Assembly (NCBI RefSeq): GCF_041248615.1
Contig: NZ_CP158426.1
Source: Escherichia coli
GTDB taxonomy: Bacteria > Pseudomonadota > Gammaproteobacteria > Enterobacterales > Enterobacteriaceae
Reading direction: 5' to 3' (one strand)
Length of the DNA: 64,000 nt
Shown piece after piece: positions 1 through 64,000 of this stretch. The notes under the pieces are model-generated. The model did not search any database and was not told where the DNA came from. It saw only the letters and a list, made by a program, of their open reading frames with translations. How positions within the stretch are numbered: the stretch's first letter is position 1; each line of letters starts with the position of its first letter. Made by a program: the position numbers and the translations under genes.

Positions 1-1453
1 CGGTCGTACCTCCACCTTCCTGGATGTGTACATCGAACGTGACCTGAAAGCTGGCAAGATCACCGAACAAGAAGCGCAGGAAATGGTTGACCACCTGGTC
101 ATGAAACTGCGTATGGTTCGCTTCCTGCGTACTCCGGAATACGATGAACTGTTCTCTGGCGACCCGATCTGGGCAACCGAATCTATCGGTGGTATGGGCC
201 TCGACGGTCGTACCCTGGTTACCAAAAACAGCTTCCGTTTCCTGAACACCCTGTACACCATGGGTCCGTCTCCGGAACCGAACATGACCATTCTGTGGTC
301 TGAAAAACTGCCGCTGAACTTCAAGAAATTCGCCGCTAAAGTGTCCATCGACACCTCTTCTCTGCAGTATGAGAACGATGACCTGATGCGTCCGGACTTC
401 AACAACGATGACTACGCTATCGCTTGCTGCGTAAGCCCGATGATCGTTGGTAAACAAATGCAGTTCTTCGGTGCGCGTGCAAACCTGGCGAAAACCATGC
501 TGTACGCAATCAACGGCGGCGTTGACGAAAAACTGAAAATGCAGGTTGGTCCGAAGTCTGAACCGATCAAAGGCGATCTCCTGAACTACGATGAAGTGAT
601 GGAGCGCATGGATCACTTCATGGACTGGCTGGCTAAACAGTACATCACTGCACTGAACATCATCCACTACATGCACGACAAGTACAGCTACGAAGCCTCT
701 CTGATGGCGCTGCACGACCGTGACGTTATCCGCACCATGGCGTGTGGTATCGCTGGTCTGTCCGTTGCTGCTGACTCCCTGTCTGCAATCAAATATGCGA
801 AAGTTAAACCGATTCGTGACGAAGACGGTCTGGCTATCGACTTCGAAATCGAAGGCGAATACCCGCAGTTTGGTAACAACGATCCGCGTGTAGATGACCT
901 GGCTGTTGACCTGGTAGAACGTTTCATGAAGAAAATTCAGAAACTGCACACCTACCGTGACGCTATCCCGACTCAGTCTGTTCTGACCATCACTTCTAAC
1001 GTTGTGTATGGTAAGAAAACTGGTAACACCCCAGACGGTCGTCGTGCTGGCGCGCCGTTCGGACCGGGTGCTAACCCGATGCACGGTCGTGACCAGAAAG
1101 GTGCAGTAGCCTCTCTGACTTCCGTTGCTAAACTGCCGTTTGCTTACGCTAAAGATGGTATCTCCTACACCTTCTCTATCGTTCCGAACGCACTGGGTAA
1201 AGACGACGAAGTTCGTAAGACCAACCTGGCTGGTCTGATGGATGGTTACTTCCACCACGAAGCGTCCATCGAAGGTGGTCAGCACCTGAACGTTAACGTG
1301 ATGAACCGTGAAATGCTGCTCGACGCGATGGAAAACCCGGAAAAATATCCGCAGCTGACCATCCGTGTATCTGGCTACGCAGTACGTTTCAACTCGCTGA
1401 CTAAAGAACAGCAGCAGGACGTTATTACTCGTACCTTCACTCAATCTATGTAA
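1..1453 (+). CDS. pflB: pyruvate formate-lyase, 3' portion (CDS begins upstream of window)
   Basis: ORF open from window edge to stop at 1453; C-terminal glycyl-radical region (RVSGYAVRF); followed by pflA as in E. coli. Confidence 0.95.
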
Positions 1454-1495
1454 TTAGATTTGACTGAAATCGTACAGTAAAAAGCGTACAATAAA

Positions 1496-1522
1496 GGCTC
1501 CACGAAAGTGGGGCCTTTTTTA
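1496..1522 (+). terminator. intrinsic terminator after pflB
   Basis: GC stem AGGCTCCAC/GTGGGGCCT followed by T-run, just after pflB stop. Confidence 0.5.
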
Positions 1523-1644
1523 GCACGAGAGCCTTTTTTGTCAGCTATCTATACTTTAAGGTGACTGCCAAAACAGACTCGACGTAGCCTTCGAGCTGCG
1601 CACCAACACGGCCTCAGATGGGCCACATCTGGAGAAACACCGCA

Positions 1645-2385
1645 ATGTCAGTTATTGGTCGCATTCACTCCTTTGAATCCTGTGGAACCGTAGACGGCCC
1701 GGGTATTCGCTTTATCACCTTTTTCCAGGGCTGCCTGATGCGCTGCCTGTATTGTCATAACCGCGACACCTGGGACACGCATGGCGGTAAAGAAGTTACC
1801 GTTGAAGATTTGATGAAGGAAGTGGTGACCTATCGCCACTTTATGAACGCTTCCGGCGGCGGCGTTACCGCATCCGGCGGTGAAGCAATCCTGCAAGCTG
1901 AGTTTGTTCGTGACTGGTTCCGCGCCTGCAAAAAAGAAGGCATTCATACCTGTCTGGATACCAACGGTTTTGTTCGTCGTTACGATCCGGTGATTGATGA
2001 ACTGCTGGAAGTAACCGACCTGGTAATGCTCGATCTCAAACAGATGAACGACGAGATCCACCAAAATCTGGTTGGAGTTTCCAACCACCGCACGCTGGAG
2101 TTCGCCAAATATCTGGCGAACAAAAATGTGAAGGTGTGGATCCGCTACGTTGTTGTCCCAGGCTGGTCTGACGATGACGATTCAGCGCATCGCCTCGGTG
2201 AATTTACCCGTGATATGGGCAACGTTGAGAAAATCGAGCTTCTCCCCTACCACGAACTGGGCAAACACAAATGGGTGGCGATGGGTGAAGAATACAAACT
2301 TGATGGTGTTAAACCACCGAAGAAAGAGACCATGGAACGCGTGAAAGGCATTCTTGAGCAGTACGGTCATAAGGTAATGTTCTAA
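1645..2385 (+). CDS. pflA: pyruvate formate-lyase activating enzyme (radical SAM)
   Basis: 246-aa product from ATG 1645 ([23 protein letters not shown]); CxxxCxxC motif CLMRCLYC; in frame with track ORF 1618. Confidence 0.95.
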
Positions 2386-2395
2386 TTTCCCCGTA

Positions 2396-2428
2396 AAGCG
2401 GCAACTTTTTTGAGTTGCCGCTTTTTTA
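2396..2428 (+). terminator. intrinsic terminator after pflA
   Basis: stem AGCGGCAACT/AGTTGCCGCT with flanking T-runs. Confidence 0.55.
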
Positions 2429-2594
2429 TTCCGCGCTGCATAAATAATTCAGAGCTCTATTTCTAACGCCCTTACAGCACAGCTTCCAAATGTATTACCC
2501 AAACCGCCAGTATATGTCCTGCGGCTTGCGCGCATTTCTCGATTATGTAAAAACGGGTCAGATCTGCCAGAGTCAGCGTCACCGGCCACAATAA

Positions 2595-4025
2595 TTATTT
2601 GCTATTCGCTTTACGCGCCAGCAGCGGGAATATCAGCCCTAATCCTACCAGCACAAACGGCGTTGCAACATTCAGCGCCAACTGGAATGTCCACTCTGCG
2701 GTGAAGGCTTCCATTTTCGGGAAAATACCAGTCAGGCAGGCAAAAGCGGTAAAGGCAAAACACCAAATTCCGACGGTCATTGCCAGCGGCTTATTACGAA
2801 TAAAGACATATTCTGGTTTATATTTCTGCGCCAGGCGAACAACTGCAATAAATGCAACAAATACCCATAAATAACGCAGCGGCATCACTACCGAGTTAAG
2901 ATTCAACAGCCATTTATAGAGATTGTTCATATCACCAATGCCGAGAGTCGGTAGCATTATCAGGATCGCCACCAGCACCAGGGTCAGAAAATAGCCATTA
3001 ACGGGCGTACCAGAAGCGTTGGTACGACATAAACTGGCTGGAATATATTTGCTGTCAGCATCGCCTAATAACACTTTAAGCGGCGCATCAATCGAGAATA
3101 CCAGCGCAGCTACTTGTCCCAGGGTATTCGCAATGGCATAAATCACCATTAAAGTATTACCCATGTTGTAATACTCGCCCAGCTTCTGAAAGGCGTAATA
3201 CTGACCGTTAGTCATTAAGTCATCCGGGATATTACGCGAGTCAAACATCATCCCCATCGCCAGTGAGCCCAGAATGGCACAAACCGCAACCATCACCGCC
3301 AGGCATAACATCCCTTTTGGAAATTCTTTTCCTGGGTTGCGCGTTTGATTAACGTAAGGAGAAATCTTCTCTGCTCCGCCAACCGCGAAAACCAGCATTG
3401 AAATAGTGGTAATGTAGGTAAAGTCGATATGAGGAATGAACGTTTCCCAGGTAATGTTTGTGGTCGCAATATGCACTTCAGTAATTGCAGGCGCGGTTAC
3501 CGCCATCGCCACATACAGGAGCGACATAACAAACATCGCAATCCCTGCCACAGAACCGACGATTTTCAGCGATTTCATACCGCGTGAAGCAACCCACATA
3601 AAGAAGATAAACAGCACCAGCGTTAACCCCTGTAACGCTACGACTGAATATTCTTTGATTAACGAACCGTCGCCTTTCATCGCCCAACCGAGCGCAATCA
3701 GTATTGCCTGGGGTTTTTGTGCCAGATAGGGAATATGCACTACCCAGTAGGTCCACGCGGCGAGGTAAGCCAGTCCGGGTCCCATCGTGTGTTTAATCCA
3801 GGTACTGACCCCGCCCTTCCCATCTTTGAAGGTCGAGCCTAACTGACCAACAATTAGCGCATAAGGTGTGAAATAGAGCGCAAAGATAAACACCCATGAA
3901 AAAACAACCACCAGCCCCTGGTTGGCGTAGTTATTAACAACGTTGCCAAAACCCCAGACAGTGATAAAAGACATCAGCGCAATGTTGTACCATCGCAGCT
4001 GTTTTTCCTGAACATTCCCAGCCAT
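2595..4025 (-). CDS. ycaM: APC-family inner-membrane transporter
   Basis: 476 aa from MAGNVQEKQLRWYN; about 12 hydrophobic segments; the longer track ORF (to 4217) has an unsupported N-terminal extension. Confidence 0.85.
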   Translation of the reverse strand: MAGNVQEKQLRWYNIALMSFITVWGFGNVVNNYANQGLVVVFSWVFIFALYFTPYALIVGQLGSTFKDGKGGVSTWIKHTMGPGLAYLAAWTYWVVHIPYLAQKPQAILIALGWAMKGDGSLIKEYSVVALQGLTLVLFIFFMWVASRGMKSLKIVGSVAGIAMFVMSLLYVAMAVTAPAITEVHIATTNITWETFIPHIDFTYITTISMLVFAVGGAEKISPYVNQTRNPGKEFPKGMLCLAVMVAVCAILGSLAMGMMFDSRNIPDDLMTNGQYYAFQKLGEYYNMGNTLMVIYAIANTLGQVAALVFSIDAPLKVLLGDADSKYIPASLCRTNASGTPVNGYFLTLVLVAILIMLPTLGIGDMNNLYKWLLNLNSVVMPLRYLWVFVAFIAVVRLAQKYKPEYVFIRNKPLAMTVGIWCFAFTAFACLTGIFPKMEAFTAEWTFQLALNVATPFVLVGLGLIFPLLARKANSK

Positions 4026-4234
4026 AGACAAATCCTTCGCCAAAATTAAAGGGGCATCTGTAAAACGAGGGATTATGCGCGGCAAATAAGAAGTGCGGAA
4101 ATAGCGAAATGCAAAATTATAACCTGCTGCACATTTTATTTTTAAACGAATAAAATTTGGAATAAAGCAAGTCAGATAGAAGAAACAAAAAAGCAGAGTG
4201 TGAAACAGTAAGTTCACACTCTGCTTGAATTCAT

Positions 4235-5383
4235 TTACACGTGAGCAACGGGTTTCGGCGTATGACCGGCGTTGCGAAGCAGCATCAGCAAATAGATAAA
4301 CGATACGCTGGCGATCATGATAAACAATAAATTATCGGAGAAATTCTGCATTAGCATGGCAGTAAATGACGGGCCAAGCAGACTTCCCACGGTATAGCTC
4401 AACAGTAAGGCCTGGTTCATCGCCACCAGTTGATGATGTTCAACTTTCTCGCAAGCCCATGCCATCGCCACCGGATATAGCGTAAAGCCAGCGGCACCGA
4501 GGATGAATAACGCTGGGGCCATCGCCGCCTGGCTAAGCATCGCGATACTGCCGAGAATGACGACAAAGACCTGAACACGCAACACCAGCAGTCGACCAAA
4601 CTTATCCGCCAGACGTCCAATCGGCCATTGTCCAAGGATACCCGCACTGACCAGTACCGCCATCCAGAAACCAATGCTGGCATTGCTCACCCCTTTGTGA
4701 TTGAGGTACAGCGGCATCAGGCCATATAGAGATCCCAGAACGATTCCTGAGATAATGCAGCCATTCACGCCAAGCCGCGCCTGACGGAGTTTTAGCATTG
4801 ACGTAATTGACGTCGAATCATGGTTTTCAGCCTGCTGATTCAGCACACGCGTAAACAACAGCGGTAAGATCCCTGCCAACGTCAAACCTGTAACCCACGG
4901 CAATACGGACATCAGCTCGGTTGAAACTTTGCTGACCAGTAACTGGCCTAAAAACGTTCCCACGTAATAAACCATCATATACGCAGCAAGCAAACGCCCA
5001 CGGTTACGTGACGTCCCACTGCACATCAGCGCGCTCTCAACAACCACCCAAATCATGGCACAGCCGACGCCGGCGACAAAACGCCAAGCCAACCAGCTCC
5101 AGAATCCAATCATCAGGCCAAGGCCGGCACAGCCAGCGGCAAAAATGAAGGAGGCCAGATAATAGCTGCGGTTAAAGCCAATGCGCTTAATGACATACCC
5201 TGTCAGCAATGTACCGACCAGGTTGCCGGTAAAATAGGATGAGCTGACAACACCTACCTGCCATGTGGACATGTGTTCCTGGGCGAGCCAAAGCGGCACG
5301 AGTGTATTTAACACTGCGATCGCCAGAGTCAACAAAAGCAGGCCAGACAGCAAAAGCATGACAGGCCGGGTATACGTGGACAT
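4235..5383 (-). CDS. ycaD: MFS transporter
   Basis: 382-aa multi-TM protein; position between ycaM and ycaC. Confidence 0.85.
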
Positions 5384-5697
5384 GAATTAAAACCGTGAGG
5401 AAGTTCAAATTTCATGCGCATCATGCCACCGCCAAAAACATTGTCAATGGGTGAAAATACGCGCATATCGCAGCTGAGGTATTATCGATTTATATTACTC
5501 ATTCATAACGCTAATGCTGGAGAGACGATTAATCTCATCTGATTGTTTTTAATGATCTAACACAAATTTCATACGCTTCGTTCAGTCGAAAAATTTCATG
5601 GTCACAGCAAACTCATATTTCCCGTCTATGCTTTCAGGGCAATGCATCGCGTCTGACCGATTTCAGACGTACCACTGACTCTCGAAAGGAGAAGAGG

Positions 5698-6324
5698 ATG
5701 ACCAAACCGTATGTTCGTCTTGATAAAAATGATGCTGCCGTTTTGCTTGTTGATCACCAGGCTGGTTTACTTTCCCTTGTACGGGATATCGAACCCGATA
5801 AGTTTAAAAATAACGTGCTGGCGCTGGGCGACCTGGCTAAGTATTTCAACTTACCTACTATTCTTACCACCAGTTTTGAAACCGGTCCTAACGGCCCATT
5901 AGTTCCAGAACTGAAAGCACAGTTTCCCGATGCACCTTACATTGCTCGCCCGGGAAATATTAACGCCTGGGATAACGAAGATTTTGTAAAAGCTGTCAAA
6001 GCGACAGGTAAAAAACAGTTAATTATTGCCGGTGTGGTAACCGAAGTTTGCGTGGCATTCCCGGCGCTTTCAGCCATTGAAGAAGGGTTTGACGTCTTTG
6101 TCGTGACTGACGCGTCAGGGACCTTTAATGAAATTACCCGGCATTCGGCGTGGGATCGCATGTCGCAAGCTGGTGCGCAATTGATGACATGGTTCGGCGT
6201 GGCTTGCGAGCTGCATCGCGACTGGCGTAATGATATTGAAGGACTGGCGACGTTGTTCTCTAACCATATTCCTGATTATCGTAATTTGATGACCAGTTAT
6301 GACACGTTAACGAAGCAGAAATAA
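5698..6324 (+). CDS. ycaC: isochorismatase-family hydrolase
   Basis: 208-aa ORF with RBS GGAGAAGAGG; conserved neighbour of dmsC. Confidence 0.85.
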   Translation: MTKPYVRLDKNDAAVLLVDHQAGLLSLVRDIEPDKFKNNVLALGDLAKYFNLPTILTTSFETGPNGPLVPELKAQFPDAPYIARPGNINAWDNEDFVKAVKATGKKQLIIAGVVTEVCVAFPALSAIEEGFDVFVVTDASGTFNEITRHSAWDRMSQAGAQLMTWFGVACELHRDWRNDIEGLATLFSNHIPDYRNLMTSYDTLTKQK

Positions 6325-6358
6325 AAGAGAACCGGGGCCGAAACCCCGGTTGTTATGA

Positions 6359-7222
6359 TTAGCTTGCGACGGCCATCCCCACGGTCATATGCAAACCATA
6401 GAATACGCCACGACCGATTAATTCCCCTGCCAGAAGCAGAATGAATGATACGGAAAGTAGCGGAACCGCAGGCTGATAACCTTTTAGCTGTGGTGCAATC
6501 CACAAGCACAGGGCAACAGCCAAAAGCACGATCCGCCAGGACATCAGCGCACCATAGTCCGGCACCAGCGCTGCGGCCTGCTGCACAGAACTATGAATAG
6601 TCGCCAGCTCTGCGCCCTGCATCACTGACATCACGCCACTCACTACCAGTGCCAGTACAGAAATGGCTGGCAGCAGACGCATCGCCCAGCCATCGACGCC
6701 AGCCAGACTCAGCAACAGGTAACCCAGTAACGGGCCGCCCATAAACATCGTCAGGAAGAAGCCCATCGGCGTCCAGATGCTGTACCAGGTCGGAACGGTA
6801 TCAATGCTGTTATACACACGCACCATCATCCAGACAAAGATGACGCCAAGAACCATCGTCACTATCAGCCACAGCGTACGCAATGCCGGTGACAGCTTTT
6901 TCAGCATTGCCAGCAACCAGCCGATGCCACCAACAGCAAAAAAGATCGAACCGCTGGCGATTTCGTTACTGAGTGCTGAAGCCCCTACCCGGTTGAGCGA
7001 GTTAAAGGCGCGCATCGGTGAACCAAGATGAAGCATAGAGGCGATAAAGCCAATGCCCATCAGCACCCATAAACCAAACATGCAGGCAATAACACGCTGC
7101 TGGGCTTCTGCTCGCAGGTCGCCTTTGAGCAGCGCCAAAGCCAGAACGATAAAACCACCCGCTACACATTGCCCGAAGACCGTGAAGATCATCAGCGGCC
7201 ATTCATGCCATCCACTTCCCAT
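6359..7222 (-). CDS. dmsC: DMSO reductase membrane anchor subunit
   Basis: 287 aa from MGSGWHEWPLMIF; polytopic; immediately downstream of dmsB. Confidence 0.9.
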   Translation of the reverse strand: MGSGWHEWPLMIFTVFGQCVAGGFIVLALALLKGDLRAEAQQRVIACMFGLWVLMGIGFIASMLHLGSPMRAFNSLNRVGASALSNEIASGSIFFAVGGIGWLLAMLKKLSPALRTLWLIVTMVLGVIFVWMMVRVYNSIDTVPTWYSIWTPMGFFLTMFMGGPLLGYLLLSLAGVDGWAMRLLPAISVLALVVSGVMSVMQGAELATIHSSVQQAAALVPDYGALMSWRIVLLAVALCLWIAPQLKGYQPAVPLLSVSFILLLAGELIGRGVFYGLHMTVGMAVAS

Positions 7223-7223
7223 C

Positions 7224-7841
7224 TCACACCTCCTTCGGGTTTGCCAGATAGCCAGTGGTATCCCCGGTCGGGCGGCTGTTGGCATTGGGTTTGATCACAA
7301 TATTCGGTTTGGTAAAGTGAGCTCGCGGCAACGGCGCAACGGCCGCCAGATCGCCATGTTTTTTACGCAGCTCGTCGATAGGGCCGAAATCCAGCGCCCG
7401 CAGCGGGCAAGATTCAACACAGATCGGCTTTTTCCCCTCCGCAACACGGTCATAACAACCATCGCATTTGGTCATATGGCCTTTCGTTTCGTTATATTGC
7501 GGTGCGCCATACGGGCAAGCCATATGGCAGTAGCGGCAGCCAATGCACACATCTTCATCGACTACAACAAAACCATCTTCACGTTTATGCATCGCACCAC
7601 TCGGGCAGACTTTAGTACAAGCCGGATCTTCGCAGTGGTTACATGAAATCGACAGATAGTAGGCAAACACGTTCTGATGCCAGACACCGTTATCTTCCTG
7701 CCAGTCACCGCCAGCATATTCATAAATGCGGCGGAAGCTGACTTCCGGCGTCAGATCTTTATAGTCTTTACAGGCCAGCTCGCAGGTTTTGCAACCGGTG
7801 CAACGGCTGGAATCAATAAAAAATCCATACTGGGTTGTCAT
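7224..7841 (-). CDS. dmsB: DMSO reductase iron-sulfur subunit
   Basis: 205 aa with four ferredoxin-type Cys clusters (CxxCxxCxxxCP). Confidence 0.95.
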   Translation of the reverse strand: MTTQYGFFIDSSRCTGCKTCELACKDYKDLTPEVSFRRIYEYAGGDWQEDNGVWHQNVFAYYLSISCNHCEDPACTKVCPSGAMHKREDGFVVVDEDVCIGCRYCHMACPYGAPQYNETKGHMTKCDGCYDRVAEGKKPICVESCPLRALDFGPIDELRKKHGDLAAVAPLPRAHFTKPNIVIKPNANSRPTGDTTGYLANPKEV

Positions 7842-7851
7842 CGGTTACTCC

Positions 7852-10296
7852 TTACACCTTTTCAACCTGAACAAGGTTTGTATGTGACGGATTCCCCTTA
7901 GCGAGAGGAGACGGACGTTGAGTGGTCAGTACGTTGATACAACCGCCCTTATCGACACGTTTTGCATCCGGGTCATACCAGGCACCTTCACCCAGTGCGA
8001 CCACACCCGGCATCATTCGTGGCGTCACTTTCGCCTCAATATGAACCTCACCACGATCGTTAAAGATCCTGACTTTATCGCCGTTGTTGATACCGCGTTT
8101 TTGTGCATCAAGCGGGTTGATCCACATTTCCTGACGGCAAGCTGCTTTCAGCACATCAACGTTGCCGTAAGTTGAGTGAACGCGAGATTTGTAGTGGAAG
8201 CCAGTAAGCTGCAGCGGATATTGTTTGTTCAGCGGATCCTGATAACTTTCAAAGCCCGGCGTATAGATCGGCAGTGGATCGATCACATCGCCTTCTGGCA
8301 ATTCCCAGGTCGCGGCAATGTCAGCCAGCGCCTGCGAATAAATCTCAATTTTACCCGATGGCGTGGTCAGTGGATTTGCCTGAGGATCTTCACGGAAAGC
8401 TTTATAAGCAACGTGGTGCCCTTGTGGGTCGCGCTTTTTAAAGATCCCCTGCTTGCGGAACTCTTCAAACGTTGGCAGTTCAGGAATCGCTTCCCGCGAC
8501 TGGGCATACAGATGCCGCATCCACTCTTCCTGTGTACGGCCTTCAGTAAACTGTTGCTCAACGCCAAGACGTTTTGCCAGTTCGCTGGTCATTTCATAGA
8601 TGGTCTTACATTCAAAGCGCGGTTTAATCACCTGATCGTTGAAAATCACGTAAGACATATTCCCGCAGGATGCATCCAGTGCAAAGTCCATCTGTTCGGA
8701 AGCGGTGCAGTCAGGCAGCAGGATGTCAGCATATTTCGCTGATGAGGTCATGTGGCAGTCGATAACCACAATCAGCTCGCACTTCTTATCATCCTGAAGG
8801 ATTTCATGGGTACGGTTGATTTCAGAATGCTGGTTAATCAGGCAGTTACCGGCATAGTTCCAGATCATTTTGATCGGCACATCCAGCTTATCTTTCCCGC
8901 GCACACCATCACGCAGCGCTGTCATTTCCGGGCCACGTTCAATGGCATCGGTCCACATAAACATCGAAATGCTGGTCTGGATCGGGTTTTCGAGGGTCGG
9001 CATACGGACAAACGGTAAGCTGTATGAACCTTCACGCGCGCCGCTGTTCCCCCCGTTAATACCAACGTTACCGGTCAGAATCGCCAGCATCGAGATAGCA
9101 CGGGTTGCGATTTCACCGTTAGCGTGACGCTGCGGGCCCCATCCCTGGCTGATAAACGCCGGTTTGGTACTGCCGATTTCACGAGCCAGTTTGATGATTT
9201 TGTCTGCCGGAACACCGGTGATTTGCGAGGCCCATTCCGGCGTTTTAGCCACGCCATCTGGCCCTTCACCCAGAATATAAGCTTTATAGTGACCATTTTT
9301 CGGCGCACTGGCTGGCAGTGTTTTCTCGTCGTAGCCAACGCAATATTTATCGAGGAATGCCTGATCCACCAGGTTTTCGGTGATCATGACATACGCCAGA
9401 CCGTTAACCAGTGCGGCATCTGTTCCCGGACGAATGGGGATCCACTCATCTTCGCGCCCGGCTCCGGTGTCGGTATAGCGCGGATCGATGATGATCATGC
9501 GAGCATTAGATTTCTGACGCGCCTGTTCAAGATAGTAAGTCACCCCACCGCCACTCATTCGCGTTTCGCCAGGGTTATTACCAAACAGCACTACCAGTTT
9601 ACTGTTTTCGATATCCGACGGGCTGTTACCATCTGCCCAGCCGCCGTAGGTATAGTTCAAACCTTCCGCAATTTGCGCGGAAGAGTAGTCACCGTAATGG
9701 TTCAGATAACCGCCGCAGCAGTTCATCAGGCGAGCGACCAGGGTATTTCCCGGCGGCCAGGAGCGGGTCATGGTGCCGCCCAGCGTACCGGTGCCATAGT
9801 TCAGATAGATAGACTCGTTGCCGTACTCTTTGATCAGGCGCTGCATATTGGTCGCGATGATGTCGTAGGCTTCTTCCCAGCTAATGCGCTCGAATTTGCC
9901 TTCACCGCGCGCCCCGACTCGTTTCATCGGATATTTCAGGCGGTCCGGATTGTAGACACGGCGACGCATGGAACGCCCACGCAGACAGGCGCGCACCTGG
10001 TGCAGGCCGTCATAGTTGTCATCGCCGGTATTATCCGTTTCAACATATTTAATTTCACCGTCCACAACGTGCATACGTAGCGGGCAGCGACTACCACAGT
10101 TAACTGTACAGGCGCTCCAGATAACCTTTTCGTCTGATTTTGTTGGAATGGCGCTATCGACAGCGTGCGCAATCCGACTAAAAGGTAATGTTAATGCGCT
10201 GCTGGCCATTGCCAGGCCGCCGATCGCTGTCGTTTTTACCAAACCACGGCGACTCACCTCAGCAGCCAATACCGCATCAGGGATTTTCGTTTTCAT
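7852..10296 (-). CDS. dmsA: DMSO reductase catalytic molybdopterin subunit
   Basis: 814 aa; N-terminal Tat signal (SRRGLVKTTAIGGLAMA); molybdopterin oxidoreductase architecture. Confidence 0.95.
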   Translation of the reverse strand: MKTKIPDAVLAAEVSRRGLVKTTAIGGLAMASSALTLPFSRIAHAVDSAIPTKSDEKVIWSACTVNCGSRCPLRMHVVDGEIKYVETDNTGDDNYDGLHQVRACLRGRSMRRRVYNPDRLKYPMKRVGARGEGKFERISWEEAYDIIATNMQRLIKEYGNESIYLNYGTGTLGGTMTRSWPPGNTLVARLMNCCGGYLNHYGDYSSAQIAEGLNYTYGGWADGNSPSDIENSKLVVLFGNNPGETRMSGGGVTYYLEQARQKSNARMIIIDPRYTDTGAGREDEWIPIRPGTDAALVNGLAYVMITENLVDQAFLDKYCVGYDEKTLPASAPKNGHYKAYILGEGPDGVAKTPEWASQITGVPADKIIKLAREIGSTKPAFISQGWGPQRHANGEIATRAISMLAILTGNVGINGGNSGAREGSYSLPFVRMPTLENPIQTSISMFMWTDAIERGPEMTALRDGVRGKDKLDVPIKMIWNYAGNCLINQHSEINRTHEILQDDKKCELIVVIDCHMTSSAKYADILLPDCTASEQMDFALDASCGNMSYVIFNDQVIKPRFECKTIYEMTSELAKRLGVEQQFTEGRTQEEWMRHLYAQSREAIPELPTFEEFRKQGIFKKRDPQGHHVAYKAFREDPQANPLTTPSGKIEIYSQALADIAATWELPEGDVIDPLPIYTPGFESYQDPLNKQYPLQLTGFHYKSRVHSTYGNVDVLKAACRQEMWINPLDAQKRGINNGDKVRIFNDRGEVHIEAKVTPRMMPGVVALGEGAWYDPDAKRVDKGGCINVLTTQRPSPLAKGNPSHTNLVQVEKV

Positions 10297-10466
10297 AATG
10301 GCTCACTCAAGCTTGCTCACGATTGATTCCAGTAACAAACCGTATTGTGTAATTATTTCTATAGCAGTTCGCTATATAGGCTTGTATACATCGAATAATT
10401 TGAAAATCAAAGAGATAGGTAGATTTTCACTCGAAAGTAGTATTACGTGTAAGTGAGGAGTAATTA

Positions 10467-10480
10467 TTGTTCGGTATCAA
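10467..10480 (-). promoter_or_regulatory. FNR-type site (TTGAT-N4-ATCAA class) in dmsA promoter region
   Basis: reverse complement reads TTGATACCGAACAA, about 170 bp upstream of dmsA ATG. Confidence 0.45.
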
Positions 10481-10491
10481 AGGGAGACAAA

Positions 10492-10506
10492 AAAAGCGCC
10501 CGCAGG
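10492..10506. repeat. attL core (direct repeat AAAAGCGCCCGCAGG)
   Basis: identical 15-mer at 50468-50482; GGTACTTA at 10516-10523 mirrors TAAGTACC at 50456-50463. Confidence 0.55.
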
Positions 10507-10592
10507 AGATTTAACGGTACTTACTCCTCTTGCTGATTTCCTTATTTTTCAATAAGTAAACAAAAACAAGGGGAGCAAATTATCACAAATAA

Positions 10593-11588
10593 TTACTGGT
10601 CGATGGACAGTTTATGGACACTTTCAGCCAGCGGATTAAAGCTGATCGCATCCTGTAAAAAGTCCGGTGAAAAATGCGCATACGTCATCGTTTGCTGAAT
10701 CGTGGCGTGACCCAGGATCCTCTGCAACGTGACGATGTTCCCGCCGTTCATCATGAAATGCGTGGCGAACGTGTGCCGCATGACATGCGTGGCCTGCCCT
10801 TTGGGTAAGTCGGGCTTCACCTCCTGAAGGATCTCCCTGAAACTGAGATAATCAACCTGATATAACAGGCCGGTCCGGCGGGTTTTAATTAACGGCACAA
10901 CGGAATCAGCTACAGGAACCGAGCGCGATTTCCCGTTCTTTGTGTTAAAGAACGTCACCCTGTTACCCACGATGTGTTCCCCGCGAAGCGTTGACGCCTC
11001 TTTCCATCTGGCCCCGGTCGAAAGGCACAGAATGGCAATGCGTCGTGCATCACCCTCAAGCCGTTTCAGAAGGCGATCAATCTCGTCATCTGAAAGAAAG
11101 GCCATTTCTGTATTCTGAACCTTGAGTTTACGTATTCCGCGCACAGGGTTTTCGTTATGATAAACCTCCGCGTCAATTAACAACGAAAACATCGCAGATA
11201 AGGCGCACAGGTCGCGATTGATACTGGACGGCATCAGTCCCGCCTGCAACTTATCCGAGCGATACTCAATCACGAATTTTCGTGTCATCTGGCTGGCGCG
11301 CGGGTCCCCCATTTCACGTATCACCTTCTCCAGTCTGGTTCTGTAGGTATCACCATATGCCTGATTACGACCATCAAGCATCCACCACACCTCAATCAGT
11401 TCTGATAACCGCCGTTGATCGGCGGGCCTTGCCTGCCACGGGTTATTGTGGAAATTCTGAAGAACGTATCTTTCGAATTCCTGCGCCTTTGATTTCAGGG
11501 TGAAAATCTTACGAATCCGCCTTCCTCCCGCCCCCTGAGGCCTTACATCAACCTGATAACGTCCGTCTTTGAGTTGCTTAATCGACAT
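10593..11588 (-). CDS. int: P2-type tyrosine integrase
   Basis: 331 aa from ATG with SD GGAGGTG; N-terminus MSIKQLKDGRYQVDVRP and C-terminal HxLRHxFAT...Y catalytic region; resemblance to P2 Int is from memory. Confidence 0.9.
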   Translation of the reverse strand: MSIKQLKDGRYQVDVRPQGAGGRRIRKIFTLKSKAQEFERYVLQNFHNNPWQARPADQRRLSELIEVWWMLDGRNQAYGDTYRTRLEKVIREMGDPRASQMTRKFVIEYRSDKLQAGLMPSSINRDLCALSAMFSLLIDAEVYHNENPVRGIRKLKVQNTEMAFLSDDEIDRLLKRLEGDARRIAILCLSTGARWKEASTLRGEHIVGNRVTFFNTKNGKSRSVPVADSVVPLIKTRRTGLLYQVDYLSFREILQEVKPDLPKGQATHVMRHTFATHFMMNGGNIVTLQRILGHATIQQTMTYAHFSPDFLQDAISFNPLAESVHKLSIDQ

Positions 11589-11657
11589 GATCAGCACCTC
11601 CGACGGATAAACCTGTTAACCCCTGCTTACTGAACGCCGCCCGTTCAATATACAGCG

Positions 11658-11999
11658 TCAGCCAGCATTGCGGCCTGATTGGGGTGATTTTTGGGTATTG
11701 CGGGTTGAAACCTGATCGTCCTCCGACTGCGTGGAGCCATCAAGAGAGAGAGCCGGGGCGATCTGACCGGCAACAGGTAGCGTCTTATCTTTGATTAGCC
11801 AGAACATATATTTTTCAAACCGATCCACTTGAAGGACGGCCTCAACAATCTTTGCTCTGGCGATCTTTTGCCCTGACTCATAATTCCTGACAGTTGCCAG
11901 AGATAACCCTGTAATATCAGCAAATTGCTTTTGAGTTAGCCCTTCCGTCTTGCGTATCAAACGCAACTTTTTCGCATAGTCTATTGACAAGATACTCAT
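11658..11999 (-). CDS. P2 C-type immunity repressor (HTH)
   Basis: 113 aa; HTH near N-terminus; C-terminal GQIAPAL motif recalled from P2 C; divergent from cox-like gene. Confidence 0.8.
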   Translation of the reverse strand: MSILSIDYAKKLRLIRKTEGLTQKQFADITGLSLATVRNYESGQKIARAKIVEAVLQVDRFEKYMFWLIKDKTLPVAGQIAPALSLDGSTQSEDDQVSTRNTQKSPQSGRNAG

Positions 12000-12048
12000 T
12001 TGGGGATTAATCTCCTACAAAAGATAACCGTACGATTATCTTTACAAG

Positions 12049-12068
12049 TCATCAAAAATCATCAAAAG
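12049..12068. promoter_or_regulatory. candidate repressor operator, two adjacent 10-bp direct repeats TCATCAAAA(A/G)
   Basis: direct repeats in the C/cox-like divergent promoter region. Confidence 0.4.
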
Positions 12069-12102
12069 GCGCAACAAGCGCACCAATGCAAGAGGATAAC
12101 AA

Positions 12103-12624
12103 ATGCGGGAGATTATTGCCGACAAAGAGTTATCTGGCGCTCAACCGGTTCAGGATGATGGCGCGGACAATGAATTCATTGAAGCTGCCAACGACAACGA
12201 ACACCTGGAAACCAAAACCAGACCGTCCTACAAAAAGGGCGCAACCCTACGACTGGACGGCCCAGTCGCAGGACTTGTGTCACTGGAAAAAGGGGCTGCC
12301 TATCTGGGGGTAACAAAATCTGCGCTACGCGCCGCCATTCAGCGCGGGCAGATGCCGGGTCACAAAACGCGCTCAAATCCCGAAGATGAAAAGTCAGACG
12401 GTACATGGTGGTTTAACGCCAAAGCCTGGGACGAACTAGCCGACGAACTACTGGAGTGCGAACCGCCAGAGTGGCACAACTGGAAAAGCTACTGGACGTA
12501 CGACCGCAAGAAAAGAAAGTTTTCACCGGCAAACAAGGAGGACTGCCAGACCGTTAAAGGTAAGCAGGTTTACTCCCCCAGAGTTTCAAAACTGGAGCAA
12601 CTCAAAAACAACCAGCCCGGCTAA
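12103..12624 (+). CDS. Cox/excisionase-like DNA-binding protein (early operon first gene)
   Basis: 173-aa ORF with SD GAGGAT; divergent from repressor. Confidence 0.55.
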   Translation: MREIIADKELSGAQPVQDDGADNEFIEAANDNEHLETKTRPSYKKGATLRLDGPVAGLVSLEKGAAYLGVTKSALRAAIQRGQMPGHKTRSNPEDEKSDGTWWFNAKAWDELADELLECEPPEWHNWKSYWTYDRKKRKFSPANKEDCQTVKGKQVYSPRVSKLEQLKNNQPG

Positions 12625-12632
12625 ACACGAAA

Positions 12633-12839
12633 ATGACCAGCAATATCATCAATGCCGTTTTGAACATTATATTCCTGGAATTAGGCGTAGTAGTGATTTA
12701 TCTGCTTGGCAAGCTAACAGGACAAAAAGAACGTTTTATTGTCCTCAACGTTCATTACGTCGCAGCTTATTCTAAAGGGCTTTTTCCAATAGTTGTTGGC
12801 GCGGGACTTACAGCGTTTGTCATCTGGCTCATCAGGTAG
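12633..12839 (+). CDS. small 2-TM membrane protein (hypothetical)
   Basis: 68 aa, two hydrophobic helices; AT-rich with rare codons; weak RBS. Confidence 0.35.
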   Translation: MTSNIINAVLNIIFLELGVVVIYLLGKLTGQKERFIVLNVHYVAAYSKGLFPIVVGAGLTAFVIWLIR

Positions 12840-13121
12840 AGGCACACAACGTAATCATTCGTAGCTATATTTCCGCAATAGTATTCAAGTAAAGGAAGAC
12901 AACAACATGAAACCAAGACAAAGATTAACCTCCAGAAGTAGTGACGCATTGCACTTTAAAGCAAAAGACATAATAGCCACAACAAAGGTAGGAGCATAAG
13001 TCTATATACACTTTCAGAATTTCTATCTGGAGAGAACATTAAAAACGGAAGAGGAAGCCAATGAGTATTTGTTATTCATGAAAGATTGCATAGAAGGAAA
13101 AATAAGCGCAGGAGATAAATA

Positions 13122-13430
13122 ATGCGAAAACATTATTCACAGCCACATTTCCGCAACAGTGCACCACGCAGCAATAACCGCTGGAGCCTGCGCGAAACAC
13201 ACGCAACGCCGGGCGGTCATGCTGTAAAACAGACTGGTCAACACACCTGGCTGATTGAGCAGGCCGGACTCGTGATCCACAGATGCCACCGCAATCCGTT
13301 TACCGGAAACCGCATTTTTGCACTGAGCAGCGGCGACAATCAGTTCGGACAGGATTTCACACTGCACGAAGCCTTGCGAACTGCCGACCGCTTAATCGAG
13401 GGGCGCAGCTTTCAGCATACCGACTACTAA
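13122..13430 (+). CDS. hypothetical early protein
   Basis: 102-aa ORF with SD AGGAG upstream. Confidence 0.45.
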   Translation: MRKHYSQPHFRNSAPRSNNRWSLRETHATPGGHAVKQTGQHTWLIEQAGLVIHRCHRNPFTGNRIFALSSGDNQFGQDFTLHEALRTADRLIEGRSFQHTDY

Positions 13431-13468
13431 GGCAAAAGGAGTCTTAATAAGACAGAAGAGGCAGCAAG

Positions 13469-13711
13469 ATGAAAAGAGCCTATAAAGAACTCATTAACGA
13501 CGCGCTTCAGAATTACCATTACGGACTTACAAGCCGTGGCACTAACGGTGACGCTGTTTCACTTGCAGCACTGACTACAGCAATCAAGGGCCTGACCTGT
13601 TGCGCCTTTGGTTCCGGAGATAATGAAGCTCTGACGGAATTACAGGCCATTAATAAAGACCTGTCTGAAGGAAACGTAATAACCCCCTTTGTAATTCAGG
13701 AGGAAGCATGA
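13469..13711 (+). CDS. hypothetical early protein
   Basis: 80-aa ORF with SD; translationally coupled (ATGA) to next small ORF. Confidence 0.5.
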   Translation: MKRAYKELINDALQNYHYGLTSRGTNGDAVSLAALTTAIKGLTCCAFGSGDNEALTELQAINKDLSEGNVITPFVIQEEA

Positions 13712-13833
13712 GCGTATTTATGTCATGGTTAATTCTTATCCTTGCCATTATTTGCGCTGTGGGGATTATGCGGGTAATTAACAGCATTAACACCATTGAA
13801 TCGTTATTTACTGGCGATAAGCGCCGTAAATAA
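13708..13833 (+). CDS. 41-aa hydrophobic peptide (single TM)
   Basis: strong SD AGGAGG 6 nt upstream of ATG; MSVFMSWLILILAIICAVGIMRVINSINTIESLFTGDKRRK; below track length cutoff. Confidence 0.45.
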   Translation: MSVFMSWLILILAIICAVGIMRVINSINTIESLFTGDKRRK

Positions 13834-13913
13834 ACAGGCGTTTAACACCAGAAACAACCAGAAACATCCGCTCACGCGGAGGGGTTGACCCGCTCAAAAA
13901 GGAGAAATCAGGA

Positions 13914-14207
13914 ATGCTTAATAATAAAAAAAACCGAATCATTGATAACAGTGAACAGGTCAACAAAATAATCGAAGGCACAAACAAATTAATTAAGAAA
14001 AAAAACAAACTAAGCCGTGAATTAATGGAACATCCGGAAGAAATATTATTAGCCATGATGCACCAGACAGAAGCGATAGCCATCGCCCTTGCCGTGCAGG
14101 CGCTTTCTGAGTTCCGGGAAGAAAACATCAGGCTGGCTCAGGAGCTGAAAAACCTCAGACGTCAGCTTCAGAGCACTGAGGCTGGCACGTCATCACGAAT
14201 ACACTGA
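13914..14207 (+). CDS. hypothetical coiled-coil protein (AT-rich)
   Basis: 97 aa; SD AAGGAG; markedly AT-rich 5' half. Confidence 0.5.
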   Translation: MLNNKKNRIIDNSEQVNKIIEGTNKLIKKKNKLSRELMEHPEEILLAMMHQTEAIAIALAVQALSEFREENIRLAQELKNLRRQLQSTEAGTSSRIH

Positions 14208-14217
14208 GGGCCACACC

Positions 14218-14427
14218 ATGACTGCAATTCTGAGAAGACGCAATAAAACGCTTTTTACCGATACATCCGGGATGGAATACGAAGTGGAAAGCAGTGTCAT
14301 CGCCACCACCACCCGATGCCCGGCAGGTGACGAACTGATTTACGTCCACCTGACGGACGGGTCACAGATAACCGTCCTGACAGAGTCATGGCGCGAACTC
14401 GAGATAATAAGCGAGGTAAGAACATGA
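14218..14427 (+). CDS. hypothetical early protein
   Basis: 69-aa ORF with SD GAGGG. Confidence 0.45.
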   Translation: MTAILRRRNKTLFTDTSGMEYEVESSVIATTTRCPAGDELIYVHLTDGSQITVLTESWRELEIISEVRT

Positions 14428-14636
14428 GCAGCAAACACGATACCAACGCACGCAGACCAGGCAAAGAGGCGCGTCACCATATCGCCGTAATGCGCAACCT
14501 GCTTATGAGTGAAATCGACGATTTTGTGGCAGGCCTGGGGCAACCGGGCGAACCAGCAACACCAGGCCAGATACACAGGGAATTACGCCGCCGCGTGGAA
14601 AACGTCGTGGATTACGTCATAAACCCGAACGACTGA
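14424..14636 (+). CDS. hypothetical early protein
   Basis: 70 aa from ATG overlapping previous stop (ATGA); SD GAGGT. Confidence 0.45.
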   Translation: MSSKHDTNARRPGKEARHHIAVMRNLLMSEIDDFVAGLGQPGEPATPGQIHRELRRRVENVVDYVINPND

Positions 14637-14675
14637 CGGGAACATGGCGAGCGTCAGATGACACACGCAGGGCAC

Positions 14676-15158
14676 TTATCGGGAAAAACCGATCGTAATG
14701 GCAGCCATCATCTTTTCAGCGAAAGAGAGAGATTCACGATGACTGATATTCAGAGACATACAGGCTTTGTTGTACGCCACATTTTCCATGCATTCCAGGA
14801 CAGGAGAGTCATGCATCTCAAGCTCTGGAAGGCGTGCCAGCAGAGCTTCCGTACTGAGGAGGGCGCTTTTGGTAATCAACTCATTGTAGCGATGGGCATG
14901 CTCACTCGCCGCCTGCGCACGTTGCCCGAAACGACATATGAAATTACAGGCTCCGAGAACCACCACCACTGCCCCAAGCACCCAGCCGAAATGCCAGCCG
15001 GCTACGATGAACGCACCCGCCGCAAGGATCAAAATGTTGATGATCGCATCAAGGCGACGATTGAATACCGCCGCGATGCGCTCCAGCCAGTAGCTGTACC
15101 AGAGACGGAACATGACCTCATCCCGTTCTCTCGATTTTTTACGTTGGTTGTTTTGCAT
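14676..15158 (-). CDS. 2-TM membrane protein, opposite strand to early operon (candidate exclusion/abortive-infection protein)
   Basis: 160 aa; SD GAGGGA; two TM helices then soluble domain; host-like codon usage, unlike the overlapping plus-strand ORF. Confidence 0.6.
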   Translation of the reverse strand: MQNNQRKKSRERDEVMFRLWYSYWLERIAAVFNRRLDAIINILILAAGAFIVAGWHFGWVLGAVVVVLGACNFICRFGQRAQAASEHAHRYNELITKSALLSTEALLARLPELEMHDSPVLECMENVAYNKACMSLNISHRESLSFAEKMMAAITIGFSR

Positions 15159-15392
15159 GGTGTTTTATCCCTCATCGTCATCGCTCTGCCCCTAATCAGC
15201 GCAGAGTGCAGGGTAACCTGGCTCGTGGAATTTTTGCAGCCAGACATCTTTACCCCCGGGCGTGTTGAACAAAGTGTCCGCCAGATCCACTGAACGGCGG
15301 ATTCATCAATGCTAACACGCCCTTCTTTTCCGGTTGAAGGCGAAAAAACCGGACCATTACCCCGACACAAAACAGAACAACGGAGAACAACT

Positions 15393-15947
15393 ATGCCCGC
15401 ACTTAAACCTATGGGTGTATCAGGTGTACCACCGAAGCATGTCAGAGCCTGGACACAACAGGAAGATGCTCTACTGGTCGGTTTATACCCCTCCCACACC
15501 GTACCAGAACTGACAAAACACTTTCAGAGAACCGGGCCAGCAATACGAAGCCGCATCCGTCTTTTGCTCTCTCAGGGGGTTATCCACACCAAACAACCCC
15601 CCCTGAATACAAAAGAACTCAACACGCTCATCAGGAATCGCCACACAAAAACCATCCGGGAACTCGCGAATGAACTGGGGCGCTCGACATCCACGGTGGG
15701 ACTGAACCTGAGAAAAAGAGGGTACCGGTTCAGGAAATACGGGGAACTCCACCACAGAGCCAGATACAGCGATCACCTGGTGGAGTTGGTAACTGAACTG
15801 CGCGATGAACAGGGGATGACATTCAGCGAAATCAGAAAGTACATCCGGGACATGGCCGGGATATCCCTTAAAAGATGGGTCCTCGCCCGGCTTTACGCAC
15901 GATATACCGCCGCTGACACCGTGCTTTGCGAACTGCTACCGGACTGA
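15393..15947 (+). CDS. HTH/Myb-like DNA-binding protein
   Basis: 184 aa from ATG with SD GGAG; W-x2-EDALLVGLY Myb/SANT-like segment; divergent from the membrane-protein gene. Confidence 0.55.
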   Translation: MPALKPMGVSGVPPKHVRAWTQQEDALLVGLYPSHTVPELTKHFQRTGPAIRSRIRLLLSQGVIHTKQPPLNTKELNTLIRNRHTKTIRELANELGRSTSTVGLNLRKRGYRFRKYGELHHRARYSDHLVELVTELRDEQGMTFSEIRKYIRDMAGISLKRWVLARLYARYTAADTVLCELLPD

Positions 15948-16174
15948 GTAACCACTATGCACACACAAAAAAACCGCTTGCCATGCCGCAATCAGTCAGG
16001 TTACATTTCCGCTGCACCTCATAAAACGGGTGCCGGGATTGCAACCCCCGCTGACAACTACAGCGCACAACCGCGCCAGCGGTTTTTTTGTGCGTACCGT
16101 ATCGCCACGTCTTTTTCGCGCCAGAATTATGGCGGGGCGTATGGGGCCGACTTCGGTCGGGCCGGTTTCTGTAG

Positions 16175-16242
16175 TTGCCGGTGGTTGCAACCCTGTACGT
16201 CTCGCCACCCAGAATTGCAACCTCTGGATGGTGAGTTTTCAA
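16175..16242. promoter_or_regulatory. three phased TTGCAAC(C) boxes; a fourth copy at 16029-16036
   Basis: TTGCAA palindromic cores at 16175, 16205, 16236 (30-31 bp apart), upstream of ORF 16268. Confidence 0.35.
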
Positions 16243-16267
16243 AACTTGCAACTACAGAGGCCACACC

Positions 16268-16492
16268 ATGGCAAACCGCAAACAACAGCGCGCATACGCT
16301 GCGCGTCGTCACATCCAGACTGAAATCAACCGCAGACTTTTCCGCGCATTCCGCGTCGCGCATATCATGCACATCAATATGCTGCATGAGCGCAGCCACG
16401 CACTGTCAAACATGTATTCCGCCGCTGTATTCAGCTACCTGGCGGATGACCTGCGCGAGCTGCAGGACCTCATTAACCAGCACCACCACTAA
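16268..16492 (+). CDS. small basic protein (hypothetical)
   Basis: 74 aa; SD AGAGG; basic N-terminus. Confidence 0.45.
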   Translation: MANRKQQRAYAARRHIQTEINRRLFRAFRVAHIMHINMLHERSHALSNMYSAAVFSYLADDLRELQDLINQHHH

Positions 16493-16560
16493 TCAACATC
16501 CCGGAGCCATCCCGCCCCCGTACGCGGGAGGCTTCCGCACGTCCGTTTCCGGAGGTTCTC

Positions 16561-16974
16561 ATGAAGAGCGTTAAGGGACTTTCAGATATTCAGGATTTTT
16601 TTAACTGGATGTGGGCGGTGGATCCACGCCTCGCTTCCCGTCTCAATGACCTGCACGACTATTACCGCCGCGCCTGTAAACAGGCAGCCCGCAGCGCTGC
16701 CACATACGGGGATTTTTCCTTCACCGTTGACGACCGTTACCGCGTGGATGTCAGAGACCAGAACCACAGCCTGGAGCTGGGCCTGTTCCACATCAACGGG
16801 TGCGACAGCAGCGTTATCAGCTGGTCATCGTCAGAAATGGTGCTCGTTCTGGAAATGACCACCCACAGCGTGGTCGTGAAAGGGATTAAAACAGCAGAAG
16901 ACTTTATCGCTGAATACCAGCGCCTTCTTGTGCTGTACCGGGCTGCATTTCAGAAGGCAACAGCAGGGGAGTAA
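16561..16974 (+). CDS. hypothetical protein upstream of gpA
   Basis: 137 aa; SD GGAGG; 5 bp before gpA. Confidence 0.6.
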   Translation: MKSVKGLSDIQDFFNWMWAVDPRLASRLNDLHDYYRRACKQAARSAATYGDFSFTVDDRYRVDVRDQNHSLELGLFHINGCDSSVISWSSSEMVLVLEMTTHSVVVKGIKTAEDFIAEYQRLLVLYRAAFQKATAGE

Positions 16975-16979
16975 GCGGA

Positions 16980-19490
16980 ATGAGCCATCACCACACGCAC
17001 CTGGCGTACCCGTGGAACGCCCCGCTGCCGGTTATTGATCCTGAGACATTCGGCAGAGCATTACCGCAGAAGCCAACCGCATTACAACGGGCAATCCGTG
17101 ACTACCTCACCGAAGACATTCGCACTGAGGCCCGGCTGGATGAAGAAACCGTGGCCTTCCTGACAACCACGGACAAAGGTAAGCAAATTAATTCACACCT
17201 TCACCGGGACGAAGAGCGGCAGATAAGGCTGGATAAGCTGGCACGACACAGACGCGAAAATCCGCCAACGGCGGTATCGGAGGCGATAGCCGAACTTCGC
17301 ACCCTGCCCTCGTTTCTTGCCAGTGTGTTGATCCGTGATCTGGCACGACTGAACCGGAAACAGCAAAGTGCCCGCAGTGAAGGTGTAAAAAACAACAGCG
17401 CATACGTGGCCGATAATTTCGTTCGCCGTGGACTGCGTGCGCGCCTGAAACGTATTGAAAGGGTTAACGACCGCTTTGCAACGCCGGCATTCAAAACCAC
17501 CGTCGTGCGCCATCGCCTTGAAGAACTGCTCACACTGCCGCAACTCACCCGTGACGAAATCCAGCGCATCGCCACACTGACAGCCCAGGCATTCGCCGCA
17601 GAATTTGAACGCATATGTGATGAAGTTCTTGAACGGACAGGCAAGGATAATGACAGCCCGGTTATCTGGCTGCTGGCCTACCAGAAGGTGGCACGCACAG
17701 CCTTAATTCTGGGCATGGTCCCGCCATACTGGCCGGAACTCGAAATCAGGCACAACCGACGCACACCGCCGGACCCTGAACGGGTTCCGGGTGCGGTACT
17801 GCGCATCACCTGCGCGACCTGGTGGAACAACCAGTTACGCCACGTCGCCGATCTCTGGCGGGAGGAGTTACTGCGCGCCGCCGGCAGAGTGTCACGTAAA
17901 CAATCCCCCTATATCAGCCATGAGTCACTACTGGAGTTCCGCGAGAAGCGCCAGCGCACCTGTGACTTTCTCAAAAGCTGGGATATTGAAAACGAAGACG
18001 GCGAGCGCCTGAGTCTGGAGGACGTGTACTGGGCTGGCCTGGGTAATCCACGCAACCGCCGCAATGAAATGATGGTCTGCGTCAGAGGGATGGAGATGGT
18101 GGCCGAATTACGGGCTGACGTCGCATTCTTCATCACAGTAACCACCCCTTCCCGCTTTCACAGCGTGAACGAGAACGGCAGCCTGAACCCGAAATACAAC
18201 GGTGCCACAGTACGAGATGCCAGTGATTATCTGGTTTACGACTTCTTCGCAGCCGTAAGAAAAAAAATAAAAAAAGAGGGGCTGGGCTGGTACGGCGTGC
18301 GAACCGCTGAGCCACACCATGACGGCACGCCACACTGGCATATGCTGGTATTCACTTCCCCGGAGAACGCAGAGCGCATCATCGAAATTATGCGCGAAGC
18401 AGCAATTAAATCAGATCGCCACGAACTGGGGGACGATATTTCACCGCGCTTTAAATGCGAGAAGATAGACCCGGAAAAAGGCACACCGGCAAGCTATATC
18501 GCAACCTATATCGGTAAGAACCTGGACGCCAGCGCTTTCCACAACAATGATCCGAAAACCGGAAAACCTTACGTTGATGAGGAATCCGGGAAAACCATGG
18601 CGGAAACCGTGGAGAACGCCATTGCCTGGGCAAGCCTTCACCGCATCCGTCAGTTCCAGTTTTTCGGCATTCCGCCCCGCCAGGTATGGCGTGAACTCCG
18701 CCGCCTTGCAAGCCAGATGGAGCGCAACCCGGCATCACCGAAGCACCTCGATCATGACGATATTGACGCCATTATGGCTGCCGCAGATGTGGGATGTTTT
18801 GCCACCTACATCATGAAACAGGGTGGTGTGCTCATTCCGCGCAACCAGTATCTGGTCCGCACCGCATACGAAACCGCAGACGAAGCCAACGACTACGGTG
18901 AATTCCCTCAACGTATCTACGGAATCTGCGCCCCGTCGCTCGGAGAGCGGTACACCATATGCACCCATCCGGACGAGTGGAAACTGGTTAAAAAAGAAAC
19001 AACACCAGACAACCGCACGGGCGAGGGTTTTGACCTTCATGGCGACCCCGTCGCCCCTTGGACTCGTGGCAATAACTGTCCCCGGGATGAAAAAACAGAC
19101 AATCACGGACCAGAAAACAGGCAGGACCCCGGACGACTGACGCTTCCCGAAGAGAACCTGGAAAGCTGGCTGAATACGTTAAGCAGGGGCGATCGGAGAA
19201 AACTGCGTAATCAGATTAAAAATCAGCCGTCGGGCGCAAAAACCGGACAAAACGACACCACACCGGCATCTGACACCCCTGTAAGGGTGGGGATTGTCGT
19301 GCCTGCGGATACCGCGACGGACACGCAAATCGCCCGCGAACTTGATGCGCTGGGTGTGCAGTTGCCTGACGCGGCCATCATCTCCGTGCGTAACGGTGCC
19401 CGTGTGCGTCTGGATAACGGGGGAACAGCGTACTGGGATGAGTCAGCCCGTCACATCATCACAGAGCAGCCAGTGGAGGCGGGAGCATGA
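16980..19490 (+). CDS. rolling-circle replication initiator (P2 gpA-like)
   Basis: 836 aa; HUH-type motif HHDGTPHWHMLVF; size and position match P2 gene A. Confidence 0.9.
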   Translation: MSHHHTHLAYPWNAPLPVIDPETFGRALPQKPTALQRAIRDYLTEDIRTEARLDEETVAFLTTTDKGKQINSHLHRDEERQIRLDKLARHRRENPPTAVSEAIAELRTLPSFLASVLIRDLARLNRKQQSARSEGVKNNSAYVADNFVRRGLRARLKRIERVNDRFATPAFKTTVVRHRLEELLTLPQLTRDEIQRIATLTAQAFAAEFERICDEVLERTGKDNDSPVIWLLAYQKVARTALILGMVPPYWPELEIRHNRRTPPDPERVPGAVLRITCATWWNNQLRHVADLWREELLRAAGRVSRKQSPYISHESLLEFREKRQRTCDFLKSWDIENEDGERLSLEDVYWAGLGNPRNRRNEMMVCVRGMEMVAELRADVAFFITVTTPSRFHSVNENGSLNPKYNGATVRDASDYLVYDFFAAVRKKIKKEGLGWYGVRTAEPHHDGTPHWHMLVFTSPENAERIIEIMREAAIKSDRHELGDDISPRFKCEKIDPEKGTPASYIATYIGKNLDASAFHNNDPKTGKPYVDEESGKTMAETVENAIAWASLHRIRQFQFFGIPPRQVWRELRRLASQMERNPASPKHLDHDDIDAIMAAADVGCFATYIMKQGGVLIPRNQYLVRTAYETADEANDYGEFPQRIYGICAPSLGERYTICTHPDEWKLVKKETTPDNRTGEGFDLHGDPVAPWTRGNNCPRDEKTDNHGPENRQDPGRLTLPEENLESWLNTLSRGDRRKLRNQIKNQPSGAKTGQNDTTPASDTPVRVGIVVPADTATDTQIARELDALGVQLPDAAIISVRNGARVRLDNGGTAYWDESARHIITEQPVEAGA

Positions 19491-19918
19491 CGCGATTTTG
19501 CTGCACCATGCAGCGCCCACAGTTTGAGGCCATCATGCGCCAGCGTATGCCGGTGCTGACACTGTTCAGGCCTGCCACAAGGCCACAACCGGGCGACGAG
19601 CTGGAAATCACGATAGTCAGCCCCGATCGCACCACGGAGACCACCATCGCCGACATACTCAACAGGCGGCCGGGCAGCGAGAGCCATAGCTGGACTGTCG
19701 TCATTCGTCCGCGCCGTTCGCCGGAGGAACCGGAGCCGTGCACGCCTGCCGGGAAAATCATGCAGAGATATCACGAAGAGCGGACACGCAGGCACAACGG
19801 CGGACTGGCCAGAACACTGAACACAGTCAATCACAAGGCCGCGCTGGCGCGAATGGTCTTTTCACCACAACGCAATTCATTCGCCAGACCAGCACAGAAC
19901 GGGAGGAAACAACAGTGA
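19487..19918 (+). CDS. hypothetical protein (P2 orf91 position)
   Basis: 143 aa; ATG overlaps gpA stop (ATGA); SD GGAGG. Confidence 0.5.
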   Translation: MTRFCCTMQRPQFEAIMRQRMPVLTLFRPATRPQPGDELEITIVSPDRTTETTIADILNRRPGSESHSWTVVIRPRRSPEEPEPCTPAGKIMQRYHEERTRRHNGGLARTLNTVNHKAALARMVFSPQRNSFARPAQNGRKQQ

Positions 19919-20109
19919 GCAGAATATTACTTTTTCTGCTGTTTTTCGCGCCATTCGCACAATCAGCCACGCCGAACTGCGTAGCGAAAAAGAGCAACAC
20001 CGTTGTCATTGTCCAGTGTGATGACGGCACGGTAACAATCACCGACTCGAGCAAAGGAAGCGTCATTGTCTGCCGTAAAGAGAAACCCTGTCAGCGAACC
20101 GAACTTTGA
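19915..20109 (+). CDS. small secreted Cys-containing protein (signal peptide)
   Basis: GTG start overlapping upstream stop (GTGA), SD GGAGG; 64 aa, MSRILLFLLFFAPFAQS signal then 4 Cys. Confidence 0.5.
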   Translation: MSRILLFLLFFAPFAQSATPNCVAKKSNTVVIVQCDDGTVTITDSSKGSVIVCRKEKPCQRTEL

Positions 20110-20120
20110 AGGAAAAATAT

Positions 20121-20435
20121 ATGAACAGGAAACAGAAGCAGGAACTGAAAGGCTTCTTACGTAAAGAAATTGCCAGGCTGGAAGATGTGGAATCTCAGTC
20201 ATCAGATATTCCATTCGGAATGGATATCAACGACGCCTGTATGCTCCAGGTATACCGCATAGCTCAGGCTGCACTACAGGCAAAACCGTCAGATGGACTG
20301 GTTAGAGCAGTACGTTTCTATGAACTGGTAAAGCGTGAGAATCCGCCAGTCGAAACCGGAGCATGGCAAGACGCTGTTGACTGGGTGCTCAAAGAGGCTT
20401 GTCAGGTTGTAAACACTGGCATCAAAGGAGACTGA
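20121..20435 (+). CDS. hypothetical protein, cargo operon gene 1
   Basis: 104 aa from ATG with SD AAGGA (track uses upstream TTG at 20106). Confidence 0.55.
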   Translation: MNRKQKQELKGFLRKEIARLEDVESQSSDIPFGMDINDACMLQVYRIAQAALQAKPSDGLVRAVRFYELVKRENPPVETGAWQDAVDWVLKEACQVVNTGIKGD

Positions 20436-20436
20436 T

Positions 20437-20646
20437 ATGGCTATTGCCGCAAGTTACACCATGCATCTCTATTGTGATTGTCGCCAGTGTACAAATGGTA
20501 AATATCAAACGCCAGACTTCGGTGAATATATCGGTACGTCATGGACTGGCTGTGCAAAAGAGGCGCGTAAGGATGGCTGGCGAATAAGCAAAGACAAAAC
20601 TCGTGCTTTTGCGCCCGGGCATAAAGTTTTGAGGATTAACAAATGA
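20437..20646 (+). CDS. small Cys-rich protein, cargo operon gene 2
   Basis: 69 aa; SD AAGGAG; CDCRQC plus later Cys; 1-nt gap to gene 1. Confidence 0.55.
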   Translation: MAIAASYTMHLYCDCRQCTNGKYQTPDFGEYIGTSWTGCAKEARKDGWRISKDKTRAFAPGHKVLRINK

Positions 20647-21044
20647 CCACTATAACCAAAGAGCGACTACTGACAATCAGGCAGTGGCGCGAAACATACG
20701 GACCTGGTAGCAACGTTGTACTGCCAGCCGAAGAAGCGGAAAAACTGGCACGGATTGCTTTGGCATCGCTGGAAGCAAAACCAATAGGTGCTTTCCACAT
20801 TGCAGAACAGCAGGTCGATGGCACAAGTGACTACATCAAGGATGGGGAGTACCGCTTGCTGACATCTGAAGAACAAAAGATAGCCCAACTTTTAGGCGAT
20901 GCATGGAACCTGTATTTTACATTGCCAGTTGAGCATCCAATGGGTAGAGATGAATTTTGCCGGGCAATTCATCATTGCCAAAATATGGTGTTGGCACGCC
21001 CTGCCATCAGGGCGCTGGCCAGTAAGGGGCAAGGCTATAAATAG
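20643..21044 (+). CDS. hypothetical protein, cargo operon gene 3
   Basis: 133 aa; ATGA overlap with gene 2; followed by intrinsic terminator. Confidence 0.6.
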   Translation: MTTITKERLLTIRQWRETYGPGSNVVLPAEEAEKLARIALASLEAKPIGAFHIAEQQVDGTSDYIKDGEYRLLTSEEQKIAQLLGDAWNLYFTLPVEHPMGRDEFCRAIHHCQNMVLARPAIRALASKGQGYK

Positions 21045-21050
21045 ATGAGC

Positions 21051-21078
21051 AAAACGCCCTCCTCCAGGGCGTTTATTT
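21051..21078 (+). terminator. intrinsic terminator ending the 3-gene cargo operon
   Basis: stem AACGCCCT/AGGGCGTT, loop CCTCC, then T-rich tract. Confidence 0.5.
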
Positions 21079-21081
21079 CAA

Positions 21082-21108
21082 TGCACAATAGTGCACAAAT
21101 TTGCACAA
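21082..21108. promoter_or_regulatory. three TGCACAA direct repeats at 10-bp phase
   Basis: TGCACAA at 21082, 21092, 21102, one helical turn apart. Confidence 0.4.
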
Positions 21109-21534
21109 TTTTTTTGAACGACTTTTTGCCCTTCCGGCCCGTGTGGCGTCTGGATCCGTCGGGGATCCGTGCGTGCACGAAAAAAGGCCTTTTTCTGCGC
21201 GCAGGTGACGGGGGAACAGCCCGCGTTTCAGGGGGTAAATAGCATTCCCTGAACGATGTTGCAGCGACACAACAGAATGGCTGTATTTCTCACGCTGAGC
21301 GTAAAAAAGACGTAAAAGCTTGATTTGATGGGGGTGAAAGATAAGGCCGTCAAAATCGCACTGAGGCAGCGAGAATATGTCGTCAGAGTTGCGGGGTTGC
21401 GTAAGCATCCGCCCGGCGATGATGGCTACAAGGTTGGAGATGTTGTGAAATTATCTGAAGGAATAACCAGCTTGCAGGAGAACCCGGGCAAAGTCAGAAT
21501 AGCGGCAGGCATCAACTCAAAAGAGGATAATGTC

Positions 21535-21636
21535 ATGAGCCACTTTAATGATTTATGCCAGATCAATCGTGAAGCTGAAGAAAAACGCGCTGAGGCAGCT
21601 CAAATTTTGCGGGATGAAGCGGCAAGGCTGATTGAT
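21535..21636 (+). pseudogene. 5' part of cargo ORF interrupted by the IS21-family element
   Basis: ORF with SD AGAGGA runs into the IS left end; reading frame resumes in-frame at 24224; alternative start 21325. Confidence 0.6.
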
Positions 21637-21829
21637 TGCGTATTTTCATGAAAGGAGATCACTCAATAACTTCCATCGAGATCGGGTAATAACATTTGAA
21701 CAGATCGCTGAATAACATCGATGGAGATCACTTTTGACTCATTTTGTTATTCAGTGATCTCCATCAATGTTATTGGAACTTCACAGGTGTGTTGATCTGT
21801 ATCTTTTGCCATTCCGGTAAAGGATACCT

Positions 21830-23371
21830 ATGCCAACAGTTCCAATTTCTATGAGAAAACTTAAAGAAATTCTTAGGCTTAAATACGGTGTTGGACTCAG
21901 CCATCGACAAATTGGTCGTAGTCTTGCAATCTCCCCTTCCGTTGTATCCAGATATGCTAATCGGGCGGCTCAACTTGGCATAAAGCAGTGGCCCTTACCT
22001 ACAGGATGGGATGATACAAAACTAAAACATGCGTTCCTTCAGACCCAGGTTAAGATGAAGAAGCACTCTCTGCCTGACTGGGCTACAGTACACCGGGAAC
22101 TGCGTAATAAATGCGTGACGCTGCAGCTACTCTGGGAAGAATACTGTGAGCGTAATCCAGGCGGTTTTTACAGCTATAACCATTACTGCCGGATGTACCG
22201 TGAATGGCTCAAAACCACTTCACCATCAATGCGTCAGGTACATAAAGCTGGCGAAAAACTTTTCGTTGATTACTGTGGACCTACCGTTGGCGTTACCGAC
22301 CCTGAGACCGGAGAAATAAGAACTGCTCAGGTCATCGTAGCTGTTCTCGGGGCATCAAGTTACACATGGGCAGAGGCCACCTGGTCTCAGCAGCTTGAAG
22401 ACTGGGTGATGAGTCATGTTCGCTGCTTCCAGTGGTTGGGTGGCGTTCCTGAACTTGTTGTTCCGGACAATCTGAAAAGCGCCACATCCAGGGCATGTAA
22501 GTATGATCCTGACGTTAACCCTACCTACCAGCAGATGCTTGAGCATTATAATGTCGCAGTTTTGCCTGCGCGGCCACGTAAACCGAAAGATAAAGCCAAA
22601 GCTGAAGTTGGCGTTCAGGTTGTTGAACGCTGGATCATGGCCCGAATCAGGCATGAGATCTTCTACAGCCTTGCATCGCTTAATCAGCGCATTCGGGAGT
22701 TGCTGGAAAGACTGAATAACAAAATAATGCAGAAGTTGGGTTATTCACGTGCAGAACTCTTCATCCAGCTTGATAAACCCGCACTGAAGCCTCTTCCTGA
22801 AGCCAGTTACAGTTACACCCTGGTGAAGAAAGTCAGAGTTCATGCCGATTACCACGTGGAAATCGACAAACATTACTACTCGGTTCCATGTTCGCTGTTA
22901 GGCCAGCAACTGGAAGCATGGATCTCCGGAGAACTGGTAAGACTCTTCAATCAGGGGCAGGAGGTTGCTGTGCACCCGCGCAAGCGTACTTATGGCTACA
23001 GTACCCGCAACGAGCACATGCCTGAAGCTCATCGACAGCATGCCACCTGGACGCCAGAGCGTCTTCTGGAATGGGCGGGGCACATAGGCAGTGAAACTCA
23101 TAGTTATGTGCTTCATATACTGAACTCTCGTCCACATCCGGAACAAAGCTATCGCTTCTGCCTTGGACTCCTGAACCTTCATAAAAAATACAGTAAAGCC
23201 AGACTTAATGCAGCATGTGCAAGAGCTCTGAAAACAAAGGTATGGCGTCTGTCAGGTATTAAATCGATCCTGGAAAAAGGTCTGGATAAACAACCTGTTC
23301 AGGATCCAAAACCAGATCTGTTATCCACGATGGAACACGAAAACGTACGCGGCAGTGAGTATTACCACTGA
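21830..23371 (+). CDS. istA: IS21-family transposase IstA
   Basis: 513 aa; N-terminal HTH; DDE-type integrase core; followed by istB. Confidence 0.9.
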   Translation: MPTVPISMRKLKEILRLKYGVGLSHRQIGRSLAISPSVVSRYANRAAQLGIKQWPLPTGWDDTKLKHAFLQTQVKMKKHSLPDWATVHRELRNKCVTLQLLWEEYCERNPGGFYSYNHYCRMYREWLKTTSPSMRQVHKAGEKLFVDYCGPTVGVTDPETGEIRTAQVIVAVLGASSYTWAEATWSQQLEDWVMSHVRCFQWLGGVPELVVPDNLKSATSRACKYDPDVNPTYQQMLEHYNVAVLPARPRKPKDKAKAEVGVQVVERWIMARIRHEIFYSLASLNQRIRELLERLNNKIMQKLGYSRAELFIQLDKPALKPLPEASYSYTLVKKVRVHADYHVEIDKHYYSVPCSLLGQQLEAWISGELVRLFNQGQEVAVHPRKRTYGYSTRNEHMPEAHRQHATWTPERLLEWAGHIGSETHSYVLHILNSRPHPEQSYRFCLGLLNLHKKYSKARLNAACARALKTKVWRLSGIKSILEKGLDKQPVQDPKPDLLSTMEHENVRGSEYYH

Positions 23372-23382
23372 TACGGGATCCA

Positions 23383-24132
23383 ATGATGAATCATCTTTAC
23401 GAACAACTGACCGCACTTAAACTCACCGGCTTCCGTGATGCGCTTAAAAAGCAACTTGCTCAGCCGGGCACATACCAGGAGCTGGGCTTCGAAGAACGCC
23501 TGTCATTACTGACAGCAGAAGAACTAACCTGCCGTGAAAACAGGAAGGCAGAGCGTCTGATCAAACATGCACGGTTCAGACTTAATGCTGAGTTATCAAA
23601 GCTGGATTATCGTAACAATAGAGGGCTGGACAGGGCCCTCATCCGTTCACTCAGTCAGGGAAACTGGTTAACCCTGAAACAAAATATTTTACTGACCGGG
23701 GCCACCGGCAGCGGTAAAACGTTCCTGGCATGTGCACTTGGTCATAATGCCTGCCGACAGGGATACAAGGTCTACTATTATCGCCTTAAAGCGCTGATGG
23801 AACAGTGCTATCAGGGGCATGCTGATGGAAGATACAGCAAACTTTTGACCAGGCTGAATAATAGCGATCTGCTGCTTCTGGATGACTGGGGGCTGGAACC
23901 TCTCTCATCAGAACAGCGTAGCGACCTGCTGGAAATAGTGGATCTGATGTACCAACGAGGCTCAATCATCGTAGTGAGCCAGTTGCCGGTGGAAAACTGG
24001 TACAAAATGATCGGAGACTCCACACATGCGGATGCCATCCTAGATCGACTGGTTCATGGCAGTATCAAGATCGAACTTAAAGGAGAATCAATGCGGAAAA
24101 TACAATCTCCGTTGACCGAAGGAGATCAGTGA
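23383..24132 (+). CDS. istB: IS21-family ATP-binding helper IstB
   Basis: 249 aa; Walker A GATGSGKT. Confidence 0.9.
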   Translation: MMNHLYEQLTALKLTGFRDALKKQLAQPGTYQELGFEERLSLLTAEELTCRENRKAERLIKHARFRLNAELSKLDYRNNRGLDRALIRSLSQGNWLTLKQNILLTGATGSGKTFLACALGHNACRQGYKVYYYRLKALMEQCYQGHADGRYSKLLTRLNNSDLLLLDDWGLEPLSSEQRSDLLEIVDLMYQRGSIIVVSQLPVENWYKMIGDSTHADAILDRLVHGSIKIELKGESMRKIQSPLTEGDQ

Positions 24133-24223
24133 AGGTAATTTAAAAACGGTTCTGTGAAAGTGACACGAACCGATCTCCATCGATGTTACTCACCGATCTC
24201 CTTCACGGTAATACGCAATTGAT

Positions 24224-24625
24224 TTCTATGAAGAATGGCTGGGGCTTCCATCCATGTACTGGGAAGACGATGATGGCGACCTGCACCGCTACGTGGAGAC
24301 AGGCTTGCCATGTAAGACAGCGGCGGATTTTAGTCCTCTTTCAGTCCACAATATCGCATCTGCACCAGACAATATTTTCCGCATGGCCGTGCGAACCTGG
24401 GTTAAGTCATCTGACAGCAGCTACCCGGTAAGCGTGGTTATTGCACTTGAATTATATTCAGTAGATGCGGAACGGGTGTCTCTGAGAGTCCGGGTGGAAG
24501 ACGATATTTCTGTTCGCGTATTTATCAATAAACCCAGCGAAGAAGCCTGGGGCGATGTTGTTATGCACATGAAAAAGCACATCGCTAATCACCTGAAAAA
24601 GCGAGCGCCATCAGCACTTCGTTAA
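24224..24625 (+). pseudogene. 3' part of cargo ORF interrupted by the IS21-family element
   Basis: in-frame continuation of 21535-21636 once IS and one ATTGAT copy are removed; ends 66 bp before gpQ stop. Confidence 0.6.
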
Positions 24626-24691
24626 GCAGAGCTGGAGAGTCGGGGCATAAATTTTTTATGCCCCGGCGAAGCAGCAGACAAGCGAAGCGCG

Positions 24692-25747
24692 TCAGGATAT
24701 GGGCTGGGTGTCTAACAGTGCGTAAGGGTTAAAACGGATCACCTCTTCGCCCAGCCAGTCGTTGACGTGTTTCATTGCTTCCATGACGGGCATCAGTTCG
24801 TTAATGGCAAACACACGGGCTGCCTTCTCCACATCCCCGAATGACCCCTTCTCACCCGGCATGGCCCCCATCAGCTGCGGCGGTACACGGTGCACGGACA
24901 GCACATCATCACGCGATGCAGCCTTGACGTTCATGAACTCATCCTTTGCGGTGATTTGCTGAAACGGCAAAATCTGTACGCCATCCTTACCACCTCCCGC
25001 CGCGTGGATGAGCAGATTTTTAAACGCCCCGCCACCACGCGCGCTTTGCAGTGTTTCCCGCAGTTTTTCCATGCTTTCACGGTCAACCTGCGCCGCACCG
25101 ATGTAGACAATACAGCCCGCGTGTGAGCCGTTATCGTAGTAGAGCTTGCGGAAGATATCGGCGGAATGTGACAGGCTGGCAGACAGCAGGCCGCCCAGGT
25201 AATCCGGCATCCCGTAAATCTCCTGGTTGATATCAGGATTCATCAGGTGGCATATCGTCCCCTCACGAAAGCGGTACTCTTCCTGTCCTTCCTGTATATA
25301 CCACCATGATTTCATATCGCTGCCACGTCGCATGTATTTCGCCAGCGCCCGGCGCAGGGCCAGCGGTTCGCCAAGCATGTTGCGCCGCAGCTCAAGACAG
25401 GCATTACCGAACACAAACCAGTCCATCGCCACCCCGGCGAACTCCTGGCGGGACAGCAGAGGATGTGGAATATAGCAGCCCAGCAGCACATTACGTTTGA
25501 AGCTGAGCGCCGACTGGTGCCAGGACGTCTGGCGGGCAGCCCGTGCCAGTCCGTACCAGTCAACGGGCGTTTCAAACCACCGCCCGTTGTCGGCGCAGTA
25601 CATGCTGTCCAGCAGGTCGGCCCCTGACAGCCGGTAAGGTCCTTCAAACGTGAAGGCACTCAGTGTCGGGTCGCTTCGCAGGGAATCCGCAAGGCTGCCC
25701 TGCGCTGCGCGGGCGTTCGTACGTCGTTGTTTATTTTTTCTGCTCAT
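24692..25747 (-). CDS. portal protein (P2 gpQ-like)
   Basis: 351 aa; start overlaps terminase stop; position next to gpP. Confidence 0.85.
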   Translation of the reverse strand: MSRKNKQRRTNARAAQGSLADSLRSDPTLSAFTFEGPYRLSGADLLDSMYCADNGRWFETPVDWYGLARAARQTSWHQSALSFKRNVLLGCYIPHPLLSRQEFAGVAMDWFVFGNACLELRRNMLGEPLALRRALAKYMRRGSDMKSWWYIQEGQEEYRFREGTICHLMNPDINQEIYGMPDYLGGLLSASLSHSADIFRKLYYDNGSHAGCIVYIGAAQVDRESMEKLRETLQSARGGGAFKNLLIHAAGGGKDGVQILPFQQITAKDEFMNVKAASRDDVLSVHRVPPQLMGAMPGEKGSFGDVEKAARVFAINELMPVMEAMKHVNDWLGEEVIRFNPYALLDTQPIS

Positions 25748-27498
25748 CAGAACTCCGTAACACTGAAGGGGGCGGCATCATGTTCACCGCCGACAGGTTC
25801 GTTGATAACGGCCAGCATGGTGGCCCATGCAAGATCGCCATGGCTTACGCCTCTTGCGCGATCTGTTTCGTAGGTGATAAATCCGGCCTGCGTTTTTGTT
25901 TTGCGTACCGCGTTAAAGGCGCTCACCAGTTCGCGCTCGCTGCGGTCGTACTCCCACCGCCCGGCGCGCATGAGCTGCAGCATCTTCAGAACCAGCGTGC
26001 GCTTTGATGACAGGGTGAAGGTGTAGGGAATGGCTGCCGGAAAAAAGCGCTTCACAATCTGATACACCGCATCCCCGTGACCGCCGGTTACGTCAATACC
26101 GATATGCTCAACGTTATAGCGAAAGGTGAACTCTTCAATCACCTTCGCCTGCGCCTCAAACTCCAGCCCCTGCACCCGCCGCGTCTCCACGGTGCGAAAA
26201 CGCCCGCCCGGTACGGCTGGCGGCACCACCACGACAACCGCCCCGCTGTCACCGTTCCCGCTACTGCCGTTGGCGTCGTACCCAATCCACACAGGGCGGT
26301 TCCCCATCGGACGCGGTGCAAACGGCTTCCAGTCCGGCCACTCGTCGTATCCGTCAACACCGCAGCCAATCAGGATATTCAGGTTAAATGCCGATTCCCC
26401 TTCGCGAGCAAATTCACACATGTAGAGATTGCGGAACTCGTCTTCAGTGTTATTGCGCCGGATTTTGTCAATGTTGGTTAACGTCCATCCCTGACTGACC
26501 ACATCTTCCAGCGTCACAATTTGCCGCCAGATATAGTCAGGACAGATAAGGCCGTTATGAAGCGCATTCCAGCTCACATCAAAATGCTGACGTTTATGAG
26601 TACGAAGCCCTTCATTCCAGTGATCGCCGTTCCAGTATGCATACGCCTCATGTGTTTCACTTGATGGCGTGGAAAAATAGGTACACCGCAAACCATCCAG
26701 CGTTGCCATAGCAGCAGCCACCTTGCGCAGCTCTGCGAAACGCCCCGTCCAGAAAAACTCATCAAAATACAGATTCCCTGTGTACGCTTGCGCGGTGGCC
26801 GCAGAAGTGCCGAGAAAATGCAGCTCTGCACCGTTGGAGAGGATGACTTTATCGCCCCCTTTCAGTTCCACATCAACTTCAGATGCAGCCTTCTGAATAA
26901 TGCTTTTAAACTGGAGCGCCTGACGACGAGACGCAGACAAAAAAATCTGGTTACGCTGGTAAGGTTGTGCCACATCGTCACGCAGCGCCATCAGCAGCGC
27001 TTCCTGCGCAAAATACCAGGTCGCCCCAATCTGGCGGGATTTCAGGATCATCCTGTCAGTAATTCCGGCACGCTCACAGGCACCGATAGCATCAAGCCAT
27101 TTGCGCTGGTGTCCGGCCAGCCTGTCGGTAATTTTTTCCCGCAGCGCCGCGATCTGTTCCGGCGTGAAATGATTTTTGTGTTTTTTCGCCCGGCCTTTCT
27201 TTCCTGTTGCCGTCTCATCCGGCAGACCGTCATGCAGCTTTTTAAGCTGACGGGTCAGCAAATCAATTTCCTTAAAGTCCCCGCCTGTTTTATTCTGTTT
27301 TTCCGTGAGCTGAATGAGTCGCGCATCCATGGACTGCGTGACACGCTGAACCGGGGGCGTCTCATCCCACTGGTCGCGTTTTTTCCACGAATGGATCGTG
27401 TTCTGGTTGATACCCATAAGGCGGGAAATTTCCGCAACAGGGTAACCCTGCCAGTACAGCTGGCGTGCCCGCTGGCGAACAAATGTATCCTGAATCAT
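25747..27498 (-). CDS. terminase large (ATPase) subunit (P2 gpP-like)
   Basis: 583 aa; divergent from gpO across a late promoter region. Confidence 0.85.
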   Translation of the reverse strand: MIQDTFVRQRARQLYWQGYPVAEISRLMGINQNTIHSWKKRDQWDETPPVQRVTQSMDARLIQLTEKQNKTGGDFKEIDLLTRQLKKLHDGLPDETATGKKGRAKKHKNHFTPEQIAALREKITDRLAGHQRKWLDAIGACERAGITDRMILKSRQIGATWYFAQEALLMALRDDVAQPYQRNQIFLSASRRQALQFKSIIQKAASEVDVELKGGDKVILSNGAELHFLGTSAATAQAYTGNLYFDEFFWTGRFAELRKVAAAMATLDGLRCTYFSTPSSETHEAYAYWNGDHWNEGLRTHKRQHFDVSWNALHNGLICPDYIWRQIVTLEDVVSQGWTLTNIDKIRRNNTEDEFRNLYMCEFAREGESAFNLNILIGCGVDGYDEWPDWKPFAPRPMGNRPVWIGYDANGSSGNGDSGAVVVVVPPAVPGGRFRTVETRRVQGLEFEAQAKVIEEFTFRYNVEHIGIDVTGGHGDAVYQIVKRFFPAAIPYTFTLSSKRTLVLKMLQLMRAGRWEYDRSERELVSAFNAVRKTKTQAGFITYETDRARGVSHGDLAWATMLAVINEPVGGEHDAAPFSVTEF

Positions 27499-27560
27499 TT
27501 CTCCCCCTCATGTGATTCAGGCAGTTTACTCACCCCTTACAGGCCTCCTGCCATGCCCGG

Positions 27561-27585
27561 TGTTGTCGGCATTCGCTTACAACAA
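27561..27585. promoter_or_regulatory. Ogr-type late-promoter dyad (TGT-N12-ACA) between divergent gpP and gpO
   Basis: TGTTGTCGGCATTCGCTTACAACAA; centre about 76 and 80 bp from the two start codons. Confidence 0.5.
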
Positions 27586-27652
27586 ACGCACTTTGTCTGT
27601 CCCTGCCCCGTTTTGCCATCATGAGACAAACGATCATCACGAGGGCCCGACA

Positions 27653-28489
27653 ATGCCTGAACAGAAAAAAACATCCCGTAAAACATTCCGCGTGGCCGTT
27701 TCCGGTCCCACCGCAGACGGTCGCGAAATCAGTGCCGCAGATTTGCGCGCGGCGGCCAGTAACTTCAACCCTGAGATTTACGGCGCACGCGTGAACGTGG
27801 AGCACTGGCTTTCACCGGTTCCGTCCAGTGAATTTTCCGCCATGGGTGATGTGACGGCACTGAGCACAGAAGAAATCACCGAAGGTCCGCTGGTCGGTCG
27901 TACTGCGCTGTATGCGGAAATCGAACCCACCGACCGCATGAAAAATCTGGTCTCCCGGGGTAAGAAAATTTACTCCAGTATTGAGCTGGCACGAAATTTC
28001 ACCCCTACGGGCACCCCGTATCTTATTGGCCTTGCCATGACAGACACCCCGGCAAGCATCGGCACGGAGCGTCTTCAGTTCGCCCTGCAGCAGCGCCGTT
28101 CGGTCATGACCTTCAATAATCAGCAGACGGAAGCACCGATGTTCTCTGACGCCATTGAGGCTGAAGTGATCGAACTGACGGAGCGCCGCAGCGAGGAAGG
28201 TGCGCAGTGGCTTAACCGCGTGATGAACATGATTGGGCGAGGACGCAGGGCTGACGACACCCGGTTCTCCCGCATTCATGACGCCGTTGAGGGGATAGCC
28301 TCATCGCATGCCGACCTTCTCGACCGCTTCAGTGCACTGGAATCGCGCCATCAGGCAGACAGACAGAAAATCGCCACCCTGTCCACTGAGCTGGCAGAGC
28401 TGAAAAACAGACTGCGCGGACTGGACGCTGATCAGGAAAGTCGTTTTACGGCAACCGGCGGGCAGTCCAGACAACTGGCTGACTACTGA
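27653..28489 (+). CDS. capsid scaffold protein (P2 gpO-like)
   Basis: 278 aa from ATG 27653; precedes major capsid gene. Confidence 0.85.
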   Translation: MPEQKKTSRKTFRVAVSGPTADGREISAADLRAAASNFNPEIYGARVNVEHWLSPVPSSEFSAMGDVTALSTEEITEGPLVGRTALYAEIEPTDRMKNLVSRGKKIYSSIELARNFTPTGTPYLIGLAMTDTPASIGTERLQFALQQRRSVMTFNNQQTEAPMFSDAIEAEVIELTERRSEEGAQWLNRVMNMIGRGRRADDTRFSRIHDAVEGIASSHADLLDRFSALESRHQADRQKIATLSTELAELKNRLRGLDADQESRFTATGGQSRQLADY

Positions 28490-28517
28490 CAGAAATAACC
28501 ACAAGAGGTGATAACCG

Positions 28518-29657
28518 ATGAATCTGATCATGAGCGATGCCGCGCGGGCCGAGCTTTTTGCTTACCAGGCACAACAGGCGGAGATGAATAACATCACGAT
28601 ATCTGCGCTCTCCTCCCGCTTTTCGGTACAGCCGGCAGTGCAGCAGAGATTTGAAAACGCATCAAAGGAAAGCCATGATTTTCTTCAGAAAGCCAACAGC
28701 ATTGGTGTGACAGAGCAGAAAGGTGAAAAGGTACTCCTGGACACCACCGGGCCGGTTGCGCGCACGAACAGCAGTTATGACGGTACAAATCGTCGTAACC
28801 CGCTGAATGTGGTGGACATGAAAGCGCGACGCTATGAGTGCGAGCAGGTGAACTACGACACCTTCATCTCCTACCCTCAGCTTGACATGTGGGCCGGACA
28901 CCCTGACTTCCAGCTGCGTGTGAGTCGCCAGATTGCCAGACAGGTGGCACTTGATCGCATCATGACAGGTTTTAACGGTACGCACCATGCGGAAGTCTCG
29001 GATATAAAAAAACACCCGCGACTTGAGGACGTCAATAAGGGGTGGCTGCAGGATATCAGGGACCAGGCCCCGCAACGCGTCATGAAAGACGTGATGCTGA
29101 CTGCGCGCAATATGGACAATTCGGTGGCATACACAGGCAGATACGCCAATCCCGATGCACTGGTCCAGGATGCACGCTCATCCCTGCTTGACGAATGGCA
29201 CAAGGACGCAGACGACCTCGTTGTCATCATGGGGCGAAACCTCTTTAACTCCCTGCGCCTGCCGGTCCTGAACAGTATCAGCATGCAGAATGCGAATGCC
29301 GAACTGCTTGCCGGACAGCTCATTGTGTCAACGCGGACCATTGGCGGCCTTGATGTGTACCTTGCGCCATTTTTCCCGGCTCAGTCAATGCTCATCACCT
29401 CATTCAGCAACCTGTCGGTTTACTGGCAGAAGGGGTCCATGCGTCGTCTCATGAAGGATGAGCCCGAATACAACCGTATCGCCATCTATCAGTCCGTTAA
29501 CGACTGCTATGTGGTTGAGGACCATGGTAAGTGCGCACTGATTGAGAATATCAGCTTTGCCACATATGACCATGACGCGCCGGACTGGTACCGGGAGGGC
29601 ATAAAAGCACTGTCAGCGCAGGCTGAAGACAAGGATGCAGGGGAAGAGGAGGATTAA
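28518..29657 (+). CDS. major capsid protein (P2 gpN-like)
   Basis: 379 aa; SD AGAGGTG. Confidence 0.85.
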   Translation: MNLIMSDAARAELFAYQAQQAEMNNITISALSSRFSVQPAVQQRFENASKESHDFLQKANSIGVTEQKGEKVLLDTTGPVARTNSSYDGTNRRNPLNVVDMKARRYECEQVNYDTFISYPQLDMWAGHPDFQLRVSRQIARQVALDRIMTGFNGTHHAEVSDIKKHPRLEDVNKGWLQDIRDQAPQRVMKDVMLTARNMDNSVAYTGRYANPDALVQDARSSLLDEWHKDADDLVVIMGRNLFNSLRLPVLNSISMQNANAELLAGQLIVSTRTIGGLDVYLAPFFPAQSMLITSFSNLSVYWQKGSMRRLMKDEPEYNRIAIYQSVNDCYVVEDHGKCALIENISFATYDHDAPDWYREGIKALSAQAEDKDAGEEED

Positions 29658-29659
29658 CC

Positions 29660-30436
29660 ATGCTGACACCGGCACAGGCTCATTTCCAGCACGTGATGGC
29701 TTTACGGGCAGGAACGGCAGCAGAAAACGAGGATATCGTGGCCCGCACGGCTCATGAGCAGGTCCTTCACCGTCTGCGCCTGGCACAGCAACGCATAAAG
29801 GGCGTCCAGGCAAAAGCGGCAAAGGCCGCGCTCAAGCGTGAAATGCTGCCGGGTTTTGCAGGCTGGATAGACGGCACGCTGGAAGCCGACGGCGGACAGC
29901 AGGATGAGGTGATAGCCACACTCATGGTGTGGGCCGTGGACTGTGGCGACCTGGCGCTTGCACTGCGCATCGGGGATTATGTGGTTCGCCACAACCTCAC
30001 GATGCCTGACAACTTCGGGCGTACGGCAGCCACGGTACTGACCGAGGAAATCTGCAACCCTGTTCTGACACAGGCCGGAACGGATGCACACGCCGATTTG
30101 TCCGGCTACATCGAACCGCTGGACACCCTCTGGCAAATTGTCGCGAACCGGGACATGCCCGATGAGGTCCGCGCCAAGCTGTGCAAGGCATGCGCCTTTG
30201 CCCGTCGTGGCCTGACCGATGCCGACAGCATGGCGGTGAGTCTGAAGCTGTTCCGTGAGGCAATGCACCTTAACCCGAATGCGGGGGTAAAACGTGAGAT
30301 TGCCACGCTTTCACGGGCCCTGAAAAAGGCCGGACAGGATGAAGCCGCTGCCGCACAGGAGCCTGCGGCACAGAAAGATACAACCAGAGAACAGACCACG
30401 ACGCCGAAGGCGAAAGCGAAGGCGAAACGTGGTTAA
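29660..30436 (+). CDS. terminase small/endonuclease subunit (P2 gpM-like)
   Basis: 258 aa; conserved DMPDEVRAKL region recalled from P2 M. Confidence 0.85.
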   Translation: MLTPAQAHFQHVMALRAGTAAENEDIVARTAHEQVLHRLRLAQQRIKGVQAKAAKAALKREMLPGFAGWIDGTLEADGGQQDEVIATLMVWAVDCGDLALALRIGDYVVRHNLTMPDNFGRTAATVLTEEICNPVLTQAGTDAHADLSGYIEPLDTLWQIVANRDMPDEVRAKLCKACAFARRGLTDADSMAVSLKLFREAMHLNPNAGVKREIATLSRALKKAGQDEAAAAQEPAAQKDTTREQTTTPKAKAKAKRG

Positions 30437-30538
30437 CGGCTGACCCCGTCAGAAGGCGGCGTGCCGGGCGTTCCGGTTACGGTTTTCCGTTCCCCTTACA
30501 CCCGGCACCCACCGCCTTTTTTTCTGAAGGAGCGATTT

Positions 30539-31033
30539 ATGAGCATGGTCGCAAGACCGGAAGCCGCCCCTGCACGGGACGATATCCCCGACACCGACGA
30601 CGGCGACGCCACCATCACCGCCGGGGCATTCTGGCCGGAGATTGTGCTGCGGGAGCTGCGCCTTGCAGTACGCCTGCCGGGCCGCATCACCTCCACACGT
30701 CTGGCGCACGTTGCCACGGGAGCCGTGGCTCACGTCACGCGGGAGCTGGAAGAGTGGCAGAAGGCGCAGTCTGCCGCAGGGTTCAGCATCCTCGCAGAAG
30801 TGCCTGCCGCCACCATCAACGGTGAGAGCGTCAACGTATGGCATTACCGCAACGCCGTCTACAGCGCCACCCGCGCCCTGATTCTGGAACGCTGGCGGGA
30901 TGTGGACACCACTGATAAAGGGGACCGCCGGGCTGACGCACTGGATGAGCAGATGGAAGACTTATGGCGCGATGTGCGCTGGTCCGTGGCAGATATTCTG
31001 GGTCGCCCCCGTCTTTTTGCGGAGCTGGTGTGA
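30539..31033 (+). CDS. head completion protein (P2 gpL-like)
   Basis: 164 aa from ATG 30539 with SD GAAGGAG. Confidence 0.8.
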   Translation: MSMVARPEAAPARDDIPDTDDGDATITAGAFWPEIVLRELRLAVRLPGRITSTRLAHVATGAVAHVTRELEEWQKAQSAAGFSILAEVPAATINGESVNVWHYRNAVYSATRALILERWRDVDTTDKGDRRADALDEQMEDLWRDVRWSVADILGRPRLFAELV

Positions 31034-31230
31034 TGAAAGTGAGGGCACTCCAGGGGGATACCGTCGATTTACTCTGTTTCCGGCACTACGGCACCACGCA
31101 GGGGGTGACCGCACAGGTACTTGATGCCAATCCAGGGCTCTGCCGCCAGGTAATTCTGGAAGCGGGACAGGAGGTGGAAATGCCGGAGCCGGAAAGGAAA
31201 CAGCAACGCGAAAAGGTAAAGCTATGGTGA
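31033..31230 (+). CDS. tail protein X (LysM-like, P2 gpX-like)
   Basis: 65 aa MKVRALQGDTVDLLCFRHYG; ATG overlaps gpL stop. Confidence 0.85.
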   Translation: MKVRALQGDTVDLLCFRHYGTTQGVTAQVLDANPGLCRQVILEAGQEVEMPEPERKQQREKVKLW

Positions 31231-31514
31231 CGGGATTTTTTCAGCGCGTCAGTGACTGGATCACCTTCTGGGCGTCAGTGACGGCAACAACCATTGGTGT
31301 TATGACCATCAGCGAAAAAATTGCGCTGGCCGGGCTGCTTCTGGGGTCACTTTCCGCCATCCATGCCTGGTGCCACCGCAGGCGTACGGAGCAGGCAATG
31401 AAGCGCCGCAATGACCTTATCGCCCGCATCCTGGCACGTTCAGAAAACCGCGAGCTTCACGACGGTGAGAGACGGGCACTGGACAGCGTGAGACAGGACG
31501 GAGAAGAGCGGTGA
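31224..31514 (+). CDS. holin (pinholin-like, 2 TM)
   Basis: 96 aa; two TM segments then charged C-terminus; immediately upstream of endolysin. Confidence 0.7.
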   Translation: MVTGFFQRVSDWITFWASVTATTIGVMTISEKIALAGLLLGSLSAIHAWCHRRRTEQAMKRRNDLIARILARSENRELHDGERRALDSVRQDGEER

Positions 31515-32056
31515 AACTGCCGGTAAAACGTTATGCGGTGGCGGCCATTGTGGCGCTGGGCGTCTCCATGGCACCCGGTGAACTGAGAACCTCACGGGAA
31601 GCACAGATAAAAATCGCCACCCGGGAAGAGTGCCGGGCGACACCGTACCGTGATATTGCAGGAGTAATGACCGTGGGATGTGGTTCAACAGGGGGCGTGG
31701 AGAACCGGGTTTACGGAGAAAAGGAGGTGGCCCGCCGCTGGGTGAATGACCTGCGGCACGCGGAAAACTGTATCAACCAGAACTTCAGCGGTGCCGCCAT
31801 GCCCCAGTCCGCCTTTGAGGCGATGACCGACGCGGCGTTCAACGTCGGCTGTACCGGCCTGATGTGGTACCGGGACAGGAGCGGCAACCGGCAGCGCACC
31901 ACCATCTGGAAGCACGCACAGGCGCACCGCTGGGTGGCGATGTGCGGGAGACTGACCGATTTTGTCAACAGTGGCGGACGCCGCTCACAGGGGCTGGTTA
32001 ACCGCCGGGAGGAGTTCAGACAGTGGTGTCTTCGCGACACGGGAGGCAGCACATGA
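31511..32056 (+). CDS. SAR endolysin (T4/P21-type lysozyme, GH24-like)
   Basis: 181 aa; N-terminal signal-anchor; motifs YRDIAGVMTVGCG and NVGCTG; REEFRQWC tail as in phage-21 lysozyme. Confidence 0.8.
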   Translation: MKLPVKRYAVAAIVALGVSMAPGELRTSREAQIKIATREECRATPYRDIAGVMTVGCGSTGGVENRVYGEKEVARRWVNDLRHAENCINQNFSGAAMPQSAFEAMTDAAFNVGCTGLMWYRDRSGNRQRTTIWKHAQAHRWVAMCGRLTDFVNSGGRRSQGLVNRREEFRQWCLRDTGGST

Positions 32057-32460
32057 GACCGGTTTACGCCGTGATTGTTGCCCTCATGGTGACCACCCTG
32101 ACGGCGGCGGCCATGTGGCAGTCATACCGGCTGGGGCGTGCCGGTGAGGCACGTGACGCCGCAGAGCAGCAGCTGGGCGAATACAGCCGGGCGCTGCGTG
32201 AGTCCTCCGCCGTTATCAGCGATGCCTCCGCCGTACTGCATGAGGTGATGACGCAGCGACAGAAAAGGGCACAGGAAGGAGAAGTCAGACGTGAACAGCT
32301 TCGCGAAATTGCTGCGACGGATGAGTGCGCCGGCACTCTTCCTGACCACCGTTTTACTGACCGGCTGCGCGAACACACGGAACGCGCCACTGCCCGCGCC
32401 CTCCTTCCGGTTCATTCCGGCGGGACTGACGACGGGAACACGGCCCCCGCCCTTCCCTGA
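32053..32460 (+). CDS. i-spanin (Rz / P2 LysB-like)
   Basis: 135 aa; ATGA overlap with endolysin; N-terminal TM then coiled coil. Confidence 0.7.
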   Translation: MRPVYAVIVALMVTTLTAAAMWQSYRLGRAGEARDAAEQQLGEYSRALRESSAVISDASAVLHEVMTQRQKRAQEGEVRREQLREIAATDECAGTLPDHRFTDRLREHTERATARALLPVHSGGTDDGNTAPALP

Positions 32461-32605
32461 ACACCCCACCTGGGGAAATATCGGGATATGGAGCGACAGC
32501 CTCCTGGATGCACTGGAAACCTGCAACGCAGACAAACGGGCCATTGAGGCGATGGAGCGCCGGAGACTCAACCGACAGAACGGAGAGGCGCATGCTGAAA
32601 AGTAA
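32291..32605 (+). CDS. o-spanin lipoprotein (Rz1 / P2 LysC-like), out of frame within and beyond the i-spanin gene
   Basis: GTG start with SD AGGAAGGAG; signal peptide with lipobox LLTGC; Pro-rich. Confidence 0.65.
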   Translation: MNSFAKLLRRMSAPALFLTTVLLTGCANTRNAPLPAPSFRFIPAGLTTGTRPPPFPEHPTWGNIGIWSDSLLDALETCNADKRAIEAMERRRLNRQNGEAHAEK

Positions 32606-33056
32606 ATCCCTGAGCACACACATGAGTACAGCGTGCCGGTGGTGCAGGGCCAACCCGGAAAAGTTCACCGTGTTCATTGAACGTGGCGGGATAGAGACCA
32701 CCGGCGAGACGCCGACGTTCGTGTACAACTACCGGCTGGTGATGTTCGTGATGGACTACACGGGCGATCTGGACAACCTGACGCTTCCACTGATTGTCTG
32801 GCTGGCAGAGAACCAGCCGCAGTTGCTGCTTAATCCTGAGCGCAACAACGATATTCAGTTCACGGCGGCCATTAACGACGACGACAGCGCGGACGTGCTG
32901 TTTGAGCTGCCGTTACGTGAACGCGTGCGCGTCACCCGCAGGGATGACGGCACCCTCATGACAGAACATCTACCGGAGCCGAAATCACGCATCCCGCAGG
33001 ACGGCGACTGGTCACACATTCTGGAGGATGTGACGTGGAACATTGTCACCGGATAA
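32592..33056 (+). CDS. tail completion protein (P2 gpR-like)
   Basis: 154 aa from ATG 32592 with SD GGAGAGG. Confidence 0.8.
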   Translation: MLKSKSLSTHMSTACRWCRANPEKFTVFIERGGIETTGETPTFVYNYRLVMFVMDYTGDLDNLTLPLIVWLAENQPQLLLNPERNNDIQFTAAINDDDSADVLFELPLRERVRVTRRDDGTLMTEHLPEPKSRIPQDGDWSHILEDVTWNIVTG

Positions 33057-33071
33057 CACGCGGAGAATGTT

Positions 33072-33728
33072 ATGGGGAAACTGAGATACCGTAACCTCGT
33101 TCCCGCTGAAGGAATGAGTAACATGTTTGTCAATATCCGGCTGGCAACCAGCCCGCAGGCAGTGAAGCGCATTGCCGCGCATGTGGGTAAGGAGCTGCGG
33201 CGCGTGAACCAGAGCCGGATGCGCGCCCAGAAAGCGCCGGACGGTTCGGTGTGGACACGCCGTAAACGCCGTATATCACGCCTTCAGGAGCGCATCAGCT
33301 TTATCTGGCAAAACCAGAACCGCACCCTGAAAAACTGGCATCACGGTTCAGGAAAATACGGCCAGACCATCACCGGCTGGGATGAAGACCGGAGCGGCAT
33401 ACGTACCTTTTACCGGAGTGATATCCTCCGTTTCCTTGAAATCAGGACACGCCGCATCAACCGTGACACCACAAAAACGGTGCCGATGTTTGCGAAGCTG
33501 CGCACGGCCCGTTATCTGAAAGTGAAGGCGGACGCATCAGGCGTGACGGTGGGCTACAGCGGCGTGGCGGCACGCATTGCCCGCGTTCACCAGTTCGGGG
33601 AGCGCGACCGGGTGGCCGCAGGGATGTATACGGATTATCCGGCCCGTGAACTTCTTGGAATAACACCGGCAGATGAACGACTTATTCAGCGTATCATTAT
33701 GGACAATATCGCGAGGGCTGTGGCATGA
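33072..33728 (+). CDS. virion morphogenesis / tail completion protein (P2 gpS-like)
   Basis: ORF open from 33072 (SD GGAG); true start may be internal (33114) giving a shorter product. Confidence 0.7.
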   Translation: MGKLRYRNLVPAEGMSNMFVNIRLATSPQAVKRIAAHVGKELRRVNQSRMRAQKAPDGSVWTRRKRRISRLQERISFIWQNQNRTLKNWHHGSGKYGQTITGWDEDRSGIRTFYRSDILRFLEIRTRRINRDTTKTVPMFAKLRTARYLKVKADASGVTVGYSGVAARIARVHQFGERDRVAAGMYTDYPARELLGITPADERLIQRIIMDNIARAVA

Positions 33729-34306
33729 ACGCGGAATTAATGCGCCTTATCAGCAACATCATCAGAACCGGCGTGATTTTCGACGTGAACCCGCAGACCT
33801 GGGAGGTCCGGGTGCGCAGTGGCGGACTGGAGACAGGCTGGCTTCGCTGGAGCACCGCGCGGGCGGGCGCGTTCAGTGTCTGGGTGCCGCCAGCCACCGG
33901 TGAACAGGTGGCGTTCGTCTGTATCGGTGGTAATCCCGAAACCGCGATAATCATCGGCAGCCTCTGGAGCGATGATATCCCGGCACCGGGCAGCACACTG
34001 AAGGAAATCATCATGACAGCACCGGACGGTGCGGTATTCCGCTACGATGCAGACGCCGGTGCACTGGAGGTTAAGGGGATTAAAACAGCCAGCATTCAGG
34101 CCGACACGCGCATCACCCTGGACACGTCGGAGGTGGTGTGTACCCGCAAACTTATCACCGCCACCCTGGAGGTGCAGAACGGCGGCGAGATGCGCGGCAG
34201 CATATCCCACAGCGGCGGCAGCCTGACATCCAACGGTATCACCGTTCATACGCACACCCACGGTGGCGTCAGGACGGGCCCGGGCACCACGGGAGGCCCG
34301 CAATGA
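33725..34306 (+). CDS. baseplate spike protein (P2 gpV-like)
   Basis: 193 aa; ATGA-coupled to gpS. Confidence 0.85.
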   Translation: MNAELMRLISNIIRTGVIFDVNPQTWEVRVRSGGLETGWLRWSTARAGAFSVWVPPATGEQVAFVCIGGNPETAIIIGSLWSDDIPAPGSTLKEIIMTAPDGAVFRYDADAGALEVKGIKTASIQADTRITLDTSEVVCTRKLITATLEVQNGGEMRGSISHSGGSLTSNGITVHTHTHGGVRTGPGTTGGPQ

Positions 34307-34653
34307 CCGCTGTTTACAGGGGGATGAACCCGCAGGGAACCGGCACGCTGAGCGACAGCGAACACCTGAAAAACAGCGTGCGGGATATCCTGACCACACC
34401 GCCAGGCAGCCGGGTGATGCGCCGCGAATACGGCAGCCTGTTACCGGACCTCATCGACGAGCCCATGAACGACACCACGCGTTTACAGTGCATGAGCGCC
34501 ACGGTGACTGCGCTGGCGCGCCATGAACCCCGTATAGCACTGCAGAACGTCGATGTGAACTGGCGGGCTGGCGGACGCGCCGTGGTGACGTTATCCGGCA
34601 TCATCACCGAAACCATGCAGAACATCACATTCAGTATCACCCTGAGGGAGTAA
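34303..34653 (+). CDS. baseplate wedge protein (P2 gpW-like)
   Basis: 116 aa from ATG 34303 overlapping gpV stop. Confidence 0.85.
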   Translation: MTAVYRGMNPQGTGTLSDSEHLKNSVRDILTTPPGSRVMRREYGSLLPDLIDEPMNDTTRLQCMSATVTALARHEPRIALQNVDVNWRAGGRAVVTLSGIITETMQNITFSITLRE

Positions 34654-34656
34654 ATC

Positions 34657-35553
34657 ATGCCTTCCGTTGACCTGTCACAGTTACCGGAACCGGCCATCAT
34701 CGCGCAGCCGGATTTTGAGTCCATCCTGGCAGACATTAAAACCATGATGGTGAGCTCCTTCCCGGAAGAATACCGCGCCGCCGTCACCCGTGCCCTTACT
34801 CTGGAATCCGAGCCATTGAACATCATTTCCCAGGCCATGGCCTTTCGTGAAATGCTGCTTCGCCAGCGCATCAATGAAGCCGCCCGCGCCTGCATGCTCA
34901 GCCACAGCCGGGGCAGTGACCTGGACAATCTGGCCGCCAACAACAACACCCGCCGCCTGGTCATTCATCCGGCCACTGATACCACGGAAGCAGTGATGGA
35001 AAGCGACACATCGCTGCGTCTGCGTGCCCAGTCAGCCTGGGACGGCCTGAGTGTGGCCGGACCGTCCGGCGCGTATGAGTATTTTGCCCGGAGCGCAAGC
35101 GGTCTTGTCCGTGATGCGCGCGCCATCAGCCCGTCACCGGCCACAGTCACCGTCTCCATCCTGTCAGCAGACGGTGACGGCACCGCCGGTGAGGCGTTAC
35201 TGAACACGGTGCGCACCGCCCTGAATGCCGAGAACGTGCGCCCGGTTGCCGACCGCCTGACTGTGCAGAGTGCTACCATCGTGAACTGGGTAATGGAAGC
35301 GAAGCTGTATTTTTATCCAGGGCCGGAGTCTGAACCCATGCTTGCGGCCGCTGACGCCGCTTTCCGTGCATGGCTGGCAGACCAGGGCCGTATCGGTCAG
35401 GACGTGGCCCTGTCAGCCATCACTGCAGCGCTGCATGTTCACGGTGTCCAGCGCGTTGAGGTCATAAAACCCACGCAGAACATCACCATCAGTGACACTC
35501 AGGCAGCCAGATGTACCACATTCAGCATCAGCGAAGGAGGACGCAATGAGTGA
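34657..35553 (+). CDS. baseplate protein (P2 gpJ-like)
   Basis: 298 aa. Confidence 0.85.
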   Translation: MPSVDLSQLPEPAIIAQPDFESILADIKTMMVSSFPEEYRAAVTRALTLESEPLNIISQAMAFREMLLRQRINEAARACMLSHSRGSDLDNLAANNNTRRLVIHPATDTTEAVMESDTSLRLRAQSAWDGLSVAGPSGAYEYFARSASGLVRDARAISPSPATVTVSILSADGDGTAGEALLNTVRTALNAENVRPVADRLTVQSATIVNWVMEAKLYFYPGPESEPMLAAADAAFRAWLADQGRIGQDVALSAITAALHVHGVQRVEVIKPTQNITISDTQAARCTTFSISEGGRNE

Positions 35554-36109
35554 CAGGAAAAAAACAGACAGCGCACAGCACAGTACATCACTGCTTCCAC
35601 CGTCCGCAGGGCCATTCATGCGCGCCACAGAGGCGACAGGAGTACGCATCAGTACCATACCGGTGGACGCCGACACCCTGTGGTCGCCGGACCGCTGCCC
35701 TGCTCACCTCCTGCCCTACCTTGCATGGGCATGTTCCGTTGACAGCTGGGACCGCAACTGGCCGGAAGAGACCAGGCGACAGGTGATTCGGGACGCATGG
35801 ATGATACATCGCCACAAAGGGACCATCAGTGCACTCCGCCGCATCGTTGAACCACTGGGCTACCTCATCCGTGTATCAGAATGGTGGGAGTTTGACGGCT
35901 CGCCCGGGACCTTCACCATTGAGATTGGCACACTTGAAACCGGAGTAAGTGAAGAGCTGCATGAAGAAATGGAGCGTCTGATTGCCGATGCGCGCCCCGT
36001 CAGCCGCCACCTCGTGGGGCTTAGTATCATCCAGGAAATACACGGTGCCATTTACGCCGCTGCCGCAGGTTACGACGGCGACATCATCACCATTTACCCG
36101 GAAGACTGA
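35546..36109 (+). CDS. baseplate protein (P2 gpI-like)
   Basis: 187 aa from ATG 35546 overlapping gpJ stop. Confidence 0.8.
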   Translation: MSDRKKTDSAQHSTSLLPPSAGPFMRATEATGVRISTIPVDADTLWSPDRCPAHLLPYLAWACSVDSWDRNWPEETRRQVIRDAWMIHRHKGTISALRRIVEPLGYLIRVSEWWEFDGSPGTFTIEIGTLETGVSEELHEEMERLIADARPVSRHLVGLSIIQEIHGAIYAAAAGYDGDIITIYPED

Positions 36110-36112
36110 ACC

Positions 36113-38347
36113 ATGAGCACGAGAAAATTCAGAACCCTTATCACCGACATCGGGCTGGCAAAGCTGGCCGCAACAACGGCGCCTGGCGGTAGACCTGTAC
36201 GCCTTACGCACATGGCTGTAGGGGACGGCAATGGAGAGCTTCGTCAGCCGCAGAAAAACCAGACATCGCTTTACAATGAGGTTTGGCGCCAGTCTGTCAA
36301 CCGCGTCTTCACCGACCCGGAGAACCCGAACCGCCTCATCGCCGAACTGGTCATTCCTCCTGAAACCGGCGGATTCTGGGTGCGTGAAATTGGTGTGTTT
36401 GATGATACAGGTACAATGATTGCAGTAGGAAATACCGCTGAAAGTTACAAGCCCACCAGAGAGGAAGGTTCAGGGCGGGCGCAGATATTCCGTGCAGTAA
36501 TCACCGTCACCTCCGACGCCGTGGTGGAACTGGTCATGGACACAACAACAATTCTGCCGACCACGGACTACATTGATGAGAAAATGGCGGAACACGCACG
36601 TTCCCGTAACCACCCTGACGCGACACTGACAGAAAAAGGATTCACCCAACTGAGCAGCGCCACAAACAGCACCTCTGAAACACTGGCCGCCACACCGAAG
36701 GCCGTCAAGGCTGCATATGACCTTGCAGCCGGTAAAGCACCCGCCAGCCACACCCACCCGTGGAATCAGATAACTGGTGTGCCATCAGCCTCGCTGACGG
36801 CAAAAGGCACCGTACAGCTGAGCAGTGCCACAAACAGTGAGTCAGAGACTGAGGCGGCCACCCCCAAAGCGGTTAAAGCCTTACACGATATGGTGACGAG
36901 CAAGTATACAGGACAGGATGCAACCACCGGACGCAAAGGCATCGTACAGCTGAGCAGCGCCACAAACAGCAATTCCGAAACACTGGCGGCCACACCGAAG
37001 GCAGTAAGTGATGCACTGAGCATGGCGTTCGTGAAGCCAACAACATCCCTGGGGGAAACAGACCTGAACACTCTGGGGCGTAAGGAAGACGCGGGAGATT
37101 ATTACCAGCAGAGTGACTCAGGTGCGAGAACAGACAGAAACTATCCTGTAGAGAAGGCAGGAGAGTTACGCATCCGTGTTGGTGCATGGGGATTCTGCCA
37201 GCATGAATACACGAGCTGGGATCCGCCACGAAAATTTATCAGGACAGTTACCGGAAACTTTAACGGTAACGGCCCATGGTCAGAGTGGGTGGAGGTGACA
37301 AACACAGATGCAACAACTGGACGCAAAGGCATCGTACAGCTGAGCAGCGATACAAACAGCAATTCCGAAACGCTGGCGGCCACACCAAGAGCCGTCAAGG
37401 CTGCATATGACCTTGCAGCCGGTAAAGCACCCGCCAGCCACACCCACCCGTGGAATCAGATAACAGGTGTGCCATCAGCCTCGCTGACGGCAAAAGGCAC
37501 CGTACAGCTGAGCAGTGCCACAAACAGTGAGTCAGAGACTGAGGCCGCCACCCCCAAAGCGGTTAAAGCCTTACACGATATGCTGACGAGCAAGTATACA
37601 GGACAGGATGCAACCACCGGACGCAAAGGCATCGTACAGCTAAGCAGCGCCACAAACAGCAATTCCGAAACGCTGGCGGCCACACCAAAAGCTGTTAAAG
37701 CTGCGTATGACCTTGCCAACAGCAAAGCCTCGGCAGCCCACACTCATCGCTGGGCTCAGATCACAGACGCCCCTGTTTTTTCGTCTGTTGCCCGCGTCAT
37801 CATGGGTAAACAAAGCATAAAAGATATTCTTGATTACTTTGGTTTAGGAGAAGGCTCGACGCTGCCAGTTGGCGTACCCGTTCCGTGGCCTTCGTCAAGA
37901 CCACCTGAGGGGTGGTTACAGTGCAACGGTGCCGCATTCACGCGTACAAAATACCCAAAACTGGCGGTGGCCTACCCTGACCTCAGGCTACCAGATTTGC
38001 GCGGGGAATTTATTCGTGGATGGGATGACCTGCGAATGATTGACAGGGGACGCTTATTGTTATCCACACAGGAAGCAACATATATTTGTACCGCCATACA
38101 GGCGTACCACGGCGTAGCGGGAGGTGCAGATATTCAGGCAGGGATTTCATTTGCATCACATGATAACGACATCATAAACATAACCCCTGATCAACCCAGA
38201 ACCGGTAACGGCATCCTGTACGGCACAAAACCAGTTGACAGATGGGCAATAGCCAGAGCCGGTAAGCTGGTGAGTAATGAAAAAGACAGATGGATAGCGA
38301 TCAGACCGCGCAATATCGCTTTTAATTATATTGTGAGGGCAGTTTAA
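36113..38347 (+). CDS. tail fibre protein (P2 gpH-like) with internal repeats
   Basis: 744 aa; repeated 35-aa units (GRKGIVQLSSATNSxSETLAATPKAVKA); divergent lower-GC C-terminal tip. Confidence 0.85.
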   Translation: MSTRKFRTLITDIGLAKLAATTAPGGRPVRLTHMAVGDGNGELRQPQKNQTSLYNEVWRQSVNRVFTDPENPNRLIAELVIPPETGGFWVREIGVFDDTGTMIAVGNTAESYKPTREEGSGRAQIFRAVITVTSDAVVELVMDTTTILPTTDYIDEKMAEHARSRNHPDATLTEKGFTQLSSATNSTSETLAATPKAVKAAYDLAAGKAPASHTHPWNQITGVPSASLTAKGTVQLSSATNSESETEAATPKAVKALHDMVTSKYTGQDATTGRKGIVQLSSATNSNSETLAATPKAVSDALSMAFVKPTTSLGETDLNTLGRKEDAGDYYQQSDSGARTDRNYPVEKAGELRIRVGAWGFCQHEYTSWDPPRKFIRTVTGNFNGNGPWSEWVEVTNTDATTGRKGIVQLSSDTNSNSETLAATPRAVKAAYDLAAGKAPASHTHPWNQITGVPSASLTAKGTVQLSSATNSESETEAATPKAVKALHDMLTSKYTGQDATTGRKGIVQLSSATNSNSETLAATPKAVKAAYDLANSKASAAHTHRWAQITDAPVFSSVARVIMGKQSIKDILDYFGLGEGSTLPVGVPVPWPSSRPPEGWLQCNGAAFTRTKYPKLAVAYPDLRLPDLRGEFIRGWDDLRMIDRGRLLLSTQEATYICTAIQAYHGVAGGADIQAGISFASHDNDIINITPDQPRTGNGILYGTKPVDRWAIARAGKLVSNEKDRWIAIRPRNIAFNYIVRAV
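36640..37700 (+). repeat. near-identical ~330-bp duplication inside the tail fibre gene
   Basis: segments around 36640-36990 and 37300-37690 almost identical at DNA level. Confidence 0.7.
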
Positions 38348-38958
38348 TGAGTAACACTGCAGTTCTGGATGAAAACGGTATCGCCACTTTCGCAGGCGAT
38401 ATCACTGTATATCACTATGATGAGGAAACCCGGGAATACACCTCATCCTCTGTGGAGTATCTCGCCCTGGGGGTGGGTACCCCGGCACATTCATGCGCCG
38501 ATGCCCCGCCAGAGGCAATGCCGGGTTACGTGATTTGCCGGACGTCCACGCTGGACGGGTGGGAGTATGTCCCCGATCATCGTGGAGAGACGGTATACAG
38601 CACAGAGAACGGTAATCCGGTCCAGATTACCCAACCAGGTGACTACCCGGAAGGGACAACGACAAAACAGCCTGCCACACCATGGGATACCTGGAACGGT
38701 GAGGCGTGGGTAACCGATACAGAACGGCAGCAAGCCGAAGAGCTGGAGGTTGCCAGACAGCAACGCAAGGAACGGGTGGATCAGGCGATGAAGTCCATCG
38801 ACCTCATCAACCTTAAGTTGCGGGCAGGTCGCAGTCTGACACCAGAAGAAACGGCAAAACTGAATGCCGTGCTGGATTATATCGACGAGCTGAACGCACT
38901 GGATATCAGCACGGAGCCTGAAATAAGCTGGCCGGAAACACCACCAGAAATGGAATGA
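38347..38958 (+). CDS. tail fibre assembly chaperone (P2 gpG-like)
   Basis: 203 aa; ATG overlaps gpH stop. Confidence 0.8.
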   Translation: MSNTAVLDENGIATFAGDITVYHYDEETREYTSSSVEYLALGVGTPAHSCADAPPEAMPGYVICRTSTLDGWEYVPDHRGETVYSTENGNPVQITQPGDYPEGTTTKQPATPWDTWNGEAWVTDTERQQAEELEVARQQRKERVDQAMKSIDLINLKLRAGRSLTPEETAKLNAVLDYIDELNALDISTEPEISWPETPPEME

Positions 38959-39028
38959 GCGGGGAAAAGGAACGGGCATTCATAAATAATTCATCATGCA
39001 GGTGCCGCAAGAATGCGGCACATTACCT

Positions 39029-39517
39029 TCACATCAGATCATTTACGCCGCTTACTGTGGTATTCCAGACCGAACTTAACTTCCCTTTCATTCCCGAAAG
39101 CATATCAGACACCGGCGACGAGGCCATACTCTCCCGCAAATCCTCATCACAGCGTTCCAGACTGACAGTGAACTCAATTTTTTTGGCCTTACCGTGGCGG
39201 TCAAGTTCGCTTCGCGTTGTGCGGACAGCCGTTATCACATACATGCCGTATATCTGCCCCACACCGTCAATCAGCGGCCATGGGCGACCAGTGTAAGCCT
39301 GCGTCGTTAAAAGGCTGAGGGAAACCTCACCGCCGGTAATTTCGGGATAAAGCACACCGGACAACGTGATCTGGTCGTCACCCGCCCCGATATACTGCCA
39401 GCTGGCCGAACGATTGATGCGTTCATTTTTAACGTGGCGCCAGGTTTTATTATGTTGCAGTTGTTGATGAGGCAGCGTACGCAACTCAAAAACAAACATG
39501 CCGTAAATCATCATCAT
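39029..39517 (-). CDS. tail protein (P2 gpU-like)
   Basis: 162 aa; last gene of the reverse-oriented tail block. Confidence 0.8.
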   Translation of the reverse strand: MMMIYGMFVFELRTLPHQQLQHNKTWRHVKNERINRSASWQYIGAGDDQITLSGVLYPEITGGEVSLSLLTTQAYTGRPWPLIDGVGQIYGMYVITAVRTTRSELDRHGKAKKIEFTVSLERCDEDLRESMASSPVSDMLSGMKGKLSSVWNTTVSGVNDLM

Positions 39518-39528
39518 GCGAGGTACTC

Positions 39529-42500
39529 CTAATCTCTGTCACGGAAACTACCGACTGTCTGGCGGATACGGCGTTCCATTTCCGCACGGACGGCATCACC
39601 CACCATTTTTGCCAGTTCGCGCGGGTTTTGCGTGTGAACATCATGCAGGTGAATATGCAGTTCGCCAGTTAATCCCCATGGTGCCGGCTCACTCTGGCGC
39701 GGTCGGGGCGATGCGGGGGATATGGGCTGGCGCACAGCCTCAACCACCGGACGGGATGTTGCCGCCATCACTGGTGTCATTAGCGGGGAGAACGTCGGCA
39801 TGACATCGTGAGTCATAACCGGTTTGATCACCGGCGGAACCACTGGCGTAATATTACCGGACAGTACCGGACGGACGACCGGAGGAATAACCGGCACATT
39901 ATTCACGGACACCACCGGCTTCACGACCGGCGACACGTTCGCCGTGGTGGATATCAGCGGCGAAACACTGACAGGCGGTGGCGCTGGCAGCGGTGGCAAC
40001 GAAGGCACACTGACCGACGGCACCTGCGGCAGTCTGACAGGTGGCTCACTGACACTACCCGGTAACAGGGAAGCTGCTCGGTTAAAGCGTTCCTCCTTCC
40101 ACTCACCACGAACGGCCAGCGCTTCCGGCAGGTTTTTAAAGATAATATCGCCGGGACCAGCGCGTTTTTTCGCCTGTTTCGCCTCATCCAGCAGACCACC
40201 GGTGTTATCGACGATTTTGTTCAGGCGGCGCATAGTGCCGGTATTCTCCCCCGTCAGGGGTGGTTGCCCCCCTTTGGGTTTTTCGCCGTCTTTTTTATCC
40301 TCGTCCTTTTTCGGCGGATTAATGACGTTAACATCCGCCAGAAGCATGGCAGCTTTCTCGTTCAGCAACTCCTTCTGTTTTAGTTCTTCCGCCTTTTTCC
40401 GGGCGCGCTCAACCGCCGACGGAATCAGCCCGAGTTTTTCCAGCACCCGGGTTAATGAGTCAATCAGCAGCGTAACCGGACCGGTCACCAGATTGCTGAT
40501 AAACTCCCCTACCTTCTGCCCGAACGTACGCCCGGCTTCCGTGCACTTGTCCAGCTCATCCTTTGTTGTGCTTACCGGCGCGAACAAATCCACGAACCAC
40601 TGCCACACACGCCCGATTGTCTGCCCGACATACTCAAACAGCGGTCCCAGTGGTGCCACAGCCTCGCGCAGTGGCGTAAGCCCCTGCCACAGGCCGGACA
40701 AGAACCCGCCCACGACAGCCTTCAGCTGGTCCCAGTGCCGCCAGATAAGCACTGCCGCACCGACCAGTGTCGCCACCACAAGGCCCACCGGACTTAACAG
40801 AAAACCCAGCGCCCCGCCAAGTGCGCCCACCGCACCACTCACCATCCCCCACAGTGCGGGCAGACCTGACAGTCTGAGCGCCAGTATTCCGATACCGCGC
40901 CCCAGTGAAATCAGTGCGCCGCCAGGTGAAGTGAACGCAGCCAGCAGACCACCACGCAGCGCGCCAAGTCCCGCCTGCACACCACGAAGCCGCCCCGCAA
41001 CTACGCCCAGCAGTGCAGCAAACCGTCCGGCACCGGAGGTGATACCGACAAACAGCACGCGCCAGCCACCGATACCGCCCAGCGGACCACCGAGTACGCC
41101 GCGCAGCTGCGTCAGTAACGGCAGCGCACGACCGAGGCCGGATGTGCCGGTCAGCAGGGCAAACCCAAGACGCAGTTTTGCCAGCGGCCCCATCAACACA
41201 CCAGTGGCAAGTGACAGCGCCCCCATGGCCGCAACCGCAGCCAGCAGTACACCACCGGCAATCAGCAGTTGTTTTGTCAGTTCAGGGTGCGCCTGAGCCA
41301 GCGCGGTGACTTTCGCAATAACCCGGGTGAACGACTGCGTGACAGAACGCAGCGGCCCGTCAACGAGGTCAGCGACACGGATACGCAGTCCTTCCCATGC
41401 GCTGTTCAGTGATTTCAGGTCACCGTCCAGGTTATCAGCCATAACACGGGCAGTGTGATTAAGTTCCCCGGTGGCCAGTTCAATCTCCTGCGTAAGACGG
41501 GGAAGATTATTTTCCCCCGCCGCAGTGACAAGATTCATCAGGGAAACATAGGACTCCTGCCCGGCAATAGCCCTGAAAAAGGAGACCTGCGCGGCATTAC
41601 CGTATTTTCGGGTGGCCTGGTACAGCTCATTCAGGATATTTTCCATCCGGCGCATGTTCCCGTAAGCATCCTGCGTCTCCACGCCAAGCTCTTTCAGTGC
41701 CATTGCAGCGGCCTTCGGCGGATCAACCAGACGTGACAGACTGGCACGCAGCGCCGTACCTGCATCACTTCCACGGATCCCCACACTGCCAAGGACACCC
41801 GTCATGGCTGCCGCCTGTTCAAGGGACAGGCCAAGTGAAGCTGCAACCGGACCCGTGTACTTCATGGTTTCACCCAGTGAACGGAGATCCGTATTGGTTC
41901 GTGTGAAGGTGGCGGCCAGCGTGTCACCCACGCGATCCATCTGGTCAGCGGACAGACCAAACTGTGTGAGGATATTCGAACTGATATCGGCAGTCTGTCC
42001 CAGGTCCATCCCTGCAGCCATTGCCAGATCAAGCACGCCGGGTAGCGCCGCCTGTATGGCCTGTGGTGTGAAGCCGGCCATGGCAAGGAACGCCTGACCG
42101 CTGGCAGCATCACCGGCGGTAAACTGCGTTTCAGAGCCCAGCTTAATGGCCTGTTCGCGCAGCGCCTTAAACTGCGGACTGTTTTTGTCAATACGGGTCA
42201 GCGCCTGGACGCGTGACATCTCCTTACCAAAACTGACCGCCGGTTGCAGGAAACGTCCGGCCGCATAGCCGCCTGCCGCCGCCGTACCAACCGCCGTAAG
42301 TCCGACCGTTTTAAGTTTTCCCGCCGTCTCCTGAGCACGGGAATATTGCTGGCGTGCCTGCGTGACACGTGCCAGCGCCTGCCGTTCGCGTTCCAGCTGG
42401 TCGTTGTATTGCTGTGTTCGCCGTATGGCCTGTTGAATGGTGTTGTCACTGCCGGAAAGCGCAATACCGTGGCGCCGCAGCTCACCACCCAGTTCGCGCA

Positions 42501-42840
42501 TTCGCTGAACTTCACGCGCACGGACCTCATTGAGACGCTCAAGTTTGAGGCTCAAATCGTTCATCAGCTTTTTCTGTTTGTCAGACAGCACGGTTCCGGC
42601 GCGCTGAATTTGCTGAAGTGCGCTTAACTGGCGTTGCGCCCTGACAATGCCGTTTCCGGCCTTGTTTGCAGCCTCGCGGGCGCGATCAAATGAACGGGCG
42701 TAGCGTTCCAGGTTTTTGATCGCACCCTGCGTTCTCTGTATGGAGTCGCCAAGCTGGCCCATCATGCGACGGGCGTTTTCGGTGGGACGGGTCAGCCTGT
42801 CAACAGCGCTGAAGGCGACCCGTATATCAAGCGTTTTCAT
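39529..42840 (-). CDS. tail tape measure protein (P2 gpT-like)
   Basis: 1103 aa from ATG 42838-42840; coiled-coil/Ala-Gly-rich core; Pro/Val-rich C-terminus. Confidence 0.85.
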   Translation of the reverse strand: MKTLDIRVAFSAVDRLTRPTENARRMMGQLGDSIQRTQGAIKNLERYARSFDRAREAANKAGNGIVRAQRQLSALQQIQRAGTVLSDKQKKLMNDLSLKLERLNEVRAREVQRMRELGGELRRHGIALSGSDNTIQQAIRRTQQYNDQLERERQALARVTQARQQYSRAQETAGKLKTVGLTAVGTAAAGGYAAGRFLQPAVSFGKEMSRVQALTRIDKNSPQFKALREQAIKLGSETQFTAGDAASGQAFLAMAGFTPQAIQAALPGVLDLAMAAGMDLGQTADISSNILTQFGLSADQMDRVGDTLAATFTRTNTDLRSLGETMKYTGPVAASLGLSLEQAAAMTGVLGSVGIRGSDAGTALRASLSRLVDPPKAAAMALKELGVETQDAYGNMRRMENILNELYQATRKYGNAAQVSFFRAIAGQESYVSLMNLVTAAGENNLPRLTQEIELATGELNHTARVMADNLDGDLKSLNSAWEGLRIRVADLVDGPLRSVTQSFTRVIAKVTALAQAHPELTKQLLIAGGVLLAAVAAMGALSLATGVLMGPLAKLRLGFALLTGTSGLGRALPLLTQLRGVLGGPLGGIGGWRVLFVGITSGAGRFAALLGVVAGRLRGVQAGLGALRGGLLAAFTSPGGALISLGRGIGILALRLSGLPALWGMVSGAVGALGGALGFLLSPVGLVVATLVGAAVLIWRHWDQLKAVVGGFLSGLWQGLTPLREAVAPLGPLFEYVGQTIGRVWQWFVDLFAPVSTTKDELDKCTEAGRTFGQKVGEFISNLVTGPVTLLIDSLTRVLEKLGLIPSAVERARKKAEELKQKELLNEKAAMLLADVNVINPPKKDEDKKDGEKPKGGQPPLTGENTGTMRRLNKIVDNTGGLLDEAKQAKKRAGPGDIIFKNLPEALAVRGEWKEERFNRAASLLPGSVSEPPVRLPQVPSVSVPSLPPLPAPPPVSVSPLISTTANVSPVVKPVVSVNNVPVIPPVVRPVLSGNITPVVPPVIKPVMTHDVMPTFSPLMTPVMAATSRPVVEAVRQPISPASPRPRQSEPAPWGLTGELHIHLHDVHTQNPRELAKMVGDAVRAEMERRIRQTVGSFRDRD

Positions 42841-43045
42841 GCTCTGCGTTCCCGCTGCGAAGGGCCGCCCGCTCACGCCAGGCGACCACCTCGCCGGGAT
42901 CCATCAGGAAGATTTCAGCGGGAGACCAGTTGAAAATAACGGCGATATCCGCCACAAAGTCTTCAATGTGCTCAAAGGGCACGACGGTTATCAGCCTGCC
43001 GTCGCCGCCCCGCTCTTCCCGCCAGAGTCCTGACCGGCCAAAAAA
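42827..43045 (-). CDS. gpE' extension reached by programmed -1 frameshift
   Basis: slippery TTTTTTG (plus-strand 43039-43045); -1 frame open until a stop overlapping the gpT start. Confidence 0.5.
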   Translation of the reverse strand, partial: FFGRSGLWREERGGDGRLITVVPFEHIEDFVADIAVIFNWSPAEIFLMDPGEVVAWRERAALRSGNAEHENA

Positions 43046-43353
43046 TTAACCGCCACCCCGCACAGCTGAATAAAATCAGCGGACCCCATGCGCTTAAGCA
43101 GAACCTCGTCCAGTCGCGGCGAAGTGACGCGCGGGAGTAACTCAAACATCGCGTCCGTTTTCATGTTCAGCACGTCAAGCAGTGACAGCCCGCGCAGTGA
43201 ACCGGCCTGCTGTACAGCAGGCGTGATTTCCACATACGTGATTTTTTTGTTACCGAGCACAAGGGGCGTTTTCAGCGTCACGCCGCGCTCACTGGTCACG
43301 TCCGCCGCATCAGCACCGTCAGTAACAGGGGCAACAACCGGATTTTCTTTCAT
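42991..43353 (-). CDS. tail assembly chaperone (P2 gpE-like)
   Basis: 120 aa; slippery heptamer TTTTTTG near 3' end. Confidence 0.75.
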   Translation of the reverse strand: MKENPVVAPVTDGADAADVTSERGVTLKTPLVLGNKKITYVEITPAVQQAGSLRGLSLLDVLNMKTDAMFELLPRVTSPRLDEVLLKRMGSADFIQLCGVAVNFLAGQDSGGKSGAATAG

Positions 43354-43403
43354 GCATAAAACCTCAAATCAGGGGGCGACGCCGCGCGCCGCCGTGGGAA
43401 ACA

Positions 43404-43922
43404 TTAACCACCAAGACCAATCGCCGAGCGCACGCGGTCCGGGAAGACGTTTTTGCCGTCCTTGCGTTCGATGTGGTTCAGTAAATCAATCTCCAGCACC
43501 GGACGGTCGTTAATGCTGAGTTTGTAGTAGGTACTCCTGACCGCATAGGTGTGAGACGTGACCTCACCCTGTTTTGCCTCCCCCGTATCAATTTCCGTCA
43601 CGCGGCCGCGAAGCTCAATTTCATACAGGTCGCTCTGCTCTTCATCGTTGTAGTACTCACCGACAAAGCGCAGCAGCGTACCGTCGATCGTGCCGCCGTA
43701 CTTAAGGAACAGTTCGCGGGTCGGCCCGCCCATGGTGAAACTCGCATCCAGCGCGCCGTCATCCAGACCAAGGTCGATATTCACCGCGCCGGCCATACCA
43801 CCACCGCGATAGGCTTCCGTTTTACGGGTCAGTTTGGGGGGCGTGAAGCCGGTCACCCTGCCAATCTGGTTCACCCCGTCAGTAAACAGCGTGAACACCC
43901 TGAGATTTTTTGGTACGGCCAT
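43404..43922 (-). CDS. tail tube protein (P2 gpFII-like)
   Basis: 172 aa; conserved KLTRK and EIDTGE regions. Confidence 0.85.
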   Translation of the reverse strand: MAVPKNLRVFTLFTDGVNQIGRVTGFTPPKLTRKTEAYRGGGMAGAVNIDLGLDDGALDASFTMGGPTRELFLKYGGTIDGTLLRFVGEYYNDEEQSDLYEIELRGRVTEIDTGEAKQGEVTSHTYAVRSTYYKLSINDRPVLEIDLLNHIERKDGKNVFPDRVRSAIGLGG

Positions 43923-45205
43923 TAAGCACCTCCAAGCGTCGCAAATGCAGGACCAAAGAATTCATCAGTAAACGCCTGGTAAAGTTCCATATCCTCAAGC
44001 GGCGGAACGGGCGTGTACTTGTAGCGGATACGCACGCGTCCCTGACGAAGTTCCGTGGTGCTGTTATCCACCACGTCATACCAGCACTCCGCACCAATGA
44101 GACGTCCTGACGTAACCAGCGCATCCAGTTTTGCGCGAATTGCGCTTAACACGTCTTTCACATTAGCAGGGGTCAGCGGGGCATCAATCGTTTCAAACTG
44201 CGCTTCCGCAATGGAATCAGCCAGCACCTGAGCGGTTCGCGTGTACACCTCAAAGATATACGCCTTCGTTTCCGGCGTACGGTTGCCCCAGAAGCGGAAA
44301 CCGTTACGGCAAATGATGGTAGTGATTTCCTTGTTGTTGAGATTGTTGGCATCGCTGTCTTCGGACTGAAGGGACCAGAACACCGGGCTGGAAATACCCA
44401 GCACATTTCTTACCGGCACGTTGGACAGCGATTTATGCCAGCCCTGTTCGTGGTCAATACGTGCACGTAAACCGCAGGCGTACGCCGCAGCCGGGAAGAC
44501 CTCATTAGCGCCGGATTTCGGGTTATGGGCGATGAAGTCCGGCCAGACCAGCATAAGTTCGCGCTCGTTAAATCTGGCGCGGTAGCTGATTGCATCGGCG
44601 GGCTTCTTGCAGTTGTGACAGCCCGCGTAGACAAATGCGCGAAGTTTTTCTGCAATTACACACAGGGATTTTGTGACAGCTTCAGTATCCAGTCCGGGAG
44701 CTGCGATGATGCGCGGACGGTAACCGATGGCATCATCCTGTTCAGCTATCAGAAGTGCATACATACCGGTATAATTACCGTCGCCATCCGTGCCACCAAT
44801 GACATACTGGTCCTGCGTTTTGTGTGGGTATACAGGATGTGCATCTTCAGACTCATCAATACCAAAAAATGCCCTGTCTTCAGGATCCAGATGACCGAAT
44901 GATGTAACTCCTGTATCCGGGGCGCCCTGAGAACTGGCATCAGGAACGCGCACCACAATCACCTTCGTGCTCACCTGGTCGGCGACAGCCTTAAGCGATT
45001 TGTAAAGCGTCCCCTTTGTGCCGGCCTTACCCAGCACATCACTGACGCGGGTCAGCAGTGTGGGTTTGTTCAGCGGGAACAGAGTTTCATCCGCGTCATC
45101 TGCCGTAGCCACAATACCAATAACACTGGAATCCACATCATTAATGGCGGTGGCAAGGCCGGTACTTTCCCTTACGCGCGCACCATGAAAGCGTGTTTCA
45201 CTCAT
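43922..45205 (-). CDS. tail sheath protein (P2 gpFI-like)
   Basis: 427 aa from ATG 45203-45205 (MSETRFHGARV); track ORF start at 45352 is an unsupported extension. Confidence 0.85.
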   Translation of the reverse strand: MSETRFHGARVRESTGLATAINDVDSSVIGIVATADDADETLFPLNKPTLLTRVSDVLGKAGTKGTLYKSLKAVADQVSTKVIVVRVPDASSQGAPDTGVTSFGHLDPEDRAFFGIDESEDAHPVYPHKTQDQYVIGGTDGDGNYTGMYALLIAEQDDAIGYRPRIIAAPGLDTEAVTKSLCVIAEKLRAFVYAGCHNCKKPADAISYRARFNERELMLVWPDFIAHNPKSGANEVFPAAAYACGLRARIDHEQGWHKSLSNVPVRNVLGISSPVFWSLQSEDSDANNLNNKEITTIICRNGFRFWGNRTPETKAYIFEVYTRTAQVLADSIAEAQFETIDAPLTPANVKDVLSAIRAKLDALVTSGRLIGAECWYDVVDNSTTELRQGRVRIRYKYTPVPPLEDMELYQAFTDEFFGPAFATLGGA

Positions 45206-45278
45206 ATGTTTCACCCTTGTCTGGCTGGTTGATTTTGCGTAATCATTACCCACACACGCGGTAATCTCACCCCTTTGA

Positions 45279-45302
45279 TGTTGTCTCCTGACAGCGACAA
45301 CA
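45279..45302. promoter_or_regulatory. Ogr-type late-promoter dyad between divergent gpFI and gpD
   Basis: TGTTGTCTCCTGACAGCGACAACA; centre about 85 and 76 bp from the two start codons. Confidence 0.5.
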
Positions 45303-45366
45303 AAACAGCCATTCAACGCCGCTGCGGTGCATGAAACCATTACAGAACGCACCAGGAGAGAACACC

Positions 45367-46458
45367 ATGAAAGAGCTGTCAGTTACCGTTCCGTCACCGG
45401 ATATCGACATCACCATCAACAACAACACACTGGCAAACCTCACAGAGCGACTCATGACGCTGACCCTGACGGATAACCGGGCCTTTGAGGCAGACCGCGT
45501 CACCCTCACCCTTGACGATACGGACGGGCAGTTACAGTTGCCACCACGTGGCGCACGCCTGAGAGTGATGATTGGCTGGCGAGGAGAATCACTGGTTAAC
45601 AAGGGCACCTACGTCGTTGATGAGGTTGCGTGGGAAGGACCTCCAGATAAACTGATCATCACCGCCAGCAGCGCAGATTTTCGGGAAGAGTTCAACGTGA
45701 GGCGGGAGGTATCCTGGCACGACGTGACCGTAAAACAGGTTGTGTCAGCCATCGCTCACCGCTACGGCCTGAAGACACAGATAAGCGAAATCCTCATGGA
45801 TATCGAAATTGACCACGCTGACCAGACCGAAGAGAGCGATATATCCTTCCTGACCCGCATGGCTGAAATGCTGGGTGCGATTGCCACCGTAAAAAACGGC
45901 AGCCTGTTATTCATTCTGCCGGGTGGCGGAACCGGGCCGGACGGAAGAGCCCTGCCTTCGTTCGCCATTACCCGCAGCAGCGGCGACAGTCACCGCTTTC
46001 GCATTGCTGACCGTGATGCGTATACGGGGGTCCGGGCGCACTGGCTCGATCTGAAGTTCGGGCACAAGAAAAAAGTGAACGTGAAGCGACGCAGGGAAGC
46101 CGGGAAACAGAAACAGGAGAAGAGCAGCAGCCGGGAGGGTGATTACATGGAAGGCGCGGAAGGGAACGTCTACGTTCTGCGCAGGACTTACCAGAATGAA
46201 GAAACCGCACGACGTGCAGCTGCGGCAAAGTGGCAGGAGTTACAGCGGGGAGCAGCGGCATTCTCCATCACTCTGGCACGGGGTCGTGCCGACCTGTATC
46301 CCGAAATGCACGGCAGGGTAACAGGTTTTAAAAGCGAGGTGGACAATCAGGACTGGATTATTGCCAGGGTGGAGCACATCATAGATGAAAGCGGCTTCAC
46401 CACACAACTGGAGCTGGAAGCGAAAATCCCCGAATGGATAGCAGATTCAGGCGGATAA
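45367..46458 (+). CDS. tail protein D (P2 gpD-like)
   Basis: 363 aa from ATG 45367 with SD AGGAGAG; N-terminus MKELSVTVPSPD. Confidence 0.8.
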   Translation: MKELSVTVPSPDIDITINNNTLANLTERLMTLTLTDNRAFEADRVTLTLDDTDGQLQLPPRGARLRVMIGWRGESLVNKGTYVVDEVAWEGPPDKLIITASSADFREEFNVRREVSWHDVTVKQVVSAIAHRYGLKTQISEILMDIEIDHADQTEESDISFLTRMAEMLGAIATVKNGSLLFILPGGGTGPDGRALPSFAITRSSGDSHRFRIADRDAYTGVRAHWLDLKFGHKKKVNVKRRREAGKQKQEKSSSREGDYMEGAEGNVYVLRRTYQNEETARRAAAAKWQELQRGAAAFSITLARGRADLYPEMHGRVTGFKSEVDNQDWIIARVEHIIDESGFTTQLELEAKIPEWIADSGG

Positions 46459-46501
46459 AATTAAAATGAGCCATCTCCACTCAGCCAGATAAGGAGAAGC
46501 C

Positions 46502-46753
46502 ATGTTCCGTTGTCCCCTATGCGGTGCATCCGCACGTATCCGCACCAGTCGCAATGAAAATGATTCAGGCACAGTTCGCCTGAAGTACTACCAGTGCAAT
46601 AACCTCGAATGCGGGATCGGCTTTACCACACTGGAGGGTTTTAACAAATTCACATCAAAACGCGCCCCGTCGCCGCAGGGTACAGAGCGGATACCGTGGG
46701 AAGATTTTCCGGGATCTCACAGGGGGAATACTCAGATTAATCTTGATATTTAA
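46502..46753 (+). CDS. ogr: Ogr/Delta-family zinc-finger late activator
   Basis: 83 aa; MFRCPLCG...YYQCNNLEC four-Cys finger; SD AAGGAG. Confidence 0.85.
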   Translation: MFRCPLCGASARIRTSRNENDSGTVRLKYYQCNNLECGIGFTTLEGFNKFTSKRAPSPQGTERIPWEDFPGSHRGNTQINLDI

Positions 46754-46759
46754 GAACAA

Positions 46760-46897
46760 TAATCAGGTTGAGAGGACATCATAAGGCAAGTAGATTAACG
46801 GCAGATACTTTCCCGCAACCACGGGCAAGTATTTAATTATCCATGATGAAATATGACCTAAATTGTTTTTTGCCCGCCGGAAAGCGGGCATTTTTTT
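46760..46897 (+). repeat. repeat unit 1 (partial) ending in bidirectional intrinsic terminator
   Basis: shares GTTGAG...AGTAGATTA...CCATGAT...TTTTGCCCGCCGGAAAGCGGGCATTTTTTT with four downstream units. Confidence 0.55.
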
Positions 46898-47111
46898 ATT
46901 CTTTTGTGGTTATGGGGTCATCAGGAACCACGTGCAGATTATATTTTTGTTTTTTTGGCGTTCCTCCGGCAGCAACGAGTTCATCAATAAGACACTGACA
47001 CGCCTGAACATCCCGGGCATGTCTTAGTTTCACCTTTATTGATTTAACCTTATCCTCACCGGAGGAGAAATGCAGTTCAATCTCAATATCGTTTCTTCGG
47101 AACAATCTCAT
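46896..47111 (-). CDS. small protein of unknown function
   Basis: 71 aa (MRLFRRNDIEIELHF...); two decayed copies downstream; palindrome upstream. Confidence 0.5.
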   Translation of the reverse strand: MRLFRRNDIEIELHFSSGEDKVKSIKVKLRHARDVQACQCLIDELVAAGGTPKKQKYNLHVVPDDPITTKE

Positions 47112-47206
47112 ACGCCCCCTGAATATATCAGAAATACTAGTATCGAAAAATGAGAAAACAGTTAGACAGGAGAAACATATTAACACAAATCATTTATACC
47201 TATAGA

Positions 47207-47222
47207 TGAAATTATAATTTCA
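47207..47222. promoter_or_regulatory. perfect 16-bp palindrome TGAAATTATAATTTCA upstream of the small gene
   Basis: palindromic; related inverted repeats upstream of the two decayed copies. Confidence 0.35.
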
Positions 47223-47331
47223 TTCATGAATATGATAGATAACTATATTGTGAACAAAATGAAAAATGGCTAAATTAAAAATGGGCATGGAGGAATGCCC
47301 GGTTATCAATATAATGTGACGTAGATCATTG

Positions 47332-47562
47332 TTTTGCCCGCCGGAGAGCGGGCATTTTTTTTGCGCCTGCCATCGAGGCGCCTTCCCTGGCGCACACAAA
47401 GCAGCCCTGATTTTCCATGAAAACTTCAGGGTTGAGCTGCGGGCACAAAGTGAGTAGATTAGCTACGGGTACCTCCCCCTGACAACAGGAAGGGTGTCCA
47501 TTATCCATGATATACAAACGAAAAGTCTTGTTTTTTGCCCGCCGAAGCGCGGGCATTTTTTT
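47332..47562 (+). repeat. repeat unit 2, terminator-to-terminator (candidate structured sRNA)
   Basis: bounded by GCCCGCCGGAGAGCGGGC and GCCCGCCGAAGCGCGGGC hairpins with T-runs; internal conserved hairpin CCCTGATTTTCCATGAAAACTTCAGGG. Confidence 0.5.
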
Positions 47563-47688
47563 ATGCATCAGACAAGATACAGCCCACCCCAACTGACACC
47601 TGAAATATTGCCGCAACAAAAAGAAACAGTTAAATTACGCGCGGGTGCCTTTCGGCTGATGGCCGGAGGGAAAACCTGAAGGCCGGAT

Positions 47689-47922
47689 GTGGAAAGGCCC
47701 CGGAAAACATTTCTGTTTAACCGAGGCCCTAACCGCATTACCTTGACAAGTGAAAGGTTAGCGCCTCTCCGGAAAAGGAGCAAGTGCTATGTCGCAAAAA
47801 TCGCTTACGGCCATCACGTTCTGCGTGACGGCAATCCTCATCATCTGGATATTGCACGGTTCGCTGTGCGAAATACGGATGAGCTTCTGGGGAGCGGAGT
47901 TTGCGGCGTTCTTACAATGTAA
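47689..47922 (+). CDS. mok-like overlapping reading frame of hok locus 1
   Basis: 77-codon frame starting upstream of and overlapping hok, as in hok/mok/sok loci. Confidence 0.35.
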   Translation: MERPRKTFLFNRGPNRITLTSERLAPLRKRSKCYVAKIAYGHHVLRDGNPHHLDIARFAVRNTDELLGSGVCGVLTM

Positions 47923-47929
47923 GAAGTAA
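47789..47929 (+). CDS. hok: Hok/Gef-family type I toxin
   Basis: 46 aa MSQKSLTAITFCVTAILIIWILHGSLCEIRMSFWGAEFAAFLQCKK; SD AAGGAG; single TM plus conserved LCE and AAF motifs. Confidence 0.7.
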   Translation: MSQKSLTAITFCVTAILIIWILHGSLCEIRMSFWGAEFAAFLQCKK

Positions 47930-48015
47930 GGAAACCGCGACGGGGGAGCAATCCCCCGTCAATCGGTTGCCAGGGTAAGGTCGATAAGGCACCCTATCTC
48001 ACAGACATGAACAAC

Positions 48016-48050
48016 AAACCCGCAGCATAAAAACTGCGGGTTTTCTTTTT
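48016..48050 (+). terminator. intrinsic terminator of hok locus 1
   Basis: stem CCCGCAG/CTGCGGG followed by TTTTCTTTTT. Confidence 0.5.
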
Positions 48051-48181
48051 GGTGTCCTCACCGACTTGAAACAGTGATCAGACTATAAGACAAAGCCCGC
48101 AATGTTGCGGGCTTACTCTACCTCTCGAAAATGTGGTCACTGCGTGGACATACGCTGATACAAATCCTTTATATCAATAAA

Positions 48182-48280
48182 TTAAATCTTTGTTTTTTTC
48201 ATCAACAATGATTTAACCTTATCCTCACCGGAGGAGAAATGCAGTTCAATCTCAATATCGTTTCTGTGGAACAGCCTCAT
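48182..48280 (-). pseudogene. truncated copy of the 71-aa small gene
   Basis: first 24 codons near-identical to 46896-47111 copy, then diverges to early stop. Confidence 0.45.
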
Positions 48281-48501
48281 AAGACAACCTCCTGAATTCA
48301 TCAGAAACACAGTCAACTGAAAACCAGAAAGCAGACAAACAGTGGACACACATTAATACAAATCATTTATACCTATAGATGAAATTGCAGTTTCATCTAT
48401 AACATGACAGGTAACAATATTGTGAAAAAACTCAAAACTCGTTAGATTAAAGACGGACAGAGCAATGCTACTTTATCAATAACATGTAACCTGTACTTCC
48501 T

Positions 48502-48732
48502 TATTTTGCCCGCCGAAGCACGGGCATTTTTTTTGCGCCTGCCATCGAGGCGCCTTCCCTGGCGCACACAAAGCAGCCCTGATTTTCCATGAAAACTTCA
48601 GGGTTGAGCCAAAAGCACAAAGACAGTAGATTAACCACGGGTGCCTTCCACCTGACAACAGGAAGGGTGTCCAGTATCAATGACAGACAACTCACATTGC
48701 TGTTTTGCCCGCCGGAAAGCGGGCATTTTTTT
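48502..48732 (+). repeat. repeat unit 4, terminator-to-terminator
   Basis: same architecture and sequence family as unit 2. Confidence 0.5.
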
Positions 48733-48734
48733 AT

Positions 48735-48936
48735 TCTTTTGTGGTTATTGGGTCATCAGGAACAACATGCAGATTATGCTTTGATTTTTTTGGTGTTATT
48801 ACAGCAGCAACGAGTTTATTAATAAGACACTGACATGCCTGAACATCCCTGACATATCATAATTTCACTTTATTTTTTTAGCTTGTCCTTTCTGGAGCAG
48901 AAATATCTCAACATCGTTTCTGTGGAACAACCTCAT
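48735..48936 (-). pseudogene. degenerate copy of the 71-aa small gene
   Basis: nucleotide homology to 46896-47111 across its length but reading frame disrupted. Confidence 0.35.
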
Positions 48937-49151
48937 TTGCCCCTGAATGTATCATAAATATCAGCATCGGAAAACCAACAGCAATACAGAAGAAACATGT
49001 TAATGCAAATCACTTATACCTATAGATGAAATTACAGTTTTGTTCATAAATATGATAAGTAACTATATTGTGAATAAAATGAAAACTAGCTAAATTAAAC
49101 GTGGGCATGGTGGAATGCCTCGTAATCAATAATACATGATCCGTACTTCCT

Positions 49152-49380
49152 TGTTTTGCCCGCCGGAAAGCGGGCATTTTTTTGGCGGTTACCATCGCCT
49201 CACCTTCCTGGTTCACATGAAGCAACCCTGATTTTCCATGAAAACTTCAGGGTTGAGACAAAAGCACAAAGACAGTAGATTAACCACGGGTACCTTCCAC
49301 CTGACAACAGGAAGGCTGTCCAGTATCAATGACAGACAACTCACATTGCTGTTTTGCCCGCCGGAAAGCGGGCTTTTTTT
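49152..49380 (+). repeat. repeat unit 6, terminator-to-terminator
   Basis: same family; 5' hairpin region diverged, 3' region conserved. Confidence 0.5.
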
Positions 49381-49582
49381 GGCAGTTATCATAGCCGCAC
49401 CTTCCTGGCACATATGAAGCAACCCTGATTTTCCATGAAAACTTCAGGGTTGAGACAAAAGCACAAAAACAGTAGATTAACCACGGGTGCCTGCCACCTG
49501 ACAACAGGAAGGGGTGTCCATTATCCATGATATACAAACGAAAAGTCTTGTCTTTTGCCCGCCAAAGCGCGGGCATTTTTTT
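49351..49582 (+). repeat. repeat unit 7, terminator-to-terminator (shares a terminator with unit 6)
   Basis: same family; directly upstream of hok locus 2. Confidence 0.5.
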
Positions 49583-49793
49583 ATGCATCAGACAAGATAC
49601 AGCCCACCCCAACTGACACCTGAAATATTGCCGCAACAAAAAGAAACGGATGCCTTTCGGCTGATGGCCGGAGGGAAAACCTGAAGGCCGGATGTGGAAA
49701 GGCCCCGGAAAACATCTGTGTTTAACCGAGGCCTGACCCTTCCTACCGTGACAAGTGGAAGGTTAGCGCCTCTTTGTAAAAGGAGCAAGCGCT

Positions 49794-49934
49794 ATACCGC
49801 AAAAAACGATTATTGTTGGCATTTTATGCCTGACAATAACCCTGGTCATCTGGATGGTCCACGATTCGTTATGTGAATTCAGCTTTGATATCTGGGGAGC
49901 GCGTTTTGCGGCGTTCTTGCAGTGTAAACCGTAA
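49794..49934 (+). pseudogene. hok-like toxin gene copy 2 with ATA in place of ATG
   Basis: encodes IPQKTIIVGILCLTITLVIWMVHDSLCEFSFDIWGARFAAFLQCKP; no canonical in-frame start; mok-like frame 49694-49876 overlaps. Confidence 0.45.
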
Positions 49935-50084
49935 GAAACCGCAGCGGGGGAGAAATTCCCCGCTATCCGGTTGTTGGGGTGGGCCGATATGGCGCCCTTT
50001 CCCTGTAGAGACAAAACAAAAAACCAGATTTGCCCGCCATTGAGAGGGCTTTTTTGTCACCCTCACCAGTGAGGGCATCATCAT

Positions 50085-50312
50085 TCAGAGGCGCGTAAGC
50101 CACCCGGCGTTAACATCCTGCCTGTCAACCCTGGCCGCAGAGTCTGAACGGCAGGTACCGGAAGGAGTACCAAAAACATCCCTGACAAGTTCCGCCACCT
50201 TCCCGATATCATCAGGTGTCACATTCCTCACCTCGGCCGTGATCCGTGGCGTACCATCATCGTTAACAAGAGTGGCTTTAAAGCTGGTGCGAAGGGAAAA
50301 CAACATCAACAT
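50085..50312 (-). CDS. hypothetical 75-aa protein at prophage right end
   Basis: strong SD GGGAGGGG before ATG; no recognisable motif. Confidence 0.5.
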   Translation of the reverse strand: MLMLFSLRTSFKATLVNDDGTPRITAEVRNVTPDDIGKVAELVRDVFGTPSGTCRSDSAARVDRQDVNAGWLTRL

Positions 50313-50423
50313 CCCCTCCCTTTGGTTCGTTGCACTGACGGCACGACACCATCAGGAAAAAGAAAAGCCCACAACGTCAGTATTGTGGACTTTTTTCTTC
50401 AAAGATGGACATTATCTGGACAC

Positions 50424-50450
50424 ATGAAAATAAAATCCATTTATTTTCAT
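50424..50450. promoter_or_regulatory. perfect 11-bp-arm inverted repeat ATGAAAATAAA/TTTATTTTCAT next to attR
   Basis: perfect palindrome, 5-bp spacer, 17 bp from the att core. Confidence 0.35.
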
Positions 50451-50467
50451 ATAGTTAAGTACCATGC

Positions 50468-50482
50468 AAAAGCGCCCGCAGG
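50468..50482. repeat. attR core, overlapping the serS intrinsic terminator
   Basis: identical to 10492-10506; continues into GCGCTTTTT terminator 3' of serS. Confidence 0.55.
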
Positions 50483-50510
50483 CGCTTTTTAGATTCAGAA
50501 AAATTGGGTA

Positions 50511-51824
<1,314 letters not shown>

Positions 51825-51893
51825 TTAAATGGGAGATGTGGCCACAGCCTGCGACCACAGGGATACAGTAACAACATTACCGCAACGATAACA

Positions 51894-53237
51894 TTAACGG
51901 TAGCGTTTTATGGGGCTATTTTGATCCTGTTCAGCCAGCCAGGCGAGCTTTTCGCCAATCTTGCCTTCAAGGCCCCTGTTTGTCGGGAAATAATAGCGTG
52001 TTTGTGCTATTTCCGGCGGGAAGTAAACCTCACCGGCAGCATAAGCGTTTGCTTCATCATGAGCGTAACGATATTCCTGCCCGTAGCCCATTTCCTTCAT
52101 TAATTTCGTCGGCGCATTACGCAAATGAACCGGCACGTCATAATCCGGACGTTCGCGAGCATCCGCCAGCGCGGCTTTAAACGCAGTGTAGACAGCGTTG
52201 CTTTTTGGCGCGCAGGCCAGGTAAACAATCGCCTGAGCAATGGCGCGTTCTCCTTCCGCCGGGCCAACTCGGGTAAAGCAATCCCAGGCCGCAATTGCCA
52301 CCTGCATCGCTCGTGGATCAGCATTACCCACATCTTCCGACGCTATCGCCAGACAGCGACGCGCGACATATAACGGATCGCCACCGGCAGTAATAATTCG
52401 CGCATACCAGTACAGCGCCGCATCGGGTGCGCTACCACGTACCGACTTATGCAGTGCGGAAATGAGATCGTAAAAGCGATCGCCTTTGTTATCAAAGCGG
52501 GCGCTACGTTCACCGGCGATTTCGGTCAGTAATTCAGGCTTCAGGACCCGCTTACCGCTATCATCGACTTCGGCCATATCCGCCATCATTTCCAGCGTAT
52601 TTAACGCCCGGCGCGCGTCGCCATTCACCAGTTCAGCAATGGCGCGTCGCGTTTCATCTGGCAGAACTATATCCTGACCACCATAGCCACGGGTTTTGTC
52701 TTCCATCGCCTGAGTAAGCACCTGCTCAATATCCTCTGTACTCAGGGATTTCAGCAGATAGACACGGGCACGGGAAAGCAGTGCCGAGTTAAGTTCAAAC
52801 GACGGGTTTTCAGTGGTTGCGCCAATAAAAGTGATGGTGCCGTCTTCAATATGTGGCAGAAATGCATCCTGCTGGCTTTTGTTGAATCGGTGAACTTCGT
52901 CAACAAAAAGAATAGTGCGGCGACCAGCATTGCGGTTTTGCCGAGCGCGCTCGATCGCCTCGCGAATCTCTTTCACGCCAGAAGTAACGGCAGAAATACG
53001 TTCCACATCAGCGTTCGCATAGCGGGCAATCACTTCAGCGAGGGTTGTTTTGCCGGTACCCGGTGGCCCCCAGAGGATCATAGAATGCAAATGCCCGGCT
53101 TCGATAGCACGCGGCAACGGCTTCCCCGCAGCCAACAAATGTTGCTGGCCGATATACTGTGCTAAATTTTCTGGCCGCATACGCGCGGCCAGAGGTTGAA
53201 AAGTATTATCCGAAAAATCGAGCGACAGATTGCTCAC
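51894..53237 (-). CDS. rarA: replication-associated recombination protein A (AAA+ ATPase)
   Basis: 447 aa; Walker [10 protein letters not shown]. Confidence 0.9.
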
Positions 53238-53247
53238 TCAGGTGCCT

Positions 53248-53859
53248 CTACTTACGTTGATCATCTACCGTTACGCCTTGCGGCGGGGTGAAGGTAAATT
53301 TCGCTGCATCCACAGTCCCATTTTGCTGGGATTTCAGCTGATAACTGCTGCGCTGATCGTCCTGCTCCACCGCGCTAAACTGATGGATTGTGCCATCACG
53401 TCCCACGTTAATGGTGAACTGCTTCAGATTGCCATTGCTGGCTTTCGGCGTCAGGACAAAGTCATCGCCATTCTGTTTGATATTGTACTGCTGCCAGTCG
53501 CTGGACTGGTTGCGGGCAATCAGCATAAACGGCGTATTACCGGTGGCATCTTTCAGCCAGGTTGCCGTAGCTTGCTCAACGAACGGGTTATAGAACCACA
53601 GTGTTTTACCGTCAGAAACCAGAATGCTTTCATCAGGTTGAGTCATATGCCAGTTGAATAAGTTTGGACGTTTCACCCACAGATCGCCCTGGCCTTCCTG
53701 CACCGCCGCGCCGCTACCGTCAGTCACTTTTTGTGTGAAGCTGGCGTGGAAGCTGCTGACTTTATCCAGGCGGCTTTTAAGATCGCTTGCGGCATCAGCC
53801 CAAACGCTGCTTGCTACTAAGCTTGAGAGTAATGCACAGGTGATGGCAATTTTTTTCAT
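53248..53859 (-). CDS. lolA: outer-membrane lipoprotein carrier protein
   Basis: 203 aa with signal peptide [21 protein letters not shown]. Confidence 0.9.
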
Positions 53860-54017
53860 CATTATTCCTCAAATTACGTCACTCCCGATCGGGAGTTCCC
53901 TCTACTCTCTATTCCAGGCTAATAATCAGCTTGAGGAAAGAAGAAAATACTGAATTTTCAGTTGTTAGAGTGCCGGATGCGACGCTACCGAGCCTTATCC
54001 GGCCTACGATGCATTAA

Positions 54018-57000
54018 TTAGTCAAACGGCGGTGGGGCCAGCACTTCACGATTACCGTTGTGCCCCTGTTCGCTGACAATCCCCTGCGCTTCCATCTGTT
54101 CGATAATACGCGCTGCACGGTTATAACCAATGCGGAACTGACGCTGTACGCCAGAAATTGATGCTTTGCGTTTTTCAGTGACAAACTGCACCGCCTGATC
54201 GAACAACGGATCCAGCTCTTCAGCGCCATCGAAACCGCCCGCGCCACCTTCGCTTTCGCTGTCGGAGGTGATGCCATCAACATACTGTGGGCGACCACGC
54301 GCTTTCCAGTCCTGCACCACGGCATGAACTTCCTGATCGCGAACAAAAGCACCATGGACACGTACCGGCAACGTGGAGTTCGGCCCAGAGTAGAGCATAT
54401 CCCCCATACCCAGCAGTGATTCCGCACCAGCCTGATCAAGAATGGTACGTGAGTCAATCTTACTGGATACGGTAAAGGCGATACGGGTCGGAATATTCGC
54501 TTTAATCAGACCAGTAATAACATCAACCGATGGACGCTGCGTTGCCAGTACGAGGTGGATACCCGCGGCACGGGCTTTTTGCGCCAGACGTGCTATAAGC
54601 TCTTCCACTTTTTTACCTACCGTCATCATCAGGTCGGCAAATTCGTCCACCAACACCACAATGTACGGTTCTTTTTTCAGCACCGGATGCTGGGCATCCA
54701 TACTGTCACCCGGCTTCCAGTACGGGTCTGGAATCGGACGCATCATGCGATCGGCTTCAGCAATTTTTTCGTTATAACCCGCCAGATTACGCACACCTAG
54801 GGCGGACATCAGCTTATAACGACGTTCCATTTCATTTACGCACCAGCGCAAAGCGTTGGCAGCATCTTTCATGTCGGTAACGACTTCCGTTAACAGATGC
54901 GGAATGCCTTCATAAACCGAAAGCTCCAGCATTTTCGGGTCGATCATGATGAAACGCACATCTTCTGGCTGTGCTTTATAAAGCATGCTCAGGATCATCG
55001 CGTTCACCCCGACAGACTTACCGGAACCGGTAGTCCCCGCAACCAACAAGTGCGGCATTTTCGCCAGATCGGCAACCACCGGCTCACCGGCGATATCTTT
55101 ACCCAGCACCACGGTTAATGGCGACGGATTATCGCGGAATTTGGCGTTATCCAATACTTCGCGCAGATAAACGGTTTGTCGTTTTTTATTCGGTAACTCC
55201 AGACCTACATAGGGTTTGCCAGGAATAACTTCAACGACACGCACCGCCACCGTCGAAAGTGAACGGGCAAGGTCCCGTGACAAGTTAGAAATGCGCGCCG
55301 CTTTTACGCCCGGTGCCAGGTTAAGTTCAAAGCGAGTGATAACCGGCCCCGGAGAGTAATTGACGACATCGGCTTTAATACGGAAATCAGCCAGACGCGC
55401 TTCCACCAGACGCGCCATTTGTTCAAGCGCAAAGGTATCTACCGGCTCCACTTCGCTCGGCGGCGGTGTCAGCAAATCCAGAGAAGGCAGCGGCGTCGTC
55501 GGTTTATGCAACGGACGGCTGTCACCATTGCGCATCAACAGCGGATGAAGCAGGGTATCATGCGGCTGCGGCGCAACTGGCTGTTGCGGCTGCTGATATT
55601 GCGGCTGCTGTGCAACCGGCTGTTGCGGCTGCTGATATTGCTGCTGCGGCGCAACCGGTTGTTGTGGCTGCTGATATTGCTGCTGCGGTGCAACCGGCTG
55701 TTGCGGCTGCTGATACTGCGGCTGCGGCGCAACTGGTTGCTGCGGCTGCTGATACTGTTGCTGCGGTGCAATCGGTTGTTGCGGCTGCTGTACAGGTTCA
55801 ACAATTGGCGTAAACAGCGGTTCGTGTGGACCATCATCCAGCAACGCTTTCATTGGCGAAAATTCAAAATCATCCAGCGTGAACGGATTCGCCCCAGCCG
55901 GTTGTTCGCCGGAATAACGTTGTTGTTGAGTTTGAGCAAACTGACGAGCCAGTTCAGCCTCTGCCGCAGCATCTGCATCTTCTGCGTTCGCGGGCACATC
56001 ATGTTGATACTGTTCGCCATAGCGTTGCTGCTGTGTCTGGGCGAACTGACGTGCCAGTTCATCCTGCTGCATCGCATCGATTTCATCATCGTTATAATGA
56101 TCGCCGGAATCGTACTGATTGCGCTGGGCTTCACGGGCTTTTTCTTCTGCCGCACGCTGTGAGGGCAGCTTAATACCGTAAGACGCCAGTTCACGACGAG
56201 TTGGCACGCGGATACGTTGCGGTCGTGGCAACTGCGGGCCAATCCCCTCTTTGACCTGCGGACGCGGTCCAGCGCTATTTGCCAGACTGAAGACTGGCGC
56301 GGCAACGGTTGCGGCAGCCCCCGTCGCCAGTGTCGCTTTTTTCACGCCAGATGCCAGAGGGGAAACAGCGGCAGCGGCTTCCACTGGAGGTACTGCTGCA
56401 ACAGAAGGTGCTTTCAGCGAAGATTTGATCGGTTCTGGTTCTTTAACCGGTTCAGGAATCGGTTGATACCAGGCCGCAAGTTGTTCACGTTCACGGGCAC
56501 GCTTCTCTTCCACTTCTTCAAAATAGTAAAGCGGCGGACGCGCGGGTTTTGTTTCTTCTACAACGGGTTCAGGCTCCACAACAGGCTGCTGTTCAACGGG
56601 TTGCGGCTGTTGGTACAACGGCTCCTGAACGGCTGGCTGCTGATAAGTTTGCTCAGTCTGGTATGTAGACTGTGGAGCAAAAGTGGATTGCTGCTCTTCG
56701 GCTTGCCAGGCGTTACCTGCCGCCGATTGTTCTGGCGCAGGGGCGTAATACGGCTGTTGCGCAGACTGTTCCGCCGCAGTTGCGTAATACGGCTGCTGAA
56801 CAGGTTGTTCCGCCGCAGGAGCGTAGTAAGGTTGTTGCACAGGTTGTTCCGCTGCTGGCGCATAATACGGCTGCTGTGGCTGTACAGGTTGTTGCAGCGG
56901 CTCATTATATTGCACTGCAGGCTGCGCATATTGTAGCTGCTGTGGATAACCTTCCGGTGCAGGAGCAATAACCGGCTCTCCCGTTTGTGGCCCCGGTACA

Positions 57001-58085
57001 GGCTGCCAGGCTACTGTAGGTTGTGCAGGTGGAACATCAACAGAGGCAACAGGCGGCGTCTGAGTCACAGGTTCAACCGGCGCAGCCCAGCTTTGTGTCG
57101 CAGTGGTAGCAGCAGCTGCTACAGCAACAGGTTCGGTAATTGGCGCACCGTTTAATAATGGATCGTATTCGTCATATTCTGGCTGCGTTGCACGATTGCC
57201 CGAAAAGAGGACGTCGTCAGGGTCGGCAGCCACACCGCGTGCAGTGTAGGTAATCTCTTCTTCATCATCCATCCGCTTACCGGAGAACAACGCAGCATCT
57301 GTTTGCCGCCCCATCGGATTAATGAATTTTTCCGCCAACCGTTTACGACGCGCTAGCGCGCCGCGAAGAATACGGGCACGGCGTGATTCATGCTGTTTGC
57401 CGTGATTTTCATCTTCATACTCTTCGTCGTCTTCATACTCATCTTCATCGACCCAGGTATCATCGCGACGGGTACGATTACTGGCGAAGGTGAGAATATT
57501 TAAAATCCAGCCGCCGAGTTTTTCAGCAATGGTCACCCATGACCAACCGGTGAACAGCGTCAGACCCGCAGCCCAAACGCAGAGCAGCGCAATAGTTCCC
57601 CCGCTACTGTGTAGCAGTGGTTGTAGCGTAGTGCTTAGTAAGCTGCCAATGACGCCACCGGAGGCAAAATACCAGATATCGTCAGCGTTGATTGCCGCCA
57701 GACCACAGGAGGTAAGGATGAGCGCCAAAACGCCAATGATGCGTAGCGAAACGGCAAAATAATCAATGTATTCGTCGCTGGACTGATGACGCCAGGCAAA
57801 CCAACAACCGCCGACAATAATGACGGGAATGGTGTAAGCCATCACGCCAAAAATAAAGAACAGCGTATCTGCCAGCCATGCACCGGGCATCCCACCTAAA
57901 TTATGGATAGGTTCATGCCAGGCCGTTTGCGACCAGCTGGGGTCCGAAGGGTTAAAGCTTAGTAAGGCAGCCATCAACCAGACGGCAAACAGGACAATAA
58001 GGATCAGCAACGCCTCCAGAAGGCGGCGGCCGCTACTTAACTTTGTCAATGTGACTTCTTTGTCTTCAGTGTATTCCTGGCTCAA
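54018..58085 (-). CDS. ftsK: DNA translocase FtsK
   Basis: 1355 aa; N-terminal TM domain, Pro/Gln-rich linker, C-terminal motor with Walker A GTTGSGKS. Confidence 0.95.
55560..55800. repeat. tandem ~48-bp repeats encoding the Gln/Pro-rich FtsK linker
   Basis: repeated [14 protein letters not shown] units; antisense long ORFs here are artefacts. Confidence 0.6.
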
Positions 58086-58219
58086 GAAAGGCTCTCCAGG
58101 TTACAGGCTTTTCCTGCCCGATGCTAAAACGGACAACAGTACCAGGTTACCCCAGTACTGTTGCTGTATGGATTAACAGGAGTGTAATCAAAATACGCCG
58201 ATTTTGCACCTGTTCCGTG

Positions 58220-58714
58220 TTAGCGCGTCTTAATAACCAGACGATTACTCTGCTTGACTTCTTCCATAACAACGTATGTCCGTGTGTCATTGACGCCAGG
58301 CAGACGCAGCAGGGTTTCCCCCAGCAACTTACGGTAAGCTGACATATCCGGCACGCGTGTTTTCAACAGGTAGTCGAAATCACCGGATACTAAATGACAC
58401 TCCTGAATTTCTTCAAGTTTTTGTACAGCGGTATTGAATTGTTCAAACACATCCGGTGCGCCACGATTCAGAGTAATCTCAACGAATACCAGAAGTGATG
58501 CATCCAGATAATGGGGGTTCAGCAGCGCCGTATAGCCCTGAATAAACCCTTGTCTTTCCAGCCGACGCACACGCTCAAGGCACGGCGTTGGGGAAAGTCC
58601 CACACGTTTAGAAAGCTCGACGTTAGAAATACGCCCATCCTTTTGCAACTCATTAAGAATGTTACGATCGATACGGTCGAGATCTTTGCCAGGGCGCTTC
58701 TTGCTATCTACCAT
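58220..58714 (-). CDS. lrp: leucine-responsive regulatory protein
   Basis: 164 aa from MVDSKKRPGKDLDRIDRNIL; track ORF has an 18-codon upstream extension. Confidence 0.95.
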   Translation of the reverse strand: MVDSKKRPGKDLDRIDRNILNELQKDGRISNVELSKRVGLSPTPCLERVRRLERQGFIQGYTALLNPHYLDASLLVFVEITLNRGAPDVFEQFNTAVQKLEEIQECHLVSGDFDYLLKTRVPDMSAYRKLLGETLLRLPGVNDTRTYVVMEEVKQSNRLVIKTR

Positions 58715-59140
58715 TATTATTGTCTCTCTGTATTCCTTCCCTACTCCTGTCTGACCCTGAAACATCACTGTTCAGAGTCGCTACCCGTCACGATAGACCG
58801 AAATCATGAAGATTCACGGCGCGCAATGCCTGGGTCTACGGTGAGAAGACCGTTGCCTTGTGGCAGCTATCGACATCACGAATGGCGTCTGTCCACGCCA
58901 TACGTAGATTTCACTAGCACGGTAAACATGGTATTTACATGCATGGTTATGCGCATATAAGAATACTGTTTTTTTCTTCCTCGAATGTTTTCGCAAAACA
59001 CCAGGGGATTGTCAAAGCAAAACATCGATTTTTAGTACAACATGCCAGATATTCATTAACAGGAGCGTTTATTCATCATTTAATCGGCTTATAAAGCGGG
59101 AAATTTAAGTAGCAGAGGTGATAATGACGGGAGAATTTGA

Positions 59141-60223
<1,083 letters not shown>

Positions 60224-60345
60224 TTTTACAAATCAGTAACAAAAGTAAAGAAGGCGACACCATGCGACTATGGGTCGCCTTTATTTTTTCCTCGTTGTAA
60301 CATTGCTCTGCAAATAATTCTGATAACTCACCTGCTAAGCGTGCA

Positions 60346-62112
60346 ATGAATAAATCCCGTCAAAAAGAGTTAACCCGCTGGTTAAGACAGCAAAGCGTCA
60401 TCTCCCAACGTTGGCTGAATATTTCTCGTCTGCTGGGCTTTGTGAGCGGCATATTGATCATTGCCCAGGCCTGGTTCATGGCGCGAATTCTGCAACATAT
60501 GATTATGGAGAATATTCCCCGTGAAGCCCTGCTGCTTCCCTTTACGTTACTGGTTCTGACCTTTGTACTGCGCGCATGGGTGGTCTGGTTACGCGAACGG
60601 GTGGGTTATCACGCCGGGCAGCATATCCGCTTTGCCATCCGCCGTCAGGTTCTCGACCGTCTGCAACAAGCAGGGCCAGCGTGGATTCAGGGTAAACCGG
60701 CGGGGAGCTGGGCGACGCTGGTACTCGAGCAAATTGACGATATGCATGATTACTATGCACGCTACCTGCCGCAAATGGCGCTGGCAGTGTCGGTGCCGTT
60801 GCTGATTGTGGTGGCTATCTTCCCCTCTAACTGGGCTGCGGCGCTGATTCTGCTGGGCACTGCTCCGTTAATTCCGTTGTTTATGGCGCTGGTTGGAATG
60901 GGGGCTGCCGATGCTAACCGACGTAACTTTCTCGCTCTTGCTCGCTTAAGTGGGCATTTTCTCGATCGCCTGCGCGGCATGGAAACATTGCGTATTTTTG
61001 GTCGTGGTGAAGCTGAAATTGAAAGTATTCGTTCTGCTTCGGAAGATTTCCGCCAACGGACAATGGAAGTGCTACGGCTGGCGTTTTTATCCTCCGGCAT
61101 TCTCGAATTTTTTACCTCGCTGTCAATTGCTCTGGTGGCGGTCTACTTTGGTTTTTCCTATCTCGGCGAGCTGGATTTTGGTCACTACGATACTGGCGTG
61201 ACGCTGGCTGCGGGTTTTCTGGCCCTGATCCTTGCGCCGGAGTTTTTCCAGCCATTACGCGATCTCGGTACGTTTTATCATGCTAAAGCCCAGGCTATTG
61301 GTGCAGCTGACAGTTTGAAAACGTTTATGGAAACCCCGCTTGCCCATCCGCAGCGTGGTGAGGCGGAATTAGCATCGACCGATCCGGTGACCATTGAAGC
61401 CGAGGAGCTGTTTATTACATCACCAGAAGGTAAAACGCTGGCCGGACCGCTGAACTTTACTTTGCCAGCAGGCCAACGTGCCGTGTTGGTTGGTCGCAGC
61501 GGTTCAGGTAAAAGCTCACTGCTGAACGCGCTTTCTGGTTTTCTCTCATATCAGGGATCGCTACGAATCAACGGGATAGAATTACGCGATTTATCACCGG
61601 AATCATGGCGTAAACATCTCTCCTGGGTTGGGCAAAACCCACAATTACCAGCAGCAACACTACGGGATAACGTACTACTGGCACGACCTGATGCCAGCGA
61701 ACACGAGTTACAAACAGCGCTGGATAACGCCTGGGTCAGTGAGTTTCTACCGCTCCTGCCACAAGGCGTTGATACGCCTGTTGGCGACCAGGCTGCCCGC
61801 CTTTCCGTGGGGCAGGCACAGCGCGTGGCGGTGGCCCGAGCATTACTAAATCCCTGTTCGCTATTACTGTTGGATGAACCCGCTGCCAGCCTTGATGCTC
61901 ACAGTGAACAGCGCGTAATGGAGGCGCTTAATGCCGCCTCTCTGCGCCAGACAACGTTAATGGTCACCCACCAGTTAGAAGATCTTGCTGACTGGGATGT
62001 CATTTGGGTTATGCAGGATGGCCGGATTATTGAGCAAGGACGTTACGCGGAATTAAGTGTGGCTGGTGGCCCATTCGCCACATTACTGGCCCATCGTCAG
62101 GAGGAGATTTAA
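60346..62112 (+). CDS. cydD: ABC transporter CydD (cysteine/glutathione export)
   Basis: 588 aa; six TM then ABC ATPase (GRSGSGKSS). Confidence 0.9.
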   Translation: MNKSRQKELTRWLRQQSVISQRWLNISRLLGFVSGILIIAQAWFMARILQHMIMENIPREALLLPFTLLVLTFVLRAWVVWLRERVGYHAGQHIRFAIRRQVLDRLQQAGPAWIQGKPAGSWATLVLEQIDDMHDYYARYLPQMALAVSVPLLIVVAIFPSNWAAALILLGTAPLIPLFMALVGMGAADANRRNFLALARLSGHFLDRLRGMETLRIFGRGEAEIESIRSASEDFRQRTMEVLRLAFLSSGILEFFTSLSIALVAVYFGFSYLGELDFGHYDTGVTLAAGFLALILAPEFFQPLRDLGTFYHAKAQAIGAADSLKTFMETPLAHPQRGEAELASTDPVTIEAEELFITSPEGKTLAGPLNFTLPAGQRAVLVGRSGSGKSSLLNALSGFLSYQGSLRINGIELRDLSPESWRKHLSWVGQNPQLPAATLRDNVLLARPDASEHELQTALDNAWVSEFLPLLPQGVDTPVGDQAARLSVGQAQRVAVARALLNPCSLLLLDEPAASLDAHSEQRVMEALNAASLRQTTLMVTHQLEDLADWDVIWVMQDGRIIEQGRYAELSVAGGPFATLLAHRQEEI

Positions 62113-63834
62113 ATGCGCGCTTTGCTACCCTATCTGGCACTGTATAAACGTCATAAATGGATGTTAAGTCTTGGTATTGTGCTGGCAATTGTCACGCTGC
62201 TCGCCAGTATCGGTCTGTTGACACTTTCCGGCTGGTTCCTCTCCGCCTCAGCGGTAGCGGGGGTTGCCGGACTGTATAGCTTCAACTATATGCTACCCGC
62301 TGCGGGCGTGCGTGGCGCAGCAATCACCCGAACTGCCGGGCGCTATTTTGAACGTCTGGTAAGTCACGACGCGACTTTCCGCGTGTTGCAGCATCTGCGC
62401 ATTTACACCTTCAGCAAATTGCTGCCCCTATCCCCTGCCGGACTGGCGCGCTATCGTCAGGGCGAATTGCTCAACCGCGTGGTGGCGGATGTTGATACGC
62501 TCGATCATCTTTACCTGCGCGTTATCTCGCCGCTGGTGGGCGCTTTTGTGGTGATTATGGTGGTGACAATCGGGTTAAGTTTCCTTGATTTCACCCTCGC
62601 CTTTACGCTGGGCGGCATTATGTTACTGACGCTTTTCCTGATGCCACCACTGTTTTATCGTGCGGGGAAAAGCACCGGGCAAAATCTGACTCATCTTCGC
62701 GGGCAGTATCGCCAACAACTGACGGCCTGGCTGCAAGGGCAAGCTGAGCTGACCATTTTTGGTGCCAGCGATCGTTATCGCACGCAGTTAGAGAATACCG
62801 AAATTCAGTGGCTGGAAGCGCAACGTCGTCAATCTGAACTCACCGCATTATCGCAAGCGATAATGCTGCTCATTGGCGCGTTAGCGGTGATCCTGATGCT
62901 GTGGATGGCGTCTGGCGGCGTTGGCGGCAATGCTCAACCCGGCGCGTTAATTGCCCTGTTTGTCTTCTGCGCGTTAGCCGCGTTTGAAGCACTGGCACCA
63001 GTAACGGGTGCATTTCAGCATCTGGGGCAAGTCATTGCCTCTGCCGTACGGATCACTGACTTAACGGATCAAAAACCGGAGGTCACCTTCCCTGATACCC
63101 AAACTCGTGTTGCCGATCGCGTTTCGCTGACGTTACGGGATGTTCAGTTCACTTATCCGGAGCAATCCCAACAGGCACTTAAAGGGATTTCTCTTCAGGT
63201 AAACGCCGGGGAACATATAGCGATTCTCGGGCGAACCGGATGCGGCAAATCAACACTGTTACAACTGCTGACCCGCGCATGGGACCCGCAACAGGGCGAG
63301 ATTTTGCTTAACGGTAGCCCCATAGCCAGCCTGAATGAAGCGACTCTACGACAGACCATCAGCGTTGTTCCTCAGCGAGTGCATCTGTTTAGCGCCACGC
63401 TGCGTGATAATCTGTTACTCGCCTCGCCTGGCAGTAGTGATGAGGCTCTGGCGGAGATCTTACGTCGCGTTGGTCTGGAGAAGCTGCTCGAGGATGCAGG
63501 TCTCAACAGTTGGTTAGGTGAAGGCGGACGCCAGCTCTCCGGTGGTGAACTGCGCCGTCTGGCTATCGCCCGTGCGCTGTTACATGATGCGCCGCTGGTA
63601 TTGCTGGATGAACCTACAGAAGGCTTAGATGCCACAACCGAAAGTCAGATCCTTGAATTGCTTGCAGAAATGATGCATGAGAAAACGGTGTTAATGGTCA
63701 CCCATCGACTTCGCGGACTCTCTCGTTTCCAACAAATAATAGTGATGGACAACGGGCAAATTATTGAGCAAGGTACTCACGCAGAACTGCTTGCCAGACA
63801 GGGGCGTTATTACCAGTTTAAGCAGGGTTTGTAA
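62113..63834 (+). CDS. cydC: ABC transporter CydC
   Basis: 573 aa; TMD plus ABC ATPase (GRTGCGKST); start abuts cydD stop. Confidence 0.9.
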   Translation: MRALLPYLALYKRHKWMLSLGIVLAIVTLLASIGLLTLSGWFLSASAVAGVAGLYSFNYMLPAAGVRGAAITRTAGRYFERLVSHDATFRVLQHLRIYTFSKLLPLSPAGLARYRQGELLNRVVADVDTLDHLYLRVISPLVGAFVVIMVVTIGLSFLDFTLAFTLGGIMLLTLFLMPPLFYRAGKSTGQNLTHLRGQYRQQLTAWLQGQAELTIFGASDRYRTQLENTEIQWLEAQRRQSELTALSQAIMLLIGALAVILMLWMASGGVGGNAQPGALIALFVFCALAAFEALAPVTGAFQHLGQVIASAVRITDLTDQKPEVTFPDTQTRVADRVSLTLRDVQFTYPEQSQQALKGISLQVNAGEHIAILGRTGCGKSTLLQLLTRAWDPQQGEILLNGSPIASLNEATLRQTISVVPQRVHLFSATLRDNLLLASPGSSDEALAEILRRVGLEKLLEDAGLNSWLGEGGRQLSGGELRRLAIARALLHDAPLVLLDEPTEGLDATTESQILELLAEMMHEKTVLMVTHRLRGLSRFQQIIVMDNGQIIEQGTHAELLARQGRYYQFKQGL

Positions 63835-63875
63835 GCTATTATTGAACGATCCGACTTGCGTGGAGTTTTGCGGTC

Positions 63876-64000
63876 ATGCGCCTGGTTCAGCTTTCTCGCC
63901 ATTCAATAGCCTTCCCTTCCCCGGAAGGCGCATTACGTGAGCCTAACGGCCTGCTGGCACTTGGGGGCGATCTTAGCCCTGCACGCCTGTTAATGGCTTA
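63876..64000 (+). CDS. aat: leucyl/phenylalanyl-tRNA--protein transferase, 5' portion (continues past window)
   Basis: ATG 63876; N-terminus [38 protein letters not shown]. Confidence 0.8.

Follow-up and report, generated by a model that had tools for sequence, protein, structure and literature searches.

Which lysis system occupies the interval between X and R among the tail genes of a prophage in Escherichia coli NRZ14408, how would it work, and has it been swapped in from another phage? A preliminary description of the DNA had listed four lysis genes here and read them as a product of modular exchange in a P2-type backbone. In the window—the whole stretch of 64,000 nucleotides that was analysed—we confirmed four tightly overlapping genes on the + strand at 31224-32605, each at the position reported (Table 1). 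The prophage is a member of the P2 family (Peduoviridae). The L, X, R, and S proteins around the cassette are of P2 type with Pfam E-values of 1e-46 to 1e-20, far beyond chance; the X protein shares 48% identity with P2 X and 72% with X of the Enterobacter phage phiT5282H. The overall explanation that we favour, with a probability of about 0.8, is a lysis set composed of a predicted Sec-exported, membrane-tethered SAR endolysin together with a holin and spanins. By its predicted products, the cassette is a complete and fairly ordinary lysis gene set, HP1-like rather than P2-like, and the pairing of a pinholin with a SAR endolysin in a P2-family phage is already known from HP1 (PMC7312051). What is new here lies in smaller points: the replacement of P1-type cysteines by a Tyr8/Asp48/Cys57 combination in the endolysin, and the cutting away of both membrane-targeting signals in the RefSeq annotation.

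Table 1. Positions in the window of the lysis genes, their sequence features, the flanking genes, and candidate promoter sites
Feature	Position	Strand	Evidence or remark
TGT-N12-ACA dyad	27564..27581	.	intergenic, terminase/portal operon to scaffold gene
Second TGT-N12-ACA site	45282-45299		other expected late-promoter gap; pattern scan
Tail protein X	31033..31230	+	PF05489, E 9.6e-20; upstream cassette border, as in P2
Holin, 96 aa	31224..31514	+	PHROG 1350 'holin', E 7e-23
Holin TMD1, residues 12-30	31257-31313		hydropathy; G/A/S/T in 10/19
Holin TMD2, residues 33-51	31320-31376		hydropathy; G37xxxG41xxxA45 face
SAR-type endolysin, 181 aa	31511..32056	+	GH24 muramidase, P1 Lyz family; PF00959, E 1.4e-21
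Endolysin anchor, Y8-G23	31532-31579		uncharged
RefSeq endolysin start, ATG (Met20)	31568		PGAP CDS 31568-32056
Endolysin E39	31625-31627		triad E39-8-D48-5-T54
Endolysin D48	31652-31654		triad
Endolysin T54	31670-31672		triad
i-spanin (Rz/LysB-like), 135 aa	32053..32460	+	PHROG 214 Rz-like spanin, E 1.3e-25
i-spanin TMD, residues 4-22	32062-32118		predicted
o-spanin (Rz1/LysC-like), 104-aa precursor	32291..32605	+	Pfam LysC PF23793, 49.3 bits vs cutoff 27
Stretch shared by the spanin genes	32291-32460		3'-terminal 170 nt of the i-spanin gene
o-spanin lipobox LLTGC	32354-32368		Ala at +2 (LLTGC-A 32354-32371)
RefSeq lysC start	32414		3' of lipobox
Tail completion protein R	32592..33056	+	PF06891, E 3.7e-38; downstream cassette border

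The first gene encodes a holin with two hydrophobic segments, in agreement with the two-TM protein described beforehand. Applying the positive-inside rule, we infer an N-in/C-in topology with a basic, charged, RRR-rich C-terminal tail of 46 aa that is predicted to be cytoplasmic, and the predicted protein combines three features of pinholins of the phage 21 S21-68 type, namely two transmembrane domains (TMDs), N-in/C-in orientation, and a weakly hydrophobic TMD1 that would be able to exit the membrane. No dual-start motif was found in the gene. Against the Pfam HP1-holin model (PF16080) the protein scored 19.8 bits, below the gathering score of 28.8, whereas HP1 Hol itself scored 84.6 bits; the window holin is also 18 aa longer than its HP1 counterpart. 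Comparison of the two holin families with hhalign nevertheless gave a probability of 91.7% (E 7.9e-7) over 59 columns spanning both TMDs—scores that can be inflated by membrane-helix composition—and the families matched PHROGs 1350 and 20 reciprocally, which suggests that the window holin is a distant relative of the HP1 holin. No relationship to S21 emerged from Pfam at E<0.01, which returned only the sub-threshold PF16080 match, and BLASTP detected no similarity to P2 Y, a three-TMD holin (PF04550); in NCBIfam, neither the holin nor the spanins could be assigned to a usable family. A releasin (Mu gp25-like) was also considered for this 96-aa protein with its long charged tail and was rejected on its two TMDs, the lack of a DUF2730 match, and its holin PHROG matches.

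Does the holin form pinholes? Experiments published in 2020 showed that HP1 Hol behaves like a pinholin and HP1 Lys like a SAR endolysin that depends on Sec (PMC7312051), and most phages with SAR endolysins encode pinholins (PMC9239132). Given its architecture and its distant kinship to the HP1 holin, the protein is plausibly a pinholin. A canonical large-hole holin beside a SAR endolysin is the strongest of the alternatives, and we regard it as having a real, if minority, claim: P1 sets the precedent, with LydA working alongside the SAR endolysin Lyz (PMC9025707), so that a SAR partner does not by itself imply pinholes, and the absence of sequence kinship with the pinholin of phage 21, the sub-threshold Pfam score, and a charged tail unlike that of S21-68 all fit such a protein. 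The TMDs themselves point the other way, TMD1 being of low hydrophobicity with many G/A/S/T residues and TMD2 carrying a GxxxGxxxA face, as does the remote homology to HP1 Hol, which retains beta-galactosidase (PMC7312051). A SAR-type endolysin also lies directly downstream of the holin homologue in 80/80 loci, although these loci are fairly closely related and so provide no independent lines of evidence.

The second gene begins with a GTG inside the holin stop codon (GTGA), and its product scores 77.6 bits against PF00959 (cutoff 22.3), which places it in GH24. The preliminary description had called its lysozyme motifs phage-21-like and had set the protein apart from the soluble lysozyme K of P2. 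The second statement holds, as P2 K has neither a hydrophobic N-terminus nor a PF00959 match. The first is right as far as the E-8-D-5-T triad and the Cys-free SAR segment are concerned, both of which occur in phage 21, where a two-TMD holin likewise lies upstream; by kinship, on the contrary, P1 Lyz is far closer. Lyz is the nearest characterised relative (phmmer E 7e-36, 42-45% identity), against 24% identity and a TM score of 0.68 for R21 (PDB 3HDE/3HDF), and the family profile gives E 1.9e-66 for Lyz vs 1.7e-11 for R21. HP1 Lys falls into PHROG 7 together with the window endolysin, to which it is 38% identical. The AlphaFold model of the endolysin (pLDDT 93.7, ~98 for helix 10-20) agrees with 1XJT, the active form of full-length Lyz, at TM 0.89 and rmsd 1.8 A over 177 columns, the match extending to the refolded helix at the N-terminus, but fits poorly to 1XJU, the inactive form (TM ~0.6); the prediction thus places the N-terminal segment within the mature fold.

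In SAR endolysins, basic residues at the N-terminus precede an uncharged segment of weak hydrophobicity in which G/A/S/T are abundant (PMC9239132). The endolysin shows this pattern, as had been claimed for its signal-anchor, with a basic N-region at residues 1-7 (MKLPVKR, charged at K2, K6, and R7) followed by 16 uncharged residues, a short segment with G/A/S/T in 8/17 residues and a mean Kyte-Doolittle value of 1.7. The same features could alternatively mark a cleavable Sec signal peptide that yields a free periplasmic lysozyme controlled by other means, like the lysin of Oenococcus phage fOg44: the uncharged core between MKLPVKR and E24 spans just ~11-16 residues and resembles an h-region, small residues occur at S19/A21 and at A15/G17, with a possible alternative cleavage site after A15-L16-G17, and SignalP-type tools also give a signal peptide for the HP1 Lys N-terminus (PMC7312051). 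We nonetheless consider cleavage improbable. Conservation of the IVALG stretch lies far above the usual level of signal peptides, and the corresponding segment in the sister clade holds a conserved Cys that in P1 Lyz acts after release, so that the segment must stay attached. Moreover, the residue directly after the sole AxA-like site (SMA) is Pro22, which is at least 90% conserved, and a Pro in the +1 position prevents cleavage by signal peptidase I. AlphaFold also packs helix 10-20 into the predicted fold exactly as in 1XJT.

P1 Lyz, the founding SAR endolysin, is controlled by disulfide isomerisation involving an anchor cysteine (C13), a caging cysteine (C44), and a catalytic cysteine (C51). 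The window endolysin has cysteines at positions 41, 57, 87, 114, 145, and 173 and none within residues 1-40. Its E39, D48, and T54 align with Lyz E42/C51/T57; C41 is the retained equivalent of C44, and four further Cys positions are kept, whereas C13 is replaced by Tyr8, C51 by Asp48, and Ile60 by Cys57. With anchor and catalytic cysteines both replaced, the redox switch of the P1 type cannot operate, and what remains is the R21-type arrangement of triad and Cys-free SAR segment, despite remote kinship to R21. HP1 Lys differs from the window endolysin in the same respect, having retained both cysteines. The Y8/D48/C57 combination characterizes the clade of the window endolysin without exception in 38 sequences (16/16 from databases, 22/22 viral), and this clade is nested within one of the Cys type. 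There may have been three coupled changes in the clade, Cys8->Tyr, Cys48->Asp, and Ile57->Cys. At somewhat short of even odds, we propose that the clade represents a distinct regulatory variant of P1 Lyz in which the redox switch has been dismantled, a static Cys41-Cys57 disulfide would staple the catalytic hairpin, and activation would come about by membrane release alone. The combination of C41, D48, and C57 with no anchor Cys also occurs in a distant clade at 31-35% identity (P0063, P0071), a recurrence that suggests convergence on an independently arisen alternative solution. The replacement constitutes a natural experiment on how tethered SAR endolysins are kept inactive, and simple mutagenesis of these positions could show whether the Lyz fold can dispense with disulfide caging.

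The remaining two genes encode a two-component spanin, and the overlap and LLTGC lipobox that had been claimed for them are both present. The i-spanin gene starts within the endolysin stop codon (ATGA), and its predicted product has an N-terminal TMD, seen in the hydropathy profile, and then a helical domain in the periplasm that contains one Cys. It matches TIGR03495 (phage_LysB) weakly (E 0.003) and has no similarity to P2 LysB by BLASTP, and the link between the two passes through PHROG 214, itself a weak one (E 2e-4 for LysB). The o-spanin gene begins at a conserved GTG and lies in the +1 frame, extending 145 nt beyond the stretch that it shares with the i-spanin gene. Its mature part is proline-rich and has a conserved C-terminus, TWGxIxIWSDxLxDALxTCNADK. 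Similarity to P2 LysC is marginal by BLASTP; the proteins are linked by family models, both matching Pfam LysC and PHROG 456. An i-spanin TMD and an o-spanin lipoprotein encoded by overlapping genes correspond to the two-component, overlapped type of P2 LysB/LysC.

We then asked how the cassette relates to those of other phages. Like the window prophage, HP1 is a P2-family phage in which a two-TMD holin without dual start or antiholin is followed by an overlapping gene for an anchored, P1 Lyz-like lysozyme and then by spanin genes, but its cassette follows the tail tube genes and does not occupy the X-R interval. Phage 21 differs in the dual-start antiholin that the window cassette lacks, and in spanin genes that are embedded rather than overlapped. 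P2 carries its lysis genes at the same place, between X and R of the late O operon, and the differences from it are confined to holin, endolysin, and lysA: no homologues of Y or K were found by BLASTP, the Pfam and PHROG families differ, and the cassette has no room for lysA. The identical order, X-holin-endolysin-Rz/Rz1-R-S, is found in phiT5282H (Novemvirus) and in the Klebsiella phages ST16-OXA48phi5.4 (Reipivirus) and 3LV2017 (Reginaelenavirus), whose holins are 27-52% and endolysins 61-68% identical to those of the window and each of which keeps the lipobox in a +1-frame lipoprotein spanin gene; their endolysins, in contrast, are of the P1 type (Cys8, Cys48, Ile57). Relatives of the cassette could be reached at the protein level only, as megablast against 50,697 phage records gave no match.

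If the cassette had been acquired recently from an unrelated phage by modular exchange, the process named in the first reading of this DNA, the lack of detectable similarity of holin and endolysin to P2 Y and K and the absence of lysA would be accounted for, but we find such an event very improbable. Identities to phiT5282H show no break at the cassette (58% for M, 56% for L, 72% for X, 52% for the holin, 68% for the endolysin, 63% for R, 52% for S, and 62% for V), GC content stays at 58-63% across it with no step at the borders, and the o-spanin is a LysC homologue, as in P2. The backbone of the prophage is 35-48% identical to P2 and 50-72% to phiT5282H, ST16-OXA48phi5.4, and 3LV2017, and the same cassette occurs in these three other Peduoviridae genera at backbone-like identities. 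Of the proposed modular exchange there remains an old event between sublineages that would concern holin and endolysin, which are not homologues of Y and K, and not the o-spanin, which belongs to the LysC family of P2.

The lysis module would have no promoter of its own and would be transcribed within a long late operon. A scan for promoters and terminators found no + strand signal within the cassette, consistent with read-through from that operon. The upstream TGT-N12-ACA dyad is likely an Ogr/Delta-type activator site in the late promoter of O-N-M-L-X-holin-endolysin-spanins-R-S, an assignment in which we presume that P2 biology applies. The annotation of the prophage includes an ogr/Delta-like gene; the motif itself is not enriched across the whole window (10 found vs 16 expected), its placement being the sole support.

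Gene identities, family memberships, hydropathy, conservation, and predicted fold form the observed basis for a proposed course of lysis, of which export, tethering, release, hole size, and timing are what we infer. The endolysin would be exported by Sec via its N-terminal signal-anchor and build up in an inactive state, anchored in the inner membrane with the muramidase domain facing the periplasm, while the two-TMD holin accumulates in the inner membrane up to the moment of triggering, when it would collapse the membrane potential, probably through small holes like those of the HP1 and phage 21 pinholins. The weakly hydrophobic anchor would then leave the bilayer and pack against the catalytic domain, the arrangement seen in active P1 Lyz, whereupon the E39/D48/T54 muramidase would degrade the cell wall. 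With Tyr8 and Asp48 in place of the anchor and catalytic cysteines, no thiol-disulfide isomerisation is available, and activation is presumably purely conformational; by analogy with R21, depolarisation is its likely trigger. Finally, the i-spanin/o-spanin complex would disrupt the outer membrane.

As phage biology, the cassette holds little out of the ordinary. It confirms that one genomic slot of P2-family phages can be filled by at least two holin-endolysin pairs that are not homologous, and it indicates that the HP1-type pair of SAR endolysin and predicted pinholin is widespread among enterobacterial Peduoviridae. For annotation there are practical consequences: RefSeq starts the endolysin at an internal ATG, losing the anchor, starts lysC downstream of the lipobox, losing that as well, and leaves holin and i-spanin as 'hypothetical', and genome surveys that use RefSeq records will misclassify such cassettes with anchor and lipobox removed. 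The RefSeq model of the endolysin as a 162-aa cytoplasmic lysozyme from Met20, which would need a large-hole holin, has the PGAP call and the greater frequency of ATG than GTG as a start codon in its favour but is scarcely credible, given that substitutions across the 19 upstream codons are biased to third positions (4143:2320:8740 differences at codon positions 1:2:3 of codons 7-23), that most homologues have Leu or Ile in place of Met20, that no Shine-Dalgarno sequence precedes 31568 while GGAG stands 7 nt before the GTG, and that homologues in databases and RefSeq phage records are long (179-183 aa). From this comparative evidence the N-terminal extension, conserved in 47 database homologues and in 80/80 viral loci, is translated.

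Two observations concern the prophage as a whole. An IS21-family insertion is present in it. An argument that the prophage is defective, taken from the partial flag that PGAP gives its tape-measure gene, was dropped: the gene is an intact ORF of 1115 aa in the window.

Gene calls from six-frame open reading frames and the raw sequence, together with agreeing family searches, confirmed the lysis cassette that the preliminary description had placed at 31224-32605; these limits coincide exactly with the start of the holin gene and the stop of the o-spanin gene. Consecutive genes overlap at all five junctions from the tail gene X through R; the endolysin gene begins with a GTG that is contained in the holin stop (GTGA) and preceded by GGAG at a distance of 7 nt, and the i-spanin start overlaps the endolysin stop as ATGA. 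No promoter or plus-strand terminator signal was found inside the cassette. Two TGT-N12-ACA dyads, at 27564-27581 and 45282-45299, fall in the gaps preceding the scaffold gene and the sheath operon, respectively, the two positions at which P2-type Ogr-dependent late promoters would be expected from P2 biology; the motif showed no overall enrichment. Two annotation errors accompany the cassette in RefSeq and are worth correcting: the RefSeq/PGAP models R2K29_RS16570 (31568-32056) and RS29395 (32414-32605) delete both membrane-targeting signals. The same annotation lists the holin and i-spanin as "hypothetical protein".

Genes of the lysis cassette and its two neighbors, with family assignments
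Gene	Position	Frame	Family match
Tail gene X	ends 31230		PF05489, E 1e-19
Holin	31224-31514		PHROG 1350, E 7e-23
Endolysin	31511-32056		PF00959, E 1.4e-21; PHROG 7, E 9e-48
i-spanin	32053-32460		PHROG 214, E 1.3e-25
o-spanin	32291 (most likely start)-32605	+1	Pfam LysC, 49.3 bits (cutoff 27)
R	starts 32592		PF06891, E 3.7e-38

The endolysin begins with MKLPVKR. The next 16 residues (Y8-G23) are uncharged, roughly half being Gly, Ala, Ser, or Thr; this stretch, though short, agrees with the working description of a signal-anchor-release (SAR) domain (PMC9239132). This extension, basic residues and then xAxAxIVALGxxxxP, is present in 47/47 sequences of alignment A3 (42 protein-database sequences, the window protein, and four phage reference enzymes) and in 80/80 related viral loci. 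An AlphaFold model built from the same alignment (pLDDT 93.7, and ~98 for helix 10-20) fits the active, full-length form of P1 Lyz, the founding SAR endolysin (1XJT; TM 0.89, rmsd 1.8 Å, 177 columns), and fits poorly the secreted inactive form (1XJU; TM ~0.6), with 0.68 for R21, the endolysin of phage 21. This fit predicts an N-terminal helix that belongs to the mature fold, which is how a SAR domain behaves after release. Basic N-region, uncharged segment, conserved extension, and modeled helix packing all favor the signal anchor proposed earlier, and we place the probability of a SAR domain at about 0.85. Cleavage as an ordinary signal peptide is improbable: the only AxA-like site, S19-M20-A21, is directly followed by Pro22 (at least 90% conserved), and signal peptidase I is blocked by Pro at +1. 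Very unlikely indeed is a true start at Met20 (ATG 31568), as in the 162-aa RefSeq lysozyme, which thereby loses the hydrophobic N-terminus; this start is contradicted by the conserved extension, by differences biased to third positions (4143:2320:8740 at codon positions 1:2:3 across codons 7-23 in 44 distinct DNA versions), the signature of a translated region, and by codon 20, which encodes Leu or Ile in the majority of homologues and so cannot be the family's start.

By sequence, the enzyme proved to be a relative of P1 Lyz (phmmer E 7e-36, 45% identity) rather than phage-21-like as initially described, and the endolysin-family profile scored Lyz at 1.9e-66 versus 1.7e-11 for R21. In P1 Lyz, the catalytic C51 is held in a disulfide with C44 until it is freed by C13 of the SAR segment, which attacks that bond. 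The window protein, in contrast, lacks the regulatory cysteines—C13/C44/C51 align to Tyr8/Cys41/Asp48—and has Cys57 at the position of Ile60. Cys8/Cys48/aliphatic57 occurs in 31 and Tyr8/Asp48/Cys57 in 16 of the 47 aligned sequences (57 and 22 viral loci, respectively), and the pattern is all-or-none, with no mixed types seen among close homologues in either set. Members of the Cys type include P1, HP1 (a Haemophilus P2-family phage), and Klebsiella and Enterobacter phages; in a neighbor-joining tree, the Tyr/Asp/Cys clade is nested within the Cys-type enterobacterial clade. An exhaustive profile search over 1.84 billion cluster representatives recovered C41/D48/C57 without an anchor Cys in two distant clusters as well (P0063 and P0071, which share 31-35% identity with the window protein and group near HP1 Lys), and the combination thus arose at least twice. 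An intermediate state, anchor Cys with C41 and D48, was present in 12 distant clusters of Lyz-like SAR lysozymes (including P0055, P0065, P0067, and P0070); we know of no description of P1, Lyz103, or R21 in which an anchor Cys and a C44-equivalent Cys accompany a catalytic Asp. We infer that the Tyr8/Asp48/Cys57 clade gave up disulfide caging and is controlled by tethering and release alone, like R21, with the new Cys57 plausibly pairing with the orphaned Cys41. The loss of the Lyz redox switch through these coupled replacements is the one modestly novel feature of the cassette.

The 96-aa holin has the two hydrophobic segments previously ascribed to it, joined by an S-E-K linker and followed by a tail beginning HRRR, an arrangement that implies N-in/C-in topology. 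Its first segment (WITFWASVTATTIGVMTIS) is 10/19 Gly/Ala/Ser/Thr, with G25, M27, and T28 invariant, and the second carries G37xxxG41xxxA45. It is not related to P2 Y (PF04550), does not match the phage 21 holin family, and contains no dual-start motif; the cassette holds no lysA-like gene. Against the HP1 holin model (PF16080) it scored below threshold (19.8 bits vs 28.8). A profile of 19 window-type holins matched one built from 14 HP1-type holins, with both transmembrane segments aligned (probability 91.7%, E 7.9e-7), and the window and HP1 holins match PHROGs 1350 and 20 reciprocally, tests that appear to tie the two families more firmly than the PF16080 score. HP1 Hol kills without lysis and without beta-galactosidase release, and HP1 Lys is a Sec-dependent, self-sufficient SAR endolysin (PMC7312051). 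We lean toward a pinholin; the alternative, a large-hole holin, has a precedent in P1 LydA (PMC9025707).

In the i-spanin, an N-terminal transmembrane segment (residues 4-22) precedes a helical periplasmic part that contains one Cys. For the o-spanin, GTG 32291 is the most likely start: it has AGGAGA 8 nt before it, and three related phages conserve the Asp-Val found there. From this start, the signal peptide reads MNSFAKLLRRMSAPALFLTTVLLTG followed by the lipobox Cys, with Ala at +2, bearing out the overlapping spanins and lipobox already reported; the RefSeq lysC start (32414) is downstream of the lipobox. The mature protein is proline-rich, with one Cys in a conserved C-terminal motif. It shares Pfam LysC and PHROG 456 with P2 LysC, whereas the link of the i-spanin to P2 LysB is weak (LysB matches PHROG 214, the best family of the i-spanin, at E 2e-4). 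The i-spanin itself matched TIGR03495 at E 0.003.

Modular exchange, the interpretation first offered, is only partly supported. Flanking proteins are 35-48% identical to their P2 counterparts; the holin and endolysin showed no similarity to P2 lysis proteins, which sets the endolysin apart from K as had been proposed, and lysA is missing. Identity to the Enterobacter phage phiT5282H (Novemvirus), on the other hand, stays smooth across the cassette (M 58, L 56, X 72, holin 52, endolysin 68, i-spanin 29, R 63, S 52, and V 62%), and the Klebsiella phages ST16-OXA48phi5.4 (Reipivirus) and 3LV2017 (Reginaelenavirus) share the layout, which makes the replacement an old one. Relative to P2, it is confined to holin and endolysin (plus lysA), the o-spanin sharing the LysC family, and marks a whole branch of the P2 family rather than just the prophage of E. 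coli NRZ14408, whose chromosome (NZ_LT599825.1) carries sequence identical to the window. HP1 has a related holin-endolysin pair, but at another genomic position. Occupying the P2 slot with an HP1-type holin, a Lyz-family SAR endolysin, and LysB/LysC-type spanins, the cassette belongs to a known kind.

The cassette is rare, occurring in only 28/5,426 complete E. coli genomes, many from chickens, and the same count holds for the prophage as a whole. This host element (11000-47000) is a P2-family prophage integrated between dmsA and serS, encoding integrase, Cox, replication endonuclease, portal/terminase through tail genes, and an ogr/Delta-like gene; its closest phage relatives have Enterobacter and Klebsiella as hosts. 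Prophage GC is about 58-63%; profiled over the late-gene region (27500-36500), it is ~52-65%, mostly 55-64% and well above the E. coli genome value of ~51%, with no step at the cassette borders. Exactly at the left prophage junction, dmsA and the integrase gene flank the sRNA STnc130 (10387-10521; 126 bits). Rfam searches placed isrK (60 bits) beside C4 antisense RNA (80 bits) in the early region, at 16014-16212, a P1/P7-type immunity RNA pair inside a P2-family prophage. Between the early genes and the portal gene, the IS21-family element ISEc12 (istA/istB; ~21830-24132) adjoins a truncated hypothetical gene. The S-like virion morphogenesis protein (33072-33728) is 204-218 aa long versus 150 aa in P2 and aligns to P2 S only over the C-terminal 80 residues; its long N-terminal part is common to phiT5282H, ST16-OXA48phi5.4, and 3LV2017. 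RefSeq treats the tape-measure gene (39529-42876, minus strand) as an incomplete pseudogene, leaving ~1.1 kb unannotated, while in the raw sequence a single intact 1115-aa open reading frame spans the whole stretch. Finally, the ~2.6 kb from the Hok/Gef gene to serS (46868-49961), mostly without annotation, consists of diverged direct repeats (70-230 nt units, 66-99% identical, two to four copies) that look like tandemly duplicated hok/sok-type loci.

What the first reader, a model, noticed from the sequence alone, without database searches (positions are those of the whole stretch)
36640..37700. Recent internal duplication of a ~330-bp repeat block in the tail fibre gene
Two nearly identical DNA segments each encode three ~35-aa fibre repeats. 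Near-identity at DNA level implies a recent in-frame duplication that lengthens the fibre shaft; such repeats are prone to slippage and length variation.
Basis: seen in the sequence. Interest (0 to 1): 0.3.

Follow-up and report, generated by a model that had tools for sequence, protein, structure and literature searches.

The report
Shuffled repeat modules in prophage tail fibre
The tail-fibre gene of a P2-like E. coli prophage carries two almost identical 296-bp stretches either side of a knob domain; they belong to a repeat array that recombination keeps reshuffling, which is real but ordinary for phage fibres.

Summary
Window 36701-36996 and 37391-37686 are 296 nt with 5 mismatches (98.3%; 4 synonymous, 1 Val/Leu), inside a 300-nt repeat of 94% (36635-36934 vs 37325-37624). 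It is not an assembly artefact: 22 complete E. coli genomes carry the identical gene.

It is not a simple duplication. The copies lie 690 bp apart. Between them is a unique segment encoding a ~100-aa domain that folds like the knob of R-type pyocin fibres. The gene (36113-38347, 744 aa, P2 gpH type) reads: N-terminal domain, then units L(56 aa)-S(44)-K(130, knob)-L-S-C, then a collar tip.

Alleles whose single-copy parts are at least 98.3% identical have at least 10 unit arrangements (626-856 aa), six of them in chromosome-scale assemblies. They differ by clean whole-unit indels of 132, 168 or 390 bp. One allele has lost the knob and carries a chimeric repeat head. None of the five A/B differences is fixed between the two positions.

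Best reading: repeated unequal homologous recombination or gene conversion among units, possibly between co-resident prophages, changes shaft length and knob content. A P2 record's gpH shows tandem units of ~90% DNA identity. This is a new member of a known kind, of low interest.

The parts
36113..38347 (+). Tail fibre gene (P2 gpH type), 744 aa
   Evidence: ORF, translation. Pfam PF12571 N-terminal domain, 6x PF03406 repeats and PF07484 Collar. Annotated 'tail fiber protein' WP_064755960.1 in an identical genome. 68% identical to P2 gpH over the N-terminus plus repeats.
36113..36634 (+). N-terminal baseplate-attachment domain (aa 1-174), single copy
   Evidence: PF12571 covers aa 4-151, E=6e-50. 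Alleles differ at 0-4 of 522 nt.
36635..36802 (+). Unit 1, type L (56 aa): diverged head h1 plus an L linker containing HTHPW
   Evidence: Unit map. Head differs from unit 4 head at 16 of 78 nt; linker differs at 1 of 90 nt.
36803..36934 (+). Unit 2, type S (44 aa)
   Evidence: differs from unit 5 by 2 nt in 132.
36935..37324 (+). Unit 3, type K (130 aa): repeat head, knob-like domain (aa 299-398, 37007-37306), then DATTGR junction
   Evidence: No Pfam, NCBIfam or PDB sequence match. AlphaFold2 model pLDDT 91.9. Foldseek top hits include R1/R2 pyocin fibres 6cl5, 6cl6 and 6ct8, probability 1.0, TM 0.62-0.67. Alleles differ at 0-1 of 300 nt.
37325..37492 (+). Unit 4, type L (56 aa)
37493..37624 (+). 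Unit 5, type S (44 aa)
   Evidence: Absent from, or replaced by an L unit in, alleles L001, L002 and L005.
37625..37792 (+). Unit 6, type C (last repeat head plus a diverged linker with HTHRW)
   Evidence: aa 498-556 match the phage Mu tail fibre S structures 5yvq and 8ju3, E about 1.5e-7.
37793..38347 (+). C-terminal tip with collar domain (Collar aa 587-634, 37871-38014)
   Evidence: PF07484 E=2.7e-13. T4 gp37 tip structure 2xgf, E=3.5e-12, and the shared C-terminal IAFNYIVR.
36701..36996 (+). Near-identical tract, copy A (L linker, S unit and most of the next head)
   Evidence: 5 mismatches in 296 nt against copy B.
37391..37686 (+). Near-identical tract, copy B
38347..38958 (+). Tail fibre assembly chaperone gene (context)
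   Evidence: PF02413 Caudo_TAP, E=4.5e-27; annotation.

Best explanation
The two near-identical segments are paralogous blocks of a modular repeat array in the shaft of a P2 gpH-type tail fibre. The array is L-S-K-L-S-C, where L is a 56-aa unit, S a 44-aa unit, K a 130-aa unit carrying a pyocin-knob-like domain, and C the last unit. All units begin with a homologous ~78-nt head. Unequal homologous recombination and gene conversion between units therefore add, remove, swap and homogenise whole modules in frame. These exchanges can occur within one gene, between sister chromosomes, or between related prophages in the same cell.

The window allele's block B (linker-S-head) shares very recent DNA ancestry with block A through such an exchange. 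It did not arise by a one-off tandem duplication. The expected consequence is variation in fibre shaft length and in the presence and position of the knob, with the baseplate-binding N-terminus and the receptor-binding tip unchanged.

Shown here: the repeat anatomy, the allelic series, the whole-unit breakpoints, the chimeric head in the knobless allele, and co-resident paralogous prophages. Inferred: the recombination pathway (RecA-dependent or other), the order of events, and any effect on adsorption or host range.
For: - Repeat anatomy and the synonymous-site identity of the core tract.
- Six PF03406 repeats flank a unique domain.
- Eight sequenced alleles have single-copy parts differing at 0-4/522, 0-1/300 and 0-11/645 nt, yet show eight different unit orders.
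- At least 10 arrangements occur among the top 120 database homologues. Six of them are in chromosome-scale assemblies.
- Pairwise alignments to the window show clean indels: +168 bp at 36700, +168 bp at 37624, -132 bp at 37511-37642, and an S-to-L swap.
- The knobless allele L003 carries head h12. This is the 5' part of the K head joined to the 3' part of the following L head, as expected for a head-by-head crossover deleting 390 bp.
- Identical S units (h7/t5) occur before the knob in L001, L002 and L006 and after it in L007 and L008. Linker alleles t1 and t4 swap positions between the window and L005. None of the five A/B differences is fixed by position.
- Strain Ch1 (CP127316) has the 744-aa allele at 9088-11322 and an 812-aa allele near 4.85 Mb.
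- The gpH gene of a P2 record has four tandem 44-aa units with ~90% DNA identity.
Against: - The order and direction of events cannot be resolved from these data. Two routes remain open: gene conversion from block A into block B, or an L-S-K duplication followed by loss of the second knob.
- No double-knob allele of this lineage was seen among the 120 proteins inspected.
- Some rarer arrangements (L007, L008; 800 and 856 aa) come from short contigs and could be mis-assemblies.
- No rate of rearrangement and no phenotype was measured.
- With only 1-5 differences per unit, the evidence for exchange between the two positions is qualitative.
Confidence: 0.8

Rival explanations
1. A single recent in-frame duplication of a ~330-bp block lengthened the shaft in this lineage, and the copies have simply not yet diverged.
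For: The core is 98.3% identical, including at synonymous sites. The copies are in frame and in register.
Against: The copies are 690 bp apart with a unique knob segment between them, and no tandem array is detected. A tandem event would also have duplicated the knob. The tract boundaries lie inside units. The layout is shared by several architectures and hundreds of contigs. All A/B differences are polymorphic, and block-A and block-B unit alleles are interchanged among alleles.
Confidence: 0.1
2. Assembly artefact: the second copy is an expansion error, or the window mis-joins two prophage fibre genes.
For: Repeats of about 300 bp are hard for short-read assemblers. Collapsed 514-aa versions do occur in short-read and metagenome contigs.
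Against: Twenty-two complete E. coli genomes from different hosts and countries have the gene at 99.7-100% identity over its full length. The exact 744-aa protein is recorded on more than 400 contigs (P0027). The artefact seen in practice is collapse, not expansion. Three of the nine 514-aa contigs show multi-switch A/B SNP mosaics.
Confidence: 0.02
3. The similarity reflects only strong purifying selection on a conserved structural motif, with no recent DNA exchange.
For: The repeat is a conserved Pfam motif, and the protein sequences of all heads are similar.
Against: Four of the five differences in 296 nt are synonymous, and every other synonymous site is identical. Heads encoding nearly the same peptide elsewhere in the same gene differ at 9-25 of 78 nt.
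Confidence: 0.02
4. A programmed diversification device, such as a diversity-generating retroelement (template and variable repeat) or a site-specific invertible or shufflon segment as in Mu and P1 fibres.
For: Two near-identical repeats in a receptor-binding gene resemble a TR/VR pair on the surface.
Against: Both copies are in the shaft of the same ORF, not at the tip. The mismatches are T/A, G/C, G/C, G/A and A/G, so they are not adenine-specific. The neighbours are gpI, the tail fibre assembly gene and gpU, with no reverse transcriptase or invertase gene beside the fibre gene. There are no inverted repeats in 35.5-39.5 kb.
Confidence: 0.01

Closest known systems
Phage P2 gpH tail fibre and the Pfam 'Phage tail fibre repeat' PF03406
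   Same: Same N-terminal domain (PF12571). Same repeat motif (KGxxQLSSxTNSxSETxAATPKAVKxAYD). Same gene order: J, I, H, then the tail fibre assembly gene. 68% identity over the N-terminus plus repeats. A P2 record's gpH has four tandem 44-aa units at ~90% DNA identity.
   Different: This fibre mixes 56-aa and 44-aa units, has a knob domain inserted in the array, and has a different tip (collar, T4 gp37-like). No cultured phage in the collection covers more than 61% of it.
Knob domains of R-type pyocin tail fibres (PDB 6cl5, 6cl6, 6ct8)
   Same: The predicted fold of aa 299-404 matches with probability 1.0 and TM 0.62-0.67. The domain recurs 1-6 times per protein in 254 representative fibre clusters. 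A 'pyocin knob' is described as a mobile tail-fibre pseudo-domain in PMC12143355.
   Different: Only about 20% sequence identity, with no Pfam or NCBIfam model match. Here there is a single knob embedded between repeat blocks, whereas the pyocin fibre has two knobs next to the foot (that layout is from my own knowledge).
Duplications in tail-fibre genes that change host range (T4 gp37, Tetart et al. 1996; Enterococcus phage EfV12-phi1)
   Same: In-frame intragenic duplication or copy-number change of a fibre segment through homologous sequences. PMC6365445 reports varying numbers of 1.8-kb tandem duplications arising during coevolution, and cites Tetart 1996.
   Different: Those are tandem and were observed experimentally with a phenotype. 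Here the copies are dispersed around a knob, are inferred from natural alleles, and have no phenotype data.
Phage Mu tail fibre S (PDB 5yvq, 8ju3) and T4 gp37 tip (PDB 2xgf)
   Same: The last repeat unit (aa 498-556) aligns to Mu S residues 110-166, E about 1.5e-7. The collar (aa 582-639) aligns to T4 gp37, E=3.5e-12, and the C-terminal IAFNYIVR is shared.
   Different: No invertible segment as in Mu. The tip is much shorter than the T4 gp37 needle.

Membership tests
Phage_fiber_2 repeat-containing tail fibre (PF03406) | Matches to the repeat model above the Pfam gathering score | tested here: met
   342 bits against a cutoff of 22; six stretches.
P2 gpH-type tail fibre | N-terminal PF12571 domain and sequence similarity to P2 gpH | tested here: met
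   PF12571 E=6e-50. tblastn to Peduovirus P2 gives 68% identity over aa 1-541 in two pieces.
P2 gpH-type tail fibre | Gene context: baseplate J, then I, then fibre, then tail fibre assembly chaperone, inside a P2-like prophage | tested here: met
   Pfam Baseplate_J, Tail_P2_I and Caudo_TAP on the neighbouring ORFs. RefSeq annotation of an identical locus lists integrase, Cox, V, W, J, I, fibre, assembly protein, U, E, tube, sheath, D and ogr.
Tandem intragenic duplication | Copies adjacent head to tail, with everything between the breakpoints duplicated | tested here: not met
   690-bp spacing with 390 bp of single-copy knob sequence between the copies. TRF finds no array.
Pyocin-knob domain | Fold similarity to the knob domains of R1/R2 pyocin fibres | tested here: met
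   Model pLDDT 91.9. Foldseek hits 6ct8, 6cl6 and 6cl5 at probability 1.0, TM 0.62-0.63, E 0.014-0.017. These E-values are modest.
Pyocin-knob domain | Match to a curated sequence model of the domain (CDD cd19958, from memory) | not testable with these tools
   CDD is not among the libraries. Pfam and NCBIfam give no hit.
Diversity-generating retroelement target | Nearby reverse transcriptase, and adenine-specific TR/VR differences | tested here: not met
   Neighbouring genes are all tail genes. The mismatches are not adenine-specific.
Invertible fibre segment (Gin/Cin type) | Inverted repeats flanking alternative fibre C-termini, plus an invertase gene | tested here: not met
   No inverted repeats in 35500-39500. 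No invertase is annotated in the prophage.

The most novel reading that the evidence does not exclude
The near-identical blocks either side of the knob might act as a built-in, high-frequency recombination switch. Within a lysogen or phage population they would keep producing fibres of different length, with or without the knob. That would be a recombination-based bet-hedging system for host range, fed also by exchange between co-resident sister prophages. The many architectures on an almost invariant backbone are compatible with this. No rate was measured, and the predicted 514-aa A-by-B deletion product was found only in short-read assemblies that look collapsed.
Probability: 0.1. Interest if true: 0.5.

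Novelty: new member of a known kind. Interest (0 to 1): 0.2.

Why it matters
In practice, this fibre family is a trap for short-read assembly and for annotation. Collapsed 514-aa versions and a propagated 'short-chain fatty acid transporter' name are both in public databases.

Biologically, it is a clean natural example of how phage receptor-binding fibres evolve by module shuffling. Six or more shaft architectures, including loss of a knob domain, sit on a backbone that is about 99% identical. Isogenic comparison could test directly whether shaft length and knob content affect adsorption through O-antigen or capsule. The principle itself has been established for phage fibres since the 1990s, so the result refines that picture and does not change it.

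Tried and rejected
- Tandem Repeats Finder on 35-40 kb found no array in the gene, so the copies are dispersed.
- Pfam, NCBIfam and PDB sequence searches of the intervening 106 aa gave nothing significant. Only a structure prediction and fold search identified it.
- megablast against cultured phages found only repeat-level matches at 81-83%. tblastn found no phage covering 80% or more of the protein.
- I predicted the product of copy-A by copy-B recombination (514 aa). Both possible sequences exist exactly in the protein collection. I do not count them as evidence, for three reasons: all carriers are short-read or metagenome contigs; three of the nine have multi-switch SNP mosaics; and no complete genome ranked where a 100%-identical allele with 69% coverage would appear.
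- The DGR and invertible-segment readings were rejected.
- A Chi-site scan of 30-45 kb printed no sites.
- An Rfam scan of 28-52 kb found nothing.
- Literature searches for a specific description of repeat-number polymorphism in E. coli P2-like fibres found none in the library.
- I could not decide between gene conversion and duplication followed by knob loss.

Full report
**1. Observation**

The region lies in one ORF, 36113-38347 on the + strand, 744 aa. The repeat finder reports a two-copy direct repeat of 300 nt, 36635-36934 vs 37325-37624, at 94% identity and 690-bp spacing.

Codon-by-codon comparison resolves a core of 296 nt, 36701-36996 vs 37391-37686, with five mismatches at 36775, 36856, 36893, 36952 and 36982. 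Four are synonymous and one is Val->Leu. Upstream, the homologous repeat head (36635-36700) is only about 76% identical, and homology ends near 37010. Chance cannot produce such a match.

Tandem Repeats Finder finds no array, because the copies are not adjacent.

**2. What the gene is**

Pfam gives the P2-type N-terminal fibre domain (PF12571, aa 4-151), six Phage_fiber_2 repeats (PF03406, E=1.3e-104) and a Collar domain (PF07484, aa 587-634). The neighbouring ORFs are Baseplate_J, Tail_P2_I and a Caudo_TAP chaperone.

The window is E. coli chromosome. An identical locus in strain LH10-b-1 is annotated with integrase, Cox, V, W, J, I, tail fibre, assembly protein, U, E, tube, sheath, D and ogr, lying between dmsA and serS. 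The closest cultured phages, including Peduovirus P2, match only the N-terminus plus repeats, at 53-61% coverage and 64-70% identity.

**3. Anatomy of the array**

Splitting the gene at the repeat motif gives six units:

| Unit | Type | Residues | Note |
|---|---|---|---|
| 1 | L | aa 175-230 (56 aa) | linker contains HTHPW |
| 2 | S | aa 231-274 (44 aa) | |
| 3 | K | aa 275-404 (130 aa) | repeat head, non-repeat insert, DATTGR junction like the end of an S unit |
| 4 | L | aa 405-460 | |
| 5 | S | aa 461-504 | |
| 6 | C | from aa 505 | diverged linker containing HTHRW |

The near-identical tract runs from the end of an L head, through the L linker and the S unit, into most of the next head. 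Its boundaries therefore fall inside units.

The insert in K (aa 299-404) matches no Pfam, NCBIfam or PDB sequence. It does have homologues in 254 representative protein clusters, with one to six copies per protein, interleaved in some proteins with Phage_fiber_2 repeats. An AlphaFold2 model built on a 52-sequence alignment has pLDDT 91.9. Its best PDB fold matches are an Acinetobacter phage tailspike and the R1/R2 pyocin fibres 6cl5, 6cl6 and 6ct8, at probability 1.0, TM 0.62-0.67 and about 20% identity. I call it pyocin-knob-like. A 'pyocin knob' is described as a mobile fibre pseudo-domain in PMC12143355.

**4. Not an artefact**

Twenty-two complete E. coli genomes carry the gene at 99.7-100% identity over its full length. 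The exact protein is recorded on more than 400 contigs.

**5. Comparative evidence**

Other complete genomes carry alleles of 756, 812 and 626 aa. Database homologues add 756, 800, 812 and 856 aa forms.

The single-copy parts of eight alleles are nearly invariant. The N-terminal part differs at 0-4 of 522 nt, the knob at 0-1 of 300 nt, and the C-terminal part at 0-11 of 645 nt. Their unit orders, however, all differ:

| Allele | Unit order |
|---|---|
| window | LSK-LSC |
| L005 | LSK-LLC |
| L001 | LLSK-LC |
| L002 | LLSK-LLC |
| L006 | LLSK-LSC |
| L007 | LSK-LSLC |
| L008 | LSK-LSLLC |
| L003 | LSLLC (no knob) |

Two further orders appear among the top 120 proteins. Six arrangements are in chromosome-scale assemblies.

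Global alignments to the window show clean whole-unit events: +168 bp at 36700, +168 bp at 37624, -132 bp at 37511-37642, and an S-to-L replacement. The knobless allele has a chimeric head, h12. It joins the 5' part of the K head to the 3' part of the following L head, as expected from a head-by-head crossover that removes 390 bp.

**6. Duplication or exchange?**

- Identical S units occur before the knob in some alleles and after it in others.
- The two L-linker alleles t1 and t4 occupy opposite positions in the window and in L005.
- At 36775, 36856 and 36893 the block-A sequence of L001, L002, L005 and L006 carries the window's block-B base.
- The other two A/B differences are also polymorphic.

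There is therefore no fixed, position-specific difference. This is the signature of continuing exchange (concerted evolution) and does not fit one duplication followed by divergence.

The divergence between copies (1.7%) is no smaller than the allelic divergence of the flanks. The event is thus not recent relative to the spread of this prophage lineage.

Strain Ch1 carries both a 744-aa and an 812-aa allele in one chromosome. A contig of the same length as the TUM9803 chromosome likewise carries an 812-aa allele. Inter-prophage recombination is therefore possible. I cannot tell whether block B arose by gene conversion from block A, or by an L-S-K duplication followed by loss of the second knob.

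**7. A prediction and a caution**

Recombination between copies A and B would delete 690 bp and give a 514-aa L-S-C fibre. Both possible products exist exactly in the protein collection. However:

- All nine carriers are short-read draft or metagenome contigs, several of them MEGAHIT k141 contigs.
- Their flanks are essentially identical to the window.
- Three show multi-switch A/B SNP mosaics.
- No complete genome has this form.

I treat them as probable assembly collapses. The same caution applies to L007 and L008, which come from contigs of 4.7 and 8.3 kb.

**8. Mechanism and function**

Shown: a modular array whose units are added, lost, swapped and homogenised in register.

Inferred: homologous recombination through the shared heads and linkers drives this. 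The outcome would be fibres of different shaft length and knob content carrying the same attachment domain and tip. Such fibres could affect reach through O-antigen or capsule.

Precedents are the tandem fibre duplications that arise under selection in Enterococcus phage EfV12-phi1, reported in PMC6365445, which also cites Tetart 1996 on T4 gp37. The gpH gene of a P2 record contains four tandem 44-aa units at about 90% DNA identity.

From my own knowledge: HxH motifs in the T4 gp37 needle bind iron, so the HTHPW and HTHRW motifs may do likewise. This was not tested.

**9. Alternatives rejected**

- Protein-level constraint alone is excluded by the synonymous-site identity.
- Assembly expansion is excluded by the complete genomes.
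- A DGR is excluded: no reverse transcriptase nearby and no adenine bias.
- An invertible segment is excluded: no inverted repeats.

**10. Verdict**

The feature is an ordinary, if well illustrated, case of repeat-module shuffling in a P2-family tail fibre. It is a new member of a known kind, with interest about 0.2.

Noticed in passing
window 15583-33086 and 41032-42199: Strain LH10-b-1 (NZ_CP100530) has the same prophage but lacks these 17.5-kb and 1.17-kb stretches. What remains there is integrase, Cox, small ORFs and the baseplate, fibre, sheath, tube, D and ogr genes, with a broken tape-measure gene and no annotated capsid or lysis genes. The window copy appears to be the full-length P2-like prophage (about 10.5-47 kb).
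   Followed up: partly
window 46800-50000: Between the prophage end (ogr, 46502-46753) and serS lies a mosaic of direct repeats of 110-230 nt, 66-99% identical, at spacings of about 0.2, 0.65, 1.2 and 1.8-2.0 kb. It includes a 197-bp tandem pair at 49152-49537 and a Hok/Gef-like ORF at 47789-47929. Rfam found nothing at gathering threshold.
   Followed up: partly
L010-L018 (contigs encoding 514-aa fibres): Short-read and metagenome assemblies contain a 514-aa version of this gene that equals the window gene minus 690 bp. Three of the nine show multi-switch mosaics of the copy-A and copy-B SNPs. This is probably repeat collapse by the assembler, so short-read fibre lengths in this family should not be trusted.
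   Followed up: partly
window 36113-38347 (database names): Several NCBI and UniRef entries for this exact 744-aa tail fibre are named 'short-chain fatty acid transporter'. This is evidently a propagated misannotation.
   Followed up: no
window 37007-37324: The knob-like insert belongs to a widespread fibre module: 254 representative clusters, one to six copies per protein, consensus DLNTLG...YYQ...NYP...G.L.V....YGCQQEYT...RKF.R...W..W.E. It has no Pfam or NCBIfam model in the libraries searched.
   Followed up: partly
NZ_CP127316 (strain Ch1) 9088-11322 and about 4850496-4855934; NZ_CP135671 (TUM9803): One E. coli chromosome (Ch1) carries two sister P2-like prophages with different fibre alleles, 744 aa and 812 aa. 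They are a possible substrate for inter-prophage recombination. For TUM9803, co-residence is inferred only from matching contig and chromosome lengths.
   Followed up: partly
L019 (NC_070905, Peduovirus P2) 2501-4711: The gpH gene in this P2 record is 736 aa, with four tandem 44-aa units. Adjacent copies are 89.7% identical over 339 nt. From memory, this is longer than the 669-aa gpH usually quoted for P2, which hints at repeat-number differences among P2 stocks. Not checked.
   Followed up: no
window 36470-37743, minus strand: A series of 95-118-aa antisense ORFs (36470-36757, 36766-37071, 36873-37229, 37141-37443, 37456-37743) lies opposite the repeat array. I assumed they are by-products of the repetitive GC-rich coding sequence and did not examine them.
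   Followed up: no

Follow-up and report, generated by a model that had tools for sequence, protein, structure and literature searches.

The tail block FI-FII-E/E'-T-U of an Escherichia coli prophage was found on the strand opposite to its neighbours G and D, and the explanation that best accounts for this placement, and that we hold with good confidence, is a single inversion that occurred long ago and has been inherited by every known member of the P88-like branch within the P2 family (Peduoviridae). The prophage, contained in a 64-kb stretch of E. coli DNA (hereafter the window), is an E. coli member of that branch. The arrangement of the tail block itself is already known from annotated P88-like phages; in the literature searched on P88, Xuanwuvirus and SEN4/5, no explicit description of the inversion or of its gene order was found.

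The prophage is inserted between dmsA and serS and carries the structural and regulatory genes typical of P2. In an identical E. coli region, PGAP annotates Q and P diverging from O-N-M-L, as well as a P2-family capsid, the gpA replication endonuclease, int-C-cox and ogr, and P2 orthologues were found in the window by tblastn. Proteins of the prophage display 65-86% identity to those of P88, and when an 11-kb query (36000-47000) was compared by megablast with P88 and P884B11, 12% of it was covered at ~78% identity; the ICTV criterion for a genus is at least ~70% nucleotide identity across the whole genome, and the prophage probably falls outside Xuanwuvirus, the genus of P88, on this measure. 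Furthermore, the tail proteins group with the P88-type clade and not with canonical P2-like phages: FI shares 51-77% identity with clade members and at most 45.6% with all others in the phage collection, and D 58-79% versus at most 52%. The features discussed below are compiled in Table 1.

Table 1. Genes and sequence elements in and around the tail block of the prophage (window positions).
Feature	Position	Strand	Evidence and remarks
Q	24692-25747	-	same strand as in P2
P	25747-27498	-	same strand as in P2
Second dyad copy	27562-27586	.	GTTGTCGGCATTCGCTTACAACAAA; divergent P|O spacer
gpG-like tail fibre assembly protein	38347-38958	+	last of rightward V-W-J-I-H-G run; ORF; phrog_105, E 2.3e-87; PGAP 'tail fiber assembly protein'
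GC-rich hairpin	39002-39021	-	GTGCCGCA-agaa-TGCGGCAC; 8-bp stem, 4-nt loop
gpU-like tail protein	39029-39517	-	phrog_76, E 3.4e-71; 80% identity to P88 U, 50% to P2 U
gpT tape measure	39529-42876	-	TIGR01760, E 6.8e-78; phrog_28, E 1e-181
gpE'	42827-42982	-	phrog_1756, E 2.1e-25; E+E' is a -1 frameshift product, 42827-43353
gpE	42991-43353	-	phrog_103, E 4.7e-31
gpFII tail tube	43404-43922	-	TIGR01611, E 2.7e-34, above curated cut-off; PHROG tube, E 1.3e-54
gpFI tail sheath	43922-45205	-	427 aa; phrog_23, E 1.8e-117
Divergent FI|D control region	45206-45366	.	dyad GTTGTC-N11-ACAACAAA at 45280-45304
gpD, VgrG-related baseplate hub	45367-46458 (ORF from 45331)	+	phrog_52, E 1.4e-147; PGAP start 45367
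ogr/Delta-type zinc-finger late activator	46502-46753	+	phrog_603, E 7.6e-14; PGAP 'ogr/Delta-like zinc finger family protein'

The original prediction, made from the sequence alone, had assigned FI through U (39029-45205) to the minus strand and the flanking G and D to the plus strand, which the open reading frames confirm, and the gene identities that it had proposed are upheld by the PHROG profile matches. It had also stated that in P2 the genes FI-FII-E-T-U-D are co-directional with V-W-J-I-H-G, and the P2 record bears this out. Its description of the block as inverted relative to all other late genes stands for G and D and has to be narrowed for the rest, since Q and P also lie on the minus strand, as they do in P2. 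The genes and their internal order are those of the P2 F operon (pF-FI-FII-E/E'-T-U-D, followed by ogr), and the tail proteins of P2 and the prophage share 32-50% identity (tblastn). As in P2, where a -1 frameshift is annotated in E+E', the frameshift is intact, with a slippery TTTTTTG at 43045-43039 and a -1 frame that stays open for 72 codons, to 42827. For T, the ATG at 42840 (1103 aa) is the probable start codon, in place of the GTG at 42876 where the reading frame begins; the alignment with P88 T starts at residue 13. The tape measure is ~170 aa longer than that of P88, the sheath is 77% identical to the P88 sheath and carries a 33-aa insertion, and no DNA-level tandem repeats were found in the block. 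The difference from P2 lies in the direction: the P2 F operon runs along V-G with D overlapping the U stop, whereas in the prophage FI-U is flipped and D possesses its own start region. In both cases ogr follows D, and FI is preceded by an activator site, which is putative in the prophage.

The same layout is annotated in six ICTV genera of Peduoviridae (Xuanwuvirus, Gemsvirus, Novemvirus, Reginaelenavirus, Reipivirus and Senquatrovirus), and was found in phages P88, phiT5282H, 3LV2017, SEN5, ST16-OXA48phi5.4, 500465-2 and Serratia phage KSP20. In P88 and its allies, including SEN4/SEN5 and KSP20, V-W-J-I-H-G occupy one strand, U-T-E'-E-FII-FI the other and D-ogr the first again, with FI and D diverging, exactly as in the window. 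The block is consequently ordinary and no anomaly, because this is the fixed gene order of a described P88-allied group that is common in E. coli; the unusualness implied by the original prediction is thus refuted by annotated records and tblastn strands, on a condition that it had itself named, while its preference for a lasting trait of the lineage or an old inversion over an assembly error proved right. A strand comparison of FI, D and J in ~47 phage records separates both states: in all records with FI at 51% identity or more, FI is opposite to D, and also to J among the matches listed, and all canonical records for which the strands of FI and D could be matched up (P2, ST437-OXA245phi4.1) display FI identities of ~43%. 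A chimeric U+D query placed U next to D and in the same direction in 395 of 514 phage records, those of distant Vibrio, Mannheimia, Ochrobactrum, Microcystis and Mu-like phages among them. Since U-to-D adjacency is therefore the widespread state, the inversion is taken as derived and old. The same query matched 563 places in the 514 records (49 extra), and the five two-place matches sampled all corresponded to records of the inverted clade. That one event accounts for the whole clade is deduced from these gaps in identity and not from a formal phylogeny.

An assembly error, in which a 6.2-kb block was flipped in the source genome, had been left open by the original prediction, and its sole basis is that a single sequence is unable to exclude an artefact; nothing else was found in its favour. 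Against it, 27 complete chromosome records of E. coli, drawn from various strains and laboratories and with at least 18 distinct chromosome lengths, are collinear in one piece over both junctions of an 8.2-kb region (identity of at least 99% in 26 and of 93-95% in at least three), and the layout recurs in independently sequenced phages of the six genera. Moreover, in 5,426 E. coli genomes no match to a synthetic un-inverted U-to-D junction reached 80% cover, although 2,420 of these genomes carry one or both of the U and D halves, never joined, with a median of two places per genome. These collinear records and absent opposite junctions remove the artefact, whose probability we regard as negligible. 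No more credible is an active invertible segment, flipped by an invertase and present in both orientations within populations, in the manner of Mu G, P1 C and Salmonella hin, which likewise have a reversed tail-related block beside tail-fibre genes. In P88 and phiSM the G/U junction itself even harbours a serine DNA invertase gene, with alternative tail-fibre cassettes beside it; in the window prophage, however, G and U are separated by 70 bp and a hairpin, and neither open reading frames nor PGAP revealed an invertase gene there or near the block. The search for cryptic inverted repeats at the junctions, which the original prediction had proposed as a check, yielded 89 pairs in 38300-46600, and among the 25 longest none has an arm at each junction. 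A single orientation was observed in all 27 close relatives and the six phage genera, the opposite one in no genome, and flipping the block would part D from its upstream region. With no flanking pair among the 25 longest inverted repeats and no invertase nearby, the block is not a switch: unlike Mu G, P1 C and hin, which have crossover repeats, an adjacent serine invertase and both orientations, it represents a fixed rearrangement.

The block could also have been imported in reversed orientation from a distant contractile-tail phage, replacing the resident module without any inversion in place. In keeping with this, FI is only 46-49% identical to the sheaths of P2, phiCTX and Ralstonia phages, which are 62-69% identical to each other, while for V, J, I and D, on either side of the block, the distance to P2 is no greater than that between P2 and phiCTX. 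Nevertheless, not only FI and FII but also Q, P, N and M of the head have diverged from P2 more than phiCTX has, and because this divergence is equally deep and equidistant in all of them, the block matches the backbone of its own lineage. Signs of exchange with enterobacterial P2 relatives are seen in the baseplate genes instead: J of SEN5 shares 70% identity with P2 J and 52% with J of the window. Gene order inside the block and the E/E' frameshift correspond exactly to those of P2. We therefore consider an import improbable; the pattern of divergence fits an inversion in situ within a deep branch.

Regarding the junctions, the stem-loop that had been predicted where G and U converge is present, 7 nt 3' of the U stop. 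It folds at -19.3 kcal/mol, with a z-score of -2.8 on the minus strand and -1.7 on the plus strand, and P88 and its allies share a hairpin at this place: in all relatives examined (P88, phiT5282H, 3LV2017 and SEN5) a non-homologous GC hairpin lies directly 3' of the U stop. It is likely the terminator of the leftward FI-U operon, a role that we infer only, since no canonical U-run follows it; nor does a terminator consensus scan call it. The same type of scan detected a terminator-like hairpin 3' of ogr, at 46871-46890.

At the other end, the predicted divergence of FI and D from a spacer of ~160 bp was confirmed, its length being 161 bp with the PGAP start of D. Inside its dyad there is a perfect TGT-N12-ACA core (45282-45299), and the extended motif GTTGTC-N11-ACAACAAA is present at just two places of the 64 kb, the P|O spacer and the FI|D spacer, in the same orientation, versus 0.04 occurrences expected. 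P88 and its allies share the divergent FI|D spacer (~150-200 bp) with a conserved ...GACAACAAAA half-site; the right half-site is kept in seven of seven aligned lineages, TCT replaces TGT in the left half-site of three of seven relatives, and the spacers of the relatives keep the dyad with conserved -10-like blocks ~42-48 bp to either side. As the bare core occurs seven times in the prophage, about the level of chance, its counts were not relied on alone, and weight was given to the extended motif and its conservation. A sigma-70 consensus scan gave no excess of promoters. The dyad resembles the annotated Ogr activator sites of P2, and it agrees with the Ogr/Delta late-promoter motif, a TGT-N12-ACA-type dyad centred ~55 bp upstream of the start, with the start-site spacing predicted. 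The FI|D dyad is thus probably an Ogr-type activator site common to the leftward FI and rightward D promoters. In P2, one activator site (3057-3087) is recorded between the transcription starts of P and O, a single dyad about midway between divergent late genes, like those of the P|O and FI|D spacers, and we propose the P|O dyad as the counterpart of this shared pP/pO site. P/O is the only divergent pair of P2, whose pF is unidirectional, whereas the FI|D site may be used in both directions.

With the integration of these features, an ancient inversion of FI-FII-E/E'-T-U would have had its breakpoints at the G/pF and U/D boundaries and would have divided the P2 F operon into a leftward FI-FII-E/E'-T-U unit, which may end at the hairpin just past U, and a rightward D-ogr operon. 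The promoter region carried along with FI would now stand back-to-back with D, and one Ogr-type site in the spacer could activate both divergent late promoters, in the manner of the P2 P/O site; a single site driving FI-U and D-ogr would keep the late co-regulation of all tail genes. More tentatively, and somewhat short of an even chance in our estimate, late regulation may have been rewired, the old pF site giving rise to a second bidirectional Ogr-dependent promoter pair, with self-feedback of ogr through the D promoter and possible loss of the P2 pV promoter at the same time. If so, ogr would have gained a direct positive-feedback loop, and should pV be lost, all late genes would run from just two divergent control regions; a dyad was found in front of neither R nor V, and S and V overlap.

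For annotation, an FI-U block that reads leftward between G and D warrants no flag of misassembly or anomaly in enterobacterial P2-like prophages, and the inversion serves as a dependable synteny marker for the P88-like branch. Beyond annotation practice its importance is small, with one modest regulatory point: a dyad-symmetric activator site would let an inversion preserve co-regulation through a bidirectional promoter region. Elsewhere in the window, an open reading frame at 23383-24132 matched 'DrmD' in PADLOC and was rejected as a defence gene, NCBIfam identifying it as IS21 IstB, beside IstA.

The inverted FI-FII-E/E'-T-U tail block of the prophage is not new: a populous, ICTV-classified set of P2-related phages normally has its genes in this order, as do many E. 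coli prophages. When the region was searched by megablast among phage records, the match was Escherichia phage P88; in its RefSeq record the genes U, T, E', E, FII and FI are on the minus strand, with the tail-fibre genes on one side and plus-strand D on the other. Using annotation or tblastn, we found the same layout in phages phiT5282H (Novemvirus), 3LV2017 (Reginaelenavirus), SEN5 (Senquatrovirus), ST16-OXA48phi5.4 (Reipivirus) and 500465-2 (Gemsvirus), and in a 6-kb fragment of Serratia phage KSP20, which is unassigned to a genus. Within the phage collection, FI opposes D in every record (~47) whose sheath protein is at least 51% identical to that of the window, and also opposes J wherever J was among the matches listed; the hosts are E. 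coli, Citrobacter, Enterobacter, Klebsiella, Serratia and Salmonella. Records with sheath identities of 45.6% or lower are of the canonical P2 type wherever checkable. The unusualness implied by the original prediction is thus contradicted, as P88 and allied genera form a described P2-like subgroup in which this arrangement is standard. No explicit comment on it was found in the searchable literature, and it is plain to see in public annotations.

The annotated P2 record places V-W-J-I-H-G and FI-FII-E/E'-T-U-D-ogr on a single strand, with D beginning at the U stop, in agreement with the co-directional order given in the original prediction. The block had also been described as inverted relative to all other late genes, which is wrong, since Q and P share its minus-strand orientation, just as in P2 these two genes do. 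The gene calls stood up to the ORF map and family scans, and both junctions agree with their description, the spacer between FI and D measuring 161 bp.

Coordinates of prophage and flanking features (genes G to ogr from the ORF map and family scans)
Feature	Coordinates	Strand	Remark
Direct repeat, copy 1	10492-10506		just outside integrase
Integrase	10593-11597
IstA transposase	21830-23371		part of IS21-family element
IstB helper ATPase	23383-24132		part of IS21-family element
Q and P	24692-27498	-
Extended dyad, P-O spacer	27562-27586
G	38347-38958	+
G/U hairpin	39002-39021		7 nt past U stop, 43 nt past G stop
U	39029-39517	-
T	39529-42876	-
E'	42827-42982	-	E' part vs phrog_1756, E 2.1e-25
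E	42991-43353	-
FII	43404-43922	-
FI	43922-45205	-
Extended dyad, FI-D spacer	45280-45304		core 45282-45299
D	45367-46458	+	alternative ATG 45331
ogr	46502-46753	+
Hairpin pair past ogr	46871-46890, 47335-47354		464 bp apart
hok/gef gene	~47789-47929		beyond hairpin pair
Direct repeat, copy 2	50468-50482		just before serS
serS	50511-51803

Judged by its reading frames, the tail block is functionally intact: E contains a P2-type -1 frameshift site (TTTTTTG, 43045-43039), and E' is an open -1 frame of 72 codons reaching 42827. The T start is probably ATG 42840, as in P88 and PGAP. T is ~1103-1115 aa long, versus 935 aa in P88, with a Gly/Ala/Leu-rich insertion at ~aa 516-670 and a Pro/Val-rich one at ~aa 940-1040; its ORF is intact, although in a genome with 100% identical DNA the PGAP label is 'incomplete, missing C-terminus'. 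FI residues 90-122 form a 33-residue insertion relative to the P88 sheath, the remaining alignment being 77% identical.

An assembly artefact and a reversible switch were both considered, and the inverted block is neither. The prophage lies in the E. coli chromosome between dmsA and serS, and positions 38300-46500 are collinear over both junctions in 27 complete chromosome records (26 at ≥99% identity, at least three at 93-95%) of at least 18 different chromosome lengths. Further, a synthetic un-inverted junction, joining the U 3' end to the D 5' end, was searched with blastn sensitivity in 5,426 complete E. coli genomes; one or both halves matched in 2,420 of them (median two places per genome), and in none did a place cover ≥80% of the junction. 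No invertase gene was found in the window prophage, and of the 25 longest among 89 inverted-repeat pairs in 38300-46600, none has an arm at both junctions, where a search for cryptic repeats had been proposed. These results uphold the reading of a stable lineage feature or ancient inversion. Among some E. coli relatives, length differences of ~100 bp occur somewhere within the 8.2-kb block region.

As for polarity, a chimeric U+D protein query found U next to D and pointing the same way in 395 of 514 phage records, including phiCTX and phages of Burkholderia, Ralstonia, Stenotrophomonas, Mannheimia, Vibrio, Ochrobactrum and Microcystis, with identities as low as 24-33%; since distant phages share this adjacency, the P2 order is ancestral and the inversion derived. 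The query matched 563 places (49 more than records), and the two-place records belonged to the inverted clade in 5/5 sampled rows. The block could have been imported as a foreign tail module rather than inverted in place. However, the distance between the window and P2 exceeds that between P2 and phiCTX in the sheath (FI, 46% versus 67% identity) and likewise in head genes N (40% versus 54%) and P (49% versus 59%), which indicates that the whole lineage is a deep branch to which the block is native; these pairwise identities favour in-situ inversion over import. By the same comparisons, V, J, I and D of the baseplate have a mosaic look: SEN5 V and J are 59% and 70% identical to P2, versus 54% and 52% to the window, although in FI, D and the head genes SEN5 falls with the inverted clade, so that a mosaic baseplate module lies beside a stable inverted block.

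The FI-D spacer contains a perfect TGT-N12-ACA dyad inside GTTGTC-N11-ACAACAAA. The bare core occurs 7 times in the prophage, as by chance, whereas the extended motif, with one mismatch allowed, occurs exactly twice in 64 kb (expected 0.04), in the divergent P-O and FI-D spacers. P2 has four annotated late promoters (pP, pO, pV and pF), and the single activator site annotated between its divergent pP and pO starts, ~55 bp from each, is a direct precedent for the FI-D dyad; the annotated P2 sites resemble this dyad, that of pV having the 9-mer ATGTTGTCT in common. Aligned FI-D spacers of seven lineages support an activator site, in that the right half-site (G/C)ACAAC(A)AAA is nearly invariant, the left one reads TGT in four lineages and TCT in the other three, and conserved blocks lie ~42-48 bp to either side (FI-ward GATGAT, GAATAT or TAATGAT; D-ward CATGAAACCAT). 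In the proposed model, the pF region would have been carried along with FI, and the dyad-symmetric Ogr-type site is predicted to drive FI-U leftward and D-ogr rightward from FI and D start sites in an Ogr-dependent manner; the FI-U transcript would terminate at the hairpin past U. The P-ward (27499-27563) and FI-ward (45206-45281) spacer arms share the 10-mer AAGGGGTGAG, ~44 and ~24 nt from the dyad, and the FI-ward arm holds the near-repeat GGGGTGAGATTACCGC / TGGGTAATGATTACGC. No Ogr-type dyad was found in the lysB-R or R-S gaps (32461-33728), even with one mismatch, and S and V overlap by 4 nt. The prophage may therefore lack a counterpart of the P2 pV promoter and transcribe V-G by read-through out of the O operon.

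The G/U hairpin reads GTGCCGCA-agaa-TGCGGCAC; every relative examined has a GC hairpin directly 3' of U, non-homologous among them. In P88, the interval from G to U (25416-27564 of its record) is occupied by alternative tail-fibre cassettes and a serine DNA invertase, versus a 70-bp gap (38959-39028) with only the hairpin in the window prophage, which makes this junction a variable cargo site in the inverted clade; ST16-OXA48phi5.4 has DUF262 genes there. The near-identical terminator-like hairpins downstream of ogr both read TGCCCGCCGGA(A/G)AGCGGGCA followed by a T-run; the sequence enclosed by them is AT-rich and includes a small ORF on the minus strand.

The IS21-family element (21830-24132) is sited between the replication region and the portal gene Q; a PADLOC 'DrmD' match on IstB was rejected as AAA-ATPase similarity only. 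The 15-bp direct repeats (AAAAGCGCCCGCAGG) are likely the attL and attR cores and would delimit a prophage of ~40 kb. Some carriers have a defective version of the prophage, as shown by the otherwise identical copy of E. coli F1022, with a shortened portal gene and a terminase gene reduced by truncation to a pseudogene (17920-19322 in the F1022 record).

Follow-up and report, generated by a model that had tools for sequence, protein, structure and literature searches.

The window (the whole 64,000-nucleotide stretch of Escherichia coli DNA that was analysed) carries a P88-like (P2-related) prophage with a complete gene set, in which all phage genes other than T are annotated as intact except for one small hypothetical gene. 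The tail genes lie on the minus strand in the order FI, FII, E, E′, T, U, which is the same as in P2, and the features relevant here are the following:

39029..39517, minus strand: gpU-like tail protein, directly downstream of T (ORF; RefSeq 'phage tail protein'; T-U order as in P2)
39529..42840, minus strand: gene T, tail tape measure protein (TMP), an intact ORF of 1103 aa plus stop
39532..39684, minus strand: conserved 51-aa C-terminal peptide of T, residues 1053-1103 (alternating-pattern GELHIHLHDV, then a helix)
39685..40068, minus strand: Pro/Val-rich repeat tract, residues 925-1052, read as the expanded linker of the C-terminal module (from composition, shuffles and periodicity)
39751..39894, minus strand: three tandem 16-aa units, PVIPPVVRPVLSGNIT, PVVPPVIKPVMTHDVM and PTFSPLMTPVMAATSR (from pairwise unit comparison)
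39760..39766, minus strand: junction, at residue ~1026, of extra in-frame repeat blocks in related prophages (from protein and DNA alignments)
40090..40158, minus strand: conserved motif GPGDIIFKNLPEALAVRGEWKEE, residues 895-917, the N-terminal edge of the linker (most invariant alignment columns)
40864..41124, minus strand: 87 residues (~573-659; alignment columns 591-677) of the Gly/Ala/Leu-rich hydrophobic region, without counterpart in P88 T
41560..42159, minus strand: PhageMin_Tail (PF10145) domain, T residues ~228-427 (Pfam match, made on the 1115-aa ORF, whose numbering is offset by 12 residues from that of the 1103-aa protein)
42827..43353, minus strand: gpE / gpE′ tape-measure chaperone pair, directly upstream of T (ORFs 42991-43353 and 42827-42982; arrangement identical in P2)

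The T protein scores far above the cut-offs of two tape measure families, PF10145 (180.1 bits, cut-off 33.2) and TIGR01760 (tape_meas_TP901; 262.2 bits, cut-off 28.8), and phrog_28, 'tail length tape measure protein', matches it with E = 1e-181. It aligns collinearly with P2 T, 186 G and P88 T, and as befits a tape measure gene it has the chaperone pair (one ORF of which RefSeq names 'GpE family phage tail protein') and the tube and sheath genes directly upstream. The open frame reaches upstream to a GTG at 42876 (39529..42876, uninterrupted, 1115 codons); the start used by RefSeq, in the 100% identical gene of E. coli B771, is the ATG at 42840, giving 1103 aa. Kyte-Doolittle analysis (19-residue windows ≥1.5) finds hydrophobic, transmembrane-like segments at residues 520-554, 595-615 and 663-703, and similar segments are present in the T proteins of P2, 186, P88 and a Klebsiella phage. 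An antisense ORF at 39824-41296 (490 aa, Gly/Thr/Ser/Pro-rich) has no family match and was taken to be a by-product of the GC-rich coding strand.

Near the end of T lies a tract of 128 residues that includes 32 prolines and 27 valines (25% and 21%, respectively), while the rest of the protein is 3.3% Pro and 6.5% Val (binomial tail 3e-26); the richest 128-residue stretch of T has a Pro plus Val count of 60, and the maximum in 2000 shuffles of the whole protein was 35. The tract is also a true repeat beyond its compositional bias: when it is shifted by 16 residues against itself, its identity exceeds that of composition-preserving shuffles with z = 5.5, the other significant offsets being 12 and 32, and a proline spacing of 8-3-1-4 recurs along it. 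The first-pass annotation, which had described ~130 residues of Pro/Val-rich repeats, was thus right about both composition and repetition. It had placed them at the very C-terminus, which is incorrect, since the tract is sub-terminal and is followed by 51 residues (39532-39684) of ordinary composition that relatives conserve.

The three tandem 16-aa units have prolines at positions 1, (4), 5 and 9 and contain only one aromatic residue among them. Pairwise they share 4-11 of 16 residues and 40-81% of their nucleotides, and identical residues are encoded by different synonymous codons in about half of the cases. In the window, Tandem Repeats Finder picks up no more than a weak 12-bp array, and with it and a second repeat finder the tract shows just weak spacings of 12-48 bp. 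These spacings and the low nucleotide identity of the units led us to reject recent DNA slippage as the origin of the repeats; in the window allele the units are old at the DNA level.

The T protein is 1103 aa long, or about 117 kDa at full length, and those of P2 and 186 are 815 and 812 aa, which bears out the earlier estimate of ~1100 against ~815 aa. The genes for P2 gpT and 186 gpG, the classical tape measures of the Peduovirus/Eganvirus type, occupy the same operon position (after E/E′ and before U), and their homology to T is collinear over the first ~890 residues at 29-31% identity, but they end where an extra module begins, so that ~200 further residues here have no P2 counterpart. P2/186-type T genes are tightly conserved in length (matches span 2430-2445 nt even when identity falls to 48%), whereas P88-type T proteins vary from 919 to 1238 aa. 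The module consists of the motif GPGDIxFKNLPxALAVRGEW, then a linker, then the 51-aa terminal peptide; it is common to P88-like and Klebsiella relatives and absent in P2 and 186. Both landmarks of the P88-type (Xuanwuvirus/Reipivirus-like) module, the motif and a terminal peptide of ~50 aa that ends in an S-F-R-D-R-D-like sequence, are present here, and conservation of the terminal peptide extends over P88, Klebsiella and Salmonella to more distant relatives. The earlier suggestion of an added domain therefore holds for the ~200-aa module as a whole relative to P2 and 186; the tract itself, judged from these alignments, is best described as the module's expanded linker and not as a terminal extension.

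Is the length of this linker unusual? Measured with the motif GPGDIIFKNLPEALAVRGEWKEE as landmark, it comes to 139 aa here, and each of the 40 other sequences measured falls at 37-61 aa. The motif-to-end segment (207 aa, compared with 105-129 aa in the family) is the only part of T that falls outside the family range; the N-core, hydrophobic and middle segments all fall within it. A profile search of 1.84 billion proteins found the module in 51 cluster representatives, one of them a spurious eukaryotic match, and every full-length true match retrieved is a TMP of 919-1043 aa. Relatives with a T of equal length, which together with normal tails would, according to the first-pass annotation, have made the extra residues unremarkable, did not appear among them. 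By these sequence measurements, and counting the sister alleles below, the tract is 2-5 times longer than in any relative found.

Apart from this family the module has few matches. The last 223 residues matched nothing in Pfam (E ≤ 1), a PDB profile search was likewise negative (E ≤ 1), an NCBIfam search gave TIGR01760 alone, and two PHROGs of 'unknown function' are the sole PHROG cover of the module. We considered whether P2 and 186 encode it as a separate small protein (fusion or fission) and rejected this, as all tblastn matches to nt 1-30000 of P2 and to the 186 tail region had E > 0.5. A metal site at HIHLH was also rejected: relatives have FNLVFN, FELNFY or VVNVTV at that position, so only the alternating pattern is conserved.

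P88 (Xuanwuvirus) provides the closest well-defined comparison. Its T is 68% identical overall and has the identical order of segments (N-terminal coiled region, PF10145, hydrophobic region, middle, motif, Pro/Val/Ala-rich linker, terminal peptide), but it is 935 aa long rather than 1103, with a linker of 61 aa rather than 139. About half of the excess over P88 is due to an 87-aa longer hydrophobic region, which is common to many relatives; within the family it comes in two length classes, 36-50 aa and 109-132 aa, and it measures 126 aa here and 39 aa in P88. This second source of T length had been overlooked in the first-pass annotation.

Near-identical prophages have still longer linkers, 216 aa in strain CM2 (T = 1180 aa) and also in CS5L and 23CRST011, and 281 aa in Br_112_kylling (T = 1238 aa). 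The 139-aa allele of the window is likewise carried by B771 and SCU-115. Relative to the window, CM2 has 231 bp (77 aa) more at the junction, in frame, and this indel is bounded by two ~40-nt direct repeats that encode AA(I/T)SRPV(L/V)EAVR. Br_112_kylling has a further 195-bp tandem duplication (195-bp period, 2.3 copies, 95% match), which is more recent than the repeats of the window. The terminal peptide stays in frame downstream of the tract in all three alleles, and over their last 204 codons the window and CM2 genes are separated by 4 synonymous and 2 non-synonymous changes. Few genomes carry the expanded lineage, 27 of 5426 complete ones (8 of the 27 records are identical in lengths and possibly represent one strain), and poultry appears to be over-represented as their source; the P88-type T gene is present in ~1390 complete E. 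coli genomes. A word-indexed protein search yielded mainly fragments, as annotation tends to split or pseudogenise these genes, and it was such fragments that uncovered the 216-aa allele.

The tract has a proline about every four residues, which rules out α-helix, and AlphaFold2 predicts no secondary structure for it (pLDDT ~41-67); the model, a monomer run with a 20-sequence alignment, has a mean pLDDT of 56. The same low-confidence monomer model shows no contact between the motif and the terminal peptide, such as would make them one domain with the tract as a loop, and as secondary structure only two helices, that at residues 1073-1096 with pLDDT 77-87. The tract is probably an extended or disordered non-helical spacer, although the repeats may adopt a trimeric or hexameric fold.

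Our preferred reading, which we hold to be somewhat better than an even proposition, is that the tract is an in-frame, translated segment of T, a linker expanded through repeats that tethers a hub anchor and likely adds to tail length. A short flexible linker would have grown as a 16-residue unit, its prolines in fixed register, was amplified in tandem, and unequal recombination between higher-order blocks of 65-77 aa would have lengthened it further, giving linkers of 139, 216 or 281 aa in near-identical prophages. Where the tract would lie in the virion, and how it might affect tail length, we infer from other phages. The C-terminal loops of the T4 TMP are located at the hub and distal tube end, and its C-terminal part is the first to be exposed after contraction (10.64898/2026.03.06.709160); in phiTE, C-terminal TMP residues touch hub proteins (PMC11972413). 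If T behaves like T4 gp29 and the TMPs of phiTE and TP901-1, its terminal peptide would anchor the tape at the baseplate hub, the starting point of tube polymerisation, and the C-terminal end of T would be the first to exit the tube upon contraction. The tract would then be the tether that joins the hub anchor to the ruler body, and since the hub and tube lumen would have to make room for it, it most likely renders the tape, and hence the tail, somewhat longer.

Rough physical arguments and one electron microscopy (EM) comparison of other phages suggest that any such lengthening is modest. In that one study the tail of P88 (T of 935 aa, which has the module with its linker of 61 aa) was 137-140 nm long and that of pro147 (T of 815 aa, no module) 130-131 nm; each value is a single estimate given without an error, and the paper's text and legend disagree by 1-3 nm. 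The gain of 6-10 nm for 120 extra residues is less than the ~18 nm expected from the helical rule (0.15 nm per residue), so the module could be largely buried in the hub and contribute little. Our rough estimate is that the tract most likely adds ~8-12 nm over a P88-type linker, with steps of similar slope predicted for the 216- and 281-aa linkers, and that the long hydrophobic region may add a further ~13 nm, for a roughly estimated tail of ~155-165 nm compared with the 137-140 nm of P88. Literature searches for EM data on other P88-like or Klebsiella relatives gave genomic papers only.

Is the tract measured at all? It could be a length-neutral spacer, folded or coiled within the hub cavity and first tube rings, with the helical T body alone setting the length; tails would then equal those of relatives with the same long hydrophobic region, and changes in copy number would be effectively neutral. 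The ~127 terminal residues of the TP901-1 TMP do not count toward tail length (PMC5099701), the 129-aa C-terminal module of P88 accompanies just 6-10 nm of extra tail relative to pro147, and a linker that varies freely among near-identical prophages, from 139 to 281 aa, fits weak constraint. However, the mass of three to six such chains (139-281 residues each) comes to 46-185 kDa (a rough estimate from assumed dimensions), which exceeds the capacity of a gp27-like hub cavity, so some of the tube lumen would have to be occupied, and proline-rich chains tend toward expanded rather than compact states. On balance we consider a length-neutral tract rather unlikely.

A less probable alternative is that the tract is a protease-accessible linker at which the terminal peptide, with or without the tract, is cut off during or after tail assembly, so that the mature tape lacks the tract. 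The precedent is phage λ, whose gpH is trimmed to gpH*, and the unstructured state predicted by AlphaFold2 would suit such a site. We know of no processing of P2-type T proteins, neither a protease motif nor conservation of a cleavage site was seen, and the strong conservation of the terminal peptide argues against its removal, though a role in assembly only would fit that as well. We regard processing as decidedly improbable.

RefSeq flags T as a pseudogene, and its annotation ends at residue 732; the frame runs on beyond that point, so the flag appears to be an annotation artefact. It is carried by every expanded allele inspected, unlike the P88-type T genes that were checked, and the protein is consequently missing from RefSeq proteomes; prophage-completeness calls for strains with an expanded allele will be wrong. 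That T is a decaying, no longer functional gene of a defective prophage and the tract slippage junk is very improbable: the RefSeq label 'incomplete; missing C-terminus' in expanded-allele genomes and a 10-nt deletion and frameshift within the tract in one genome would agree with it, but at least 12 genome records, which come from chickens and humans in several countries, share the open 1103-codon frame at 100% identity, the 1180- and 1238-aa alleles are open with every indel in frame and the conserved terminal peptide still in frame, and the other phage genes are annotated as intact but for the one small hypothetical.

Recombination among the repeats of the tract might shift tape length in steps of 65-77 residues within a single phage lineage; we advance the idea of such a tunable Pro/Val block only tentatively. 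It would imply a natural tail-length polymorphism or a variable periplasmic 'reach' of the first-ejected C-terminus toward the inner membrane, and the variation could be selected through differences in host envelope. It would also imply that a non-helical segment counts in tail-length measurement, with an nm-per-residue value of its own. The ruler model of tail-length control rests on helical TMPs, at ~0.15 nm per residue. The series of 61-, 139-, 216- and 281-residue alleles, non-helical and proline-rich and found in otherwise similar or near-identical E. coli prophages, thus lends itself to testing whether and how a non-helical segment is measured and how much of the hub-proximal tape of a myophage is buried.

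Proline-rich extended linkers occur elsewhere in E. coli, in the proline-rich region of TonB, the OmpA hinge and the linkers of lipoyl domains. The tract resembles these in being rich in proline, in excluding helix and in favouring an extended, semi-rigid chain; the likeness is one of analogy and not homology (no Pfam match at E ≤ 1), and on that analogy one can speculate that the tract spans the periplasm. A proline-rich segment is also present in the TMP of another contractile-tail E. coli phage, T4 gp29, where it lies between the N-terminal coiled coil and a transmembrane segment, whereas the tract here adjoins the C-terminus (10.64898/2026.03.06.709160). We found no sequence similarity between the T4 gp29 proline-rich region and the tract, and copy-number variation is unreported for T4. 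In the T4 model the TMP exits the tube C-terminus first and forms a conduit at the inner membrane (10.64898/2026.03.06.709160). The TMPs of TP901-1 and the mycobacteriophages likewise contain tandem repeats open to duplication and deletion; deletions in that of TP901-1 change tail length linearly, by 0.145 nm per residue, and its C-terminal 60 residues are essential (PMC5099701). Their repeats have periods of 11 and 18 residues with aromatic markers and are taken as α-helical, whereas the tract has a period of 16, is marked by proline (offsets 11 and 18 are insignificant) and is non-helical. The TP901-1 repeats lie within the ruler body, and the tract directly precedes the putative terminal anchor.

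The reading frame of the tape measure gene T (1103 aa when read from the RefSeq ATG at 42840) matches PF10145 (180 bits, cut-off 33), TIGR01760 (262 bits, cut-off 28.8) and phrog_28 (E = 1e-181), and it lies in a P2-type tail block whose minus-strand order is sheath, tube, E, E', T, U. The DNA of this T gene occurs with 100% identity in several complete E. coli chromosomes. The T-bearing prophage of strain B771 is P2-like, ~34 kb long and situated between serS and dmsA; its integrase, cox, repressor-like, replication, portal, terminase, capsid, lysis, baseplate, fibre and tail genes carry intact annotations, the one exception in the prophage being a small hypothetical. Among described phages, P88 and its relatives (Xuanwuvirus, Peduoviridae) are the closest, with ~68% protein identity to T. 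The features discussed below are as follows:

39529-42876, minus strand: T open frame, 1115 codons, with the Pro/Val tract toward its 3' end
40801-41178 (T residues ~555-680): Gly/Ala/Leu hydrophobic region in its long form (P88 has the short form)
39685-40068, minus strand: Pro/Val tract, T residues 925-1052, with 32 Pro and 27 Val in 128 residues
39751-39894, minus strand: three clear 16-aa units, PVIPPVVRPVLSGNIT, PVVPPVIKPVMTHDVM and PTFSPLMTPVMAATSR, used for unit comparison
39532-39684, minus strand: terminal peptide, 51 residues of ordinary composition, conserved among relatives
39824-41296, plus strand: open frame antisense to T, 490 codons, with a Gly/Thr/Ser/Pro-rich translation

The antisense frame, for which Pfam and NCBIfam searches gave no family match, most likely exists only because the coding strand is GC-rich. 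Elsewhere in the prophage (window ~33700-46500, and also B771 locus L001), the U-T-E'-E-FII-FI block is inverted relative to V-W-J-I-H-G, with D and ogr beyond FI, whereas in P2 FI-FII-E-T-U-D-ogr are collinear. In P88 a DNA invertase adjoins the fibre genes; the fibre region of the window prophage has no annotated invertase. Tail fibre gene H (36113-38347, plus strand) contains a ~90-aa internal repeat (TGRKGIVQLSSATNSNSETLAATPKAVKAAYDLAAGKAPASHTHPWNQITGVPSASLTAKGTVQLSSATNSESETEAATPKAVKALHDM...) in several copies and has a strain-dependent length (2235 nt in B771, 2439 nt in CM2). In B771 the prophage edge on the ogr side holds a Hok/Gef family toxin gene and a small hypothetical gene (L007 4435-4575, between serS and the ogr end). 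Citrobacter phage Shae_phiSM (OR565851), whose T is 67.5% identical to the window T, has a P88-like genome; the published description of PhiSM is of a siphovirus whose long tail is non-contractile (PMC6456863), which is odd for a relative of a contractile-tailed phage.

The first-pass annotation had described a Pro/Val-rich repetitive C-terminus, and the enrichment is real and periodic, but it is not terminal, as the 51-residue peptide follows it. Outside the tract T has 3.3% Pro and 6.5% Val (binomial tail for the tract 3e-26), and its best 128-residue window holds 60 P+V, against a maximum of 35 across 2000 shuffles of the protein. Residue identity at offset 16 reaches z = 5.5, and a proline spacing of 8-3-1-4 recurs. 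The 16-aa units are only 40-81% identical in nucleotides, and about half of their identical-residue codons differ synonymously; by this sequence measure the units are old, and because of that age and divergence Tandem Repeats Finder reports almost nothing in the window.

The contrast in size noted earlier (~1100 versus ~815 aa) holds, P2 T being 815 aa and 186 G 812 aa, but where does the extra length reside? Alignment of the window T with the T proteins of P88 (935 aa), a Klebsiella phage (995 aa) and P2 and with 186 G shows that all P88-like proteins have an additional C-terminal module relative to P2 and 186, consisting in order of a helix, the motif GPGDIxFKNLPxALAVRGEW, a linker and a terminal peptide of the form GEIHVHLHxVxTQNPRELAxxVGxAVRAEMxR...GSFRDRD. 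The suggested "added domain" is borne out in part by this module, whose expanded linker is the tract. No counterpart of the module was found in P2 (nt 1-30000) or the 186 tail region, and no relatives were found by Pfam, NCBIfam or PDB searches. The His-rich segment HIHLH was considered as a conserved metal site and rejected, since relatives have FNLVFN or VVNVTV there and only the alternating pattern is kept. The window T is 168 aa longer than P88 T (hydrophobic region +87 aa, linker +78 aa); the long hydrophobic region makes up half of that difference.

Segment lengths of family T proteins, divided at conserved landmarks
N-terminal core: family 554-568 aa; window 554 aa
Hydrophobic region: family 36-50 or 109-132 aa (bimodal); window 126 aa, the common long form
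Middle region: family 207-231 aa; window 216 aa
Motif to end: family 105-129 aa; window 207 aa

This comparison shows that the Pro/Val expansion is unusual for the family and the hydrophobic insertion is not. Judged by sequence, T plainly belongs to the tape measure family and, within it, to the P88-type subgroup, from which it departs in linker length. A module profile searched against 1.84 billion cluster representatives gave only 51 hits (including one spurious eukaryotic protein of 1811 aa), and every full-length true hit retrieved was a tape measure protein of 919-1043 aa. The linker is 139 aa in the window and 37-61 aa in 40 of the 40 other sequences measured; among 5426 complete E. coli genomes, ~1390 have the short P88-type form and 27 an expanded form.

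Expanded T alleles in complete E. coli genomes
Window type: linker 139 aa; T 1103 aa; 22 records
CM2 type: linker 216 aa; T 1180 aa; CM2, CS5L and 23CRST011
Br_112_kylling: linker 281 aa; T 1238 aa; 1 strain
Strain 135: linker frameshifted; T truncated; 1 strain

The window and CM2 genes differ by one in-frame 231-bp indel between two ~40-nt direct repeats encoding AA(I/T)SRPV(L/V)EAVR, a signature of unequal recombination between repeat copies, and Br_112_kylling further carries a tandem array with a 195-bp period (2.3 copies, 95% match). Upstream of the module there is another short variable linker (40270-40330, T residues ~844-860), reading KKDEDKKDGEKPKGGQPP in the window and QNDKDKKPPVPAPAATAP in CM2 within near-identical surroundings. 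Where a host or source is stated for the expanded-allele genomes, chicken or chicken meat is the most frequent, and several are human isolates; eight of the records share an identical length (5,067,659 bp) and may be one strain deposited repeatedly.

With a proline at about every fourth residue the tract is incapable of forming alpha-helix. AlphaFold2 (T residues 864-1103, monomer, 20-sequence alignment) predicts no more than two helices, one at residues 869-892 and one at 1073-1096 (pLDDT 77-87 for the second), and a tract without secondary structure (pLDDT ~41-67). Tape measure proteins are trimers or hexamers inside the tube, so this monomer prediction is weak evidence. In T4 the C-terminal loops of gp29 lie at the baseplate hub and distal tube end, and after contraction its C-terminal part is the first to become exposed, gp29 later forming an inner-membrane conduit; gp29 also has a proline-rich segment, but at another place in the chain (10.64898/2026.03.06.709160). 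C-terminal residues of the phiTE protein contact hub proteins (PMC11972413), and the C-terminal 60 residues are essential in TP901-1 (PMC5099701). By analogy with these three phages, the conserved 51-aa peptide would be a hub anchor and the tract a tether joining it to the ruler body.

Would such a tether lengthen the tail? TP901-1 deletions shorten the tail by 0.145 nm per residue, with ~127 terminal residues not counted (PMC5099701). The P88 tail is 137-140 nm and that of pro147 130-131 nm, values from one laboratory without error estimates (PMC5285337); pro147 has an 815-aa T with 98% identity to P2 T. The gain in P88 is 6-10 nm for 120 extra residues, below the helical-rule prediction. By rough reasoning, three to six chains of 139-281 residues would have too much mass for the hub cavity, and proline-rich chains in a narrow lumen would tend toward an extended form, so that some added tube length seems required. 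We therefore think that the tract probably, though far from surely, adds at least one tube ring; a spacer that is neutral for length is a distinctly less likely reading. That the tract is a processing site is improbable; in phiTE, the six-fold to three-fold symmetry change suggests processing of the tape measure protein (PMC11972413). If the linker alone is counted in P88, ~0.10-0.16 nm per residue would give roughly 8-12 nm more for the 139-aa allele. The size class of the hydrophobic region could itself alter tail length under a ruler model, the long form contributing perhaps up to ~13 nm more if helical. The predicted tail for the window allele is ~155-165 nm, and the 216- and 281-aa alleles should give longer ones still.

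That T is a dead gene is very improbable, even though RefSeq/PGAP calls it a pseudogene ("incomplete; missing C-terminus") in all of the expanded-allele genomes inspected, spanning only the first ~732 codons in B771 (L001 7117-9312) and CM2 (L006 5348-7543). Apart from strain 135, all of these have an uninterrupted frame of 1103-1238 codons, and we regard the flag as an annotation artefact for that reason. The indels among the three expanded alleles (1103, 1180 and 1238 aa) are in frame, with the conserved terminal peptide still in frame downstream, and the last 204 codons of window and CM2 differ by 4 synonymous and 2 non-synonymous changes. In strain 135 (L008 3201-3992) the allele is 10 nt shorter across the 802-nt query and the frame breaks in a poly-proline coding stretch of the tract (...SVSVPSLQRHRLSVFRR, then stop), which is either a genuine inactivating slip or an error of assembly. 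The 3' portion of T is annotated in some genomes as a hypothetical protein of its own. RefSeq proteomes consequently lack the full protein, and the expanded alleles expose a systematic mis-annotation.

These alleles are chiefly valuable as a natural experiment, already at hand, on how the ruler works. Our literature search found no described proline-registered, non-helical, copy-number-variable block located immediately ahead of the hub anchor in a myophage tape measure. Length change driven by repeats is already known in TP901-1 and mycobacteriophage tape measures, and for TP901-1 repeats are considered to favour duplication and deletion naturally (PMC5099701). The repeats of those proteins, however, are taken to be helical, are marked by aromatic residues and lie in the ruler body, whereas the window tract is proline-registered, non-helical and placed before the putative hub anchor.
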